Of a stretch of DNA of 41,316 nt, positions 1-41,316 are shown one piece after another. The first letter of the stretch is position 1. The number at the start of each line of letters is the position of its first letter. Made by a program: the position numbers and the translations under genes. The notes under the pieces are model-generated. The model saw nothing but the letters and a program-made list of their open reading frames with translations, was not told the DNA's origin and ran no database searches. Location of the stretch: the UHGV virus genome UHGV-0262680; one strand, written 5' to 3'. This DNA is from a virus.

Positions 1-86
1 TGAGAGTCATATTCGCCCTGACTTTCCAGAACCATACGAACTGCCCGTTGACGGACCTCGGGGGAAAAACGTGTATTTTTAGTCAT
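1..86 (-). CDS. IS3-family transposase OrfA, N-terminal fragment (partial)
   Basis: Minus-strand ATG at 86-84 gives MTKNTRFSPEVRQRAVRMVLESQGEYDS, an IS3-family OrfA N-terminus recalled as IS629/IS1203-like; truncated by the window edge. Confidence 0.7.
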   Translation of the reverse strand, partial: MTKNTRFSPEVRQRAVRMVLESQGEYDS

Positions 87-140
87 CCTGTTTACCTCTT
101 TCTCAGGGAGTTTAGTCTCCAGGATTCCCGGGGCGGTTCA
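1..140 (-). mobile_element. IS3-family insertion sequence, terminal 140 bp (element continues left of window)
   Basis: Bases 1-140 are the exact reverse complement of 41178-41316. The element end reads TGAACCGCCCCGGG... on the minus strand and terminates at 140; the orfA start codon lies 54 bp inside the end. Confidence 0.8.
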
Positions 141-270
141 GGTAATACATCCTACTGGAACAGTTTTAATGTCAAAAACCATTTCCGGTTATGGAAATAT
201 GGATTCAACCAAAGCTTTTGTTGGAAAAGTAAAAAGAAAATGTTAGCGATTGAATCCAATTTCCCATACG

Positions 271-2112
271 TTACTGCTGTGTTGCCTCAGTAGCAAACAG
301 CGGTCTGATGGCATTCGCAGCGTTATTTATCGCTCTTTCATAGGCTGGTGTTCCTGCTTTGGTGTTTGCCAAACGAAGAAGCATATTCCTTGCTGCTTTG
401 GACTCATACAAGCGCATCATTGCACCAAAACCAGCCTCAAGCCCCATTGATACGCCAAGGGTCGCAGTTGCGCCAATCGTCCTTATCCTGTTGGCTTGCG
501 ATTGCCCCGTCTGAGTTACTACATTTGCGGTGTCTGACCTTGCTGTTTGCTGTAGAACTTCATGAAGAGCATCAAGCTCTTTCATGTGCTTTCCAGAAAA
601 AATAGTGTTGTAAATTTCACCGCCTGACTGAGATTTCAGCTTATTAACTTCAGTGATGAACTTGGCTGGAGAGTCCCCGGCCTTTTCCGCTATTTTGCTG
701 ACGTAAGCTGCACGCATAGCATCTTTCCCCTTATCATCCAGTGCGCTCCAGATTCGTTTCACGTCAGATGGTTTTCTGCTTAATACAACGGTATTTATAA
801 GTTCAGGACTGGCTTCACTGCTTGCCTTGTTGAGCTTGTTGGCAATGTTTTTATTAAGCACCTTATTATAAACGTTTGCATAATCGGAATTTGCTTTAAG
901 GTATTTTGCTGCGTCTGATGCACCGAGGTTTTTAGCAACTGCGTTACGAAGGTCTTTTGACATTGCATTCTCTACCATATTGGTAGCTGCTTTTGCCTGG
1001 TTGGGGAAGACCATAGCATCTCCCTGAACATTAGATCTAAATGCTGTTCTGTGCTGACGCAAGAGATCAAACGTAACATCCAAATCAGTTGCAGGGTTTG
1101 CTAATTCTTCACGTAGGTTACGCAAGGATGTAAGCAGGCTTTGATTGGCAGACGTCCCAAGCCGTTCCTGTCTTGCGATCGCTGTATTCAGAGCATTCAT
1201 GGTATTTGTGGTATCAACTGCGGCATTACCCATTTTATTGGTGACGTCATTGATAACAGCGCCAGCGGCATCCTTCCGCCCCCTTAACGTGGTGGTCAGA
1301 GATTTCACCACATCATCAGGGTTGTACTCACCAAAACGGTCAAAATAATTGCTTACCAGCTTACTCCGCGTTGCATATTGCTCTGCTCGCTTTGAGCCCG
1401 TCCCGAGCAAAGCCCCCTCGGCATCCTGAGTAAGGCCGCGAGTGAAAGCATTTTTCGGCGGGATAACATCAGATGTCATTGGTGTCACGCCCATCGATTC
1501 TGATGTGGCAATTTTCTTCGCCACTTCTGGCGCAATATCACCTTTTATAGCCGTTATTCCACGCCCTATTCCCTTTGCTGCTGCGGAAAGAACACCCTGA
1601 GCGGCAAGGTTAACTCCGGCATTTTTAGCTGCATTTTGTGCGAAATCGCCTTTCTGATTTGCGGCCTCTGCCAGCGATCCAATAGCCATGCTTCCTGCCG
1701 TTCCAACTCCTGGAACTAAATACCCACCAATTGTTTCACCGGCTTGTGCGTATGGGTCTGTCGGTTTGTCTACTGGACGATAAACATCATCCAAAACTTT
1801 TGGCCCACCAAGCCCCTGACTGATTGCATTAATCAGACTTGCGCCACCCTGCAATACGTCAAATGGTATGTTTACCAGACCACGACCAGCCTGTTCTGCA
1901 ATTTGCCCTGCACTTTGACCACCAGTGAGCCAATCGCCAGCTTGTTGCATCAATGATGGTTCTTCACGTACTGGTGCATTATTGGCCTGATTAACTGTTT
2001 GTTGCTGAACAACCTGACCAGCAAAATAATCATCAATGGCGGCTCCAATATCTTCCGTGCTCGTACCATCAGGGAAGGTAAATGTCTTACCGTTTGCAGT
2101 TACTTTCATCAT
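271..2112 (-). CDS. P22 gp16-like ejection (internal virion) protein, 613 aa
   Basis: Size and order match the P22 7-20-16 ejection gene set (about 229/471/609 aa). The ATG overlaps the upstream stop in an ATGA junction at 2109-2112. The protein is Ala/Gln/Asn-rich, as ejection proteins are. Confidence 0.6.
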
Positions 2113-3524
2113 TCCACCGTAAATTGAATGACTGATTTTGAGGTATATGATCCAACCTGATTCCGTGGTTCTCCTGAAGGTGTCGAATCTTGTGCTGGCG
2201 CTGCGTCAGTATTCAATGACATATACCGCTTAACGGCACTCCCCAATGATTCACCTTTTTTAACATCCAACCCCAATATCTGACCGCCATTACGCGATTG
2301 TCCAGGATTGCCATTCGCGCTCATCCACTCAGCTTTAAACTCATTAAACTGCGCGTTTCGTCGCTCAAGGTTTGCCATTGCATCAAGCCATCTTGCGACC
2401 GTCTCAGGGTTATCCATGTCAGTTGGCGCACCCTGCCGAACGATCTCAACGTCTTTATCCGTTGCTGGGCCGGGAGGTAGGAATTTAAGAACCTGACTGT
2501 TAACAAGGGCATTTTGGCGGATGCGCAAATCACGCAATGTCGTATCGCTTCCGGTAAGTTTTGCGAACATGTTCTGTGCGTTACCGAACAAACCTGTCGT
2601 TGGTTTTTCTGCTCTGAACTGTTGAGCAAGCGCACTCATAGAATTGGCTGAGTTTGATGATGCTGTGGCATTGTTTACAGCCGTCTCGATGCCTTTTTCC
2701 ATGTTTACTGACAGCTTAGGTGCTTCACTAATCAACTGCTGAGCCTTTTCCTGCGCTTGCTGCATCTTAAACCCGAACTCTTGCTGATCCAGAGCCAAGC
2801 GTTGTGCTGCGATATTGTGCCCAGTCATTGCTGACTGATAGGAAAGGTTTTGCCCTCTCGCCTGAAGTGCTTCACCAGCCTGATTGCTGCGGATTGTCTC
2901 TGCCAGCCTGCCTCGGTCAATTTCACGACCAGCCATCTTATCCTGAACAGCAAACGCCTTTTCTGGTCCAAGCGCACCGAGAGACATAGTAGTCAGCATG
3001 TGTGATAGCTGCTCTGGATTCTGGATACCTGTCTGAATCATCCAGTCAGCATTAGCACCAACGCGATTTAACCTGTCCTTGTTGTCAGTAATGAATTTAC
3101 TGTAGGCTTCCGGTCCCTGAGAAAGAGCGACGTTAGCCCTCATGGCTAAATCGCCCATATCGTTGCGTTGCTGATCATTAAGACCAGAAAACGCCTGTTG
3201 TGCCTGTGCAACAAACGCTGGATTTTCCTGGGCAAACTTAAATAGTCCCGATGGATCACCAGAAGCCCATGCATCAGCGTGAACCTTATTGAACGCACTA
3301 ATCGCTTTCTGTTGCTGTTCCTGATTGTAAATATCAGCAACTCCAGCCAGACCACGTAACGCGGTCAGACCAACGTTATTTGCACCTGAGCGAGCCAACT
3401 CATTGTTTTCGCGGATCAGACCAAGCGTTGCGTTAATGTCGCTTGCCTTTGGCGCATTCTCATTTTGCGTACCGATGCCAGCCAGAAAACCACCAGAATT
3501 AATACCATGTTGCCACGTAGCCAT
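2109..3524 (-). CDS. P22 gp20-like ejection protein, 471 aa
   Basis: 471 aa equals the recalled length of P22 gp20; it sits between the gp7-like and gp16-like ORFs and is Gln/Ala/Asn-rich. Confidence 0.6.
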
Positions 3525-3533
3525 GATTACCCC

Positions 3534-4226
3534 TTAAAACAACGAGCCAAGCAGACCAAGACCGCCGCCGATCGCAGCCCCCCACGGAGTGGATGAACCA
3601 ATTAATTTCGCAAGTCCAGCCCCAGCAATAGCACCAGACGCACCTCCGCCAATAGCAGATTGCATTGCTGATGGTCTGTTGGCATTTGCCGCTGCAAGAG
3701 CCGCACTTTGCTGAGAAATCTGACTCATGTTGTTGGCATATGTCTGCCCGGCGTTTGCCTGACCTTGCAGTGCGCCAAGACCAACATTTGCCAGATTCTG
3801 GTAGTTGTTCATCTGACCAGATAGCCATTGCTGACCAAGCGTTGGTGCGATTGTTGCTAACTGATTACTGGTTGCGGTGGAACCCAATCCACCTGTTGCT
3901 TCCGCTGCAGCCAGACTCTGATAGCGAGCCTGACCTGCAAGGTCTTTATACTGCTGAGAGTTGTAATACTGGTTAAGCGCCTGACCTTGCCCCTCCAGAG
4001 ACGATAAGTTCTCGAGGCTGCCGACATACTTCTCAGCCAGAGGAGTAAACGGTTTCAGGTTGTTCATGATGGTGTTGAACTGCTGATTTTGCAGGTCTGC
4101 GGCATACTTCTGAGCTTCTGCTGCATACTTTGCGCTTTTATCAGAGCTGCCACCTTTCCCGCCTTTTTCATGGCAATAAGGTTCCTCGCCGCGCAGTTTT
4201 CTGCCCAGCTTAAATGCATATAACAT
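3534..4226 (-). CDS. P22 gp7-like ejection protein, 230 aa
   Basis: ATG at 4226-4224 with a GGGAGA ribosome-binding site that now lies 24 bp from the Mu right end. Size and position match P22 gene 7. Confidence 0.6.
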   Translation of the reverse strand: MLYAFKLGRKLRGEEPYCHEKGGKGGSSDKSAKYAAEAQKYAADLQNQQFNTIMNNLKPFTPLAEKYVGSLENLSSLEGQGQALNQYYNSQQYKDLAGQARYQSLAAAEATGGLGSTATSNQLATIAPTLGQQWLSGQMNNYQNLANVGLGALQGQANAGQTYANNMSQISQQSAALAAANANRPSAMQSAIGGGASGAIAGAGLAKLIGSSTPWGAAIGGGLGLLGSLF

Positions 4227-4245
4227 GGCTATCTCCCGTGATTCA

Positions 4246-4250
4246 GGAAT
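4246..4250. repeat. 5-bp target-site duplication GGAAT (left copy)
   Basis: GGAAT immediately outside the Mu right end is repeated at 37939-37943 immediately outside the Mu left end; Mu transposition makes 5-bp duplications. Confidence 0.85.
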
Positions 4251-4330
4251 TGAAGCGGCGCACGAAAAACGCGAAAACGTTTCACGATAAATGCGAAAAC
4301 TTTAATTTTCGTGCTTCAAACGAAACAGCG
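4251..4330. promoter_or_regulatory. Mu right end (attR) with repeated CGAAAA-type transposase-binding motifs
   Basis: Matches the recalled Mu R-end sequence; the motifs CACGAAAAACGCGAAAACG, TTTCACGATAAATGCGAAAAC and TTTTCGTGCTTCAAACGAAA fit R1-R3-type MuA sites. Confidence 0.6.
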
Positions 4331-4350
4331 GCATTAACCGCTGTTTTTTT
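4325..4350 (+). terminator. Intrinsic-terminator-like hairpin with T-run at the Mu right end
   Basis: ACAGCGG-CATTAAC-CGCTGT followed by TTTTTTT on the plus strand, between the mom stop and the element end. Confidence 0.4.
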
Positions 4351-4365
4351 ATTCATAACGTGGGG

Positions 4366-5103
4366 TCACTTCGGGTATGGCTGAACCCTGAATAGTTTGG
4401 TGTTTAGGCGTTTTCTTGCGCGCTTGTTCAGGAACCTGATGTAGCGATATTGATTAAATTTGTGTACCACTGCCCGTTCCTTATTAGCCCGCAAATACTC
4501 GCCTCGTTGACCTCCGCGCTTAATCGCGTTCATCGCTATCTCGTGATACCACTCGCCGTCCAGTTCGTAGAATGTGCTTTCATGGCTGCCAATAAAATCA
4601 AAATTCGACGCCTGATATGCCACGCCAGCACGCCCGCAGCGTTCGTCTGCAAAGGACTGAACCCACTCCACTGACGGATACAGTAACCTGATGGTTTTCA
4701 GCGCGTAGCTGATGGCCCGTGATTCAGAATTGCGGGGCATGTCGTCGTGTAACCACATGCGGTTCAGTTCCATGTAACCCCGGTTATCTGTTTCAAGCAC
4801 GACACGACGCCCTGAGTTGGGATTAAGGGCATATCCCCACTGAAGAACGCCAACCAGATCACGTCCGCTGAATACGCCCAGATGCAGGTAGGAGTTATTC
4901 ACAAAACGGCGGGAATAATGCTTTGTCTGAATGATTGTGCGGGCCAGCCAGCAGGATATGGTTTCAACGCGCAACTCCTTTGAACCATAGCCGACAATCC
5001 GGCCTTCATACTCAATAACGCAGGGTTTTGTCAGAATGCGTGATTTCTTCTCTTTTCCCACAATACAGCTCCGTGGGATGCTCTTTGGCATTCGATATGA
5101 CAA
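4366..5103 (-). CDS. mom: Mom DNA-modification protein
   Basis: Last gene before the right end and overlaps the 3' end of com, as in Mu. The track start at 5103 is TTG; the first ATG is at 5091 (MPKSIPRS...). Confidence 0.65.
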
Positions 5104-5197
5104 TGTAACGTTTACAGCGAGGGCATTTAATTTCTATATGCTTAAAACCTCCTTTAAACAGTAACTTATTGCAGTTTTTACAGCGAACAGAGTCCAT
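5012..5197 (-). CDS. com: Com zinc-finger translational activator of mom, 61 aa
   Basis: ATG at 5197 after AGGGGGAA gives [61 protein letters not shown], carrying the CKNC...CPRC zinc-finger pattern of Mu Com. Confidence 0.8.
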
Positions 5198-5270
5198 GAT
5201 TCCCCCTGTGTAATAACCAGATACGACCACCCGGAGGGCTGGGGATATTTAACCACACATGATGTAAAAC

Positions 5271-5298
5271 GACGATCGATATGATGGTATCGATCGTC
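5271..5298. promoter_or_regulatory. Perfect 11-bp inverted repeat with two GATC sites upstream of com-mom
   Basis: GACGATCGATA-TGATGG-TATCGATCGTC; the GATC sites are at 5274-5277 and 5292-5295, about 75-100 bp upstream of the com ATG. Confidence 0.45.
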
Positions 5299-5337
5299 AT
5301 AATCTATACAAAACGCTTAATTATTAACCTTTTTGAG

Positions 5338-5808
5338 TCAGCTTTCTGCGGCACTCTGAGAAAGAGGCTCTGCTATCAGGGACAGCAGTCTCTCTGTCTG
5401 TTTTCTGTTTTCGAGGGTAATTGCGCAATCCCGTTTCACCTCCTCTGCATATAATCTGACACTTTCCGCACTTTTTTGTATCTGCATTGCAATCTCTTCG
5501 AACTTTTTAAGAGATTCAGGGCGCAAATCTGCATCTGTCACCGACAAAAAATCGTTAAGCGAACCGTCCTGTGAATCTTCATAAACGCGAATGATGCCGA
5601 TTTCTGAAAGGCGCTGTGCGCTCTGTGTCAGGCGAACACTGTACACGCCCGGCAGAACGGGGAAGTCGTACTCCCCGCTCTGTGTAGTGACGTGGCTGAA
5701 AACACCTTTCAGAATCCCTGCACGGTTGTGCAGGGAGGTCAGCGTGATGGTTGTGCCGCCCAGCGGTTCTCCTGTGGGCGTTTTAATCACACCTTTAAGC
5801 TGCGGCAT
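5338..5808 (-). CDS. Truncated lambda-Stf-like side-tail-fibre N-terminal domain ORF, about 156 aa (likely gene remnant)
   Basis: From the ATG at 5808: MPQLKGVIKTPTGEPL...IRVYEDSQDGSLNDFL..., resembling the lambda Stf N-terminus (MAVKISGVLKDGTGKP...ITVYEDSQPGTLNDFL). It stops before any fibre shaft or tip and overlaps the end of the tfa gene by 14 bp. Confidence 0.55.
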   Translation of the reverse strand: MPQLKGVIKTPTGEPLGGTTITLTSLHNRAGILKGVFSHVTTQSGEYDFPVLPGVYSVRLTQSAQRLSEIGIIRVYEDSQDGSLNDFLSVTDADLRPESLKKFEEIAMQIQKSAESVRLYAEEVKRDCAITLENRKQTERLLSLIAEPLSQSAAES

Positions 5809-6325
5809 CGGGATGCTCCGGCCAGCTGATGGCATTAAGGGAGGCTTCATCAGTAACGGCGCTTAAATCCAGCGCTTTTACCGCTTTGATATACGCCATC
5901 CACTGCGCAAGACGAGCTTTGTCGTCATCACTGATGACGCCCAGCTCCAGCTCGGTTTTCCAGTCGGAGGTGATGTCCTTTGCTTCAGTCAGCAGATGCT
6001 GGCGTTGTTTTTCTGCCAGTTGCGAATAATCAACAGGAACCGGCAGCACTTCGCCGTCTTTGTAATACCAACTGGCTTCAATGCCAAAGCCTTCCGGCAG
6101 TTCATCAACTTCCACAATGGTGAAGCCTGCCGGATAAAGACGGGACACGTCTTCTGCCATTGAATAAATCACGCCGCTTTCAGGGTGAATGCACAATTTG
6201 TATCTCTTCGTGAATTTGTCCATGGATTCATAAAAATCCTGGCCGTCTTCACTGCGGAAATACTGAATGTTTTCACCATAAGGCATCTCTTTCGGGTAAT
6301 AACGCGTGACGTTTCTGAGTTCCAT
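5795..6325 (-). CDS. Tail-fibre assembly protein (Mu U / Tfa-like), 176 aa
   Basis: ATG at 6325 preceded by TAAGGAG; starts MELRNVTRYYP, the typical Tfa N-terminus, and sits directly downstream of the fibre gene. Confidence 0.7.
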   Translation of the reverse strand: MELRNVTRYYPKEMPYGENIQYFRSEDGQDFYESMDKFTKRYKLCIHPESGVIYSMAEDVSRLYPAGFTIVEVDELPEGFGIEASWYYKDGEVLPVPVDYSQLAEKQRQHLLTEAKDITSDWKTELELGVISDDDKARLAQWMAYIKAVKALDLSAVTDEASLNAISWPEHPDAAA

Positions 6326-6339
6326 TATTTTCTCCTTAA

Positions 6340-7149
6340 TTAGCCGGATACCGTGCGCCATCCGCCATTGATATAAATCTGAGTTTGTTTGTAATACACG
6401 CCGCCGATGTTATCCGCAGAGCTCTTGCCAGTTTCCTGAACGTTAATACCTGACAAAATACAACCTGAAGGCGCGCGAAATACCCAGGAAATTTCGTTAC
6501 CACCGGGATTGTGAAACACTTCGCTGGTATACCTGAAATCACGTACTGCACCAGAATCGGTGCTGCTGATAGTGATATCGCTACTGCCATCAAACAGCAC
6601 ATTGTTAATCCTGCGGGCCGTCTGAAGCCGGGTTGCCGTTCCGGCGTTGCCGCTGATGTTGTTGATGGTGATATCCGAAGTCAGGGGCATGTTGTTGACC
6701 CTGCGGGTATTCGGTACGGCACGACTGGCTTTATCTACCGTGTCACGTAACGAAAGCGCATCTATAAATTCACCGGCCGTGGTTTTGCCAAGAATACCGC
6801 GCACAAACGCACTGAGTGGCGTTAATGACATTGTGTCTTCGCCCGTAAAATACGGGAACGTATTACTCTGACCGGTTAATCCGGCAATAGCCCCAGCTGA
6901 ACCACTGTTAGTGATAAACAGCTTTTTCAGCGCCGTCATAATCTGGTTGGTCGTGTTTTTGTCCGGTTTGATATTTGCCTGCCGGAGAATTTCCAGCATT
7001 TCGGACTGCACGATATTAAACCAGTCCGGCCCCGGATACGTGGGTGGAATACCGTTCCCTCCTTCGGTGAAATAAAGCGTCGTTTTACTGTATTCAGCCG
7101 CGACGGGCGGCATAACCGGCACGCCAGTATTATTATCAATGTGAAACAT
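6340..7149 (-). CDS. Tail-fibre protein (Mu S-like N-terminus), 269 aa
   Basis: MFHIDNNTGV...PPVAAEY N-terminus of Mu/P1 S-type fibres and a conserved FPYFTGEDTMSLTPLSAFVRGILG motif comparable to P2 H/lambda Stf; AGGAG ribosome-binding site. Confidence 0.7.
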   Translation of the reverse strand: MFHIDNNTGVPVMPPVAAEYSKTTLYFTEGGNGIPPTYPGPDWFNIVQSEMLEILRQANIKPDKNTTNQIMTALKKLFITNSGSAGAIAGLTGQSNTFPYFTGEDTMSLTPLSAFVRGILGKTTAGEFIDALSLRDTVDKASRAVPNTRRVNNMPLTSDITINNISGNAGTATRLQTARRINNVLFDGSSDITISSTDSGAVRDFRYTSEVFHNPGGNEISWVFRAPSGCILSGINVQETGKSSADNIGGVYYKQTQIYINGGWRTVSG

Positions 7150-7191
7150 ATCTGATTATTTCTCCTGATATTGTGTATACAGAGATATTTA

Positions 7192-8250
7192 TTATTCAGT
7201 AGCGCTCCTTGCCTGATTAAACAACTCCGCTGTAAAAGTCAGCTCACCCTTAGCGAAGGGAGTGTTCCCTCCTGGTTGAGTCATAAAACTCTGTGAGACA
7301 GTCGTCCAGCTGTTTGTGTCGCTTTGTACGCCATTCTCTGTAATCGTTGCGCCTGCATGGCTGCCATTTTTCACTTTCCAGGCCAGGCGGTTATTGGGGG
7401 CATCAGCACCGCGGTAAGTGACCGAGGCCATAACGGCCACAACATCACTGTTGCTGTTATCCACCGCACCAAACGTGGCCTGTGCGGCATTCAGGGACGG
7501 CGAGAGCATCAGATATCCGGCCTCGCTGTCAGAGGTGTTCAGCCCCGTGACAATATCTTTATTCAGTGAGTTTTTGGCGCTTCCACCGGTAAATGCCGTT
7601 ACCGGGCTGTATCTGACCTCAATGCTTCCGAGCAGGGCGGGTTCTGCACTATTATTTCTACCGTATGTCACTGTTCCACAGTACATATCACCCAGCATTA
7701 ACGTGCCGGATGCACCCGATGAAAAAATATTGTTACCACCACCAATACTCACCTGAATTTTGTCAGTCCGGTCATCTGGTACATAAAACGATGTATTTCC
7801 AACTAATGAGCGGTTGCAGTACAGACTGGCTGAGACATAGCCGTTTTCGTTTCGCGTTGCGAAAATTTCATAGTAATAACTGGCTGCTTCATCAGGATAC
7901 GGGGTTGTAAATGAATAGCCATTAATCCTGATGTGGGATGGCGAAGATGAATATTTCTTTCCCGCACTTAATGTCAGACGAAATCCCAGCTGTACAGCTG
8001 AGGATTTTAAGTCCGGAAGTGTGCTGTACAGTGTGACATATGAGGGTGTCGTAAAAATCAGCCCCGTTCTTTCTACAGTATTTACGGCCTGAGTGCCACG
8101 ACAGACGGATGTTACAGAACCGGACATATCATTGATAAGCGTGACACCGTTTTCGTTCAGTGCTGAAATAATATTTGTTGAATAATAGTTCTCGCACAAT
8201 CCCTCATTCGCCGGAATTTGTCGAAAACTTTCGAGTTTAATAATATTCAA
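7192..8250 (-). CDS. Hypothetical Ser/Thr/Gly/Asn-rich virion protein, 352 aa, probable TTG start
   Basis: Long ORF between the gp48-like baseplate gene and the fibre gene; AAGGAG lies 7 nt upstream of the TTG at 8250. No family recognised from memory. Confidence 0.45.
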   Translation of the reverse strand: MNIIKLESFRQIPANEGLCENYYSTNIISALNENGVTLINDMSGSVTSVCRGTQAVNTVERTGLIFTTPSYVTLYSTLPDLKSSAVQLGFRLTLSAGKKYSSSPSHIRINGYSFTTPYPDEAASYYYEIFATRNENGYVSASLYCNRSLVGNTSFYVPDDRTDKIQVSIGGGNNIFSSGASGTLMLGDMYCGTVTYGRNNSAEPALLGSIEVRYSPVTAFTGGSAKNSLNKDIVTGLNTSDSEAGYLMLSPSLNAAQATFGAVDNSNSDVVAVMASVTYRGADAPNNRLAWKVKNGSHAGATITENGVQSDTNSWTTVSQSFMTQPGGNTPFAKGELTFTAELFNQARSATE

Positions 8251-8273
8251 AGCGGCTCTCCTTTTATTTTATG

Positions 8274-9248
8274 TCATTCGGACGTGACCACAGCAAAATG
8301 CAGTCCCGGGTGATTAATCAATAACGGTTCACGGGTTCTGCTGGCTGTCTGCAACTGCATACTGTTAACCGGTACGGGGGAGCGGGTCCTGTATCCCGTC
8401 TGCAACTGTGCGCTGTTCATGGTCATGGGGTCCGTTGTCGGCAGACCTGAGTGCAATTGCGCCCTGCTGAGTACCAGTGGTTCTGCCGTCGGACGGGCGG
8501 CATAAAAGTTAATCCGGTTAATTGTCAGCGGCTTACCTGTCAGTGCCGGAACAAGTGCAAAATGCAGCCCTGCACAGTTAACCGTTAACGGTTCTTCTGG
8601 TTTATATCCGGCCTGAATCTGTATGCGATTAACGGATAATGGCGGACCGGACACAGCCTCATCGTTACCATCGGTGTAAAAAAACTCATACCCTGTTCCA
8701 CCCATGCGGTAATTTTTCAGGAGACATTCCAGCTCGCGGGTGCGTCCGCTGATTAATGGTGTCATGACATCATCAACACAGGTAAAACGCCCGGCGTCGC
8801 TGTCCTGAACCTCCACTTTCAGCAGCCAGCGATACCGCGCCGGATGCAGCGGGTACATGCAGTCGCGCAGGCAGTGATGCGGCAGAACGGCCGTCACCTT
8901 GATGGTGAAGCCCAGCGCCGCAGCAGCGGCTTCAATCTGCCAGGTTGCCAGCCCACCCTTGCGGCGGTATTTCTCCACCACGGCACGACGGCGGGCTTCC
9001 GTTGTGGTGGCGGCAATTCCGCATTCCGGCAGCGCCAGATACTGCTCCCACTCCGGCAGCAGCTGGAGCGTGGTTTCCGGGCGCATCTCCACATGCAGAC
9101 GCGAGGCGTCGTATTCAATGCGGGTTAAACGCGCTGCAAGCGCCCTTAAAAAACGGTTTAAATCCGCGTCGTTATCACGCGGCCATGCTTTACCCCGTGG
9201 CATGACCTGTTGCAGTGCGGTCAGCCATTCCGTCACGCTGTGAGCCAT
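8274..9248 (-). CDS. Baseplate protein (Mu gp48 / P2 gpI-like) with a C-terminal tandem-repeat extension, 324 aa
   Basis: The N-terminal ~200 aa resemble the small baseplate protein family; the C-terminus carries seven ~17-aa repeats of the form P-L-x-(V/I)-N-x-x-x-L. Confidence 0.55.
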   Translation of the reverse strand: MAHSVTEWLTALQQVMPRGKAWPRDNDADLNRFLRALAARLTRIEYDASRLHVEMRPETTLQLLPEWEQYLALPECGIAATTTEARRRAVVEKYRRKGGLATWQIEAAAAALGFTIKVTAVLPHHCLRDCMYPLHPARYRWLLKVEVQDSDAGRFTCVDDVMTPLISGRTRELECLLKNYRMGGTGYEFFYTDGNDEAVSGPPLSVNRIQIQAGYKPEEPLTVNCAGLHFALVPALTGKPLTINRINFYAARPTAEPLVLSRAQLHSGLPTTDPMTMNSAQLQTGYRTRSPVPVNSMQLQTASRTREPLLINHPGLHFAVVTSE

Positions 9249-10309
9249 GTCACCTCCCCGATGGTGATAAGCTCATCCACATCACTGGTGGTGTCTTCCC
9301 CGATGTTGAGAAAGTAATCTGTAATGCCGGATGTCATACCGATGGCCGTGCGCAGCGAGGACACCGGCAGCATCTGACCAGGGGCCAGCGTTTTCTGTAA
9401 TGCGGTCAGGTTTGCCCGGACGGCGTTCCTGTTCGCCTGGCCGTCCGGTGTCAGACGGATGGACAGGTCGACTTTCTTCAGCCTGACCTGAACCGGCCAG
9501 ACCTCAATGCCGCCCGGTTTGCCCACCATAACCCCAGTGGCCGGGTGTTTGTGGCAGAACAGATACTGCTCCATTGTCTTCAGGTCTTTGCGGGTCGGTA
9601 CAATATCTTCACGGTCATCGTAAAGCCATGCCAGTCCGACCGTGCCGGGGCCGTGCCACGCATCCCACGCCCACGCGCGGCTGACGCCAGCCACTTCGCG
9701 AGCCCAGATGACGTAATCATGCAGAGCACCGCCCACCGGGGGATTGCGACGCACATACAGCAGACGGTCCAGCAGCTCCGCGATGGATTCAGTGTCTGCG
9801 CCACCGGTGATGCCACCTTCAGCCACCACGCCTGCACTGGCCGTTCCGGGCAGCGGAGATAACAGGGTCAGCACGGCACCGGCAGCAAGATTACCCGCCA
9901 CCCCGGCTTCTTCAGCCTGCACAATGACGGTGACCTCGCCGTCCCGTACCTCACCGGATGTGAGCACCTGGTACACCTGATTCGTGTCGGACTGCATCCG
10001 TGTTTCAGCCGGAAGGAGAGACTGACTGGTGAAGGTCACCGGCCCGCTGGCAAAGGTGGCCTGTTTGCGGATAACCCCTTCATACGTTGCTGTTTTGATA
10101 ATGGTTTCATCATCAGACGTGGCGGACGGGATTATCTGGTCCTTAATCCAGCTCTGATGGTCGTATAAATCCCGGACCTGACTGCTGAATGACACGTTCA
10201 GCGCTTGCTCAACACTGACAGGCGGCAGCTTTTGCAGGCCGAGTTCATACGCAATATCTTTTTCGCCGTCGGCAATCAGTTTGCCCAGCGTGGGGATTTC
10301 ATACGGCAT
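9233..10309 (-). CDS. Baseplate J-like protein (Mu gp47-like), 358 aa
   Basis: Size and position in the baseplate block; ATG at 10309. Confidence 0.65.
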   Translation of the reverse strand: MPYEIPTLGKLIADGEKDIAYELGLQKLPPVSVEQALNVSFSSQVRDLYDHQSWIKDQIIPSATSDDETIIKTATYEGVIRKQATFASGPVTFTSQSLLPAETRMQSDTNQVYQVLTSGEVRDGEVTVIVQAEEAGVAGNLAAGAVLTLLSPLPGTASAGVVAEGGITGGADTESIAELLDRLLYVRRNPPVGGALHDYVIWAREVAGVSRAWAWDAWHGPGTVGLAWLYDDREDIVPTRKDLKTMEQYLFCHKHPATGVMVGKPGGIEVWPVQVRLKKVDLSIRLTPDGQANRNAVRANLTALQKTLAPGQMLPVSSLRTAIGMTSGITDYFLNIGEDTTSDVDELITIGEVTWLTA

Positions 10310-10751
10310 TAATGGTGGCCTCCCATCGACGGGTGATTTCGATTGTGAGCGTGGTTTTGTCCGGGCGGGTTAACACCACCTGAAAGGCAATACAGTCAGG
10401 GACGATGATTCTGGCCGTGACAGTGGCGTTACGGGCGTAACCGGCCCGCAGCAGCGGTTGCATGGACAGCCGTGCGTAATCTTCCACGCGCAGGCGGACA
10501 TCTTCCGTCAGCTTTTCACGCTCAAGCAGCCACAGGCGGGAACCCCACGAAAAATCGCTGTATGTGTCGCCCGGCCAGCCACGCGGGTCGCCGGAACCAT
10601 CAGGGATGACATCATCGTCATCAGCGCGGGCATCGGTGAAAAGGCAGATAAGAACCTGAGTGACCAGCCCCTCATCCCGTGAGAGGCCGTTATGGGTGAC
10701 GGTGATGTCACCCCGTGAGAGCATGTTATTCCAGCGGATTCCTGTCGTCAT
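10299..10751 (-). CDS. Baseplate protein (Mu gp46-like), 150 aa
   Basis: Position and size in the Mu baseplate order. Confidence 0.55.
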   Translation of the reverse strand: MTTGIRWNNMLSRGDITVTHNGLSRDEGLVTQVLICLFTDARADDDDVIPDGSGDPRGWPGDTYSDFSWGSRLWLLEREKLTEDVRLRVEDYARLSMQPLLRAGYARNATVTARIIVPDCIAFQVVLTRPDKTTLTIEITRRWEATINAV

Positions 10752-11284
10752 ACGGGCGGTGATGTCTTCTCATTGTCGCCGTCCTTATGAATATGATTGC
10801 TGAAAGATTTACCGTTGATGGTGACATCTTCAGTAAATTCACAGGGACCGACGAATTTCATTTGTTTACCGATAATATTCAGCAATTCGTCGGCGGTGAG
10901 ATTTACCGTTGTCCCTGAAACGTCTAATTGTTCCCCTGTTATTTCAATAACGCCGTTTTCCTTCAGGGTGATGTGTGATTTTCCGTCCCGGTGATACAGC
11001 CGGACGTCGCCGGGAGACAGGCCTTTAGGGCGACATCGCTTGTCCTCCACTGCGATGGCAACCAGCCCGTCACGCCGTCCGCCAACGGCCAGCACTATGG
11101 CTTCTGAACCTTCCGGCGGAACGGAAGTAAAACCGTAATTCTGGAAGCGTTCCACGTCGTCATCGGTGGCATCTGCCAGCGTCTGGATTTGCAGGTTCTG
11201 CCGCTCCAGACTGTCAGACACCATGCGGACAATGGCACGGTCAACCATCAGCCGCAGACGGCGGGTAATTGCGCTTAATCCCAT
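10748..11284 (-). CDS. Baseplate spike/assembly protein (Mu gp45 / gpV-like), 178 aa
   Basis: Position and size; start and stop overlap the neighbouring genes. Confidence 0.55.
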   Translation of the reverse strand: MGLSAITRRLRLMVDRAIVRMVSDSLERQNLQIQTLADATDDDVERFQNYGFTSVPPEGSEAIVLAVGGRRDGLVAIAVEDKRCRPKGLSPGDVRLYHRDGKSHITLKENGVIEITGEQLDVSGTTVNLTADELLNIIGKQMKFVGPCEFTEDVTINGKSFSNHIHKDGDNEKTSPPV

Positions 11285-12348
11285 GTGACCACCGCTTTTG
11301 CTGATTTCTTCGTTTTCACTTTCATTTCCGGCATGTCCAGTGATTCAGGCGGAACCAGCGCCAGAACCGTTATCCGCCCCTGTGCACCATCCGTCCAGGT
11401 CACCCCGGATATCAACCAGGTGGTTTTCAGGTTCTGAATACTGTCGTCGATATCAACAAGGCGGTTGGTCTGCCACAGCGGGCCGCTGTCGCCCTGTTCG
11501 CGCCAGCCTGCCACCGTGATTTCCGTCGTGCGGGCCTCTCCCAGCATCCGGGCTTTGAACCATTCCCCGCGAATGCTGGCTCCACCCACGGTCAGACTGT
11601 CTTCATTGACCAGAATGCGCGGGCGGTAACGGTTAATTTCCGGGTCTTCGGTGATGTACTGGCGACCGCCCACCATCGAGGCAGGCTGGCTGTCCCACAG
11701 TTTGCCACCGGCACTGGTGGTGCCCTTGATGATGTACTGACTGTTACGCTCCCGCCAGCTGAAGCGCCCACGGGCGGCGAGGATATTTTTTCCCAGCACC
11801 AGTGAGACACCTGCGCGAACGGAAGAGGCGCGGGTGATAATCAGGTTACCCCCTCCGTCAGACGTCAGCAGAACGCCGCGCTGTTTTGCCAGCCGGTCGA
11901 GCAGTTCAAAGCCCGTTTCACCCTGTTCCAGAACGACAGACGCAAACGCCTCCCCGGTCGGGGTTTCCGTGATGACGGTTATCCCGAACGGGCGGCAGAC
12001 ATCAGCCGCCACCTGTTCAAGCCGCACGCCTTTCCATTTCCCGGACGAATGCACCACAGAGCAGTCCACCAGGTCACCGGTTTTGTCGCGCCCCATGACG
12101 CGAATCTCCACGTTTTCTGCGTCATAGCTGGGAATAAAATCATCGATATACCCCGTCAGCACGGTATCCGCGCCCAGCCTGACCGTGCAGGGTTGCCCCT
12201 CACGAATCACGCGCGGTGCCGCCGCTGACCAGCGGGTTGTCACACTGAGATCAAACTCACCGGCAATCGCCTTCAGGGAACGACTGACGGACATTTCCGT
12301 CCAGCCTTCCCACAATTTGCCGTCAACGGTAAGAATCACGGAGCCCAT
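11275..12348 (-). CDS. Baseplate hub protein (Mu gp44-like), 357 aa
   Basis: Position between the P-like gene and the baseplate genes. Confidence 0.55.
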   Translation of the reverse strand: MGSVILTVDGKLWEGWTEMSVSRSLKAIAGEFDLSVTTRWSAAAPRVIREGQPCTVRLGADTVLTGYIDDFIPSYDAENVEIRVMGRDKTGDLVDCSVVHSSGKWKGVRLEQVAADVCRPFGITVITETPTGEAFASVVLEQGETGFELLDRLAKQRGVLLTSDGGGNLIITRASSVRAGVSLVLGKNILAARGRFSWRERNSQYIIKGTTSAGGKLWDSQPASMVGGRQYITEDPEINRYRPRILVNEDSLTVGGASIRGEWFKARMLGEARTTEITVAGWREQGDSGPLWQTNRLVDIDDSIQNLKTTWLISGVTWTDGAQGRITVLALVPPESLDMPEMKVKTKKSAKAVVTWD

Positions 12349-13622
12349 CAGTCGGTAATCTCCACAGGTTGCGTTGGCAGTATGAATGACGGATGGCGCA
12401 GGCGGTTACGCTGCACGATTTCATCCCGTCGGCTGGTGTCACCATGCTCGCGCCATGCCAGCAATGCGGCAGATGTGGTTGTGGTCAGCGTCACCTGCCG
12501 GGTTTCCGGCAGACGGGCGGCACGCTCGCGGGCATCCGTAATCACGGCCTGCCGTAAATCACGCAGCGTTCGCCACAATGCCCGCTGGTTATTTTCCACC
12601 GCCGCGACCGACTGCTCATGCAGTTCAGCCGCCAGCGCGTCACCGGCAGATAATGCCGCATCACTGGTATCGAACGTCATCGAGGCCACGGCACTGGCCT
12701 GTCCCAGCAGGGTTTCCAGCACAACCACCTGGCGGAAGTCGTCAATGTTCTTCTGCAGGCTGTCAGATACCGGCTGATAATCCGCTGACAGCCCGATGGC
12801 AAAGCCGATTTCACCGTCTGCCACGCTGCCGGGCTTCACGGTGATATCTTCCGGCAATGCGCCAGTGGCAACCTGTCGGGCGCGTTCTCCGGCCCACTGG
12901 TTGCGTAATGTCGTGTAAACCGCCAGTGCTTCGGGTGATTCCGTCACCAGATCAACCACGCCGTCAATGAGCGAGGACAGCTCACTGACCAGACGACCCG
13001 GCGTGGCAATAATGGTTCCGGCCATCTCCTTAAAATGGTTCAGCCTGTCCATCCACTGATTCAGTGCCGTCGGTAACGTGGGCAGGTTGGCCACAAGGTT
13101 TTCCATATCGGCCAGAAAGCTGTCGGCCATCTCACCCAGCCCGTCAGGTGCACCGAACCAGTTGCCATCGTCAATGGCCGCTTTTACCGCATCAATGCCC
13201 GTCAGCACTTCCTGCTGCGTGTTATCCGCCGCAGACGGGAACAGACGCTCGCCTGCCTCAAACACTTCAAATGTGACATACGCAATGCCGTCTTCCTCCG
13301 TGCTGAGGCGATGGGTGACCTTGCCAACCTGTACGGTCTGTATCCCGAACCACGGATGGATAAGCTCGCCGGGGCCGGGGGTATTGAGCGCATCTAAAAG
13401 GGCGTTTAAATCAGCCTGGAAGTTGCTACCCAACAGCTTCGCGTTAATCTGCTGTTGCCCCGGAACGGCCCCGTTATCATCCGTCCAGGCGGTTTCACGC
13501 CGGGGATAAGCACGGGGAATGGCACGACGGCCACCTGTGCCTTCCGTATCCACCAGAAAAAAAGGGACACCGCGAAACGAGGCGTCGCGCAGCCCGTCCC
13601 ATTTGCCTTTGCTTGTTGTCAT
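12348..13622 (-). CDS. Mu gp43 (P)-like DNA-circularisation / tail protein, 424 aa
   Basis: Immediately downstream of the tape-measure gene, as in Mu. Confidence 0.55.
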   Translation of the reverse strand: MTTSKGKWDGLRDASFRGVPFFLVDTEGTGGRRAIPRAYPRRETAWTDDNGAVPGQQQINAKLLGSNFQADLNALLDALNTPGPGELIHPWFGIQTVQVGKVTHRLSTEEDGIAYVTFEVFEAGERLFPSAADNTQQEVLTGIDAVKAAIDDGNWFGAPDGLGEMADSFLADMENLVANLPTLPTALNQWMDRLNHFKEMAGTIIATPGRLVSELSSLIDGVVDLVTESPEALAVYTTLRNQWAGERARQVATGALPEDITVKPGSVADGEIGFAIGLSADYQPVSDSLQKNIDDFRQVVVLETLLGQASAVASMTFDTSDAALSAGDALAAELHEQSVAAVENNQRALWRTLRDLRQAVITDARERAARLPETRQVTLTTTTSAALLAWREHGDTSRRDEIVQRNRLRHPSFILPTQPVEITD

Positions 13623-15478
13623 TACCCTTGCTCCACGCTGGTGACGCCAGCCTGCGCACTGAGTCTGACGCCGGGTTGATCCACTCTGACGCTTTTCACG
13701 CGGGCGTCACCTTCCACCACCACACGGATTTCCCCCTGCAATTGCTGCGGAAGGAAAGGATAATTCTGTGTGGGTTGCATACCTGCCCACGGTCGCGGGT
13801 CGGCAATGTTCTTGTCACCCAGCGAATTGAACCAGTCTGTTACCTTACGCCAGACGGATTCCAGTGCTTTCTGGTTGTCCTGGCTTTGTTGCGCGAACTC
13901 GCGCTCCCACGGGCTGGCGTCAGTGGCACCGGCAACGGATTTAGTGAGCGTGTCAACCTCGCCCGGCAGGGCGTGTTGCGTGGTCAGAAAATCGTAAAAT
14001 TCCAGACCAGCAGCAATGATGCCTGCACCTTTACCTGCCTTTCCTCCACGGTTCCCCGGACCTTGTGGATTGCGGGAGTTACGGGGATTGCGCGATGAAT
14101 CCGGCGCATCCGGCAGACCACCGGTATTACCCTTCATCCCGCCACTGCCCATATTGACCACATAAACCGGCATCACACCGGAGCCGAAAACATCCGTAAT
14201 GCCGCCGGGTATCCCTTTGCCTTTCTCTTTGGGATTCATGATGTCGTGAATGGTTTTACCGAACTGGTACGTCTTTCTGATGGCGATAATGCCACCCAGC
14301 GCGATCGCCATATACTTACCGACCTGCAACCAGTTCTGGACAGTGTTCTGGTCCACGCTGTTGAGCGCATCAGCCAGTTCCTGAACGGGCTTTGCCAGTT
14401 GTCCTTCAGCAAAACGTTGCCATTCGTTATTCAGTGATTGCATTGCAGCATTAAAGCCTTCGGCATTGGTCTGTGCGGCCTTTTGCGTGGAACCCAGATC
14501 AATCGTGCCGTAAATCATTTGTTCCATCAGTTGCCGGTTTTCAGGGTTGAGCAGCGCCTTAATCCCCTGCATCCCGGTCAGATCAAACACATCCTGAAGT
14601 TTCAGCGGGTCGTATTTGGCCCGTTTAAGGATTTCCATCATCAGCTCATAGGGCTTTTTGATGTCTTTTGTGCCTTTGACAAAAACGTCAATGCCGTTTT
14701 TTTTCAGGAACTCAATGTTCTTTTTGTCCGACAGGGAGGCATACATGGCCTGAATACTGGTTACCGTCTCATCAATGCTGCCTTTGTTTTTGGCGAACAC
14801 CTGAGCAAATGCCCCCATCTGGGCAATGGCTTCCGGTCCCTGATCCTGAATGATGGAAAACAGTTTCGGGGCAGCGCGGGCAACATCGGCAACGCTGACA
14901 GACCCCACTGCGAACTGCGAATACAGCCTGTCCATCATGTTATTGACCGCATCAGCACCCCGAACGTTTTTTTCCCAGAACTGGGCCATCAGCCCGGCTG
15001 CAACCTGTCCGTCAACACCGAACGCCTGCATCATCAACCCCATGTTGCGGAGGTTGTCCACCACATACTGATAATCACCGGTTTTCCCCAGAAGTTCGCT
15101 GGCCCCCTGACCAAGCGCAGAGGCATCAATACGAATATCTTTCTGGTTCGATACATCCCTGATTTTGTCGTGAAGCGTCTTTACCTGTTCAGTGGTTAAC
15201 TGGGCATCCGTACCCATCCGGCGCATCTGCGCATCAAAATCGGCAACCTGTTTGATAGTAAGACTACTGCCAAGCCCGGCTATCATTGCCGTGTAGCGGT
15301 TACCCAGCACGTCGAGGCCACGTGTGGCAGATTCCGTTGTGGCTTTGACCAGGTTCATTGCCTTCTGATGGTTCCGGGCGAACTGCGACATATTTGCGCC
15401 GTACTGCCGGGCTTTGGCGGTCAGGTTCCCGGCAAGGTTGATCATGATTTCCGTGCTGAGACGGTTACCTGTTGCCAT
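13622..15478 (-). CDS. Tail tape-measure protein, 618 aa
   Basis: Largest tail ORF, placed after the tube and chaperone genes; Gly-rich C-terminal region. Confidence 0.75.
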   Translation of the reverse strand: MATGNRLSTEIMINLAGNLTAKARQYGANMSQFARNHQKAMNLVKATTESATRGLDVLGNRYTAMIAGLGSSLTIKQVADFDAQMRRMGTDAQLTTEQVKTLHDKIRDVSNQKDIRIDASALGQGASELLGKTGDYQYVVDNLRNMGLMMQAFGVDGQVAAGLMAQFWEKNVRGADAVNNMMDRLYSQFAVGSVSVADVARAAPKLFSIIQDQGPEAIAQMGAFAQVFAKNKGSIDETVTSIQAMYASLSDKKNIEFLKKNGIDVFVKGTKDIKKPYELMMEILKRAKYDPLKLQDVFDLTGMQGIKALLNPENRQLMEQMIYGTIDLGSTQKAAQTNAEGFNAAMQSLNNEWQRFAEGQLAKPVQELADALNSVDQNTVQNWLQVGKYMAIALGGIIAIRKTYQFGKTIHDIMNPKEKGKGIPGGITDVFGSGVMPVYVVNMGSGGMKGNTGGLPDAPDSSRNPRNSRNPQGPGNRGGKAGKGAGIIAAGLEFYDFLTTQHALPGEVDTLTKSVAGATDASPWEREFAQQSQDNQKALESVWRKVTDWFNSLGDKNIADPRPWAGMQPTQNYPFLPQQLQGEIRVVVEGDARVKSVRVDQPGVRLSAQAGVTSVEQG

Positions 15479-15564
15479 GCTGTTTCTCCAGTTGCTTTAT
15501 CAGGCGGAACAGCTGCCGCAGGGGCAGCTGTTCCAGGTACTGAATACTGAATCTCTGGGACAGG

Positions 15565-15960
15565 TTAACCAGCAGGTTCATCAGTGCCGCCGCCAGCGGC
15601 ATCAGTTCGCCCCCGCGTTGCCACCTCCTCAAGCATCTCATCCAGCGCGGCGGCTTTCGTGCTGATAAGCTCAAGGTCTGCCGGGTGGAGCATTCGCAGC
15701 TGTTTCATGTCCAGCGGGCCGGGGATATTACCGATTGACGCAACCTGACGGCGCATCATCTCCAGCCCCATCAGCACTTCCGAGCAGTAAGCCACCGCCT
15801 TTCCGTTCCCGCCCATGACGACGCGTTCTGCGGCCAGTTGCGCATCAATCACGTCACTGGCGGTCAGTTCGCGCAGTTTCACGGTTTTATGCAGGGTTTC
15901 ATCTGCCGTGCCTTTGCCGGTCAGAAGCCCGTGTTTCAGTTCAAATTCCATTGCGGCCAT
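15565..15960 (-). CDS. Tail assembly chaperone, 131 aa, with an overlapping alternate-frame ORF (15465-15674)
   Basis: Sits between the tube and tape-measure genes; a second-frame ORF overlaps its 3' end, the usual arrangement for chaperone frameshift products. Confidence 0.45.
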   Translation of the reverse strand: MAAMEFELKHGLLTGKGTADETLHKTVKLRELTASDVIDAQLAAERVVMGGNGKAVAYCSEVLMGLEMMRRQVASIGNIPGPLDMKQLRMLHPADLELISTKAAALDEMLEEVATRGRTDAAGGGTDEPAG

Positions 15961-15961
15961 G

Positions 15962-16318
15962 TCACACCTTCACGCATTTTTCACCGATAAAGTTCGCACT
16001 GATGGTGCCGGAATCCTCGTCCAGCTCCGCCGGGTTATCCGTGGCTGAACCCGTCATCATGTAGTTCAGGCCGTTGTCGCCGTAGAACATCACCGTGACG
16101 TCTTCCCAGCTGCTGATTTCAATCACGTCCATATCCGCTGCTGCCGCAATGGTCACCTTGATGGACGGCGAGGCCATCTTGCTGGAGATGCCCCAGACCT
16201 TGCCGCCGCCCATATGCTGGGTGCGGCTGAAGCCGCCCGGATTCAGCGTGGATTTCCCCTCGGTTTTAATTTCGCGGCCATTCACGCGAATGGTCGCCAT
16301 GCCAAGAATTTTTGCCAT
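15962..16318 (-). CDS. Tail tube protein (Mu M-like), 118 aa
   Basis: 118-aa ORF immediately downstream of the sheath gene; ATG at 16318. Confidence 0.7.
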   Translation of the reverse strand: MAKILGMATIRVNGREIKTEGKSTLNPGGFSRTQHMGGGKVWGISSKMASPSIKVTIAAAADMDVIEISSWEDVTVMFYGDNGLNYMMTGSATDNPAELDEDSGTISANFIGEKCVKV

Positions 16319-16327
16319 GCGGCCCCC

Positions 16328-17803
16328 TTAAAGCTTGAACTGAATCAGGCCTGCCAGCACACGCAGCTGGTTCACCAGATTCGGGTGGCAGATAAAGTTC
16401 AGACGGTTTTTATCACTGCTGTCGCGTGTCACCTGAAGCGTGTCCCTGTAATCGCTGAAGTTCTCCACAAGGCCCGCCGGGAGGAGTTCGGTCTGGCAGA
16501 TATCCAGCAGCTCTGCGGTGCACAGCTTCGGCGTCATCACCGGCTGCCCCGCATCCAGCGAGTCCAGCACGTCATCGTCCGCCAGCTTGTGGCGCGGATA
16601 ACGGTTCGAGAAACGGTTTTTGATGATGTAACGGATACGGCCCAGCGTGGCGGGTGACTGCACATCCAGGTACGACACATCCGCATCACCGTACTGGTTA
16701 ACCCGGTACATGGTGATTTCACGCTCGATGCAGACGTTATCCCCGGCGTCCACCATGTGCGTGGCAATGCCGTCATGCAGCAGCAGATTACGCTCCGGCA
16801 TATCCCAGCGAACATTACGCGCAGGCGGCAGAATGCCGGTCAGAACCAGCGTCTGAAGCGGACGCGCCGGGTCAATGGCAAGGTGATACGCTGCCGTTGC
16901 GCCGTATGACGCGGCCCACATCCACGCCGGGTGCGGTGACAGGTTGGTGCCGATACAGCTAATCAGCCAGTCATTGCGGGTTTCACCAAACGTGCCTGTC
17001 TCGCCGTGTGTGCCACGAAACGCCGTCCACAACTGCGCCTCCATCATTTTGAGCGGCCCCCAGCGGTTCAGCAGTTCATCACGCAGGGTGTTCAGGCTTT
17101 TCGTGTCGGTGAACGGGGCGATGATATCGGTAAACCACTCCGGGCCGATGGCCGCAACGGCGTCTGTCATTTCCGGTGTCCCGGTGCCGCCGGTAAACGC
17201 GGTTGCGGTCACCTTCACACCTGCCGGGAAGGCTTCACCGGTGTAGTAGTTCAGGCGAACGTCGGCACCGTTGCCGGTGACACCGTGCCAGTTCACGGTT
17301 AGCTCCACGGTATCCGTGGCATCATCCTTCACCGCAGCGGCCACCTGCGTGGCTGGCTTTTTCGTCACCGCATCAGCAATGGCTTTTGCAATGTTTTCCT
17401 TCGTATCCCCGGCGCTCACGCTCACCTGAACGGACACACCGTTAATCAGCAGTGCCACCGTTCCGGCGTCGGTCGCTGTACCCAGCACGGTCAGCGTGGC
17501 TTTTGCGGCAGCGCCTTCAGGCGCGGCAACCGGCATTGCCCAGGTTTCCGTGTACGTGTTGGCACGACGCAGCATTTTGAGCATTTCAGCCAGCATCGAC
17601 CCTTTGCCATAAAGCTGGTCTGCCTGGCTGTCACTGGTGATGCGGGTCAGTGACAGGGCGTCTGCGCTGCCGGACGATACCGCATGGCCCATGACCAGAA
17701 TTTTTCGGCTTTGCGCGGATGCACCCTCCAGCGCCTGTGAATTGTCGATATCGATCCAGACAAGCGGGACGCGGATATCATCAGGAATTGAACCCAGCGA
17801 CAT
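16328..17803 (-). CDS. Contractile tail sheath protein (Mu L-like), 491 aa
   Basis: About 490 aa directly upstream of the tube gene, as in myovirus tail modules. Confidence 0.8.
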   Translation of the reverse strand: MSLGSIPDDIRVPLVWIDIDNSQALEGASAQSRKILVMGHAVSSGSADALSLTRITSDSQADQLYGKGSMLAEMLKMLRRANTYTETWAMPVAAPEGAAAKATLTVLGTATDAGTVALLINGVSVQVSVSAGDTKENIAKAIADAVTKKPATQVAAAVKDDATDTVELTVNWHGVTGNGADVRLNYYTGEAFPAGVKVTATAFTGGTGTPEMTDAVAAIGPEWFTDIIAPFTDTKSLNTLRDELLNRWGPLKMMEAQLWTAFRGTHGETGTFGETRNDWLISCIGTNLSPHPAWMWAASYGATAAYHLAIDPARPLQTLVLTGILPPARNVRWDMPERNLLLHDGIATHMVDAGDNVCIEREITMYRVNQYGDADVSYLDVQSPATLGRIRYIIKNRFSNRYPRHKLADDDVLDSLDAGQPVMTPKLCTAELLDICQTELLPAGLVENFSDYRDTLQVTRDSSDKNRLNFICHPNLVNQLRVLAGLIQFKL

Positions 17804-18003
17804 TATTTTTTCCCTCTGGTTTTGTTGTTATTTTTCGGAAGTGTGGTTATTTCCACATCTCCCTCGGCTTCACGGCGCAGCCAGTAAGCGCAGACATCGA
17901 GACGTTCCCCTTCCGGGGATAAATGCGCGCCATCCGGTTTACGGACACGAACGCTTTCCCGCGCTGGCTTAATCAGTTTCTGTTCCATCGTCACCCCGTA
18001 CAT
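17803..18003 (-). CDS. Small hypothetical protein, 66 aa
   Basis: ATG at 18003; lies between the head-completion genes and the sheath gene. Confidence 0.35.
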   Translation of the reverse strand: MYGVTMEQKLIKPARESVRVRKPDGAHLSPEGERLDVCAYWLRREAEGDVEITTLPKNNNKTRGKK

Positions 18004-18580
18004 GGATCACGTCGTTAATCTCAGTATGTTCACCGCTACGCAGCGTTGTCCCGAGGCGCAGGAAGTCCGGGAGCGCGGCGAGATCAATCTCTTCATCCAG
18101 CTGAAATTCCTGCTCCCACGTCACCGCCCACATGGTGACGCCCAGCCCGTCGAGGCTGGCGGAGTAAATGTTGTCTGCCCGCACGTCAGCAGCCATGCGT
18201 TCAGCCCCCATGCCCGCTGTGGCATCTGACGACAGCAGACGTTTGATCACCTTCCCGGCCAGCACTTCACAGCGCACGTCGCGGGAGTACCCCCACGAAT
18301 CCGTCGCCATGATGTAAGCCACCCAGGTGACCAGACCGGACAGCCCGCCGCGCGGGTTAATATCCCGGACGCGCAGGGCAGCTACCCGGATACAGCCGGT
18401 GCGACCGGACAGATAGCGTTTCACTTCATCGGGGCTGTTGAACTGGCCGATGTGACGCTCCACCACGTCGGCCCGGTCAGGGGTGTTTCCCTGAAGCGCT
18501 GTTTTCAGCCAGGCCACAATGCGCTCTGCGGCCGCAACTGTGCTCCCCGGTGTGCGCAGTTCAGGGCGTTGTTCTGTCAT
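17969..18580 (-). CDS. Head-tail joining / tail completion protein, 203 aa
   Basis: Position in the block between the major head and sheath genes. Confidence 0.4.
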   Translation of the reverse strand: MTEQRPELRTPGSTVAAAERIVAWLKTALQGNTPDRADVVERHIGQFNSPDEVKRYLSGRTGCIRVAALRVRDINPRGGLSGLVTWVAYIMATDSWGYSRDVRCEVLAGKVIKRLLSSDATAGMGAERMAADVRADNIYSASLDGLGVTMWAVTWEQEFQLDEEIDLAALPDFLRLGTTLRSGEHTEINDVIHVRGDDGTETD

Positions 18581-19119
18581 GGCAGAACCTCCTTCCAGAA
18601 ATGACTGATAACCTGTTGCAGCTCCTGCTGGTTGGCAGAAGACAGCCCCAGAAATTCACGTTGTGGAATATTCATCATGCGGTTATGTGCGCCGACGGTC
18701 TGCCAGACCGGATATTTCAGCGCCCGCCCGAAACACTGCGAGATAAGCCGCTTGTGGGCGCTGACCGGCACACTGCCGGAAAAGCCGTCATTCATGATGC
18801 GGGCATAATCCAGCGGTGAACCGATACGCACCACGCGGTTTTCCACAATGTACTGGATACTCTCCAGTAGATGACCTTCACCGCGCAGCAGACTCTGGTT
18901 GCCGTGGCGGGTCTTTTTGTACCCGTCAGACCAGTCCGGCCAGCGTTCGCCACCCGGACTGGTTTTCTCATCGATGATGCGGCGGCGGGTCTGTGATTCC
19001 ACCACCGCACCGATGCTTTCCAGCAGCTCTGCCTGCAATGAACCATCTGCCAGCTTTTCAACGGCACGGCGGATATCCTCCAGCCGCTGGTCACCGCTGA
19101 CCTGTACAGAAATCCCCAT
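18577..19119 (-). CDS. Head-tail joining protein, about 180 aa
   Basis: Position; the track start at 19122 is GTG and an ATG follows at 19119. Confidence 0.4.
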   Translation of the reverse strand: MGISVQVSGDQRLEDIRRAVEKLADGSLQAELLESIGAVVESQTRRRIIDEKTSPGGERWPDWSDGYKKTRHGNQSLLRGEGHLLESIQYIVENRVVRIGSPLDYARIMNDGFSGSVPVSAHKRLISQCFGRALKYPVWQTVGAHNRMMNIPQREFLGLSSANQQELQQVISHFWKEVLP

Positions 19120-19556
19120 CACAGCACCCCTTTCAGGTTGTTACGGGTGAACAGCCGGGCATTGGCACCCACCACAATGATCTTCCCGTGGTCGGTTTCT
19201 GCCGGGGTGGCATACGTCGGCAGACCCAGGTCACGGGTGCCGTTCGCCATCTCACGCAGGGTTTTAATGGCGTCGTCGTAGCGTTTCTGGATCAGCTCCG
19301 TGATTTGATTGTCACGCTCTGACAACCAGTAAAACGCCAGCGATACCGCCACGCGTTGCAGCGGGCGCGGGATTTCCGTCACTCCCAGCGGCAGCGGGTA
19401 GCGGCGGGACAGAAACGAATCAATTTCCGCTTCGGCATCACTGATGGCCTGACGGATTTTGTCTTCATCCAGTTCGTTGGTTTCCCGGTTAATCGCCATG
19501 TTCCAGACAAGATTGCCGTCCGCGCGTAACAGGTCTTCCTGCGTGATATACCCCAT
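19119..19556 (-). CDS. Head completion protein, 145 aa
   Basis: Position; ATG at 19556. Confidence 0.4.
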   Translation of the reverse strand: MGYITQEDLLRADGNLVWNMAINRETNELDEDKIRQAISDAEAEIDSFLSRRYPLPLGVTEIPRPLQRVAVSLAFYWLSERDNQITELIQKRYDDAIKTLREMANGTRDLGLPTYATPAETDHGKIIVVGANARLFTRNNLKGVL

Positions 19557-19867
19557 CAGCCTTTCTCCGCTTCCCGGACAATCAGATTCGGTTCAGCCAT
19601 CAGGCGGGTGGCAACCGCAGCGGTCACCGCCACATCCTCACCGGCATGTGACCAGAAACGGCCACAGCGCCAGAACCCGTTTTCAGACACGGCCCGGACG
19701 TTCAGCCGGACAGGGGCGTCACCCTGTACAGCAGTCGGGGCTTCAGCCGGACGTGGTTCATTCGCCTGACCGTCAGCCACAATAACGTCTGCCAGCGGTG
19801 CCGGGTTTTCCTGTGCTGCGCTGTTCTTTGCGGCTTTCGCGCCTTTGGTTCCTGCTTTTTCACTCAT
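19556..19867 (-). CDS. Small hypothetical head protein, 103 aa
   Basis: ORF immediately downstream of the major head gene. Confidence 0.35.
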   Translation of the reverse strand: MSEKAGTKGAKAAKNSAAQENPAPLADVIVADGQANEPRPAEAPTAVQGDAPVRLNVRAVSENGFWRCGRFWSHAGEDVAVTAAVATRLMAEPNLIVREAEKG

Positions 19868-19945
19868 GACTCTGCCTTTTAAAAGGCAGTTAAAAGGGCA
19901 TTCACAGCGCCTTTTAACTGCGGGTTACAGATTACGGATGACGGG

Positions 19946-20848
19946 TTATGCCGGGGTGGTGATGAACGGACTGACCACGATGTCCACATCCTTGTACCAG
20001 ATGTTGGAATCGCCGCCGTTAACCAGCATGGCGTCAATGATGCGCTTCGCGGCTGCACGGTTTTTCGGCCCCACCACAAGGGTGGTCGGGCGGATGCCCA
20101 GCGGTTCACCGTTGGTAGCCTTCATACCCAGCAGCAGATTGCTGGCCTTCTCGTAGTTCTCCGCTGTCAGTGCCGCACGGGAACCGACGGCGGTCTGCCA
20201 GAAGCCGAAGCCCGCATTGCAGCGACCGTCCACCCCGTAAAGGAACTCGTTATTCTTGAAGGTGTGCTCGCTGTTCAGATCATCCAGGGCTTCAAACTTA
20301 AAGGCGCGTCGCGTCTGCCAGATGATGGGTTTCAGTACCTGAGAATCATCAATCAGGAACCACGGTTCTCCCTGGTCTGATGCCGGGGTGCCGACAACGT
20401 TGCTGCAGGTGCCGTCGCCCAGCGGGTGGTCTTCATCAAAGAAGTTCTGACCGTCAAAACACAGGGTGTTAAACCCGGCACACAGCAGGGGGTAACACAG
20501 CTTGTCCGGGAACTCCGACGTCTGGCGGCCATAGCGTTCAGCGATAATGCTGTACTGACCAATCTGATCGTCTTCAATGTGTTCGCGTTTAACGCGGATC
20601 GAACTTTCCCAGGTTTTGTTCGCAAGGGTGTAACCATAACCGTCCAGCGTTGCCATCTGACGGGCGCTGACCCATTCTTTAATCTCCGGTAAATCCTTCA
20701 TCCAGCCGTAGGTATTGGAGGCGGACGAACTCGGGATTTCAGAGGCGATACGCTGCCACTGTGGGGTGACACCACTCAGACCACGGGTATAAGCGGCGCT
20801 CAGACAGGTGGTCAGCGCGTGAAGGACTTCGGAAGTGACTGCTCCCAT
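19946..20848 (-). CDS. Major head (capsid) protein (Mu T-like), 300 aa
   Basis: About 300 aa directly downstream of the protease/scaffold gene, as in Mu. Confidence 0.7.
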   Translation of the reverse strand: MGAVTSEVLHALTTCLSAAYTRGLSGVTPQWQRIASEIPSSSASNTYGWMKDLPEIKEWVSARQMATLDGYGYTLANKTWESSIRVKREHIEDDQIGQYSIIAERYGRQTSEFPDKLCYPLLCAGFNTLCFDGQNFFDEDHPLGDGTCSNVVGTPASDQGEPWFLIDDSQVLKPIIWQTRRAFKFEALDDLNSEHTFKNNEFLYGVDGRCNAGFGFWQTAVGSRAALTAENYEKASNLLLGMKATNGEPLGIRPTTLVVGPKNRAAAKRIIDAMLVNGGDSNIWYKDVDIVVSPFITTPA

Positions 20849-21810
20849 CAGTTATTCTCCTGTTTTGGTTTAGCGGCGAGGAACTCTTCCCCGGTAATAC
20901 CCATGCTGCGGCACATCGCCAGTTCGGCGTCGGTCAGTGTCTGCACGGGTTTATCCTTGCCCTGGCTGGGCTTGTCGTTGTTCACCAGCGGCTGTGCACC
21001 TCTGGTGTACTCCGCAAACTGTTTGCGGCCTTCTTCCGTACGGCAGGTGGCAAGGAACATGTCACGGTTTGCCGGGGCCACTTTTCCGGCTTCGATGGCC
21101 GCATCCACAAGCGCTTCTGCTTCCTTCTCTTCCAGTTGCTGAAGGCGTTGTTCTGCGGTTTCGGCACGGTTCAGTGCCAGATTGTGGGTTTCCACCGGCA
21201 CAAACTTCGTCAGATCAGGTGTCTGTGCGCGGTTCAGCGCCACCTGTTCGTTCTCCTGAAGTTGTTTAATGGCGGCCACGGTATCGTCCACCGTGGCGGA
21301 TTCAGCCAGCCCAAGCAGGCCGGTGATTTGCACAGGTACTGTCATCGGGTTTTTCTCCGTATTCAGTGCAGGAAAATCCAGGTTAGGTTTGTTGGTCAGC
21401 CCGACGCTGGACAGGCGTGTCACCGCACCGTCCGCGTCAAAGAAAAACGCCGGGCTGTAATAGCGGTAGCGGCGCTCGCTCAGCATCCACCGGGCGGACT
21501 CACTCCAGACAACACGGCCTTCAATGGTGCTGCTGTCCGTCACCCGCAGTTCCTCCACCCAGCCATACGCCGGAGCATCTTCACCCCGCGGGCCTTTAAT
21601 TTCGGTGGCGTGTTCAATGTCCACCGGAATTTTGATGTCGGACGAACGGGCAACCACCTCATGTGGATTGCGGTTAATCCACGTCCGGCCATCGCGCCCG
21701 GTGAACTCACCCGCAGGGACGAGTTCAAGCCATTCCGGCAGTTGAGCGGGTGTCAGCTCATTGATGGGTTCTGGCAGGGAAAAACACAGCGCCAGCAGTT
21801 CCGGTTGCAT
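20848..21810 (-). CDS. Head protease/scaffold protein (Mu I-like), 320 aa
   Basis: First gene after the F-I intergenic region; has a C-terminal charged, coiled-coil-like scaffold region. Confidence 0.65.
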   Translation of the reverse strand: MQPELLALCFSLPEPINELTPAQLPEWLELVPAGEFTGRDGRTWINRNPHEVVARSSDIKIPVDIEHATEIKGPRGEDAPAYGWVEELRVTDSSTIEGRVVWSESARWMLSERRYRYYSPAFFFDADGAVTRLSSVGLTNKPNLDFPALNTEKNPMTVPVQITGLLGLAESATVDDTVAAIKQLQENEQVALNRAQTPDLTKFVPVETHNLALNRAETAEQRLQQLEEKEAEALVDAAIEAGKVAPANRDMFLATCRTEEGRKQFAEYTRGAQPLVNNDKPSQGKDKPVQTLTDAELAMCRSMGITGEEFLAAKPKQENN

Positions 21811-21850
21811 GTCAGTCTCCGTCGTTTGGGGTTACTGACGGTCAGTATGC

Positions 21851-21890
21851 GGAAGGCAGAAAAAAAGCCGGATTTACCGGCTTCACTGAA
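21851..21890 (-). promoter_or_regulatory. Conserved 40-bp dyad-plus-T-run element, copy 1 (late-promoter or terminator candidate), 41 bp upstream of the I ATG
   Basis: Minus strand TTCAGTGAAGCCGGTAAATCCGGCTTTTTTTCTGCCTTCC; nearly identical to 29411-29450. Confidence 0.5.
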
Positions 21891-21905
21891 AACGGGAAGA
21901 ATACC

Positions 21906-21949
21906 CCCTTCAAAACCCCTTCAAAAACGCCACAGCGCCTTCAAAAACG
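21906..21949. repeat. Three direct repeats of CCTTCAAAA(ACG) in the F-I intergenic region
   Basis: CCCTTCAAAA at 21906, CCCTTCAAAAACG at 21917 and GCCTTCAAAAACG at 21937. Confidence 0.6.
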
Positions 21950-22024
21950 TCAGAATGCACATTCACGCCATCAGAATAAAAAACGCGTTTCTGATGCATT
22001 TCAGGGGGATTTACGGCGGGAGGG

Positions 22025-22789
22025 TTATTCACTGTCAAAACGGGCCTGTTTTGTCGCCAGCTGGCGCGCCAGCTCCTGCTCACGGTTTATGCCGGGATTG
22101 TAGTTCCAGCCCGGATCAATCCCTTCCGGCACATCTTCCTCTTCGCCCGTGCGTTTGTTCACCCAGCGGACAGTTCTGATTTCCGGCGCTTCGGTGTGAA
22201 TGGTGCCCTGTGCCGCCAGTTGCGCATATTCACCTCGGCTGACCTGACGGATGGTGCATTTGCAGCCCCAGCCGTTAGGGGCAAAATGCGTCTGCCAGAA
22301 CGGATGATCTACCGGCAGACACAGACGCGCCCATTTCACATGCTCCGCCCGGTGCTCGCGGGATGGCCCCAGCTCGTAAATCAGATACGGCATGGCCCGT
22401 TTTGTCCGCTGAATGCGTTCCCACTGGCCCGCTGCGCGGGCGGTGCGCATGTTGGTATCAAAAATCGTGCGGAGGCGGCGGTCGCTGCCCAGCTGTACGG
22501 TGCGCGTTTCTCCTGTCAGCGGATCATCCATCTCCTGTACGCCCCACCATCCGCGTTTTATCAGCAGCGGTTGCAGCGCCTCCCGGAACTCACTGAACGT
22601 CTGCCCGCTTTGCAGGGCGTCTTCCACAAGGGCTTTCACATCCGACAACAAATCCAGTTGCAGCATTTTTGCCACGGTGAAGCTGTTCCGGTGTTCTTCC
22701 CGCCACACATCCCGGTAATCAAAACCGGGGCGCAGCTTCTTCGCCTTCAGCCACGCCAGCGCCTCTTTCGGGATGAGGGTTTCACGCAT
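22025..22789 (-). CDS. Mu F-like head morphogenesis protein, about 254 aa
   Basis: Immediately downstream of the portal gene; ATG at 22789 with GGGAG upstream (the track start at 22846 is TTG). Confidence 0.65.
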   Translation of the reverse strand: MRETLIPKEALAWLKAKKLRPGFDYRDVWREEHRNSFTVAKMLQLDLLSDVKALVEDALQSGQTFSEFREALQPLLIKRGWWGVQEMDDPLTGETRTVQLGSDRRLRTIFDTNMRTARAAGQWERIQRTKRAMPYLIYELGPSREHRAEHVKWARLCLPVDHPFWQTHFAPNGWGCKCTIRQVSRGEYAQLAAQGTIHTEAPEIRTVRWVNKRTGEEEDVPEGIDPGWNYNPGINREQELARQLATKQARFDSE

Positions 22790-24353
22790 GAGCAGTGTCT
22801 CCCAGTGCTCGCGCCTTAAAGCACACCTCTGCCAGTTGCAGGGCAAAGTCGTCCGCGTTCAGCGTTTCCTGAAGCTCAGGCAGGCGTTTCAGAAAGTCAT
22901 CAAAACTGTCGCATTCCTGCGCCAGTGTCAGCACCGGGTTCGTGAACGCCTCGCCGGTTTTCTGCCAGTCACGCAGGGCATCATCCACCATCTGTGCCAG
23001 TTCGTCGGGGTGTTCCCGGTTCAGGGCGACGCGCTCACGGTTCATCGCCATATCACCTGGCACCCCGGCAGACACAGGATGCAGAACTTCCGCCCCTTCA
23101 TCCGGTTCAGCAAAACCGAACCGGTCCCGCAGCTCCGATTCCTGAACCCGCAGCCCCCGGTCAATCAGCGGCACGACGGCGTCTGTCAGCGCCTTCAGAT
23201 CTTCTGCTTCACTGATACGCAGAACAACACGGGGGTAGTGCGCCTGTGTCCCGTAGTTGGCCTCGATGTAGGGACGTACCAGATATTCGTTCAGCGTGTT
23301 AGCCAGCTGCCGCGCATCCCAGCGCACAATGTCCATGCGCACCTGATTGTGCACGTCCGCCTGTGAACGCGAACTGCCGTTATCCGTGGTCATGGTCTGC
23401 CCCAGCACAGCCTTACTGATTTGCGCATCACACCATTCCGCCATTTCACGGAACAGTGCACCGCCGTTATTCCGGCTGGCGGTTTCCTGCATCTCCAGTT
23501 GCATGGACTGCGGAATGGCACACCCGGCATCCGAGGCAATGGAGGCAATCGCGTCAATCAGCACGCGGATTTGCTCCTCCGTGGCGTTGGGGCCGTATTT
23601 CCCCACCGTGACCGGAATGCCGAATTTTTCCGCAAATGCCCACCAGTCACGTACGGTAAAGGATTTCAGCATGTACATTACCGCCACCAGACGGGCCAGA
23701 CCGTTACGCAGCGGCAGACCGGATTTCAGACGCGGCTGGTGAACAATGAATTTTCCCGGTGTCAGCGGTACGCCATCCACCGGCTCATCGTCAGTCAGCA
23801 GGCGGAACTGGCGCAGCGTGGGCTTTTCGGCTTTCAGAAAACGGGGATCAACCCACTCATAATCACGGGGCACCCAGTGGTTGTTGCGGGTGTTCCAGAG
23901 AATTTCACAGACCGCCACACCTTTTCCCAGCCCGTCGAGCAAATCAAACAACAGTTCGGGAATTTGCGGAGCGTCCATCAGCGCCCGGATGGCGTCCGCC
24001 AGCTGCACGTCGGCATCGTCATCACTGGCGGCAACCACCACCGGTTCGATACCGGCTACCGTCAGCTTGCGGGTGCGCAACACCGAAGCGTAATGCAAAT
24101 CGCGTTCTTCCATCTCTTCGGCAAGGATAAAAAAATCACGTGTGATACCGTCGGCAGCATTGCGCAGAATACCTGCCAGCCTGCCGGGATTCAGCCCGGA
24201 AGCGACACTGATGCCCGGCGAGGCCGAGCGCACACCTGCCTGACGCGGACGGGCCTGTACTTCATCGAGCCTCTCTTTTTTCAGCGTATCTTCCTCACCG
24301 GTTGCCGGGTTCAGCAGACGGCGAACGGCTCCGGCCAGTTGTTTCAGGTTCAC
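22782..24353 (-). CDS. Portal protein (Mu H-like), 523 aa, GTG start
   Basis: Directly downstream of the large terminase gene; GTG at 24353 preceded by GAGGGAGG. Confidence 0.75.
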   Translation of the reverse strand: MNLKQLAGAVRRLLNPATGEEDTLKKERLDEVQARPRQAGVRSASPGISVASGLNPGRLAGILRNAADGITRDFFILAEEMEERDLHYASVLRTRKLTVAGIEPVVVAASDDDADVQLADAIRALMDAPQIPELLFDLLDGLGKGVAVCEILWNTRNNHWVPRDYEWVDPRFLKAEKPTLRQFRLLTDDEPVDGVPLTPGKFIVHQPRLKSGLPLRNGLARLVAVMYMLKSFTVRDWWAFAEKFGIPVTVGKYGPNATEEQIRVLIDAIASIASDAGCAIPQSMQLEMQETASRNNGGALFREMAEWCDAQISKAVLGQTMTTDNGSSRSQADVHNQVRMDIVRWDARQLANTLNEYLVRPYIEANYGTQAHYPRVVLRISEAEDLKALTDAVVPLIDRGLRVQESELRDRFGFAEPDEGAEVLHPVSAGVPGDMAMNRERVALNREHPDELAQMVDDALRDWQKTGEAFTNPVLTLAQECDSFDDFLKRLPELQETLNADDFALQLAEVCFKARALGDTAHA

Positions 24354-25885
24354 AGTAAACCTCCCTCATTTTTCAGGCCGCGTGTCAGTTTCATCTGGCG
24401 GCGCGTGTTGCCTTCTTCCGGTTTCGCCGGGCGGTTCAGGCGGTGCAGCTCGTAACGGTGGCAGTCATCCTTGCTGGCAAGGAAGCCCAGGAAAATGGCC
24501 ACAGCGGCATCGCCGTGACGCTTGCGGCCATCGCTACCTTTAGTACGGGCATCGTCAATGCCGGGAACACCACGCAGTAACTGAATGGCCCCGAGGTCAT
24601 TGATCACGTCTTCATGCTTCGGAAGGATCAGCTCATCATCTTCAAACGCTGCACGGAAACGGGGCATGTTTTCGCGGTAGAACGCCACGGACAGCATCAC
24701 CTGTTCCACCTCATCGCCGTACCGCTCCGCCGCCTGTTCTGCCAGATACTGACCATTCCCCCGTGCATCCATTTTGATACCGTCACGACGGGGCAGACGA
24801 TCGCAAAGCCAGAACAGCACCTGCTCCTGCTGTTTAAACGGCATATTGCCAAGCTCAACCAGGAACGGCACCTCGCGGGTGGTGTCATCGTTCACCGTCA
24901 CAGGGGCCAGTACGGTCAGGTCACCCGAACGCGCAAAGTCTTCCCCCAGACAGTGGCGCAGGTTCTTCGGGAGTTTTTCCAGCTCGGGGCGCACCACCGT
25001 CTCCAGCCATTCCCGGATTTCTGCCCGGCGCTGGCTTTCTGTCAGTGCGTTAAATTCCGGTGTGCCGGTAAAGCGCAACACTTTCCCGGTGCCACGGGCC
25101 GCACGTTCACGCAGTGAGCGAGGGATATACGTGCCGCCGCCGTTTTTCGGGACGCAGTAGTATTCCTCCAGGGCGTCTTCGCGGGTGGCAGTATTTCTCA
25201 GCAGACCTTCTTTCCATTCCGCCTCGGCCTCCGGTGACCACACCATGCCGCGCACCTGACAGATACGCCGGTACAGCCCGTCATTGCAGGCATCATCCAG
25301 CGTGATGGTGTGAATACGGTAATCTTTTTTGCCTGCGCGGCTTTCCTGAATCAGCTGGTTAAACGGGTTGTCCACGCCGTCATGGGTAGAGATAAGGCGA
25401 ACCTTACCGCCCCACGTGGTCAGTGGTGTGACCGCCTTGAGTACCTCATCCAGTTGTTCATGAAACGCCGCCTCGTCGATGGTGACATTCCCCTGCATCC
25501 CGCGAATGTTGCCCGGATTACTGGACAGCGCCTTGACCTTAAATCCGCTGGCGAAGTACACGACGAACGTCAGAATGTCCTTGTCTTCGTCGGTGATCAC
25601 TTCCTCGCGGATTTCTTCTGCTGCCGCATTAAACGCTTTCGCCCACATTGCCACGGCGTCGATAAATTCGCGGGCCATCTCCTTATTCGAACCGATATAA
25701 AAGTGATCGCTCCCGCCGTTTTCCTTCTTCAGTGATGCGGTCAGTGCCGCATCTGCCGCTTCTGCCCAGGTTAAACCGGTACGGCGGGATTTCTCGGCGA
25801 TTTTCAGTTTTGAATCATCCGCAACCCAGCGTTTCTGATACGGCAGCAGAACATCGGATTCACTGAACGTGTTCATCTGTGTCAT
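24350..25885 (-). CDS. Terminase large subunit, 511 aa
   Basis: About 510 aa directly upstream of the portal gene; Walker-B-like VTIDEAAF motif. Confidence 0.7.
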   Translation of the reverse strand: MTQMNTFSESDVLLPYQKRWVADDSKLKIAEKSRRTGLTWAEAADAALTASLKKENGGSDHFYIGSNKEMAREFIDAVAMWAKAFNAAAEEIREEVITDEDKDILTFVVYFASGFKVKALSSNPGNIRGMQGNVTIDEAAFHEQLDEVLKAVTPLTTWGGKVRLISTHDGVDNPFNQLIQESRAGKKDYRIHTITLDDACNDGLYRRICQVRGMVWSPEAEAEWKEGLLRNTATREDALEEYYCVPKNGGGTYIPRSLRERAARGTGKVLRFTGTPEFNALTESQRRAEIREWLETVVRPELEKLPKNLRHCLGEDFARSGDLTVLAPVTVNDDTTREVPFLVELGNMPFKQQEQVLFWLCDRLPRRDGIKMDARGNGQYLAEQAAERYGDEVEQVMLSVAFYRENMPRFRAAFEDDELILPKHEDVINDLGAIQLLRGVPGIDDARTKGSDGRKRHGDAAVAIFLGFLASKDDCHRYELHRLNRPAKPEEGNTRRQMKLTRGLKNEGGLL

Positions 25886-26463
25886 GCGCTAATCCCCAGA
25901 ATGTCCCGTTTGATGGTGTCAGCCGCACCGCCTGACAGACCGCCCGTTCTGACCAGCTCTTCGGTTTTTTCTGCCATCTCCTGCGCAAACGCATCGCGGA
26001 TCGCTTTCTCGCGTTTATGGCTGGTCATGGCGGCTGCTTCCAGACGCTGGGCAACCAGCGCCAGTTGGCCCAGCGCCTTCGGTGCAACGGGCTTGTCGTC
26101 TTCTGCCATCGACATGGACGTTTCAAAGGCCAGCGTTTTTACAAACTCCATCAGCAGCTTGCCGACGTCTGACGTCGGCGCGGAACCCAGCTTTGCCGCC
26201 CAGACCTCGGCCATCTCGCGGGAGGCGCGGATTTTGGCCCCGACTTTTTCCATACGGCTGGCATAGCGGTTTAAGCCCGTCCGGCTTAACTGCATCTCTT
26301 CCGGCAGGTTGTGTTCGTCAATCAGGGTGTTGATGGCTTCGCGGATTTCTTCCTGCGTGTGCCGCTTTTCCCGCAGCATCTGATGTAACTGCTCCCGGAT
26401 GCTGTCCGGGAGTAAATCCACTTTGGAAAGACGGCCACGGGTGGGGCGTTGTTCATTTTCCAT
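25882..26463 (-). CDS. Putative terminase small subunit / DNA-packaging protein, 193 aa
   Basis: Immediately upstream of the large terminase gene. Confidence 0.4.
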   Translation of the reverse strand: MENEQRPTRGRLSKVDLLPDSIREQLHQMLREKRHTQEEIREAINTLIDEHNLPEEMQLSRTGLNRYASRMEKVGAKIRASREMAEVWAAKLGSAPTSDVGKLLMEFVKTLAFETSMSMAEDDKPVAPKALGQLALVAQRLEAAAMTSHKREKAIRDAFAQEMAEKTEELVRTGGLSGGAADTIKRDILGISA

Positions 26464-26740
26464 CTTCAGACCTCTGCGTTTTCAGACCGGCGTATATTTC
26501 TTCACGAACGGACTGAATATCCTTACTTAACAGCTTCCACAGCCGCGCACATGCCGGTGATGATCGCAGGGCGCGTTTCATGGGGGTATCCGGTGCATCC
26601 GGGTTCCAGGGCTTTCCTGTCTGTTTTTCGTATGCACGGACAATGGCGTTTTGCTCAATATCTGCCAGCACAAGGCAGTACGCCAGTTGCCGCACGACGG
26701 CCCGTTCTCCGCGACTTAACGGCTTCAGTTTTCGGGCCAT
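26453..26740 (-). CDS. Hypothetical protein, 95 aa
   Basis: ATG at 26740; in the operon between the lysis and packaging genes. Confidence 0.35.
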   Translation of the reverse strand: MARKLKPLSRGERAVVRQLAYCLVLADIEQNAIVRAYEKQTGKPWNPDAPDTPMKRALRSSPACARLWKLLSKDIQSVREEIYAGLKTQRSEDGK

Positions 26741-26742
26741 GC

Positions 26743-27036
26743 TCAGTCCCTCGCACGGGGTTTTTTAACGCCCGGAACGCCGGACAGGCCGTTTGCCACA
26801 TCCTCGCCGCTGCCGGTGATTTCAGCCACGTAACAGCCGCCCACATCAGACAGACGAACCAGCCCCTGCTCGCGAAGCCATGCAAGCTGAGTGCGCACCA
26901 CATCACGGGATACCTTATGACCGTAAGCCTGAAGGCAGGTCTGCAACACGGATTCATTCGCGCTGTCGCCACAGTCCAGCAGGGAACGCAGTAACACCAG
27001 ACGACGGTCTTCAGTGAGGATCTCTTTCATCGCCAT
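26743..27036 (-). CDS. Hypothetical protein, 97 aa
   Basis: ATG at 27036. Confidence 0.35.
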   Translation of the reverse strand: MAMKEILTEDRRLVLLRSLLDCGDSANESVLQTCLQAYGHKVSRDVVRTQLAWLREQGLVRLSDVGGCYVAEITGSGEDVANGLSGVPGVKKPRARD

Positions 27037-27341
27037 TAATTTTTTTCCTTTAACTCGTTCTCTAATAACAAATCGCTGATGCGGGATACCTGGCGGATGG
27101 ATGGCCCCAGTTCTTTGATTTCTCCCCGCAGATTGCTGATATCCAGTTGCAGGCGGTGGAACTCATCACGGTCAGGTAAATGGTGTACCTGGCTTTCCAT
27201 CACCGACACGCGGGAACGGAGTGAATCAAACTCTTCACGTTTGACGTAGGTTTTCGCCAGTATCAACTGAAGCAGGTTTATTCCTGTCATCAGCAATGCC
27301 CACAGAATGGGCCAGTTGGCTCTGATCATTTCCCAGGACAC
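27036..27341 (-). CDS. Membrane-anchored coiled-coil protein (i-spanin-like), about 101 aa
   Basis: N-terminal hydrophobic segment WPILWALLMTGINLLQLIL followed by a coiled-coil-like region; sits in the lysis region. Confidence 0.4.
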   Translation of the reverse strand: MSWEMIRANWPILWALLMTGINLLQLILAKTYVKREEFDSLRSRVSVMESQVHHLPDRDEFHRLQLDISNLRGEIKELGPSIRQVSRISDLLLENELKEKN

Positions 27342-27553
27342 GTTTTCCTCCTGCGTTCCCGAATATGCTGACAGTCAATACAGGTCACCACATCCGGCAG
27401 CGCCGCAAGGCGTTGTGCCGGAATAACGTTCCCACAGTCATTGCAGCAGCCCCGACTATGGGGCGCTTCTTTTGTCCGCGTCTGCCAGGCGTTAACGACG
27501 CTCTGACGTTCGTTCATAACCACTTCACTGATGCGGTCGATTTCGTCGGTCAT
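27326..27553 (-). CDS. TraR/DksA-type zinc-finger protein, 75 aa
   Basis: CCNDCGNVIPAQRLAALPDVVTCIDC, a C4 zinc finger typical of phage TraR-like proteins. Confidence 0.6.
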   Translation of the reverse strand: MTDEIDRISEVVMNERQSVVNAWQTRTKEAPHSRGCCNDCGNVIPAQRLAALPDVVTCIDCQHIRERRRKTCPGK

Positions 27554-28158
27554 TTCGGCCCCGCAGAGATTTTGTGACGGCTCGATTTGCTGTACCGGGC
27601 AAAGCCGTCCATGGTTCTTACTCCGAGATAGCCCAGCGCCGGGGTAAGCAACATCAGCGTGATATCCCAGTCCGGTGACGGCATATGCAGTGTGATACCT
27701 CTGGCACCGGCAATGGCTCCGGCAATCTGGCCACAGGAGAGCAACAGCACATAGGTCAGACTGCTGTAACAGGAAAGACGGGCCAGCAGCGGGCGCGTCT
27801 GGCGCACATAGCTGTCCGCAGCGTTGTCACCATTGCGGATGGTTTCCTGCTGTTCGTGATGCGCGGCCTGCTCGTCAGCCAGCACCAGCTTCTGCCGTTC
27901 CACCTCAAGCTGTTGTAACTGGACTTTCAGCGTTTCCAGTTGCATCAGTTGCTCCGGTGACAACGCCGTCAGTTGTTGTTCCAGAATGCGTTGCTGTTCG
28001 GTAACCGGCAGGCTTTCCCGGACGCTTTCCACCATACCGGCCACCGAGTCAGCGGCGGCAGATGTGCTACCACCAAACCAGCGCCCGACGGAACGAATCA
28101 GCCCCGGCCCGGCTTTCAGCAGAACAGAGGCGATGCCTGAAAGGGTTAACGGATCCAT
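27550..28158 (-). CDS. Lysis-associated membrane protein with C-terminal hydrophobic segments, 202 aa
   Basis: Coiled-coil middle region and two C-terminal hydrophobic stretches. Confidence 0.4.
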   Translation of the reverse strand: MDPLTLSGIASVLLKAGPGLIRSVGRWFGGSTSAAADSVAGMVESVRESLPVTEQQRILEQQLTALSPEQLMQLETLKVQLQQLEVERQKLVLADEQAAHHEQQETIRNGDNAADSYVRQTRPLLARLSCYSSLTYVLLLSCGQIAGAIAGARGITLHMPSPDWDITLMLLTPALGYLGVRTMDGFARYSKSSRHKISAGPK

Positions 28159-28556
28159 GAATCCCCCTTATGAAAACTGCGCTGATGTTTATAAAGTGCC
28201 GCGCAAAAGATACCGCCCAGCCAGAACGCCAGCTGATAAGGCTCCTTCAGATAAAGAAGGCCGAATGTCAGCATGAAAAGACCAACGGCCCAGACCACCC
28301 ATGACCACACGACAATTCGAAGGGAGGCGGCCCGGAAACGCCTTTTGGGTTGCAGGCGATTAGGTACGTTGCCCAGCGAGAAACTGTGAATCAGGCAGAG
28401 TGTCGCGCCGTATGCCAGCACCATGACCGCAAACGCCCGCCATCCGGCAAAACAGCTCGCCAGAAAAAGTACTGCCGACAGCCCCAGAAACGACCACTGG
28501 TACAACATAAAGCGGGAGTAAATAACGCGAACAAAAAGACTATTCATTCTGTGCAT
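28146..28556 (-). CDS. Multi-pass membrane protein (holin-like candidate), about 136 aa
   Basis: From the ATG at 28556: MHRMNSLFVRVIYSRFMLYQWSFLGLSAVLFLASCF..., with about four hydrophobic segments. Confidence 0.4.
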   Translation of the reverse strand: MHRMNSLFVRVIYSRFMLYQWSFLGLSAVLFLASCFAGWRAFAVMVLAYGATLCLIHSFSLGNVPNRLQPKRRFRAASLRIVVWSWVVWAVGLFMLTFGLLYLKEPYQLAFWLGGIFCAALYKHQRSFHKGDSWIR

Positions 28557-28767
28557 TGAGTTTTTCCTTGTACTTCTGGCACTGCCAGAAAATGTCCCGT
28601 GTATCCACGGAGTTCCAGCCACGCATGTAGTAGCTGGCGTGTGTACCGTCATGACCGGTATAGTCCACCGGCTCTGGCGGCGGACCTCCGTCCATACGAT
28701 GTAAAACCTCCTGACGCAGGCGGTCACGCCGCCCGGCTCTTAGCGAGGCATCCCAGCCTTTACCCAT
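28540..28767 (-). CDS. Hypothetical protein, 75 aa
   Basis: ATG at 28767, just after the lysin stop. Confidence 0.3.
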   Translation of the reverse strand: MGKGWDASLRAGRRDRLRQEVLHRMDGGPPPEPVDYTGHDGTHASYYMRGWNSVDTRDIFWQCQKYKEKLNAQNE

Positions 28768-28768
28768 A

Positions 28769-29365
28769 TCACCCCCGCGTGGCGGACATGATGCCTAAAG
28801 GGGTATCGATGATTTCCAGACAGGCGTCGGTCAGCTTTTCCATGCGGTTAAACCAGCCGTTCAGGTATTTACCCTGGGCGGGTTTTGACTTGATGATGTC
28901 GGCATAAAAGCGGGAACGACGGACAATGCAGCGGGCCAGCAACCAGTCCGGGGTGGACAGACTCACGGCCTTACGGGTACGCGGGCCGATGATGCCGTCA
29001 GCATCCACATCAGCGGCTTCCTGCAAAATCCTGATAGCTTTTTTAACGCCATGCTGAACGGCTGCATCGAACACAAACATCGCCACGCCATCAGGCCACT
29101 GGTCACATCCGGCAGGCAGCCAGTAATCGCGCCAGTAAATCTGCGCGACATGTTCGCGGGTTAAATCCCTGATGCGGGTATCCGGTTTACCGTCGCCGCT
29201 GACATCGGTTTTGCCGTCAATCACACCGTCGCGGCGGTCAGAAATGCCGTATTTGGTTTCGCCGCCACGGTCAGTGGGGTCATTGACATAGACGCCTTCG
29301 ATATCGGGACGCAGAATAAAATTCAGCGCATGTTCAAAGGCCGGGGAGAATTTCAGATTTTCCAT
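28769..29365 (-). CDS. Endolysin, GH108-type N-acetylmuramidase with peptidoglycan-binding domain, 198 aa
   Basis: Motifs EGVYVNDPTDRGGETKYGI and DVDADGIIGPRTRKAV, typical of GH108 plus PG-binding phage lysins. Confidence 0.7.
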   Translation of the reverse strand: MENLKFSPAFEHALNFILRPDIEGVYVNDPTDRGGETKYGISDRRDGVIDGKTDVSGDGKPDTRIRDLTREHVAQIYWRDYWLPAGCDQWPDGVAMFVFDAAVQHGVKKAIRILQEAADVDADGIIGPRTRKAVSLSTPDWLLARCIVRRSRFYADIIKSKPAQGKYLNGWFNRMEKLTDACLEIIDTPLGIMSATRG

Positions 29366-29410
29366 AAAAGCACCTGTGAAGCAGAGTTAAACGTGGTCTG
29401 CTTCATAGTG

Positions 29411-29450
29411 CCGGAGGCATAAAAAAAGCCGGATTTACCGGCTTCATTGA
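29411..29450 (-). promoter_or_regulatory. Conserved 40-bp dyad-plus-T-run element, copy 2, 46 bp upstream of the endolysin ATG
   Basis: Minus strand TTCAATGAAGCCGGTAAATCCGGCTTTTTTTATGCCTCCGG; nearly identical to copy 1. Confidence 0.5.
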
Positions 29451-29464
29451 ATTAAAAAAGATGA

Positions 29465-29944
29465 CTACTCATCACCTTTGATGGAGCAATCTATCATCAT
29501 ATTTTTCCCCATAGGGAGAAACTTTGTCTGAATGTGAAAGCCCAGAATCTTATACGTTAGTCCGTAACCTTTAACTTTTGCTGCGGAAGCCACCATGTCA
29601 ATAACTCGTTCCTGCTGTTCTTCAGTTAATTGACCAATTACAGATTCAACAACCCGCGAACATGCAGCAAAGGAGGGCAGAGCGCCTACAGGATTATCAT
29701 CAAAATCTTTTACAGTCGTCGTTGAACTAACGACCTTATTATTAATCATAAACAATCCAAACTTGCTGTGAGCAGTTTCGGTTCCACCGTTCTTAATTGA
29801 ATCGCCCCCTTTAAGAGGCTTCCAGCTATTTAGTGCAATGAGGTCTTTTTCGGCCAGGCGTTTTTTGATTACCTCTTCAGAGGGCAGCTTTGCCGCATTA
29901 GCGCAAAATACGCTCAGTAAAAACATAAGAGGAAAGTATTTCAT
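29465..29944 (-). CDS. Secreted (signal-peptide) protein of unknown function, 159 aa; lower-GC accessory gene coupled to mor
   Basis: N-terminus MKYFPLMFLLSVFCANA is signal-peptide-like. Its ATG overlaps the mor stop in an ATGA junction at 29941-29944, and it is visibly AT-richer than the flanking genes. Confidence 0.55.
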   Translation of the reverse strand: MKYFPLMFLLSVFCANAAKLPSEEVIKKRLAEKDLIALNSWKPLKGGDSIKNGGTETAHSKFGLFMINNKVVSSTTTVKDFDDNPVGALPSFAACSRVVESVIGQLTEEQQERVIDMVASAAKVKGYGLTYKILGFHIQTKFLPMGKNMMIDCSIKGDE

Positions 29945-30351
29945 GGCTCATCCTTAAATAGTTGCATTTGATATTTTCCACGCTCCAGCCTTCGCATTCT
30001 TTTGATGGCCTGATATACCGTTTTGTAGGTCACTTTGTAACGCTGCACCAACTCTGCTACGTTTTTTCCATCAAAATCACGCCAGATGCGCATGTCTCTG
30101 ATCATATTTTCCAGTATTTTCCCTTTCGGAACATATACCTGAATCCCTCCGATATGATTGCAAATTGCCACTACCAGCTCAAGAGAGTGGGCAGGGTTAA
30201 CACCAAGCCTTATCAGTTCCTGTCGCAGCAGAGCATTCAGCTCTGAAAGTAGCGCCGGGTAAACATATTTTTCCTGATAATCGTGAAGATATTCCAGAAC
30301 ACTGTCGTCCCGGAAGTCTTCGAATAAATCCTGCTCTTTCATCTGTTTCAT
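29941..30351 (-). CDS. mor: Mor middle-operon transcription activator, 136 aa
   Basis: ...ALLSELNALLRQELIRLGVNPAHSLELVVAICNHIGGIQVYVP...IRDMRIWRDFDGKNVAELVQRYKVTYKTVYQAIKRMRRL aligns along its length with Mu Mor as recalled. Confidence 0.8.
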   Translation of the reverse strand: MKQMKEQDLFEDFRDDSVLEYLHDYQEKYVYPALLSELNALLRQELIRLGVNPAHSLELVVAICNHIGGIQVYVPKGKILENMIRDMRIWRDFDGKNVAELVQRYKVTYKTVYQAIKRMRRLERGKYQMQLFKDEP

Positions 30352-30899
30352 ACAGCAATTCTCCCGCTGTTTCGTGCGCGGGCATACGCACTGGTCAGTG
30401 CATCATAGCCGCGCAGCTCCCGCCCGGTTTCGCTCACAGGTAAAGGCACACCATGTCGGGCAAAGGCGTCCCGGATGCAGCGCATATGCCACTGTTTGAG
30501 CGTTTCGAGCACAACCTGCAACGATTCCCCGTGACACCAGGCCAGAGTGGAAACACCCTGACCGCCATTACGTCTGGCCGTCAGGCGTTCAACGTATTTG
30601 TCCAGCGCGGCGTCGCTGATATCGGAAACGAAACCATCAAGAAACATCTGCTGCCAGATTTTGTAAATCTTCTCGCGTGGTGTGACATGCCCCTTAAAGC
30701 GACGGCGGGGATGTTTTTTCTGCTTCTTAAAACCACGCTCTTTCATGGCATCGAGCACCTGTTCCAGTTGTGCGACGGACAGTTCGCGGCAACTGGTTTT
30801 GCCTGTGCACTGCACCAGAAAGGCGCGGTAAGTGTCATCGTCGAGTTGTAGATCACGACGGGCGACATGAATTAATTTAATCAGGGATGTGCGATTCAT
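30348..30899 (-). CDS. gemA: GemA-like protein, about 183 aa
   Basis: ATG at 30899 after GGAGGT gives MNRTSLIKLIHVARRDLQLDDDTYRAF...; lies directly upstream of mor, as in Mu. Confidence 0.7.
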   Translation of the reverse strand: MNRTSLIKLIHVARRDLQLDDDTYRAFLVQCTGKTSCRELSVAQLEQVLDAMKERGFKKQKKHPRRRFKGHVTPREKIYKIWQQMFLDGFVSDISDAALDKYVERLTARRNGGQGVSTLAWCHGESLQVVLETLKQWHMRCIRDAFARHGVPLPVSETGRELRGYDALTSAYARARNSGRIAV

Positions 30900-31177
30900 T
30901 ATCGTACCTCCAGAAAAGGGGGCGGTGCGGCAACACCGCCAGAATCCACTCACTAAACAGAGGAAACTTTTTATGAAAAACAGTGAACAGCCTTATGATG
31001 TTGCAGGGTATGTCATTGCCTCAAGGTTGCTGATACTCCTTGTCAGAAAGGGGCTGATTACCGCAGAGGAAGGCAAAACGATCCTCGAAGCCGCAGCAAG
31101 CGGAGCGGCAGAGGCTCCGGCATTGAGAACAACGAATAATCCCATCCTGCAAATATCACAGCTAATCACTGATACCA

Positions 31178-31525
31178 TCAGTTTGTTAGACCAAGATTCT
31201 GATGAATATCAAAAGCCTCAGCCATCTGAGCATCCGTAAGAATATCTTTATTTGATAGTCCCAGCCTGCGACGAATGTATTCCTCGCGGGCTGCTTCATT
31301 TTGTAGCGCCACGGCAACTTCCACCTGGTTCATTTCACGGTTAATAATGCTCCGGACTTCTCTGGCGGTGAGGTCATGCTCAATACCATATTTAACGATA
31401 TCGTGCATACGTTCCAGCATCTTTAAATTAGCCATGACGCCATCAATATCAACTGGTGTGAATTTCATTTCGTTATTCTCTGGTTTATTCATTTCGTAAT
31501 ACCTCTTCGCAATAAAAGATTTCAT
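31178..31525 (-). CDS. Hypothetical early-region protein, 115 aa
   Basis: ATG at 31525; in the semi-essential early region. Confidence 0.4.
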   Translation of the reverse strand: MKSFIAKRYYEMNKPENNEMKFTPVDIDGVMANLKMLERMHDIVKYGIEHDLTAREVRSIINREMNQVEVAVALQNEAAREEYIRRRLGLSNKDILTDAQMAEAFDIHQNLGLTN

Positions 31526-31667
31526 TGGGATAACGTTTTTGTATGCGCTCCATCACCTGCACACATGCCTGCTCTGTGGGCCAGATTTTTTCCGTTACCG
31601 GAATGGCATCGCAGGCATCATTCCCGCAGGTGCCAACCAGCAGGACAAAGCCAATTGACTTAATCAT
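31485..31667 (-). CDS. Small putative lipoprotein / secreted peptide, about 60 aa
   Basis: From the ATG at 31667: MIKSIGFVLLVGTCGNDAC..., a signal-peptide-like start with a Cys after the hydrophobic core. Confidence 0.3.
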   Translation of the reverse strand: MIKSIGFVLLVGTCGNDACDAIPVTEKIWPTEQACVQVMERIQKRYPNEIFYCEEVLRNE

Positions 31668-32202
31668 GCTCACTGGCTTCCTGTGTTGCCGCCGGAACCG
31701 GTGAATAATCAAGAATGAGATAGCGCAGGACGTGGTCGGTGATATTCCAGCCACTGGAGCCACAAATAAAACGTCCCAGCCGGATATCGATATACGCCAT
31801 CACAAAACGGGGCATTCCCTGTTTGCACATCTCGTCGCCCACTTCTGCAACGATGTAAACCGACTCGCAGGTCAGTACGCCTGTCGCAAATTCTTTTGCC
31901 AGTGCCGGAATAGCATTGCCTTCCAGCCAGGGCAAAGAGCGGCGGAACGCGCACCATTGAGCATCATCAACATCGGGATGTTCCGTTGTTGCGTTTCGTC
32001 TTACTGGCGGCGTCGGACGAGGGCGCGGAACGTCATAAAATCCGTTGCATTCTGTCAGCATTCCGGCATCAACCGCATCACGCAGGAAATACACCATTGA
32101 CGAGGGAGGCATCTTCATTTTTTCAGCCAGAACGCCACAGGTCAGACGCCCGTAAGCCCGTAGTAATGTGCTGACACCGTTCAGAATTTTTGCATCAATC
32201 AT
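31660..32202 (-). CDS. Hypothetical early-region protein, 180 aa
   Basis: ATG at 32202; downstream of gam. Confidence 0.45.
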   Translation of the reverse strand: MIDAKILNGVSTLLRAYGRLTCGVLAEKMKMPPSSMVYFLRDAVDAGMLTECNGFYDVPRPRPTPPVRRNATTEHPDVDDAQWCAFRRSLPWLEGNAIPALAKEFATGVLTCESVYIVAEVGDEMCKQGMPRFVMAYIDIRLGRFICGSSGWNITDHVLRYLILDYSPVPAATQEASEHD

Positions 32203-32300
32203 TTTTTATTTCTCAGATATCAGATTCAGGCGCGAGCAATCCCCTGACGCATCGCGCCATAATTAAAAGATTGTGAATTAATTAAATATTAATGGTGGTA

Positions 32301-32825
32301 TTAAATACCGGCTTCCTGTTCAAATGGAATAATAGAAAAATCTTCAATGCCCGATTTAACTGTAATTCCGGCAACACCTGCGACCGCTTTCGGCTCCAGT
32401 AAAATCGCCTCCTTGTTGATTTCCTGTTTCGTGCGAATAAAACGTTGCAGGCCAAGACGCTCCAGCGTTTCCATTACCGCATCCACACCGCGAATACTTA
32501 CTGATGGTGGGCGCTGACGCCATGACACATCACCGGTGACCAGGTTTGCCGTCTTCACCTTGCCGCCGTTCGTCAGTTCGTCACGGTTCGCTTCACACCA
32601 TCCCTGAATGCCTTTTGAAAGGGTTTCAATACTGGTTTTAAGTGGCGCAATCTGTGAGGCGTATTTTTCTGTAATCTCGGCGATAGCGTCATTCATTTCC
32701 GTTTCAAGTCGTGCTGCTTCGCGTTGCAGGTCACCAATCCGGCGGATATCACATACCACGGCATCGCGGGATTGCGGAACATAAGCCGCTGCGGCGTTCC
32801 TGATTCGTTTTACTGGTTTAGCCAT
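32301..32825 (-). CDS. gam: Gam host-nuclease inhibitor (Ku-like DNA-end-binding protein), 174 aa
   Basis: MAKPVKRIRNAAAAYVPQSRDAV...GWCEANRDELTNGGKVKTANLVTGDVSWR...IIPFEQEAGI, near-identical to Mu Gam as recalled. Confidence 0.9.
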   Translation of the reverse strand: MAKPVKRIRNAAAAYVPQSRDAVVCDIRRIGDLQREAARLETEMNDAIAEITEKYASQIAPLKTSIETLSKGIQGWCEANRDELTNGGKVKTANLVTGDVSWRQRPPSVSIRGVDAVMETLERLGLQRFIRTKQEINKEAILLEPKAVAGVAGITVKSGIEDFSIIPFEQEAGI

Positions 32826-32844
32826 TAAATAAAGCTCCTGTCAA

Positions 32845-33135
32845 TTAATATTCACTGTATACAATGCTGGATACCGCACGATTGCTTAATTCCATCTTTT
32901 TGGCTATCACATGAATAGCCAGCCCTTCTTTATAAAGTTCACGACACAAATATTTGTCATGCTCACTGATTCGGTAAACACACAACGATATTCCGTGCCT
33001 TCTGGCATGTGCCCGGAGGGCGGTTGTGGCAACGTTCAGTTTTTTCGCCATTTCCTCGACGGTCATTTTCCCGACACTGGCTTCGATAAATTCCCGGTCT
33101 TCGCGTGACCATCTTTTGCGAGGGATTATCATCAT
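32845..33135 (-). CDS. Small DNA-binding (helix-turn-helix-like) early protein, about 96 aa
   Basis: ATG-ATG at 33135/33132 after GGAAGGAGG; contains two helix-turn-helix-like segments. Confidence 0.45.
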   Translation of the reverse strand: MMIIPRKRWSREDREFIEASVGKMTVEEMAKKLNVATTALRAHARRHGISLCVYRISEHDKYLCRELYKEGLAIHVIAKKMELSNRAVSSIVYSEY

Positions 33136-33151
33136 GCCTCCTTCCCTGAAA

Positions 33152-33421
33152 TTAATGTTTGGTTGCATCCGGGTTATACCGGAATAACTCGCCTTCGGCT
33201 TCCAGCCCATGTTGTCTGGCTGACTTCAACAACTCCTGGGTTGCTTTTTCAATAATTTCAGGAGCCATGCTCTTGATAATGCCTGCCATCACGTCATGTG
33301 GTCCGATTAGCCCCTTAGGAGACTGTTCTTCCAGTTGCACACTCATTCCTACAAAGAAACCTCCTTTTTTCTGAAACTCAACATCTTCCATGCGGTTAAA
33401 TTCAAAGATTACTTTTGCCAT
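33152..33421 (-). CDS. Hypothetical early protein, about 89 aa
   Basis: ATG at 33421 with GAGGAA upstream (the track start at 33475 is TTG). Confidence 0.4.
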   Translation of the reverse strand: MAKVIFEFNRMEDVEFQKKGGFFVGMSVQLEEQSPKGLIGPHDVMAGIIKSMAPEIIEKATQELLKSARQHGLEAEGELFRYNPDATKH

Positions 33422-33453
33422 TTTGTTATTCCTCACAAATAAATAAGCCGTTG

Positions 33454-33681
33454 TTAACGCCAGATAATCTGACAACCATTAAGACGGGCCGTCCATACTG
33501 AACGGGCAACCCCGGATTTATGCTCCATAATTCTGACAGCATTCCTGACAAGCTCCGGTGGCGGACAGGTGATTTCAAGCACCGGGCGGGCCACGCCCAG
33601 CCAGGATTCGTTGACGTGGCTGCCGCGCCCCTGTAACCAGGTCTTTACTTCCGTTGCCATTTTGATATTCCGTGACATCAT
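33454..33681 (-). CDS. kil: Kil-like small protein, about 75 aa
   Basis: First gene after B; ATG-ATG at 33681 after AAGGAG; size matches Mu Kil at about 74 aa. Confidence 0.45.
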
Positions 33682-33694
33682 GATTTCGCTCTCC

Positions 33695-34633
33695 TTACGT
33701 GCGCAGCAGAGTTGAAATATCAACGTCCAGGTCTAATTCACGGAAAGCCTGACGCAGATAATCTTCATTAACACGTTCACCTTTGCCGTGGGCGGTCATG
33801 GCAGCAAGGCGCAGCGAGTGGTTCAGGATGCGAAGCGCACCTGGTTTTTGCGCAATCTGCTGTAATAATTCCCGCTCATTTTCGCCGGTAATCTGCCAGG
33901 CATCCGCAATGGCCTTTACATCATCAATTTTGGTTTTATTGATTGCCGTCCGTTTGGCAATACGGGAAAACAGTCGGGCAAATTCAACCGTTCTGTTACC
34001 ACCGGTCATGTTTGAATAAACGCGGTGATTCCCCATCAGAACAAGGCCAATACGGGCGGATTCCTGCAACAGGCGGAGTTCTTCCAGAACTTCAGCGCCA
34101 AGATGATCAGCTTCGTCGATAATGACCAGCCCCTGCGTACCTTCAAGACGGCGTCTCAAAGCGCGGGAGAGTGGCCCCTTACGGCGTGGTGCGTCATTCA
34201 TTCCCAGTTCATAAGCCAGTTCAGTCAGGCATTCCAGAACACTGGCACAGGATGGGGTAACGGTGATCATCCAGACATTGTTATTGGTGCGACGAAATTC
34301 GCGGGCCGCTTCAGTTTTTCCCACACCTGGATTACCGCAGATAACAGAAATACTTTCAGTCAGGCTGGCAAAACGCATACTCGTCCAGATTTGGCGTGCT
34401 GTTCTGGTTTCCACAAAACGTGGTGGTTCTGGCAGCTCTGCGGCACGGTGATAGTTCTCCAGCCAGCGTTCCAGCGTCTGCGCAACACGTTCATTGTCGC
34501 CGTTGTACTTGTTATTCACGAATGCGCTTAACGTTCCTGCGGCCACGCCAGACTCGCGTGCAATTTGTGCATAAGTCGCTTTTTCACTTTCTACAAGCGT
34601 GCGCAGTCCTGCGCGAATATCGGAAATATTCAT
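33695..34633 (-). CDS. B: MuB ATP-dependent target-DNA activator, 312 aa
   Basis: [15 protein letters not shown]...[41 protein letters not shown]...; Walker A motif GNPGVGKT; 312 aa as in Mu B. Confidence 0.95.
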
Positions 34634-34671
34634 CTGAATAACCTCGTAATTAAATTTTGTTTAAACGTTAA

Positions 34672-36660
34672 TTAAATGGCTTTTTTACGTCTGTTCTGTT
34701 CCAGAATATCCAGCGAATGATTCAGATATTCATCACGATCAGTTTCATATTCATCATCGGGTTCCTGGTATTTCACCTGCACCGTGTTACCGGAAGGCCG
34801 GAAAATACCAACAACCCTTGATTCTGGCGCTGCTGGTTCGGCTATCTGCGGCAGCAGTTCAGCAACTTCCAGCGCGTCCATTTGCTTCTGCGCCTTAATG
34901 GCTGCTTTAGTTGCAGATTTCAGTTGTTTCTGGCGGCGGCGATATTCGCGGCCTGCCGCAGCATCATTAAATGCAACAGGTGCCAGACATTCCGCTTCAC
35001 AGATAAACCGACCGTCCAGGGTGTAGCAATAAACTGTGCTGTGTAGCTGCTGCGGATCAAACCTGACCACAACTTTTTTCACGCCTGCATTCATTAACGC
35101 CATGTTGTAATAAACGTTTTTCGCGCCTTTAAGGGAGCCGCCAACTTTAAGCGTAAACTCGCCTTTGCGTGAAACGTTCACCGCTTCGGCAGGCAGTAAC
35201 AGCATCCGTTTTTGTTCTTCGGTTGGCTTACGCACAATCGTTCTGGCGTATTCACGCTCGAAAACATCATCAAACGAGAGTTTGCCCCCGCACATTTCTG
35301 TTTCACGGCCTGTTCTGGCATTGAACATCGCCACACCTTCGGCAAGGGTTTTCAGAAACAGCTCTGCATCAACAGCGCGGTCGCCATAGTTATCAGGTTT
35401 TGCCTGCGGATTTGGCCCCGTATATGCACCAGCCAGTGCCGGATGCTTATCAACGTATTCCTCAAGCCCACCAACACCGAAAGCACGTTCAACAGGTTTT
35501 GCCTGGCCCCAGCCTTTACCGGCAACAACGCTTGTCCAGTGCATTTTCGCACCCATCAGTAAAAACAGTCCTTTTGGATCGTCCTCTTTTACCTTAAAGC
35601 GGTAGCGATTGGGCGCGCCTCCCGTCAGCCATTTATTCGCAGCACCACGGGTGTTATCAATGGTGATGTGAAAATCCTCCGGGATACCGTAGCGAGTCAC
35701 AACATCCATGAACGAGAGGCGAATTGAATCAATGTTCTCGCTCACATCGCAGCGCCAGCCCAGAATTTTTCGGGTTTTCACATCCTGCCAGAACCATGTT
35801 TTTGGACGGATCACATCACCGTTAAACCAGCGTACAAAGACGTTATGCAGATAACCGTCGCCGTTGATCCACTGCATGGCGTCCAGGTGTTCCACAGTTC
35901 GCTGCTGTGCTGGTATCAGATGCATCAGTGCATGTTCACCTTCACGACAGGCAACAACCATTGCCTCGTCCAGTTGCTGAATCCGGCGAAAGGCCGTGGC
36001 ACGGGAGGGAATACTCCAGCCATGCTCGCGGGCTGCCAGTTCCAGACGCTCATAACATTTGCGGAAGGCGGGCTTTTCCGGTCGCAGATAATCTGCAATC
36101 AGAAACTGCCAGGCATCCTCGTCAAATTCACTTTTGTGAACATTGCGACGGGATGCTCCACGTCCATCAACAAGTGCAGCCGCCCAGTCAGGTTTCGCAA
36201 ACTTCTGTACCTGGTAATACTTGTCCCGCAAAGTGGATGCGCTGACCTGGTAATGCCCTGCAACGGTCGCAAAAGCCGTTTTCGTTGAAATCCCCTGGTT
36301 CAGCATTTCGTCTGCAGCCTGAACCGCAGGCAACCATTTTTCAGCAAGTCTGCGCTGGGAATCGCTGGCGTTATCCCATTTGCTCCACAGCGCCTCGCGA
36401 TCATAATCGTGGGCTTCCAGCGTGGGGCGGGCGATTTCAAAATACCCTTGGCTTGTTTCAATTCTCCCTTGTTGCAACAGAATTTCAGCACGTAATGTGA
36501 CAGGAAATGATTTGATATTGAATTCAAATGATACACCTTTAGTTCCTGCAACCTGCCTGAACTCCCAGCCTTCTCTTTGTGCCTTACGTGTAATGTTAGT
36601 GGCTTGCTTTGGTAAACCTGCCAAACCGAGCAACTCTTTTGCTGTATACCATTCTTTCAT
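34672..36660 (-). CDS. A: MuA DDE transposase, 662 aa (D108-type N-terminus)
   Basis: From ...[49 protein letters not shown]... onward it matches Mu A as recalled; the first ~60 aa differ, as in D108. Confidence 0.95.
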
Positions 36661-36667
36661 AGCGCAC

Positions 36668-36889
36668 CTAGTATCGAGACGGCCAAATATCTTGCGGTGT
36701 CATTCCCAGTGCATCTGCAATGATTTTCTCCGCTTTCGGATATCTCTTATCCAAAGCATTTTTTAATGTTGAAGACGAAAGATGATTAGATCTTCCCAAT
36801 TCAGCTAGTGACATATTGCGTTTTCGTAGCGCTGCAACGATGTCAGCTCTGTGCCAATCTTGGCTGTTAGTTCTTTTATTCATATGCAT
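36668..36889 (-). CDS. ner: Ner DNA-binding regulator, 73 aa
   Basis: ...[23 protein letters not shown]...[22 protein letters not shown]; 73 aa as in D108 Ner. Confidence 0.85.
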
Positions 36890-37074
36890 TTCATGTAATC
36901 CTTTCAGATTCCCCCGTGAGCTACGCTATAAAGTAGCTCACGGCATATCGTGCAATGTAGTGTGGAATCACTTTCAAATCAATAGTGATTTGATAGGATT
37001 TGCCACAATTTTGCATAACGGCATGATTTTTATATGAATTTATTTTATCTCTATTGAAATCACTAGGATTTTAA
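36890..37074. promoter_or_regulatory. Divergent early/repressor promoter-operator region between ner and c
   Basis: 185-bp AT-rich intergenic region between divergent genes; contains the inverted repeats GTGAGCTAC-N8-GTAGCTCAC and AATCACT-N11-AGTGATT. Confidence 0.6.
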
Positions 37075-37599
37075 ATGATGCCTTTTGAAATCAAAGAATG
37101 GTTTAATGCGAAAGAGCTGGAAGGGATGCCTGGTGTACCAAAGTTGGCGACTAACATTACCAGGAAAGCTGTGGCGGAAGATTGGGTAAAACGTCAGCGT
37201 CACGGTGGGAAAGGTGTCGCTTATGAGTATCACATCAACAGTCTGCCAGAAGAAACACGCAGGGCCATTAAAGGAGCCTCACTTTCTGATAAACCAGTGC
37301 ATACATCAATCGCCCATACAGTTGATGAGAGGCTAATTTATGCAATGAGCTTCTTAACACCAGATGAGCAGGCCGCAGCTGTGGAGATCATTCGTGTAGC
37401 AGGGATTAAAGGACTTATGCCTACAATTGTCAGTAAAGATAAGGCATTAGAGGCATTAGGGATTACTGTGGAGCAACAGAAAACCCTGCAAACTCTTCAG
37501 GCATTACCACCGGAAAAAGTGAGAGAGATTTTGTCTCAGTATGAAGGCAAAGAACATAATTTCCCTGTAAGAGAAAACGATGTAAAGAAGGCTGTATAA
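37075..37599 (+). CDS. c: Repressor c (D108-type), 174 aa
   Basis: Divergent from ner; the N-terminus [32 protein letters not shown] parallels the DNA-binding N-terminus of the adjacent transposase ([27 protein letters not shown]), as is known for Mu/D108 repressor and A. Confidence 0.85.
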   Translation: MMPFEIKEWFNAKELEGMPGVPKLATNITRKAVAEDWVKRQRHGGKGVAYEYHINSLPEETRRAIKGASLSDKPVHTSIAHTVDERLIYAMSFLTPDEQAAAVEIIRVAGIKGLMPTIVSKDKALEALGITVEQQKTLQTLQALPPEKVREILSQYEGKEHNFPVRENDVKKAV

Positions 37600-37938
37600 C
37601 AACCAGGTAATGGCTAAGACATAAACTTCACTCCAGGTTATTACATATGTAAGATACCCAAACAGTGATGATTGTTTTTGACACACAGCACTTGCTGAAA
37701 GCCTGGTTGTTACCGTTTTTGAAGCATTTTTGAAGCTGTACTTGAAATGATGCGTGAAGTAATTGCTTTTCGTGTCTTTAATGAATCAAAAGCTGTTTCC
37801 AACAATCTTTCGCGTTTCAAGATGTAACGGCTAAAATCTATCCTACAGGCTTGCAAGCCCCACTAAATCTAATCCCGCCAAATCCCGAATAATCCAATGT
37901 CCTCCCGGTTTTTTTCGTACTTCACGTGAATCAATACA
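37600..37938. promoter_or_regulatory. Mu left end (attL) with transposase-binding sites
   Basis: Terminal sequence rc TGTATTGATTCACGTGAAGTACGAAAAAAACCGGGAGGACATTGG..., with further TGAAGC/TTTCG-type repeats inward. Confidence 0.65.
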
Positions 37939-38377
37939 GGAATTCGATTAGTTCTTCGCGTGTAGCACTGTAAAAAGTCACGTCATCCACGCCTTTGAAG
38001 TATTTCTTGATGGTTCCTACACGCTTAAGGCCAATCATTGCGCAGTACATCTGCCCGTGGCGGAATTTGCGTGCAGCGAACGATGTGACGCACTGAACGG
38101 TGGTGTTAGTCAGAATGTATCGCCAGAACGCCAGACCGATTTCCTTGCTGAATCCACGAACCTCTGGCAGGTACATGGCGTGGCAATCGAATGTCAGCGG
38201 CTGAATCTCCTGATAGTAAACAATGCCGCCGAACTGCCCGTGCACGCTCACCTCAAAGTAACGGCATTCAGGTTTGTAGTCGTATCCATCGCCGTTGTTG
38301 CTCCCGGCGATAATGTCAGGGTGATTTCCGACTGCTTCTATCAGGTCGATGTTTCGCGTTGGTTTGAATGTAATCAT
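37931..38377 (-). CDS. P22 gene-14-like protein, C-terminus altered by the Mu insertion
   Basis: The ORF reads from host DNA into the Mu left end, ending ...ELIEFLY. Joining the flanks across one GGAAT copy restores ...ELIEFLNHGR-stop. Confidence 0.55.
   Translation of the reverse strand: MITFKPTRNIDLIEAVGNHPDIIAGSNNGDGYDYKPECRYFEVSVHGQFGGIVYYQEIQPLTFDCHAMYLPEVRGFSKEIGLAFWRYILTNTTVQCVTSFAARKFRHGQMYCAMIGLKRVGTIKKYFKGVDDVTFYSATREELIEFLY
37939..37943. repeat. 5-bp target-site duplication GGAAT (right copy)
   Basis: Identical to 4246-4250. Confidence 0.85.
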
Positions 38378-39078
38378 CAGTCAATCAGCCCATGTAATCT
38401 AAGTGCCGTTTCAAGCGCCAGAATACGCTGCCGCGCCTGCTGCAAACCTGTAGCGAGAGCTGCGACTTCGGATTGTGTGTACGTAGTGCCGACAGTGTAT
38501 GACTGGTTAGCGTTGAATGAGCCAAGAAGTGGCGTACCTGTGGCTGCAGTCCATCCGGTATTTCTTGCTCCAACAACCTGAATTCCATCAACTGAATATG
38601 ATGTTTTTACATCCAGCGGTGACTCAAGAGACTGCAATTCGGTTACGGTTTTCGATACGTAATCACTCTTAATGCCAGAGACATCGTTTTCTACGTCATC
38701 CAGTCTTTGGTCAACAGTGACCAGATGCGCCTGAATATCGATAACCTCATCCAGCAAGTAATCAACATCGCTACGCAGTACGACTATCTTCCCTTCGGCA
38801 GTTGTTAACCTGACCTCAAGTAGATTTATCGCTTTTGTGTTTGCGGTGATTCTTGCGTCGTGATCAGCCAGTTCGACGTCCTGTTCATCGTTTTTCACCT
38901 GAGCATCGTAAGCGCCCTGACCAGCCTGATTTGCCTTCCCGGCAATTGCGCCGACATCAGCCCCCTGATTAATGACATACAGCAGGTAAGACTGGCTGAA
39001 TATATTGCGTGGAAGGATTGATGTATCGAGCCGCGTCGCCTGCACAATAACAGGGGTGTTGAGATTCGAATCAGCCAT
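38377..39078 (-). CDS. P22 gp26-like tail needle protein, 233 aa
   Basis: [77 protein letters not shown]... closely resembles the P22 tail needle ([27 protein letters not shown]...) as recalled; 233 aa. Confidence 0.8.
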
Positions 39079-40496
39079 TACTCAATCCTTATCTGGCAGC
39101 CAGACAGAGTGACAGGTGACTTCGTGATAACGCGCAATTTGAAGCCGACATTTTTCCTGATGCGCCCGACTCGCTTCCACAAAACGCGTTTGTCGTAAAC
39201 GAACGGTTCATTCTGCTCAATCATCTGCTCACGACCGTAATTTATGCCGTCAGTGGTCGCAGAGAGGAACAGGCGGTCGGCGTACTGAGCTACGCCAGTG
39301 GACGATTCCACCTCCAGATCGAAGCATCTGGCGTTATCCGCTTTGAACAACGGAGTAAACAGAAGGTGTTCCTGTTGAAGCCCATACTGACTGCTGATAT
39401 CGAACTGCAATTTCCCGGTCACCGATTCCAGCTTATCGCCGCACGTTATCTGATTGCCTTCGTAAATGAAGTCGATAGCGCGGTACACATCGTCATACAG
39501 GCCTGTTTTAAGCACACACCATTGCGGACCATTGGCGCTTGAAGATGCGTCGTACACGAGGACGTGACGCGGAAGATGGATAATCAGCAACTCATGAGCA
39601 TCAAACCGCAACGATTCCATCACGCCATCAGCCAGTTCATCAGCAGTGTAGGAGCGGAGGATTTTCTCAATGCTCGCACTGGCGATTGGTGACACCTGAC
39701 CGGAGCCGATGATGTACACAGACGGCGCACCTGTTGCCGGATTGCTGATGAACGCATATGAATCAGAGAATGGCGTTTTGCAGTAAGTCCCGGCGATTCC
39801 TTTTTGCACCATTAGTGATGGCTGTGCGACATACAAAGCGGCACCAACGGTGGTTGCACCAGTCAGGGAAAAATATTCAATCGTCGATGAACCAAAGCAG
39901 ACGATGAAATCTCGCCATGTTCCGATGCCGATGATACCGTCCGGCTGCGATTCTGCCCGATATTGTGCGCTGTAGCGGTCAGGATGCGATTCGTCTTCAA
40001 GGTCAGTGATAAACCATGAATCAGTACCGTCTTTTGACCACGCATAACGCCCACGTAAACGCGTAATGTCACGGACCGAACCTAACTCATACTGCGTGAA
40101 TCCGCTGTCCGTAGGCCAGTTTGAGACGGTTTTAACCGTGCCATCATAGCGGTATTCGACCAGTTGACCATTAACGCCTACCGCCTGTGATGTCCGACCA
40201 TGTGCCATTGATACGCGACCACTTCCGGCAACATCACCAACTTCACTTTCTCCTTTGTACAGCTTGCCACCACACACGCGATAAACAGCACTCTGCGCCA
40301 TGTTGTACTCGACGCCTCGCGATACGCCGTTCACATCAGAACGTTTGGCAATGCCCGGGAATGAGCGAAGATATCCCGATGAATTCAACACCTCCTTGGG
40401 CGTAGCTAAAAGATTGACTGGAAGTTGGTCTATATAATCAGCATTAACCGCACTTTTCCCCAATCCCTTCATTAGTGGTAGTTGTTGTATTGCCAT
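39078..40496 (-). CDS. P22 gp10-like tail hub protein, about 472 aa
   Basis: Immediately upstream of the tail needle gene; from the ATG at 40496 it is 472 aa, matching P22 gp10 (the track start at 40505 is TTG). Confidence 0.65.
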
Positions 40497-41028
40497 TGGA
40501 ATCAACCTTTATATGAACCCAGTTAGCATCACGCTTTAGCCTACTTGCCCAGGTCTTAGATATCCCGTACTTAGCCGCAATTACTGACAAGCTTTCTTTT
40601 GATGACTTGATTGCAAGAACATCGTCATCACTCAACTTGTGTTTTGGGTGCTTGGTTCCGAAAAACTTGATTGGTTTCTTTAATCCGGTGGCGTATGCAT
40701 GTTTGATGTTTTCGCTTTGAGTGCACCACTCAAGATTATTGACGTTATTATTGAGTGGATTGCCATCAATATGATTTACCTGAGGCTTGTTTTCAGGATT
40801 TGGCAGGAATGTCATTGCAACGATTCGATGGGCAAAAGTCCATTTTGCTCCGATATTATAAAGCACCCTTCCCTGATTGATTTTAGGCTTTAACCAGCGC
40901 CCCTTTCTGAGTTGCGTGCTGCCATGCGCAGCCTTAACAACACGTGAGTGAGAATATACCCTGCCATCTTCTGTTACGGCATAAACACCTTCAAATCCAG
41001 GTATATCTTTAGCATTCTCAGAAAGCAT
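40444..41028 (-). CDS. HNH homing endonuclease, 194 aa
   Basis: HNH motif HIDGNPLNNNVNNLEW and a C-terminal helix-turn-helix-like DNA-binding segment; strong AAGGAG ribosome-binding site. Confidence 0.75.
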   Translation of the reverse strand: MLSENAKDIPGFEGVYAVTEDGRVYSHSRVVKAAHGSTQLRKGRWLKPKINQGRVLYNIGAKWTFAHRIVAMTFLPNPENKPQVNHIDGNPLNNNVNNLEWCTQSENIKHAYATGLKKPIKFFGTKHPKHKLSDDDVLAIKSSKESLSVIAAKYGISKTWASRLKRDANWVHIKVDSNGNTTTTTNEGIGEKCG

Positions 41029-41064
41029 ATCTACTCCTTAAAGTTTCGATTTTTCATGTACTTA

Positions 41065-41169
41065 TTATATCAAAATTGCCAGCATATTCACTGGCAGATA
41101 GTCGATATAGTCGGCGTTTCGAAAGTCTTTGCCGACACCTTTCATAAGCGGAAGTTGCTGAATCGGCAT
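41065..41169 (-). pseudogene. Duplicated 5' fragment of the gp10-like gene, 34 codons
   Basis: Translation [34 protein letters not shown]-stop parallels the gp10-like N-terminus [31 protein letters not shown]... Confidence 0.5.
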
Positions 41170-41177
41170 TTATTCAC

Positions 41178-41316
41178 TGAACCGCCCCGGGAATCCTGGA
41201 GACTAAACTCCCTGAGAAAGAGGTAAACAGGATGACTAAAAATACACGTTTTTCCCCCGAGGTCCGTCAACGGGCAGTTCGTATGGTTCTGGAAAGTCAG
41301 GGCGAATATGACTCTC
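41178..41316 (+). mobile_element. IS3-family insertion sequence, terminal 139 bp (element continues right of window)
   Basis: TGAACCGCCCCGGGAATCCTGGAGACTAAACTCC...; inverted copy of 1-140. Confidence 0.8.
41232..41316 (+). CDS. IS3-family transposase OrfA, N-terminal fragment (partial)
   Basis: ATG at 41232 gives MTKNTRFSPEVRQRAVRMVLESQGEYDS. Confidence 0.7.
   Translation, partial: MTKNTRFSPEVRQRAVRMVLESQGEYDS

What the first reader, a model, noticed from the sequence alone, without database searches (positions are those of the whole stretch)
21851..29450. Two near-identical 40-bp dyad-plus-T-run elements placed 40-50 bp upstream of the lysin and I genes
The minus-strand sequences TTCA(A/G)TGAAGCCGGTAAATCCGGCTTTTTTT(A/C)TGCC at 29411-29450 and 21851-21890 share a 7-bp stem hairpin and a 7-T run, each followed by a weak -10-like hexamer (TATGAA, CATACT) and then the first gene of a late block. 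They are either intrinsic terminators that insulate operons or dyad binding sites for a Mor/C-type activator at promoters lacking a -35 box; both readings fit Mu late promoter architecture.
Basis: partly seen in the sequence, partly recalled or inferred. Interest (0 to 1): 0.55.

Follow-up and report, generated by a model that had tools for sequence, protein, structure and literature searches.

The report
Fused terminator and Mor-dependent late promoter
The two near-identical 40-bp elements are copies of phage Mu's well-studied "middle promoter" (a binding site for the activator Mor overlapping a transcription terminator hairpin), used here in an E. coli Mu-like prophage to switch on the lysis and head genes directly; this is an ordinary, already understood kind of switch in a new place.

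Summary
A 43-nt direct repeat (91% identical, exact 26-mer core) lies on the minus strand upstream of the endolysin and protease I genes. The elements are near-copies of the Mu middle promoter Pm, not of Mu's C-dependent late promoters. The 16-bp Mor box (AGTAA-AGCCGG-TTAAT in Mu; AATGA/AGTGA-AGCCGG-TAAAT here) is offset from the hairpin's own axis. It is followed by CCGGC, a T-tract and, 22 nt after the box, a -10 hexamer (CACTAT, CATACT), as in Pm. The window encodes one Mor/C-family protein, 59% identical to Mu Mor. In gene-anchored relatives the box-to-hexamer geometry is kept at 48/54 lys and 47/60 I junctions. The hairpin plus T-run is kept at 47/54 lys junctions but only 15/60 I junctions. 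Distant relatives carry a separate terminator followed by a Mor-type box. The bare hairpin also occurs as an ordinary terminator in unrelated bacteria. Best reading: an intrinsic terminator fused to a Mor-dependent promoter, giving a two-tier cascade. The promoter DNA from -22 to -1 is also complementary to the lysin Shine-Dalgarno/AUG region, which suggests that read-through RNA is not translated, as for T4 gene e. This is a new member of a known kind, of modest interest.

The parts
29409..29451 (-). Composite element 1 (lys junction): the 43-nt repeat unit containing the Mor box, hairpin, T-run and spacer
29433..29448 (-). Mor box 1, AATGA-AGCCGG-TAAAT (equivalent to -51..-36 of Mu Pm; 13/16 identical to the Mu box AGTAAAGCCGGTTAAT)
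29425..29445 (-). Terminator hairpin 1, GAAGCCGG-TAAAT-CCGGCTTT. The 5' arm is the Mor-box spacer and the loop is the downstream half-site
29421..29427 (-). T7 run 1. It is the U-tract of the terminator and the T-tract of the promoter spacer (-30..-24)
29405..29410 (-). Predicted -10 hexamer CACTAT (-13..-8), 22 nt after the Mor box as in Mu Pm. The predicted +1 is A at 29397 (plus or minus 2 nt), inferred by homology and not mapped
29369..29412 (-). Leader inverted repeat. The 5' arm is 29412-29397 (spacer end, -10 hexamer and discriminator). The 3' arm is 29385-29369 and includes the lysin Shine-Dalgarno GGUG. The full stem can form only in RNA that starts upstream of +1
21848..21890 (-). 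Composite element 2 (I junction): the 43-nt repeat unit
21872..21887 (-). Mor box 2, AGTGA-AGCCGG-TAAAT (14/16 identical to the Mu Pm box)
21864..21884 (-). Terminator hairpin 2
21860..21866 (-). T7 run 2
21844..21849 (-). Predicted -10 hexamer CATACT (-13..-8). The predicted +1 is A at 21836 (inferred)
29941..30351 (-). mor orthologue (136 aa). It is the only Mor/C-family gene in the window: 59% identical to Mu Mor and 32% to Mu C, with recognition helix YQAIKRMRRL
29465..29944 (-). Last gene of the early operon (159 aa, unknown function, phrog_38744). Its stop codon lies 20 nt before hairpin 1
28769..29365 (-). Endolysin (GH108 plus peptidoglycan-binding domain), first gene downstream of element 1
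22025..22846 (-). Mu F-like minor head protein, last clear gene upstream of element 2
20848..21810 (-). Mu I-type head protease/scaffold, first gene downstream of element 2
10872..10916 (-). Candidate third Mor-type promoter, without a hairpin: AGGGA-CAACGG-TAAAT, 23 nt, TATTAT. It lies inside the gp45 homologue, upstream of the gp46 homologue. Weakly supported

Best explanation
Each element is a bifunctional module in which an intrinsic terminator is fused to a Mor-dependent, Pm-type sigma-70 promoter. On RNA coming from upstream, GAAGCCGG-UAAAU-CCGGCUUU plus U-tract forms a Rho-independent terminator. At the lys junction it ends the early operon; at the I junction it ends the lys-to-F operon. 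On DNA, the hairpin's 5' flank, 5' arm and loop make up the 16-bp Mor box (A-n-T-n-A / AGCCGG / TAAAT) at -51 to -36. The 3' arm (CCGGC) and T-tract form the G+C-rich/T-tract spacer that replaces a -35 hexamer. A weak -10 hexamer (CACTAT, CATACT) follows 22 nt after the box. The phage's single Mor orthologue, made from the early operon, is inferred to bind the box and recruit E. coli RNA polymerase holoenzyme as Mu Mor does at Pm, starting transcripts at about 29397 (lysin) and 21836 (I). This phage would therefore run a two-tier cascade (early, then Mor-dependent late) in place of Mu's three tiers (Mor, then C, then late). The sequence anatomy, the homology to Mu Pm, the Mor orthologue and the comparative conservation are shown. 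Mor binding, the transcription start sites and termination in vivo are inferred. A likely third layer, also inferred, is that promoter DNA from -22 to -1 is complementary to the leader up to the Shine-Dalgarno/AUG. Any transcript that reads through the terminator would then fold into a hairpin masking the lysin ribosome-binding site, while Mor-initiated RNA lacks the masking arm.
For: (1) Mu Pm (AF083977 9163-9233) reads CAGTAAAGCCGGTTAATCCGGCTTTTTTTTACGTCCTCAATATCCT. The published Mor dyad at -51..-36, two 5-bp inverted repeats around a G/C-rich hexamer (PMC4287176; PMC4390567), maps onto AGTAA-AGCCGG-TTAAT. I checked the numbering against the published bases -57G and -54A. The window boxes match the Mu box at 13/16 and 14/16 positions and share the CCGGC, the T-tract and the 22-nt distance to the hexamer. 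(2) The Mu record itself annotates a predicted terminator at 9179-9200 inside Pm. It also annotates predicted terminators just before Plys and PI. (3) The window has a single Mor/C gene, 59% identical to Mu Mor and 32% to Mu C, and tblastn finds no second copy. (4) No sigma-70 -35/-10 pair is detected at either site. (5) In a census anchored only on gene starts, the box-to-hexamer geometry is present at 48/54 unique lys junctions and 47/60 unique I junctions, against 17/2000 random windows. (6) The hairpin loop T(A/T)AAT is the most conserved block (1.80 bits), while the far flanks carry about 0.1 bit (a motif-anchored set). A loop that is more conserved than the stem is unexpected for a plain terminator. 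(7) At I junctions, relatives lose the 3' arm and T-run but keep the box (L016, L018, L022, L015, L051 and others). Hairpin plus T-run is found at only 15/60 I junctions against 47/54 lys junctions. (8) Distant relatives (Mor about 43% identical) have a separate terminator, GCCCCACACTGTGGGGC plus T7, followed by a Mor-type box and a -10. Both functions are therefore needed at that junction. (9) On the terminator side: 8-bp stem, folding energy -12.6 kcal/mol, T7, and 20 nt after a stop codon. The same 22-mer serves as an ordinary terminator in 66 of 80 species-genome hits that have no Mu-like context. (10) The Mor helix residue (K or R) co-varies with the loop base: K/TAAAT 30, R/TTAAT 15, K/TTAAT 8, R/TAAAT 0, and Mu itself is R/TTAAT. 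(11) On leader masking: in 40/40 unique lys leaders the -22..-1 segment pairs with the SD/AUG window. Median folding energy is -21.0 kcal/mol against -10.9 for shuffled arms. There are 21 distinct -7..-1 heptamers, each matched by its own complement.
Against: Nothing here is experimental for this phage. The transcription start, Mor binding and termination are all inferred from homology with Mu Pm. The -10 hexamers are weak (3-4 of 6 matches). I could not read the primary Mu papers that map the early transcript's 3' end, so termination at the Pm hairpin in Mu rests on a TransTermHP annotation and on my memory. The relatives are not phylogenetically independent, and the information-content analysis used motif-anchored sites. 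The K/R versus A/T association could come from physical linkage, because mor lies only 0.5 kb from the lys site. At the I junction the stem shows compensatory changes even where no T-run follows. The hairpin symmetry may therefore have a role that neither 'terminator' nor 'Mor box' explains. In the window's own I leader the masking structure is weak (-12.7 kcal/mol against -10.3 for controls).
Confidence: 0.72

Rival explanations
1. The elements are plain intrinsic terminators that insulate operons. The late genes would be expressed from promoters elsewhere or by antitermination, and the sequence identity would be incidental.
For: The elements have canonical terminator anatomy. The same hairpin recurs as a generic terminator in unrelated phyla.
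Against: The loop and 5' flank are more conserved than a terminator requires. The box persists where the 3' arm and T-run are lost. The sequence and spacing match the mapped Mor site of Mu Pm. Only 49-55 nt separate the T-run from the start codon, which leaves no room for an independent promoter. No antiterminator gene was seen among the ORFs scanned.
Confidence: 0.05
2. The elements are Mor-dependent promoters only. The hairpin and T-tract would exist for promoter reasons (a deformable G+C segment next to a rigid T-tract) and would not terminate upstream transcription to any useful extent.
For: Bases immediately downstream of the Mor and C dyads are critical for activation (PMC2582627). A Mu paper on distortion in the Pm spacer exists; its title was verified, and my account of its content is from memory. 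The T-run is dispensable at most I junctions.
Against: 47/54 lys junctions keep a perfect hairpin plus T-run exactly where the early operon ends. Distant relatives that lack the fused form carry a separate terminator at the same junction. The stem has compensatory changes. The leader anti-SD arm only makes sense if some RNA arrives from upstream.
Confidence: 0.13
3. The real activator site is the 27-bp pseudo-palindrome on the hairpin axis (AnTnA-AGCCGG-TWAAT-CCGGCT-TTTTT), bound by a Mor tetramer. The dyad symmetry would then be selected at the DNA level, and the terminator likeness would be a by-product.
For: Cryo-EM shows that Mor and C bind as centrosymmetric tetramers spanning nearly three helical turns (bioRxiv 10.1101/2025.05.02.651988). 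Stem pairs co-vary at I junctions without a T-run. The stem extends symmetrically in some lineages (GGAGGGAAAG...CTTTCCCTCC).
Against: The published footprint of Mor alone ends at -36. One inner stem pair is broken in 22/41 I sites. Distant relatives have a box with no symmetry around the loop.
Confidence: 0.07
4. The conservation reflects recombination or gene conversion at module boundaries, or a small mobile repeat, and not function.
For: The upstream flank of the lys element is mosaic among close relatives. The two copies within a genome tend to share the same loop variant (42/48).
Against: There are only two copies per genome, always at the same two junctions and in the same orientation. 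The conserved block coincides with an experimentally defined promoter in Mu. The fixed distance to a -10 hexamer is kept even where sequences differ.
Confidence: 0.03

Closest known systems
Bacteriophage Mu middle promoter Pm (Mor-dependent), with its overlapping predicted terminator after mor
   Same: The 16-bp Mor box is nearly the same (13-14 of 16 positions). The CCGGC plus T-tract, the 22-nt distance to a weak -10 hexamer and the absence of a -35 hexamer all match. The hairpin/T-run overlaps the box in the same way, lies downstream of the mor gene, and the cognate activator is orthologous (59%).
   Different: In Mu, Pm occurs once, sits immediately after mor and drives the middle operon that encodes C. 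Here the element occurs twice and drives the lysis/packaging and head operons directly, and there is no C gene. Mu has TTAAT, T8 and TATCCT; the window has TAAAT, T7 and CACTAT/CATACT. One extra gene (159 aa) lies between mor and element 1.
Mu late promoters Plys and PI (C-dependent)
   Same: The genomic positions are the same (upstream of the endolysin and of protease I). The logic is the same: an activator-dependent promoter without a -35 hexamer, preceded by a predicted terminator.
   Different: The Mu sites carry C boxes (TTAT-N-ATAA, PMC12867686) and need C, and their terminators are separate from the activator site. The window sites carry Mor boxes and have no TTAT...ATAA, and the terminator is fused to the box.
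T4 gene e (lysozyme), soc and 49: promoter-dependent unmasking of the ribosome-binding site
   Same: Long transcripts from upstream are predicted to sequester the SD/AUG in a helix. The late promoter lies within the 5' arm, so late transcripts lack it (PMC3014915). In both cases a lysis enzyme is the gated gene.
   Different: In T4 the effect has been demonstrated experimentally, and the late promoters use gp55/gp33. Here the effect is only predicted. The 5' arm is the spacer, -10 hexamer and discriminator of a Mor-dependent sigma-70 promoter, and a terminator precedes it.
Generic Rho-independent terminators of the form AAGCCGG-TWAAT-CCGGCTT plus T-run
   Same: The hairpin and U-tract are identical. 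66 of 80 species-genome hits are ordinary gene-end terminators in Bacteroidota, Ignavibacteria, Pantoea chromosomes and others.
   Different: Those copies have an A-tract 5' flank, no conserved AnTnA half-site, no -10 hexamer at a fixed distance and no Mu-like genes nearby.

Membership tests
Mu Pm-type (Mor-dependent) promoter | A 16-bp element of two imperfect 5-bp inverted repeats separated by a G/C-rich hexanucleotide | tested here: met
   AATGA-AGCCGG-TAAAT and AGTGA-AGCCGG-TAAAT compare with Mu AGTAA-AGCCGG-TTAAT.
Mu Pm-type (Mor-dependent) promoter | The element is centred near -43.5: a -10 hexamer lies 22 nt downstream of the box, and there is no -35 hexamer | tested here: met
   There are 22 nt between the box and CACTAT/CATACT, as for TATCCT in Mu. 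The scan finds no sigma-70 promoter at either site. The position relative to +1 is inferred, because the start is not mapped.
Mu Pm-type (Mor-dependent) promoter | A G+C-rich segment followed by a T-tract immediately downstream of the box | tested here: met
   CCGGC plus T7 is present in both copies, and CCGGC plus T8 in Mu. The functional importance of these bases is taken from PMC2582627.
Mu Pm-type (Mor-dependent) promoter | A cognate Mor activator is encoded by the phage's early operon | tested here: met
   Pfam Mor hit at 7e-30; 59% identical to Mu Mor; located upstream in the same orientation.
Mu Pm-type (Mor-dependent) promoter | Mor binds the element, and transcription from it depends on Mor | not testable with these tools
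   This needs EMSA or footprinting, plus 5'-end mapping or reporter assays.
Intrinsic (Rho-independent) terminator | A stable G+C-rich stem-loop immediately followed by a U-tract | tested here: met
   8 pairs, 5 of them G-C, a 5-nt loop, T7, and folding energy -12.6 kcal/mol.
Intrinsic (Rho-independent) terminator | Located at the end of a transcription unit, co-oriented with it | tested here: met
   Copy 1 lies 20 nt after the stop of the 159-aa ORF. Copy 2 lies in the F-I gap, 25 nt after the stop of a small ORF.
Intrinsic (Rho-independent) terminator | Transcript 3' ends at the U-tract in vivo or in vitro | not testable with these tools
   This needs Term-seq, 3'-RACE or a terminator reporter.
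Mu late (C-dependent) promoter | A C box, TTAT-N5-6-ATAA or the related 16-bp dyad | tested here: not met
   Neither element contains such a motif. Compare Mu Plys and the consensus in PMC12867686.
Mu late (C-dependent) promoter | A C orthologue is present | tested here: not met
   There is only one Mor/C-family gene, and it is 32% identical to C against 59% to Mor.
T4 gene e-type translational gating by choice of promoter | RNA from upstream folds so that the SD/AUG is paired with a 5' arm | tested here: met
   In silico only. Window lys leader: -18.9 kcal/mol, z = -5.1, with SD GGUG paired to the CACU of the -10 hexamer. All 40 unique lys leaders show the pairing, with 29/40 more stable than all 100 shuffles. 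The window's own I leader is weak.
T4 gene e-type translational gating by choice of promoter | The regulated promoter starts transcription inside or after the 5' arm | tested here: inconclusive
   The +1 predicted by homology with Pm falls at the last base of the 5' arm (29397), but the start has not been mapped.
Dispersed mobile repeat (REP/MITE-like) | Many copies at non-syntenic sites | tested here: not met
   There are two copies per genome, always at the same two junctions.

The most novel reading that the evidence does not exclude
The element would be one part of a conserved three-layer 'late-gene lock' in Mu-like phages: a terminator, an activator-dependent promoter fused to it, and a promoter-embedded anti-Shine-Dalgarno arm. 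The DNA of the spacer, -10 hexamer and discriminator (-22..-1) encodes the 5' arm of a hairpin that masks the lysin (and, in many lineages, the protease I) ribosome-binding site. Only RNA started by Mor at +1 would then be translatable, and early read-through RNA would be silent. I found no description of this for Mu-like phages in the papers I could search. It would extend the T4 gene e principle to a sigma-70/activator system, and it would explain why the bases after the T-run (A/C-TGCCT...) are conserved.
Probability: 0.5. Interest if true: 0.55.

Novelty: new member of a known kind. Interest (0 to 1): 0.36.

Why it matters
The finding assigns a concrete, testable regulatory function to two unannotated intergenic elements in a Mu-like prophage that is present in about 1% of complete E. 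coli genomes (53 of 5426). It shows that single-activator Mu-like phages place Pm-type, Mor-dependent promoters directly in front of the lysis and head operons. This suggests that Mu's three-tier cascade is a derived elaboration in which mor was duplicated to give C and new C boxes arose. The comparative series provides about 100 natural variants of the Mor box and its spacer, including an apparent match between a recognition-helix residue (K or R) and a box base (A or T). These can guide structure-function work on Mor/C activators. The fused, adjacent and hairpin-less forms show how a terminator and an activator site can come to share the same nucleotides. The predicted anti-SD leader, if real, adds a translational safeguard against premature lysis.

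Tried and rejected
(1) A megablast and a blastn search against deposited phages found only one distant, unannotated record (Klebsiella phage Kp4866-3). No annotated close relative was available. (2) An Rfam gathering-threshold scan of the whole window gave no hits. (3) The primary Mu papers could not be read. These were PMID 8602357 / PMC145667, PMC38441 and PMC210775. Statements about the early-transcript terminator and about spacer distortion at -32..-34 therefore rest on memory, on secondary citations and on the GenBank annotation. (4) The idea that the exact hairpin is specific to Mu-like phages was rejected: most species-genome hits are unrelated terminators. (5) I searched the window for more copies with relaxed patterns. 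No further hairpin copies were found. The plus-strand and coding-region hits were treated as chance, except the site at 10916. (6) Synteny of the 10916 candidate with Mu PP was rejected, because PP lies inside gene N and the candidate lies inside the gp45 homologue. (7) A Mor box upstream of com/mom was not confirmed. Only GTGTGGTTAAATAT aligns with Mu's C box. (8) The first conservation profile was motif-anchored and therefore biased. I redid it anchored on gene starts. (9) SD accessibility computed from pairing probabilities gave only a moderate effect: median values were 0.37 for read-through RNA, 0.52 for promoter-initiated RNA and 0.50 for controls at lys. The folding-energy and pair-count tests are clearer. 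(10) Structure prediction and the large protein searches were not used, because they would not bear on a DNA regulatory element.

Full report
**1. Observation**

Both copies exist on the minus strand. The exact 26-mer TGAAGCCGGTAAATCCGGCTTTTTTT lies at 29446..29421 and 21885..21860. Allowing up to 3 mismatches gives no other match in the window, and shuffles give none. The repeat finder reports a 43-nt direct repeat at 91% identity, at 21848-21890 and 29409-29451. The hairpin is 8 pairs with a 5-nt loop, followed by T7, and folds at -12.6 kcal/mol as RNA. The register of copy 1 is off by one base, and the lysin -10 hexamer is CACTAT rather than TATGAA.

**2. Context**

The window holds a Mu-like prophage on the minus strand. 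The gene order around the elements is as follows:

- transposase A and B homologues, further upstream
- a Mor-family gene (29941-30351)
- a 159-aa ORF of unknown function (29465-29944)
- element 1
- a GH108 endolysin (28769-29365)
- terminase, portal and an F homologue
- a gap of about 140 nt
- element 2
- protease I (20848-21810) and capsid protein T

Further downstream lie N, P, gp45, gp46 and gp47 homologues and a Mom homologue. The prophage is flanked on both sides by P22-type genes, so it has transposed into a P22-like prophage. The mor-lys segment is 100% identical to E. coli NCCP 13717 and occurs in 53 of 5426 complete E. coli genomes. No deposited phage is close to it.

**3. What the element is**

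The Mu record annotates the middle promoter Pm at 9163-9233 and, inside it, a TransTermHP terminator at 9179-9200. The Mu sequence reads CAGTAAAGCCGGTTAATCCGGCTTTTTTTTACGTCCTCAATATCCT, nearly the same string as the window elements.

The literature places the Mor dyad at -51..-36 (PMC4287176). It describes the dyad as two 5-bp inverted repeats separated by a G/C-rich hexanucleotide, centred at -43.5 (PMC4390567). Taking +1 at Mu position 9224 reproduces the published bases -57G and -54A, and the dyad then reads AGTAA-AGCCGG-TTAAT.

The Mor site therefore consists of the hairpin's 5' flank, 5' arm and loop. Its axis lies 5.5 bp upstream of the hairpin axis. The window boxes are AATGA-AGCCGG-TAAAT (29448-29433) and AGTGA-AGCCGG-TAAAT (21887-21872). 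Each is followed by CCGGC, T7 and, exactly 22 nt after the box, CACTAT or CATACT. Mu has TATCCT at -13..-8. There is no -35 hexamer.

Mu's C-dependent late promoters use a different box, TTAT-N-ATAA (PMC12867686; Plys sequence), and that box is absent here. The window's single Mor/C-family protein is 59% identical to Mu Mor and 32% to Mu C. Its recognition helix is nearly identical to Mor's, and tblastn finds no second family member.

**4. Comparative evidence**

Portal-anchored loci from viral contigs and pattern hits show the element at both junctions in phages whose portal is only 65-72% identical, while the flanks diverge.

| Junction (anchored on gene start) | Box-to-hexamer geometry | Hairpin (at least 5 bp) plus T-run |
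|---|---|---|
| lys, unique junctions | 48/54 | 47/54 |
| I, unique junctions | 47/60 | 15/60 |
| random 90-nt windows | 17/2000 | not applicable |

Several I junctions keep a perfect box but have a broken 3' arm and no T-run (L016, L018, L022, L015). In distant relatives (Mor about 43% identical) the junction after mor carries a separate terminator, GCCCCACACTGTGGGGC plus T7. About 18 nt later comes a Mor-type box (AATCA-CCAAGG-GTAAT) and a -10. Their PI has AACCA-CCCCCG-TAAAT, then 22 nt, then TATTCT, with no hairpin.

Terminator and promoter are therefore both required after the early operon. They are fused in the window's clade and in Mu Pm, and side by side elsewhere. At the I junction the promoter is the constant feature and the terminator is optional.

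The loop T(A/T)AAT is the most conserved block at 1.80 bits, although this comes from a motif-anchored set. That pattern is the reverse of what a plain terminator would show.

The stem does show compensatory changes at I junctions: G-C to A-U and G-C to C-G, with 24 cells changed on both sides against 14.3 +/- 2.5 in shuffles. One inner pair is broken in 22 of 41 sites. The hairpin symmetry is thus partly maintained even without a T-run, and I cannot fully explain this.

**5. The hairpin as a terminator**

A scan of one genome per species for AAGCCGGTWAATCCGGCTTTTT found 91 stretches. Of the 80 held, only 14 lie next to mor, lys, F, I or portal homologues, and all 14 are from Enterobacterales. 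The other 66 are ordinary A-tract/hairpin/T-tract terminators in Bacteroidota, Ignavibacteria, Pantoea chromosomes and others. The hairpin is therefore a generic and effective-looking terminator form. What marks the phage copies is the AnTnA half-site and the -10 at a fixed distance.

**6. Protein-site matching**

The loop variant agrees between the lys and I sites of a genome in 42 of 48 cases. It also tracks a residue in the Mor recognition helix, AI(K/R)RMRRL. This residue lies next to the position equivalent to the DNA-contacting R120 of C. The counts are K/TAAAT 30, R/TTAAT 15, K/TTAAT 8 and R/TAAAT 0. Mu itself is R/TTAAT, and both states occur within one cluster of about 85% Mor identity. 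Linkage and shared ancestry could produce this pattern, so it is only suggestive.

**7. Further copies**

There are no more hairpin copies in the window. A stringent search for the box-to-hexamer geometry finds three sites, against 0.11 expected. The third is AGGGA-CAACGG-TAAAT, then 23 nt, then TATTAT (10916-10872), inside the gp45 homologue. The string GGGAAnnCGGTWAAT is kept in relatives that are 63-69% identical in protein, always with Val as GTA or GTT and Asn as AAT. However, the site is coding, the -10 is not consistently kept, and it is not syntenic with Mu PP. Upstream of com/mom only a partial match aligns with Mu's C box.

**8. Leader structure, noticed while aligning**

In every lineage an inverted repeat begins right after the T-run or the -10 hexamer and ends at the SD/AUG.

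In the window's lys leader, 29412-29397 pairs with 29385-29369. The structure folds at -18.9 kcal/mol with z = -5.1, and the CACU of the -10 hexamer pairs with the SD GGUG.

Across 40 unique lys leaders, all have at least 6 pairs between -22..-1 and the transcript, and all have SD/AUG bases paired to the upstream segment. Median folding energy is -21.0 kcal/mol against -10.9 for shuffled arms, and 29 of 40 are more stable than all 100 shuffles. There are 21 different -7..-1 heptamers, each with a matching complement.

I leaders behave similarly but more weakly, and the window's own I leader is not significant.

The predicted +1 falls at the end of the 5' arm. Mor-initiated RNA would therefore lack the masking arm, as for T4 genes e, soc and 49 (PMC3014915). 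This rests on an unmapped transcription start.

**9. Verdict**

The elements are Pm-type, Mor-dependent promoters fused to intrinsic terminators. They are a new member of a well-characterised kind. The arrangement implies a two-tier cascade in this E. coli Mu-like prophage. A probable extra translational safeguard in the leader is the most novel part.

Noticed in passing
window 29369-29412 (minus); relatives L001-L080: An inverted repeat has its 5' arm in the promoter spacer, -10 hexamer and discriminator, and its 3' arm over the lysin Shine-Dalgarno/AUG. It is conserved by covariation (21 distinct arm variants). Only RNA that starts upstream of +1 could form it, which suggests T4 gene e-like translational gating.
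   Followed up: yes
window 10872-10916 (minus): A hairpin-less Mor-type box, AGGGA-CAACGG-TAAAT, then 23 nt, then TATTAT, lies inside the gp45 homologue upstream of the gp46 homologue. The box string is kept in relatives with 63-69% protein identity, always using GTA/GTT and AAT codons. It may be a third late promoter, and it is not syntenic with Mu PP.
   Followed up: partly
window 5104-5338 (minus): The com/mom control region has a cluster of GATC sites (GATCGATACCATCATATCGATCG), like Mu's Dam/OxyR region, then GTGTGGTTAAATAT where Mu has its C box, then com. The Mom homologue is at 4366-5103. The match to a Mor box is only partial.
   Followed up: partly
window 1-4226 and 37700-41316: P22-type genes lie on both sides of the Mu-like prophage: gp7, gp20 and a further ORF at the low-coordinate end, and gp10-type packaged-DNA stabilisation genes at the high end (96% identical to E. 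coli). The transposable prophage has therefore inserted into a P22-like prophage. A sequence that I recall as resembling Mu's right end (TGAAGCGGCGCACGAAAAACGCGAAAACG...) sits at about 4250-4300.
   Followed up: partly
window 21900-21990 (minus): Direct repeats (GCGTTTTTGAAGG twice, then GGTTTTGAAGGGGG) lie just upstream of hairpin 2. Relatives have TGTTTTAAACGGGGTT at the same place. This may be the C-terminus of a small ORF (21910-22083, ending ...AFLKGF*) or a regulatory repeat.
   Followed up: no
mor 29941-30351 versus box loops 29433-29437 and 21872-21876; relatives: The Mor recognition-helix residue K or R (AIKRMRRL / AIRRMRRL) tracks the second loop base (TAAAT / TTAAT). R is never found with TAAAT (0 of 15), and Mu fits the pattern. 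Linkage is not excluded.
   Followed up: partly
L003-L012 and others, upstream flank of the lys-type element: Close relatives (portal 95-99% identical) have at least three unrelated sequences immediately upstream of an identical element. The element therefore marks a mosaic module boundary between the early accessory genes and the late genes.
   Followed up: no
L052, L054, L055, about +8..+25 of the lys leader: The leader contains ACCGGATTAACCGGT, an inverted copy of the box core CCGGTTAATCCGG.
   Followed up: no
window about 4326-4343 (minus): The terminator-like hairpin after mom, A7-CAGCGG-TTAATG-CCGCTG-TTTCGTTT, also carries a TTAAT loop at the very end of the prophage.
   Followed up: no
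L140, L142, L143, L161, L187, L189, L214 (Pantoea/Enterobacter chromosomes): The same hairpin (AAAAGCCGGTTAATCCGGCTTTTTT) sits at a conserved chromosomal locus followed by CCCTCTTTTGCCTTGCCGCGCGCCCC, with no Mu-like genes nearby. It appears to be an unrelated, conserved host terminator.
   Followed up: no
L070, L074, L075, L077, about 5700-5800: In distant relatives the early terminator (GCCCCACACTGTGGGGC plus T7) and the Mor-type box (AATCA-CCAAGG-GTAAT) are adjacent but separate. Their lys leader also has an arm (TGACAGCAACC...GGTTTCTGTCA) that covers the SD/AUG.
   Followed up: yes

What the first reader, a model, noticed from the sequence alone, without database searches (positions are those of the whole stretch)
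29366..30351. No C late-activator gene between mor and the lysin
In Mu, mor is followed by the middle promoter and the C gene, and C activates the late promoters. Here the only ORF between mor and the endolysin is an unrelated secreted protein whose ATG overlaps the mor stop, followed directly by a hairpin element and the lysin gene. No Mor/C-family paralogue is evident elsewhere in the ORF track. The cascade may be shortened, with Mor acting directly on late promoters.
Basis: partly seen in the sequence, partly recalled or inferred. Interest (0 to 1): 0.6.

Follow-up and report, generated by a model that had tools for sequence, protein, structure and literature searches.

The report
Mu-like prophage with one late activator
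This E. coli Mu-like prophage has lost, or never had, the second activator (C) of phage Mu's textbook early-middle-late cascade, and instead carries two copies of Mu's Mor-dependent middle promoter in front of its lysis/head and head/tail operons, so Mor most likely switches on the late genes directly.

Summary
The window holds a complete Mu-type transposable prophage (4251-37938, minus strand). It has one Mor/C-family gene, mor at 29941-30351. It has no C gene, no C remnant, and no C-type promoter box on the coding strand.

The stretch between the secreted-protein ORF and the lysin is a near-copy of Mu's middle promoter Pm. It keeps 13 of 16 bases of the Mor-binding dyad, an identical CCGGC-T7 stretch, the same spacing to a -10 hexamer, and no -35.

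A second copy (39 of 43 bases identical) lies 7.6 kb downstream, in front of the protease I-like gene, where Mu has its C-dependent promoter PI. Both copies are conserved in Raoultella, Kluyvera, Pluralibacter, Klebsiella and other E. coli prophages, which also lack C. Their proteins are only 60-70% identical and the flanking DNA cannot be aligned. Mu and Yersinia phage vB_YpM_5, which have Mor and C, carry the box once.

The shortened-cascade reading is therefore supported by sequence. It has not been tested by experiment. A single Mor/C-family activator appears to be the rule among Mu-like phages outside Muvirus, so this is a variant of a known system and of moderate interest. The promoters for the tail genes and for com/mom remain unresolved.

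The parts
4251..37938 (-). Complete Mu-type transposable prophage (repressor, ner, A, B, gam, gemA, mor, lysis, head, tail, com, mom).
   Evidence: Both ends match the Mu attL and attR ends. The same prophage lies at other chromosomal sites in other strains. tblastn maps the Mu proteins onto it.
29941..30351 (-). mor, the only Mor/C-family gene. It is the last conserved gene of the early operon.
   Evidence: Pfam Mor E 7.4e-30. E 2.6e-46 to Mu Mor (1RR7) against 5.7e-12 to Mu C (9L0X). It has the Mor-type recognition helix VTYKTVYQAIKRMRRL. The six-frame HMM finds nothing else.
29465..29944 (-). orf159, an orphan secreted protein (a moron). It is translationally coupled to mor through an ATGA overlap and lies upstream of the early terminator.
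   Evidence: The slot is variable: an unrelated 110-aa membrane ORF sits there in Kp4866-3 and Kluyvera, and E. coli 06-00048 has no ORF there. GC is about 42% here against about 56% in the flanks.
29418..29449 (-). Box 1. It holds the counterpart of the Mu Pm Mor-binding dyad (29433-29448, AATGAAGCCGGTAAAT) followed by CCGGC and T7. The hairpin AAGCCGG/CCGGCTT plus the T-run would also act as the intrinsic terminator of the early operon.
   Evidence: The Mu Mor dyad at -51..-36 and the footprint at -56..-36 come from PMC4287176 and PMC4390567.
29397..29410 (-). Predicted -10 hexamer CACTAT (29405-29410) and predicted start site (about 29397) of the Pm-type promoter in front of the lysin. There is no -35.
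   Evidence: The alignment with Mu Pm runs without gaps from the box to the -10. The consensus sigma-70 scan does not list it. The start site is inferred from Mu numbering.
29378..29404 (-). Inverted repeat GAAGCAGA...TCTGCTTC that straddles the predicted start site. Its outer pairs reach the SD AGGTG (29371-29375).
   Evidence: The same layout with other sequences occurs in all relatives and in Mu Pm, Plys and PI.
28769..29365 (-). GH108/PG_binding_3 lysin, the first gene downstream of box 1.
   Evidence: Its homologue is the first gene after Pm in Yersinia phage vB_YpM_5.
28540..28767 (-). Homologue of Mu gp18 (E18), which is the first gene of Mu's middle operon.
   Evidence: 68% aa identity, 72% DNA identity, Pfam Phage_Mu_gp18 in relatives.
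27326..27553 (-). TraR/DksA-type zinc-finger protein in the same operon. It is a candidate accessory RNA polymerase modulator (see rivals).
   Evidence: Pfam zf-dskA_traR E 1.9e-10. It is present in all Mor-only relatives.
21860..21888 (-). Box 2, the second copy of the Pm-type element (dyad 21872-21887, AGTGAAGCCGGTAAAT, then CCGGC and T7).
   Evidence: Exact 22-bp repeat. The 43-nt repeat is 91% identical. Conserved in relatives.
21836..21849 (-). Predicted -10 hexamer CATACT (21844-21849) and predicted start site (about 21836) in front of the protease I-like gene.
20848..21810 (-). Protease/scaffold gene (Mu I-like), the first gene downstream of box 2.
10872..10917 (-). Weak third candidate Mor-type site, CAGGGACAACGGTAAATCT, with TATTAT 21 nt downstream. 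It lies inside the baseplate-V (gp45-like) gene.
   Evidence: It is the third-best PWM hit in the window, in E. coli 06-00048 and in Kp4866-3, always at the homologous position. The score lies within the shuffle range, so it is only a candidate.

Best explanation
The prophage most likely runs a two-tier programme instead of Mu's three tiers.

- **Early operon:** Transcription from the early promoter runs through gemA, mor and the moron orf159. It stops at the hairpin plus T7 at 29421-29445.
- **Promoter 1:** Mor binds the dyad that overlaps this terminator (29433-29448). As at Mu Pm, it recruits sigma-70 RNA polymerase to a promoter with no -35. Transcription would start near 29397 and run into the GH108 lysin, E18, the membrane/holin-like genes, TraR, DUF2730, gp26, terminase, portal and F.
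- **Promoter 2:** A second copy of the same terminator-plus-promoter module at 21836-21888 ends that operon. It restarts Mor-dependent transcription into the protease, capsid and tail genes.
- **What replaces Mu's middle tier:** Pm is fused directly to the lysis/head operon, and Mu's C-dependent PI is replaced by a Pm copy.

Shown here: the absence of C, the identity and duplication of the element, its conservation, and the Mor-type recognition helix. Inferred: Mor binding, the start sites, and the extent of the operons.
For: - **One activator gene only:** A single Mor/C-family ORF is found in the window. The same holds for four relatives that could be scanned in six frames: Kp4866-3, Raoultella L008, Logan contig L014 and E. 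coli 06-00048 L017. There is no C remnant.
- **Match to Mu Pm:** The window element matches Mu Pm at 13 of 16 (box 1) and 14 of 16 (box 2) positions of the published Mor dyad. The match is 12 of 12 for CCGGCTTTTTTT, and the spacing to the -10 is the same. My numbering reproduces the published -57G and -54A.
- **Duplication:** There are exactly two copies, against 0 expected. Both sit in the only sizeable intergenic gaps at operon starts on the coding strand.
- **Phylogenetic footprint:** The 22-bp core is 100% identical in Raoultella and Kluyvera at both positions, although proteins are 60-70% identical and the flanks cannot be aligned.
- **Not just a terminator:** In Pluralibacter the I-proximal copy keeps its stem but has lost the T-run. 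In Kp4866-3 it has lost both stem and T-run. Both keep GAA..CGGT(A/T)AATCC and the -10, so termination is not the selected function there.
- **Correlation with C:** Phages with Mor and C (Mu, vB_YpM_5) have the box once. Members without C have it twice, or once plus a degenerate copy.
- **Specificity:** C-type boxes are absent from the coding strand. In Mu, Mor does not activate C promoters and C does not activate Pm (PMC4287176).
- **The element is active:** It is found at many different chromosomal sites, with up to 4 copies in one genome. Late genes must therefore be expressed without C.
Against: - Nothing here shows Mor binding or Mor-dependent transcription.
- The dyad symmetry of the window sites is weaker than in Mu (3 of 5 against 4 of 5 arm positions).
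- No convincing Mor box precedes the baseplate/tail-fibre genes or com/mom. Mor alone may therefore not account for all late expression, unless the second operon runs about 17 kb or the weak internal site at 10899-10917 is used.
- The repeated element is also a good intrinsic terminator (-12.6 kcal/mol). That could by itself explain some of its conservation.
Confidence: 0.75

Rival explanations
1. A non-homologous regulator replaces C. Mor activates only the promoter in front of the lysin. A product of that operon (the TraR/DksA zinc-finger protein at 27326-27553 or the gp26-like winged-helix protein at 26743-27036) then turns on the remaining late genes, so three tiers are kept.
For: A TraR/DksA gene sits where Mu has C, Plys and lys, and it is present in every Mor-only relative. 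It is not among the vB_YpM_5 genes listed between lysozyme and gp25. The tail and mom promoters are unassigned.
Against: Box 2 is the same Mor-type element as box 1 and is equally conserved. TraR/DksA proteins bind the RNA polymerase secondary channel and do not recognise DNA sites (general knowledge). Mu itself has gp26, so its presence is not specific to the loss of C.
Confidence: 0.1
2. The two repeats are only duplicated intrinsic terminators. Late genes are expressed by read-through or from unrecognised promoters, and Mor has no late role.
For: Both copies fold as canonical terminators: an 8-bp stem followed by T7, z about -3.4 to -3.9.
Against: The conserved block extends beyond the hairpin on both sides, covering CA(A/G)TGA upstream and the fixed-distance -10 downstream. 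The degenerate copies in Kp4866-3 and Pluralibacter lose terminator features but keep the Mor half-sites. The element is the direct counterpart of the mapped Mor site of Mu Pm. A terminator with no promoter after it would silence the late genes.
Confidence: 0.08
3. The prophage is defective for late expression, or depends on C supplied in trans by a co-resident Mu-type prophage.
For: The window shows only one element, so the rest of the genome was not examined. One hit genome holds two places.
Against: The same C-less layout occurs in at least 44 complete E. coli genomes and in four other genera. Copies above 99% identity lie at different loci, with up to 4 copies per genome. There are no C-type boxes for a foreign C to act on.
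Confidence: 0.05

Closest known systems
Bacteriophage Mu (Mor -> Pm -> C -> Plys, PI, PP, Pmom)
   Same: Mu-type ends, transposase A/B, gam, gemA and mor in the same order. GemA is 80% identical, Mor 59%, gp18 68% and Mom 97%. The Pm-type element lies immediately downstream of the early operon and overlaps its terminator.
   Different: No C, gp19, gp20, Plys, SAR endolysin or spanin homologues. A Pm-type box sits at the PI position instead of a C box. An extra ORF lies between mor and the promoter. Late proteins are only 26-51% identical.
Yersinia phage vB_YpM_5 (Muvirus, MT374853)
   Same: Pm is followed directly by a GH108 lysin homologue and then E18. This is the same start of the Mor-dependent operon as in the window.
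   Different: E18 is followed by C, then a C-type late region with a SAR lysozyme. It has only one Pm-type box.
Klebsiella phage Kp4866-3 (OK490420, unverified record) and prophages of Raoultella, Kluyvera, Pluralibacter, Klebsiella and E. coli 06-00048
   Same: The gene order is the same: gemA, mor, (moron), box, GH108, E18, membrane protein, holin-like, TraR, DUF2730. They have a single Mor and a box before both the lysin and the I gene.
   Different: The ORF in the slot after mor is different or absent. The I-proximal box is degenerate in Kp4866-3. Kp4866-3 has no com/mom.
Other Mu-like phages with one Mor/C-family gene (BcepMu, phiE255, Vibrio martha 12B12, Shewanella MuM16-1 and others)
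   Same: tblastn with the window Mor finds one Mor/C-family place per genome. Only Muvirus records show two.
   Different: They are far more distant (27-41% identity). Their promoters were not examined here, and their early regions and ends are not Mu-type.
P2/186 Ogr/B-type late control (analogy only, from general knowledge)
   Same: One small phage activator acts on several late promoters that lack a -35 and share one upstream box.
   Different: It belongs to an unrelated protein family (zinc finger) and recognises an unrelated site.

Membership tests
[quoted passage not shown] | Significant match to the family profile over the full domain. | tested here: met
   PF08765 E 7.4e-30, 103.6 bits against a cut-off of 24.9, residues 31-131 on profile positions 3-107 of 107.
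[quoted passage not shown] | Invariant linker/beta-strand residues (GG.Q.Y.P.G) and a C-terminal HTH. | tested here: met
   G68 G69 Q71 Y73 P75 G77 are invariant in the alignment with Mu Mor and Mu C. The invariant residues are listed in PMC2582627. A weak HTH_28 hit covers residues 94-121.
Mor orthologue rather than C orthologue | Closer to Mor than to C overall and in the recognition helix. | tested here: met
   59% against about 30% identity. E 2.6e-46 (1RR7 Mor) against 5.7e-12 (9L0X C). The helix is VTYKTVYQAI, against Mor VTFNTVYKAI and C LSQPQIYQII.
Mu Pm-type (Mor-dependent) promoter | A 16-bp Mor dyad centred at -43.5 that replaces the -35. | tested here: met
   By sequence only: 13 of 16 and 14 of 16 matches to Mu AGTAAAGCCGGTTAAT, and identity at -35..-24.
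Mu Pm-type (Mor-dependent) promoter | A recognisable -10 at the Mu spacing, with no -35 and no extended -10. | tested here: met
   CACTAT and CATACT align without gaps to Mu TATCCT. Neither site appears in the sigma-70 consensus scan.
Mu Pm-type (Mor-dependent) promoter | Transcription depends on Mor, and Mor footprints the site. | not testable with these tools
   This needs EMSA or footprinting and reporter assays.
Mu three-tier cascade (Mor -> C -> late) | A second Mor/C paralogue (C) encoded in the Mor-dependent operon. | tested here: not met
   Six-frame HMM, phmmer, tblastn and blastn all find none.
Mu C-dependent late promoters | A C box (CCATAACCCC core, TTAT-N5-6-ATAA) about 21 nt upstream of the -10 at late operon starts. 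| tested here: not met
   The core search recovers Mu Plys, PI and PP. In the window it finds only one antisense hit, at 9526-9535(+). No TTAT-N5-6-ATAA lies at an operon start.
Mu-type transposable phage | Mu-type terminal repeats, Mu A/B transposition genes, and insertion at variable sites. | tested here: met
   The ends read TGTATTGATTCACGTGAAGTACG... and ...CGTGCGCCGCTTCA. The flanks differ in strain NCCP 13717. A/B domains are present. Many loci are occupied.

The most novel reading that the evidence does not exclude
Every Pm-type promoter in this lineage carries an inverted repeat. Its 5' arm fills the 7 nt between the -10 hexamer and the start site. Its 3' arm lies on or beside the Shine-Dalgarno sequence or AUG of the first gene. 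Mu's own Pm, Plys and PI have the same layout. The proposed reading is a translational gate that depends on the start site. Transcripts that read through the upstream terminator contain both arms and hide the ribosome-binding site. Activator-initiated transcripts start inside or after the 5' arm and are translated. Leaky early transcription could then never produce lysis proteins. In a phage whose lysin is only one step from the early operon, this would matter most.
Probability: 0.25. Interest if true: 0.6.

Novelty: new variant of a known kind. Interest (0 to 1): 0.45.

Why it matters
Mu's Mor -> C -> late cascade is a textbook case of timed phage gene expression, and Mor and C are strictly promoter-specific. 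Here a close relative of Mu's early region runs without C. The evidence points to re-use of the Mor promoter at late operons, which gives a natural two-tier version of the circuit.

This matters in three ways.

- It offers a direct way to ask what the extra tier buys Mu, whether delay, coupling to replication, or control of mom.
- It shows how promoter modules are swapped when a regulator is lost or gained.
- It provides sequence-defined Mor sites from several genera for comparison with the new Mor/C activation-complex structures.

Most of these single Mor proteins also carry a C-terminal QxxLF motif like the clamp-binding QPDLF of Mu C. That may bear on the recently reported clamp dependence of Mu late transcription.

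Tried and rejected
- **Related loci by single protein:** The first genome-contig scan with the single Mor protein found no relative. A second scan with a Mor alignment gave six loci.
- **Fold of orf159:** The AlphaFold model from a 6-sequence alignment had mean pLDDT 56.6, so no fold search was run.
- **Known RNA families:** Rfam found nothing above gathering score in 29200-29600. The weak sroD hit is the terminator.
- **Consensus RNA structure of the lysin leaders:** This gave only 6 pairs, with some compensatory changes. The per-sequence analysis was more informative.
- **Activator box upstream of com (5198-5337):** None was found. The TTAAATATCCCCAG stretch resembles a C box, but it lies 3 nt too close to the only -10-like hexamer, and no C exists.
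- **ACCGGTTAATCCGGC at 6871-6885(+):** This is antisense to the tail-fibre gene and within chance expectation, so I set it aside.
- **Apparent gap at 17804-17968:** It is coding, for a DUF2635 protein.
- **Literature:** Searches found no open paper describing Mor-type boxes at late operons of Mor-only phages. Subscription papers such as Morgan 2002 and Summer 2004 could not be read.
- **Technical limit:** Several fetched loci were not exported to the script machine. L009-L013 were therefore checked only with the pattern and ORF tools.

Full report
**What the window is.** The minus strand of 4251-37938 is a complete Mu-type transposable prophage of E. coli.
- Mu proteins map onto it in Mu order. 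Identities are gp11 86%, GemA 80%, gp14 72%, Mor 59%, gp18 68%, gp26 61%, TerS 46%, late proteins 26-51%, Com 73% and Mom 97%.
- The ends are Mu ends. A copy identical over the 1.7-kb mor-lysin query in strain NCCP 13717 splits an SDR oxidoreductase gene and has flanks different from the window's.
- The lysis-region layout occurs in at least 44 of 5426 complete E. coli genomes. It lies at many loci, with up to 4 copies in one genome. The element is therefore active.

**Check of the observation.**
- mor (30351..29941) is a full Pfam Mor domain.
- Its stop overlaps the ATG of a 159-aa ORF (29944..29465) as ATGA.
- That ORF has a signal-like N-terminus, two invariant cysteines, no Pfam match, and only six homologous clusters.
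- 29366-29464 is intergenic.
- The lysin (29365..28769) is GH108 plus PG_binding_3.
- An HMM of Mu Mor, Mu C and the window Mor, run with filters off on all six-frame segments of at least 25 aa, hits only mor (E 1e-71; next best E 2.1). phmmer, tblastn at E<=50 and blastn of the Mu E18-to-lys DNA find no C and no remnant of it.

**What the intergenic element is.** On the minus strand, 29449-29405 reads CAATGAAGCCGGTAAATCCGGCTTTTTTTATGCCTCCGGCACTAT. Mu's middle promoter reads CAGTAAAGCCGGTTAATCCGGCTTTTTTTACGTCCTCAATATCCT.
- The published Mor site is a 16-bp dyad at -51..-36 of Pm, centred at -43.5. The Mor footprint covers -56..-36, and the promoter has a -10 but no -35 (PMC4390567, PMC4287176).
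- I placed these numbers on the Mu sequence. The placement reproduces the published -57G and -54A, and it gives the dyad AGTAAAGCCGGTTAAT.
- The window has AATGAAGCCGGTAAAT (13 of 16 matches). It is identical from -35 to -24, and its -10-like CACTAT sits at the Mu spacing.
- The hairpin plus T7 inside the element is also a good intrinsic terminator (-12.6 kcal/mol). In the Mu record, a predicted terminator likewise overlaps Pm.

**The second copy.** AAGCCGGTAAATCCGGCTTTTT occurs exactly twice in the window, against 0 expected. The second copy is at 21862-21883, inside the 214-bp gap between the F-like and I-like genes. The repeat extends to 43 nt at 91% identity. It is followed by CATACT at the same spacing. 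Mu has its C-dependent PI at this position.

**Relatives.** Related elements have the same order: gemA, mor, (variable ORF or none), box, GH108, E18, membrane protein, holin-like, TraR/DksA, DUF2730, gp26, terminase.
- They are Klebsiella phage Kp4866-3, prophages of Raoultella, Kluyvera, Pluralibacter and Klebsiella, a Logan contig, and E. coli 06-00048.
- The four relatives that could be scanned in six frames, like the window, have one Mor/C-family ORF.
- The box is present before the lysin in all of them. It is present before the I gene in those examined. The core is 100% identical in Raoultella and Kluyvera, although proteins are 60-70% identical and the flanks cannot be aligned.
- In Pluralibacter the I-proximal copy keeps its stem but has lost the T-run. 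In Kp4866-3 it has lost both. Both keep GAA..CGGT(A/T)AATCC and the -10. This argues that activator binding is selected, not termination.
- Mu and Yersinia phage vB_YpM_5, which have Mor and C, have the box once.
- In vB_YpM_5, Pm is followed directly by a GH108 homologue, E18 and then C. The window's box-GH108-E18 segment is therefore the start of a Mu-type middle operon that now runs on into the lysis and head genes.

**Absence of the C system.** The C-box core CCATAACCCC (at most 1 mismatch) recovers Plys, PI and PP in Mu. In the window it gives a single antisense hit. In Mu, Mor does not activate late promoters and C does not activate Pm (PMC4287176). The window protein is Mor-like overall and in the recognition helix.

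**Best explanation and limits.** A two-tier cascade in which Mor directly activates two Pm-type promoters is the most economical reading (confidence 0.75). Nothing here shows binding or transcription.
- The tail genes may be served by a long transcript from box 2. They may instead use a weak internal site at 10899-10917. That site is the third-best PWM hit at the homologous position in three genomes, but it lies within shuffle scores.
- For com/mom, homology to Mu starts at the com ATG. The upstream region keeps the GATC cluster, but it has neither a Mor box nor a C box.

**Rivals.** A TraR/DksA or other replacement regulator, a pure terminator role for the boxes, and C supplied in trans or a defective prophage are each given 0.1 or less. 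The reasons are listed with each rival.

**Further observations.**
1. Most single-Mor proteins end in QxxLF: QMQLF in the window, QPDLF in E. coli 06-00048, and QPPLF in Raoultella. This resembles the C-terminal clamp-binding motif QPDLF of Mu C. Mu Mor ends in QPSLL, and Kp4866-3 is an exception with QYSLD (motif from PMC12867686).
2. In 10 of 11 distinct Pm-type promoters, at least 6 of the 7 nt between the -10 and the start pair with +8..+32 of a hypothetical read-through RNA. The arm sequences differ between lineages, and the 3' arm lies on or next to the SD or AUG. Mu Plys and PI show the same layout. This suggests a start-site-dependent translational gate. It is an inference, because the start sites outside Mu are predicted.

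**Novelty.** A single Mor/C-family gene is the usual state among Mu-like phages outside Muvirus. The absence of C is therefore not surprising in itself. What is new is the evidence in a near relative of Mu that Pm modules occupy the late operon starts. I rate this a new variant of a known kind, with interest 0.45.

Noticed in passing
window 29378-29404(-) and 21816-21843(-); also L001 3213-3250 (Mu Pm), L001 4449-4485 (Mu Plys), L003 5023-5053 (Mu PI): An inverted repeat straddles the predicted or known start site. The 5' arm lies between the -10 and +1. The 3' arm lies over or next to the SD or AUG of the first gene. The layout is conserved with different sequences in all Pm-type promoters examined and in Mu Plys and PI, but not in Mu PP.
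   Followed up: partly
window 10872-10917(-); L017 28729-28775; L006 27152-27198: A weak Mor-box-like site (CAGGGA.AACGGTAAAT) with a -10-like hexamer 21 nt downstream lies inside the baseplate-V gene. It is the third-best PWM hit in three genomes. It may be a counterpart of Mu's internal PP promoter.
   Followed up: partly
window 4366-5337(-): Mom is 97% identical and Com 73% identical to the Mu proteins, yet DNA homology to Mu begins exactly at the com ATG. The upstream 140 bp keeps the GATC cluster of Pmom but has no C box and no Mor box. It is unclear how mom is switched on without C. The same upstream region occurs in other C-less E. coli prophages.
   Followed up: partly
window 29941-29970(-) (Mor C-terminus) and relatives: The single Mor proteins mostly end in QxxLF (QMQLF, QPDLF, QPPLF). 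This resembles the C-terminal clamp-binding motif of Mu C and differs from Mu Mor (QPSLL). Kp4866-3 has QYSLD.
   Followed up: partly
window 21906-21948(-): Three copies of GTTTT(T)GAAGG lie in the central F-I intergenic region, just upstream of box 2. The motif is conserved in Kp4866-3. This is the genome centre, where Mu has its strong gyrase site.
   Followed up: no
window 29400-30300: A low-GC island (about 42% against about 56%) covers both orf159 and mor. The slot after mor holds different ORFs in different relatives: a 159-aa secreted protein, a 110-aa membrane protein, or nothing.
   Followed up: partly
window 32845-33132(-): An early 95-aa ORF gives weak sub-threshold HTH hits (HTH_Tnp_1, Sigma70_r4_2, RWP-RK). 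It appears to hold two HTH-like repeats and may be an unrecognised early regulator.
   Followed up: no
window 27550-28158(-): A 202-aa protein after the membrane ORF gives a weak GTA_holin_3TM hit. RefSeq names it a TatA/TatE family subunit. Together with the GH108 lysin, it forms a lysis cassette unrelated to Mu's SAR endolysin and spanins.
   Followed up: no

What the first reader, a model, noticed from the sequence alone, without database searches (positions are those of the whole stretch)
29465..29944. AT-rich secreted-protein gene translationally coupled to mor (candidate accessory function)
The 159-aa ORF has a classical signal peptide (MKYFPLMFLLSVFCANA, then AKLP), overlaps the mor stop by ATGA, and is followed by a hairpin-plus-T-run element. 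Its base composition is visibly AT-richer than the neighbouring phage genes. A periplasmic protein made from the early operon of a transposable phage is a candidate superinfection-exclusion, host-modulation or anti-defence factor.
Basis: partly seen in the sequence, partly recalled or inferred. Interest (0 to 1): 0.55.

Follow-up and report, generated by a model that had tools for sequence, protein, structure and literature searches.

The report
Exported accessory protein after phage mor
This is a real gene for a small protein of unknown function, apparently exported to the periplasm, made as the last early gene of a Mu-like E. coli prophage; related phages carry other envelope proteins or nothing at that spot, so a role in phage competition or envelope control is plausible but untested.

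Summary
ORF 29465-29944 (minus strand, 159 aa) overlaps the mor stop codon by ATGA and has a Sec-type signal peptide (ANA|AKLP). A hairpin plus T-run follows it, and it is AT-richer than both neighbours.

It is a real gene: dN/dS is 0.09-0.21. It belongs to a tiny family, phrog_38744, with only 11 hits among 1.84 billion representative proteins. Every named member is a "hypothetical protein" from Enterobacterales. W41, C95 and C153 are invariant. The confident AlphaFold model (pLDDT 88) has no convincing fold relative.

In all 35 loci where context could be read, the family lies between mor and a 19-nt dyad/terminator. That dyad also follows mor in phage Mu itself, so the terminator belongs to the phage backbone, not to the gene.

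Across about 100 Mu-like loci this slot is either empty or holds exactly one AT-rich gene:
- this family (35 loci)
- a second secreted two-cysteine family (13 loci)
- a three-TM membrane protein (15 loci)

So it is an exchangeable envelope-protein slot at the end of the early operon. Function is unknown. My best guess is a periplasmic superinfection-exclusion or protection factor made during lytic growth (about 0.35). The finding is moderately interesting, and the protein is best filed as a new member of a known kind.

The parts
29465..29944 (-). ORF159 coding sequence (159 aa including the signal peptide; mature protein 142 aa, 15.5 kDa, pI 8.5). Member of phrog_38744, here called 'class A' slot protein.
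   Evidence: dN/dS is 0.09-0.21 in 10 pairs.
29894..29944 (-). Signal-peptide coding part (aa 1-17, MKYFPLMFLLSVFCANA). The predicted signal-peptidase I site is ANA|AK.
   Evidence: Sequence and heuristic n/h/c analysis across the family. Cys14 is not conserved (S in P0005/P0006) and Phe sits at -1, so this is not a lipobox.
29951..29955 (-). Shine-Dalgarno sequence AAGGA, 6 nt upstream of the ORF159 ATG and inside the last codons of mor.
   Evidence: Read directly from the sequence.
29941..30351 (-). mor, the only Mor/C-family activator gene in the window. Its stop codon overlaps the ORF159 start (ATGA at 29941-29944).
   Evidence: Pfam Mor 7e-30. Mu Mor and Mu C both match only this place in the window.
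29660..29662 (-). Codon for Cys95, invariant in 28 diverse family members and lying in helix 88-103 of the model.
29486..29488 (-). Codon for Cys153, invariant and lying in the last beta-strand (148-157). It is the presumed disulphide partner of Cys95.
   Evidence: The pairing itself is inferred.
29421..29445 (-). Backbone dyad/intrinsic terminator GAAGCCGGTAAATCCGGCTTT plus T-run, marking the end of the early operon. It is not part of the exchangeable cassette.
   Evidence: The 19-nt core is exact in all 25 loci first examined, including phage Mu 7 nt after its mor stop. Two copies occur in the window against 0 expected.
29369..29412 (-). Second hairpin in the leader of the endolysin gene. 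It is backbone context, not part of ORF159.
28769..29365 (-). GH108 endolysin with a PG_binding_3 domain, the first gene of the next transcription unit.
   Evidence: Pfam 2.8e-23 and 2.9e-17; PHROG endolysin.

Best explanation
**What it is (well supported).** ORF159 is a functional accessory gene of a Mu-like prophage. It occupies an exchangeable one-gene slot between the late-activator gene mor and the conserved early terminator.

**Shown**
- It is AT-rich.
- It is translationally coupled to mor (ATGA overlap, own Shine-Dalgarno sequence).
- No sigma-70-like promoter lies upstream.
- The backbone terminator follows 20 nt after its stop codon.

**Inferred from these**
- It is transcribed only as the last cistron of the early (Pe) operon. 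It would then be made during induction or infection at about the time Mor appears, and not in a repressed lysogen.
- The precursor is exported by Sec and cleaved after ANA17.
- The 142-aa mature protein folds in the periplasm into a six-stranded antiparallel sheet packed against two long helices, locked by a Cys95-Cys153 disulphide.

**Most likely role (inferred, about 0.35).** It acts in the envelope of the cell that is producing phage, as a protection or exclusion factor. It would block a periplasmic step of entry by a second phage, including sibling virions. This is the job of T4 Sp/Imm and P1 Sim, done by an unrelated protein.

**Why this role.** The slot holds only envelope proteins, the alternatives are swapped between near-identical backbones, and the alleles are much older than their flanks.
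For: **Real gene**
- dN/dS is 0.09-0.21 in 10 pairs.
- W41, C95 and C153 are invariant over 28 members at 13-81% identity.
- The AlphaFold model is confident: pLDDT 87.8, pTM 0.80.

**Exported**
- An N-terminal hydrophobic segment is present in all 35 class-A proteins scored, mostly with A-x-A sites.
- Two invariant cysteines lie in the mature part, while the signal-peptide cysteine varies.

**End of the early operon**
- ATGA overlap with mor.
- The only sigma-70-like site in 2.6 kb lies inside the ORF, and the count is below what shuffled sequence gives.
- The terminator matches the Mu element at Mu coordinate about 9.18 kb.

**Accessory slot**
- The distance from the mor stop to the dyad is either 6-7 nt (about 37 loci, Mu included) or 334-557 nt with one ORF.
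- That ORF is class A (35 loci), a second secreted two-cysteine family, class B (13 loci), or a 103-110 aa three-TM protein, class C (15 loci).
- Class A is exchanged for class B on a backbone whose Mor is 98.5% identical. The junctions lie in the signal-peptide codons and just before the dyad.
- In all 49 distinct loci the slot gene is AT-richer than both mor and lys.

**Old alleles on young backbones**
- dS of ORF159 is 0.77-1.6, against 0.2-0.5 for lys and gemA.
- Protein identity is 21-27% in phages whose Mor, lys and holin-like proteins are 55-65% identical.

**Polylysogens carry different alleles**
- Trabulsiella guamensis: class A, a second class A at 41% identity, and class B.
- Raoultella BIGb0138: class A and class C.
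Against: - No sequence or fold similarity to any known exclusion protein, and nothing in PADLOC.
- If it is made only in lytic growth, it cannot protect the lysogen, which is where most prophage exclusion genes act.
- Polylysogeny by phages of the same family shows that establishment is not blocked.
- Export, signal-peptide cleavage, the disulphide and the timing of expression are all inferred from sequence.
- The "always an envelope protein" pattern fits lysis control or host-envelope manipulation equally well.
- Overall purifying selection (dN/dS 0.1-0.2) gives no direct sign of an arms race at the residue level.
Confidence: 0.4

Rival explanations
1. Lysis-timing or envelope-conditioning factor. 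On this reading the periplasmic protein, and the class B and C alternatives, modulate the adjacent lysis cassette (GH108 endolysin, holin-like 202-aa protein). It would act as an antiholin-like brake or a peptidoglycan/endolysin modulator, comparable to T4 RI.
For: - Slot genes were found only in phages where the dyad is followed directly by the GH108 endolysin 67-89 nt downstream. The Mu-type loci, which have a C gene and a SAR endolysin, are all empty.
- Class C proteins are about 105 aa with three TM segments, the size and topology of class I holins and antiholins.
- The gene lies next to the lysis genes.
Against: - A strong, conserved terminator separates it from lys.
- About 22 GH108-type loci have an empty slot. 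Where the downstream genes were read (L002, L005), the lysis cassette is the same, so lysis does not need the slot gene.
- There is no similarity to known antiholins or lysozyme inhibitors.
- The link with GH108-type phages may simply reflect phylogeny.
Confidence: 0.2
2. Binder or inhibitor of a host periplasmic component, such as a protease, a nuclease, a lipoprotein or lipid carrier, or an envelope-stress sensor. It would keep the envelope permissive during phage development, or act as an anti-defence factor.
For: - There is one BFVD match to a 180-aa metagenomic phage protein auto-named as a periplasmic binding protein (E 6e-5, TM 0.58).
- Expression would be early and the location periplasmic.
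Against: - Interchange with an unrelated three-TM membrane protein is hard to reconcile with one specific soluble host target.
- There are no PADLOC or anti-defence family matches.
Confidence: 0.15
3. Lysogenic-conversion (fitness or virulence) factor. On this reading it is expressed from the resident prophage for the benefit of the bacterium, like classical morons.
For: - It has an AT-rich composition, is polymorphic for presence and absence, and encodes a secreted product.
- 23 of the 24 E. coli genomes that carry it are human isolates.
- In one locus (L009) mor is split while the slot ORF is intact.
Against: - No promoter-like site lies upstream, and the gene is coupled to mor inside the repressed early operon.
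- It has no terminator of its own.
- It is never found outside the mor-dyad slot in the 35 contexts read.
- The human bias is probably clonal, since 23 copies are identical.
Confidence: 0.1
4. Not a functional gene: either a chance ORF or a decaying remnant.
For: It has no annotated function anywhere, and the family is very small.
Against: - dN/dS is 0.09-0.21 with dS up to 1.6.
- The ORF is intact at full length in 35 loci from at least 10 genera.
- The Trp and two Cys are invariant.
- The structure model is confident.
Confidence: 0.02

Closest known systems
phrog_38744 (PHROGs v4, 'unknown function')
   Same: Full-length match, residues 1-159 against profile 1-159, E 1e-87. All 13 diverse members tested hit only this family.
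   Different: Nothing differs: this is the family. It carries no function, and no member is present in the 50,697 deposited phage genomes searched.
T4 Sp (spackle) and Imm, early superinfection-exclusion proteins (own knowledge)
   Same: They are small envelope proteins made early in lytic growth. Sp is a signal-peptide periplasmic protein and Imm a small membrane protein, which parallels the soluble (class A/B) and three-TM (class C) occupants of this slot.
   Different: There is no sequence or fold similarity, the phage type is different, and activity has not been tested here.
P1 Sim, a processed periplasmic protein that blocks P1 DNA entry (own knowledge)
   Same: It is a Sec-exported, signal-peptide-cleaved periplasmic phage protein that acts after adsorption.
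   Different: Sim is larger and is expressed from the prophage. No homology was detected in the phage or PDB searches.
Morons of lambdoid phages, in the Hendrix/Juhala sense (own knowledge)
   Same: It is an extra gene present in some relatives and absent from others, has a deviant AT-rich composition, and often encodes an envelope protein.
   Different: Classical morons carry their own promoter and terminator and are expressed in the lysogen. This gene has neither and is coupled to mor.
Tip (D3112) and Aqs1 (DMS3), accessory early-region proteins of Mu-like Pseudomonas phages (own knowledge)
   Same: They are small accessory proteins encoded in the early operon of transposable phages that mediate exclusion or host takeover.
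   Different: They are cytoplasmic (their target is PilB), unrelated in sequence, and sit elsewhere in the early region.
T5 Llp and the lambdoid Cor receptor-blocking lipoproteins (own knowledge)
   Same: They are phage-encoded exported proteins, made during infection, that inactivate the entry route.
   Different: They are lipoproteins. ORF159 has no conserved lipobox cysteine.

Membership tests
phrog_38744 | Full-length match to the family HMM | tested here: met
   E 9.8e-88, residues 1-159 against profile 1-159. 13 of 13 diverse relatives match it and nothing else.
Sec/signal-peptidase I secreted proteins | Positively charged n-region, hydrophobic h-region of 7-15 residues, small residues at -3/-1, no proline around the site | tested here: met
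   MK / YFPLMFLLSVFC / ANA|AK. The h-region mean Kyte-Doolittle score is 2.66. The pattern recurs in most of the 35 class-A proteins scored, while a 169-171 aa subgroup may instead have an uncleaved N-terminal anchor. This is a heuristic only; no SignalP-type tool was available.
Sec/signal-peptidase I secreted proteins | Experimental export and cleavage | not testable with these tools
   Needs PhoA/Bla fusions or N-terminal sequencing.
Bacterial lipoproteins (signal-peptidase II) | Lipobox [LVI][ASTVI][GAS]C with a conserved cysteine at +1 | tested here: not met
   The sequence is S-V-F-C14, with Phe at -1. Cys14 is replaced by Ser in P0005/P0006 and is absent in distant members.
Core Mu-family genes | Present in Mu and throughout the relatives | tested here: not met
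   In Mu the dyad starts 7 nt after the mor stop. About 37 of about 100 loci are empty and 28 hold unrelated genes.
Moron (classical definition) | Presence/absence polymorphism between otherwise similar phages | tested here: met
   L002 and L005 are empty, L003 holds a different gene, and the window and L004 hold ORF159, all with flanks 91-95% identical in nucleotides.
Moron (classical definition) | Base composition deviating from the flanks | tested here: met
   41.7% GC against 43.6% (mor), 55.4% (lys) and 52.7% (window). The slot gene is lower than both flanks in 49 of 49 distinct loci.
Moron (classical definition) | Own promoter | tested here: not met
   No sigma-70-like site lies upstream. 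The only site in 2.6 kb is internal to the ORF, and the count is fewer than in shuffles. The start codon overlaps the mor stop. A consensus scan cannot exclude weak or non-sigma-70 promoters.
Moron (classical definition) | Own terminator | tested here: not met
   The terminator is the backbone element, present in empty loci and in Mu.
Known superinfection-exclusion or anti-phage defence proteins | Sequence or fold homology to a described family | tested here: not met
Known superinfection-exclusion or anti-phage defence proteins | Reduces infection by a challenging phage when expressed | not testable with these tools
   Needs plating, adsorption and DNA-entry assays.
Periplasmic lysozyme inhibitors (Ivy, PliC/MliC, PliG, PliI) | Match to the family profiles or structures | tested here: not met
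Class B slot proteins (SA53-3 ORF165; phrog_28288-like) | Detectable homology to ORF159 beyond the signal peptide | tested here: inconclusive
   BLASTP aligns only residues 1-41 (34% identity). hhalign gives probability 46% over 42 columns, and probability 19%, E 1.3e-3 over 132 collinear columns that align the Trp and the first Cys.

The most novel reading that the evidence does not exclude
The mor-to-terminator position of GH108-type Mu-like phages of Enterobacterales would be a dedicated exchange site for envelope-acting proteins. Class A (this gene), class B and the three-TM class C would be alternative, allele-specific exclusion or lysis-control modules. Class A would then define a new periplasmic protein fold and mechanism for blocking phage entry, with expression timed by translational coupling to the late activator Mor.
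Probability: 0.25. Interest if true: 0.6.

Novelty: new member of a known kind. Interest (0 to 1): 0.38.

Why it matters
Phage accessory genes that act in the cell envelope are a main source of newly found exclusion, receptor-masking and lysis-control mechanisms. Most, however, are found one at a time.

This work turns a single hypothetical ORF into a defined genomic address: the few hundred bases between mor and an invariant 19-nt dyad. The address can be located by a simple pattern search. It yields three uncharacterised envelope-protein families, with natural empty-slot controls on near-isogenic backbones.

That makes function directly testable by swapping or deleting the slot gene in an inducible E. 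coli lysogen. If the proteins turn out to block entry or tune lysis, they would add a periplasmic mechanism with no known structural relative. If nothing is found, the gene remains one more conserved hypothetical phage protein.

Tried and rejected
**Homology searches that gave nothing useful**
- Pfam, NCBIfam and PADLOC on ORF159, and on 13 relatives.
- Pfam and PHROG on the alternative slot proteins: only unknown-function PHROGs.
- PDB sequence profile search: best E 0.16.
- Megablast and tblastn against 50,697 phage genomes, including with the distant member P0010: no match.

**Structure**
- The first AlphaFold run, with 7 close sequences, was poor (pLDDT 57) and was not used.
- The second run, with 13 diverse sequences, was good.
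- BFVD gave one metagenomic hit whose sequence I could not retrieve.
- The afdb50 library was unavailable.

**Collection scans that failed**
- Single Mor protein against GTDB genomes.
- The alignment A3 was too divergent to make search patterns.
- P0007, P0012 and P0013 in IMG/VR, and P0007 in metagenomes. The context of six distant members therefore remains unknown.

**Literature**
- No paper mentions the accession numbers or the PHROG.
- The Mu-like/periplasmic/exclusion searches returned nothing relevant.

**Ideas rejected**
- Lipoprotein: no conserved lipobox.
- Core Mu gene: absent from Mu.
- Self-contained moron with its own terminator: the terminator is backbone.
- Essential lysis gene: empty-slot phages keep the same lysis cassette.

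**Side issues**
- RNAalifold on the lys leader gave no consensus because the MAFFT alignment is not structure-aware. Folding each sequence alone was used instead.
- I could not confirm from the papers read exactly which bases of the dyad form the published Mor-binding site.

Full report
**1. The observation**

It runs 29465..29944 on the minus strand, starts with ATG, and encodes 159 aa beginning MKYFPLMFLLSVFCANAAKLPSEE.

The ORF just upstream on the same strand, 29941..30351, matches Pfam Mor at 7e-30. Its TGA overlaps the ORF159 ATG as ATGA. An AAGGA Shine-Dalgarno sequence lies 6 nt before the start codon.

Twenty bases after the stop codon comes GAAGCCGGTAAATCCGGCTTT followed by a T-run (29445-29421). 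The terminator scan finds it, and the spacer folds with z = -4.5. A GH108 endolysin gene, 28769..29365, follows.

ORF159 is 41.7% GC (GC3 40%). The window as a whole is 52.7%, lys 55.4%, gemA 54.6% and mor 43.6%. Only 3.3% of 480-nt windows are as AT-rich. The composition contrast is therefore real but is small against mor.

**2. The surroundings**

Window 9300-37939 is 99.97% identical to a prophage of E. coli NCCP 13717. RefSeq annotates that prophage, in order, as:
- repressor, Ner-like HTH protein, transposase, AAA ATPase (MuB-like), Gam, gp16/GemA, Mor
- the "hypothetical protein" WP_032239695.1, which is ORF159
- GH108 endolysin, followed by Mu-type head and tail genes

It is a Mu-like transposable phage. 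The early operon runs on the minus strand from about 36.9 kb down to the terminator at 29.4 kb, and ORF159 is its last cistron. No sigma-70-like promoter lies in the 400 nt upstream. The only consensus match in 2.6 kb is inside the ORF, and shuffled sequence gives more matches than that.

Mu Mor and Mu C both match only this one mor gene. The phage therefore has a single Mor/C-family activator.

**3. It is a real gene**

Five alleles with DNA in hand were compared: the window, UMNF18, and three assemblies at 69-81% protein identity. Across these:
- dN/dS is 0.09-0.21, which indicates purifying selection.
- dS is 0.77-1.6, two to five times that of lys, gemA and the holin-like gene in the same phage pairs.

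The alleles are thus much older than the backbones they sit on. Against UMNF18, Mor and GemA are 98% identical, lys 90%, and ORF159 only 80%. In phages where Mor, lys and the holin-like protein are 55-65% identical, the ORF159 homologue is 21-27% identical.

**4. The family**

ORF159 matches phrog_38744 ("unknown function") end to end, and nothing in Pfam, NCBIfam or PADLOC.

How rare the family is:
- A word-indexed search of 5.8 billion proteins found 6 clusters.
- An exhaustive profile search of 1.84 billion representatives found 11 proteins.
- A final search with a 28-member profile found 18 clusters. Every one that carries a name is a "hypothetical protein", from Serratia, Trabulsiella, Escherichia, Citrobacter, Klebsiella or Photorhabdus.
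- 24 of 5,426 complete E. coli genomes carry the gene, 23 of them with an identical copy.
- None of 50,697 deposited phage genomes carries it.

What the members share:
- Over 28 members at 13-81% identity, W41, C95 and C153 are invariant and P21 nearly so.
- Every member scored has an N-terminal hydrophobic segment, mostly with an A-x-A site. A 169-171 aa subgroup may keep it as a membrane anchor.
- Cys14, inside the signal peptide, is not conserved and has Phe at -1, so the protein is not a lipoprotein.
- Two invariant cysteines in an exported domain suggest a periplasmic disulphide. This is an inference.

**5. Structure**

With 13 diverse sequences, AlphaFold gives pLDDT 87.8 and pTM 0.80. 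The model has a short helix (23-32), three strands (56-79), two long helices (88-103, 108-123) and three more strands (128-157). C95 lies in the first long helix and C153 in the last strand.

Fold searches gave:
- Foldseek against PDB: nothing at E <= 0.001.
- The weak matches are generic alpha/beta sandwiches, such as PAS-like, Mog1/PsbP/DcrB/LpqN-like, MucB and START-like domains.
- BFVD: one match, a 180-aa metagenomic phage protein (E 6e-5, TM 0.58).

Function cannot be read from the fold.

**6. The slot**

This is the most informative result. Three distant members, from Serratia, Salmonella and E. coli, all lie between mor and a GH108 endolysin in Mu-like prophages.

The 19-nt core of the hairpin, AAGCCGGTWAATCCGGCTT, is exact in all 25 loci first fetched. 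That includes phage Mu itself, where it begins 7 nt after the mor stop (Mu 9177-9195). From my own knowledge, this is where the early terminator t9.2 and the middle promoter lie. The hairpin/T-run is therefore a backbone element and not the gene's own terminator.

I then fetched Mor loci from GTDB genomes (12 loci) and IMG/VR (79 loci), and measured the distance from the mor stop to the dyad. The distance takes only two kinds of value:
- 6-7 nt, meaning the slot is empty. This is the case in about 37 loci, including Mu.
- 334-557 nt, holding exactly one ORF.

| Slot occupant | Loci | Distinct sequences | Size | Features |
|---|---|---|---|---|
| Class A (this family) | 35 | 29 | 158-171 aa | Signal peptide or anchor, two conserved cysteines |
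| Class B | 13 | 11 | 165-178 aa | Signal peptide, two cysteines at the same relative positions |
| Class C | 15 | 10 | 103-110 aa | Three predicted transmembrane segments |

Further points about the slot:
- Classes B and C match only unknown-function PHROGs.
- In all 49 distinct filled loci the slot gene is AT-richer than both mor and lys. The means are 39.6%, 40.0% and 35.9% for classes A, B and C, against about 47% for mor and 55% for lys.
- In E. coli, class A is replaced by class B on a backbone whose Mor is 98.5% identical. The two genes share the mor 3' end and the first codons (MKY.PL..LL) and diverge from there until just before the dyad.
- Whether B is a remote homologue of A is unresolved. 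hhalign gives probability 19-46%.
- Empty-slot phages keep the same lysis cassette.
- Genomes with several such prophages carry different slot alleles. Trabulsiella guamensis has class A, a second class A at 41% identity, and class B. Raoultella BIGb0138 has class A and class C.

**7. Interpretation**

What is shown:
- It is an accessory gene under purifying selection and has a signal peptide.
- It sits at the very end of the early operon, coupled to mor.
- Its slot accepts only envelope-targeted proteins, and the alleles are old and exchanged by recombination.

What is inferred: Sec export, cleavage after ANA, a C95-C153 disulphide, expression only in lytic growth, and the biological role.

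I commit, at about 0.35, to a periplasmic protection or exclusion function during lytic development. This is analogous to T4 Sp/Imm or P1 Sim (own knowledge). That class of function best explains three things together: interchangeable soluble and membrane envelope proteins, deep allelic diversity, and dispensability.

The rivals are:
- a modulator of the adjacent lysis system (0.2)
- a binder or inhibitor of a host periplasmic factor (0.15)
- a lysogenic-conversion factor (0.1)
- a non-functional ORF (0.02)

No computation available here separates the first three.

**8. Comparison with what is known, and novelty**

The gene is a member of phrog_38744 and of no characterised family. It behaves like a moron in its presence/absence polymorphism and its composition. 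It fails two of the defining moron features, an own promoter and an own terminator. It resembles early exclusion proteins only by analogy.

I found no publication on the protein or on this slot in the library searched.

I rate it a new member of a known kind, namely phage accessory envelope proteins sitting in a variable slot. Interest is moderate. The protein alone is an ordinary hypothetical. The sharply defined slot, with three uncharacterised envelope families and natural empty controls, is the useful part.

Noticed in passing
window 29426-29444(-) and 21865-21883(-); also L010 (phage Mu) 1678-1696 and every Mor locus fetched: The 19-nt dyad AAGCCGGTWAATCCGGCTT plus T-run is exact across genera, more conserved than the genes around it. 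It occurs twice in the window against 0 expected: once upstream of the endolysin gene and once upstream of the head protease gene (20848..21810). About 20 similar bases follow each copy (TGCCTyCsGCAyAcT). Because the phage has only one Mor/C activator, the dyad may serve both as a terminator and as part of the activator-dependent late promoters.
   Followed up: partly
window 29369-29412(-), and the equivalent spacer in L006-L102: A hairpin lies between the dyad and the endolysin start codon. Its inner stem differs in sequence between phages but is kept, and its outer stem pairs a conserved GCAC with the GGUGC of the endolysin ribosome-binding region. 10 of 12 diverse loci fold the same way (z -1.7 to -7.8; nine of the ten at -2.5 or beyond). 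It could mask the endolysin RBS, stabilise the 5' end, or be a DNA site. This is unexplained.
   Followed up: partly
window 1-3000 and 37940-41316: Beyond 37939 the window no longer matches the NCCP 13717 insertion site, which there lies in an SDR oxidoreductase gene. Both window flanks match P22-like prophage genes: DNA transfer/ejection proteins on one side, and packaged-DNA stabilisation gp10, a tail protein and an HNH endonuclease on the other. The Mu-like prophage therefore appears to have transposed into a resident P22-like prophage.
   Followed up: partly
window 28540-28767(-), compared with L010 1749-1967: The homologue of Mu gp18 lies after the endolysin here, whereas in Mu the order is mor-gp18-gp19-gp20-C-lys. 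This phage lacks C, gp19, gp20 and the Mu SAR endolysin. It has a GH108 endolysin and a 202-aa protein with weak similarity to a 3-TM holin (Pfam GTA_holin_3TM, E 0.0014, below the gathering score). Its regulatory cascade is probably two-step rather than three-step.
   Followed up: partly
L017-L021, L060-L070, L094, L100 (for example L019 3881-4213): Class C slot gene: a 103-110 aa protein with three predicted TM segments (phrog_36430, unknown function) and 32-39% GC. It sits at the same position in Klebsiella, Raoultella, Kluyvera and Brenneria prophages. Its size and topology resemble class I holins or small immunity proteins.
   Followed up: partly
L003 2199-2696(-), L025 226-744, L047, L058, L088, L089, L102: Class B slot gene: 165-178 aa secreted proteins with a conserved 'DW' motif after the first helix and two cysteines at about the same relative positions as in ORF159. 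In E. coli they share the first ~10 codons with ORF159. They may be very remote homologues.
   Followed up: partly
L009 5605-5989: In one E. coli assembly the mor gene is split into 94-aa and 48-aa pieces while the downstream class A gene is intact. This may be a decaying prophage that has retained the slot gene.
   Followed up: no
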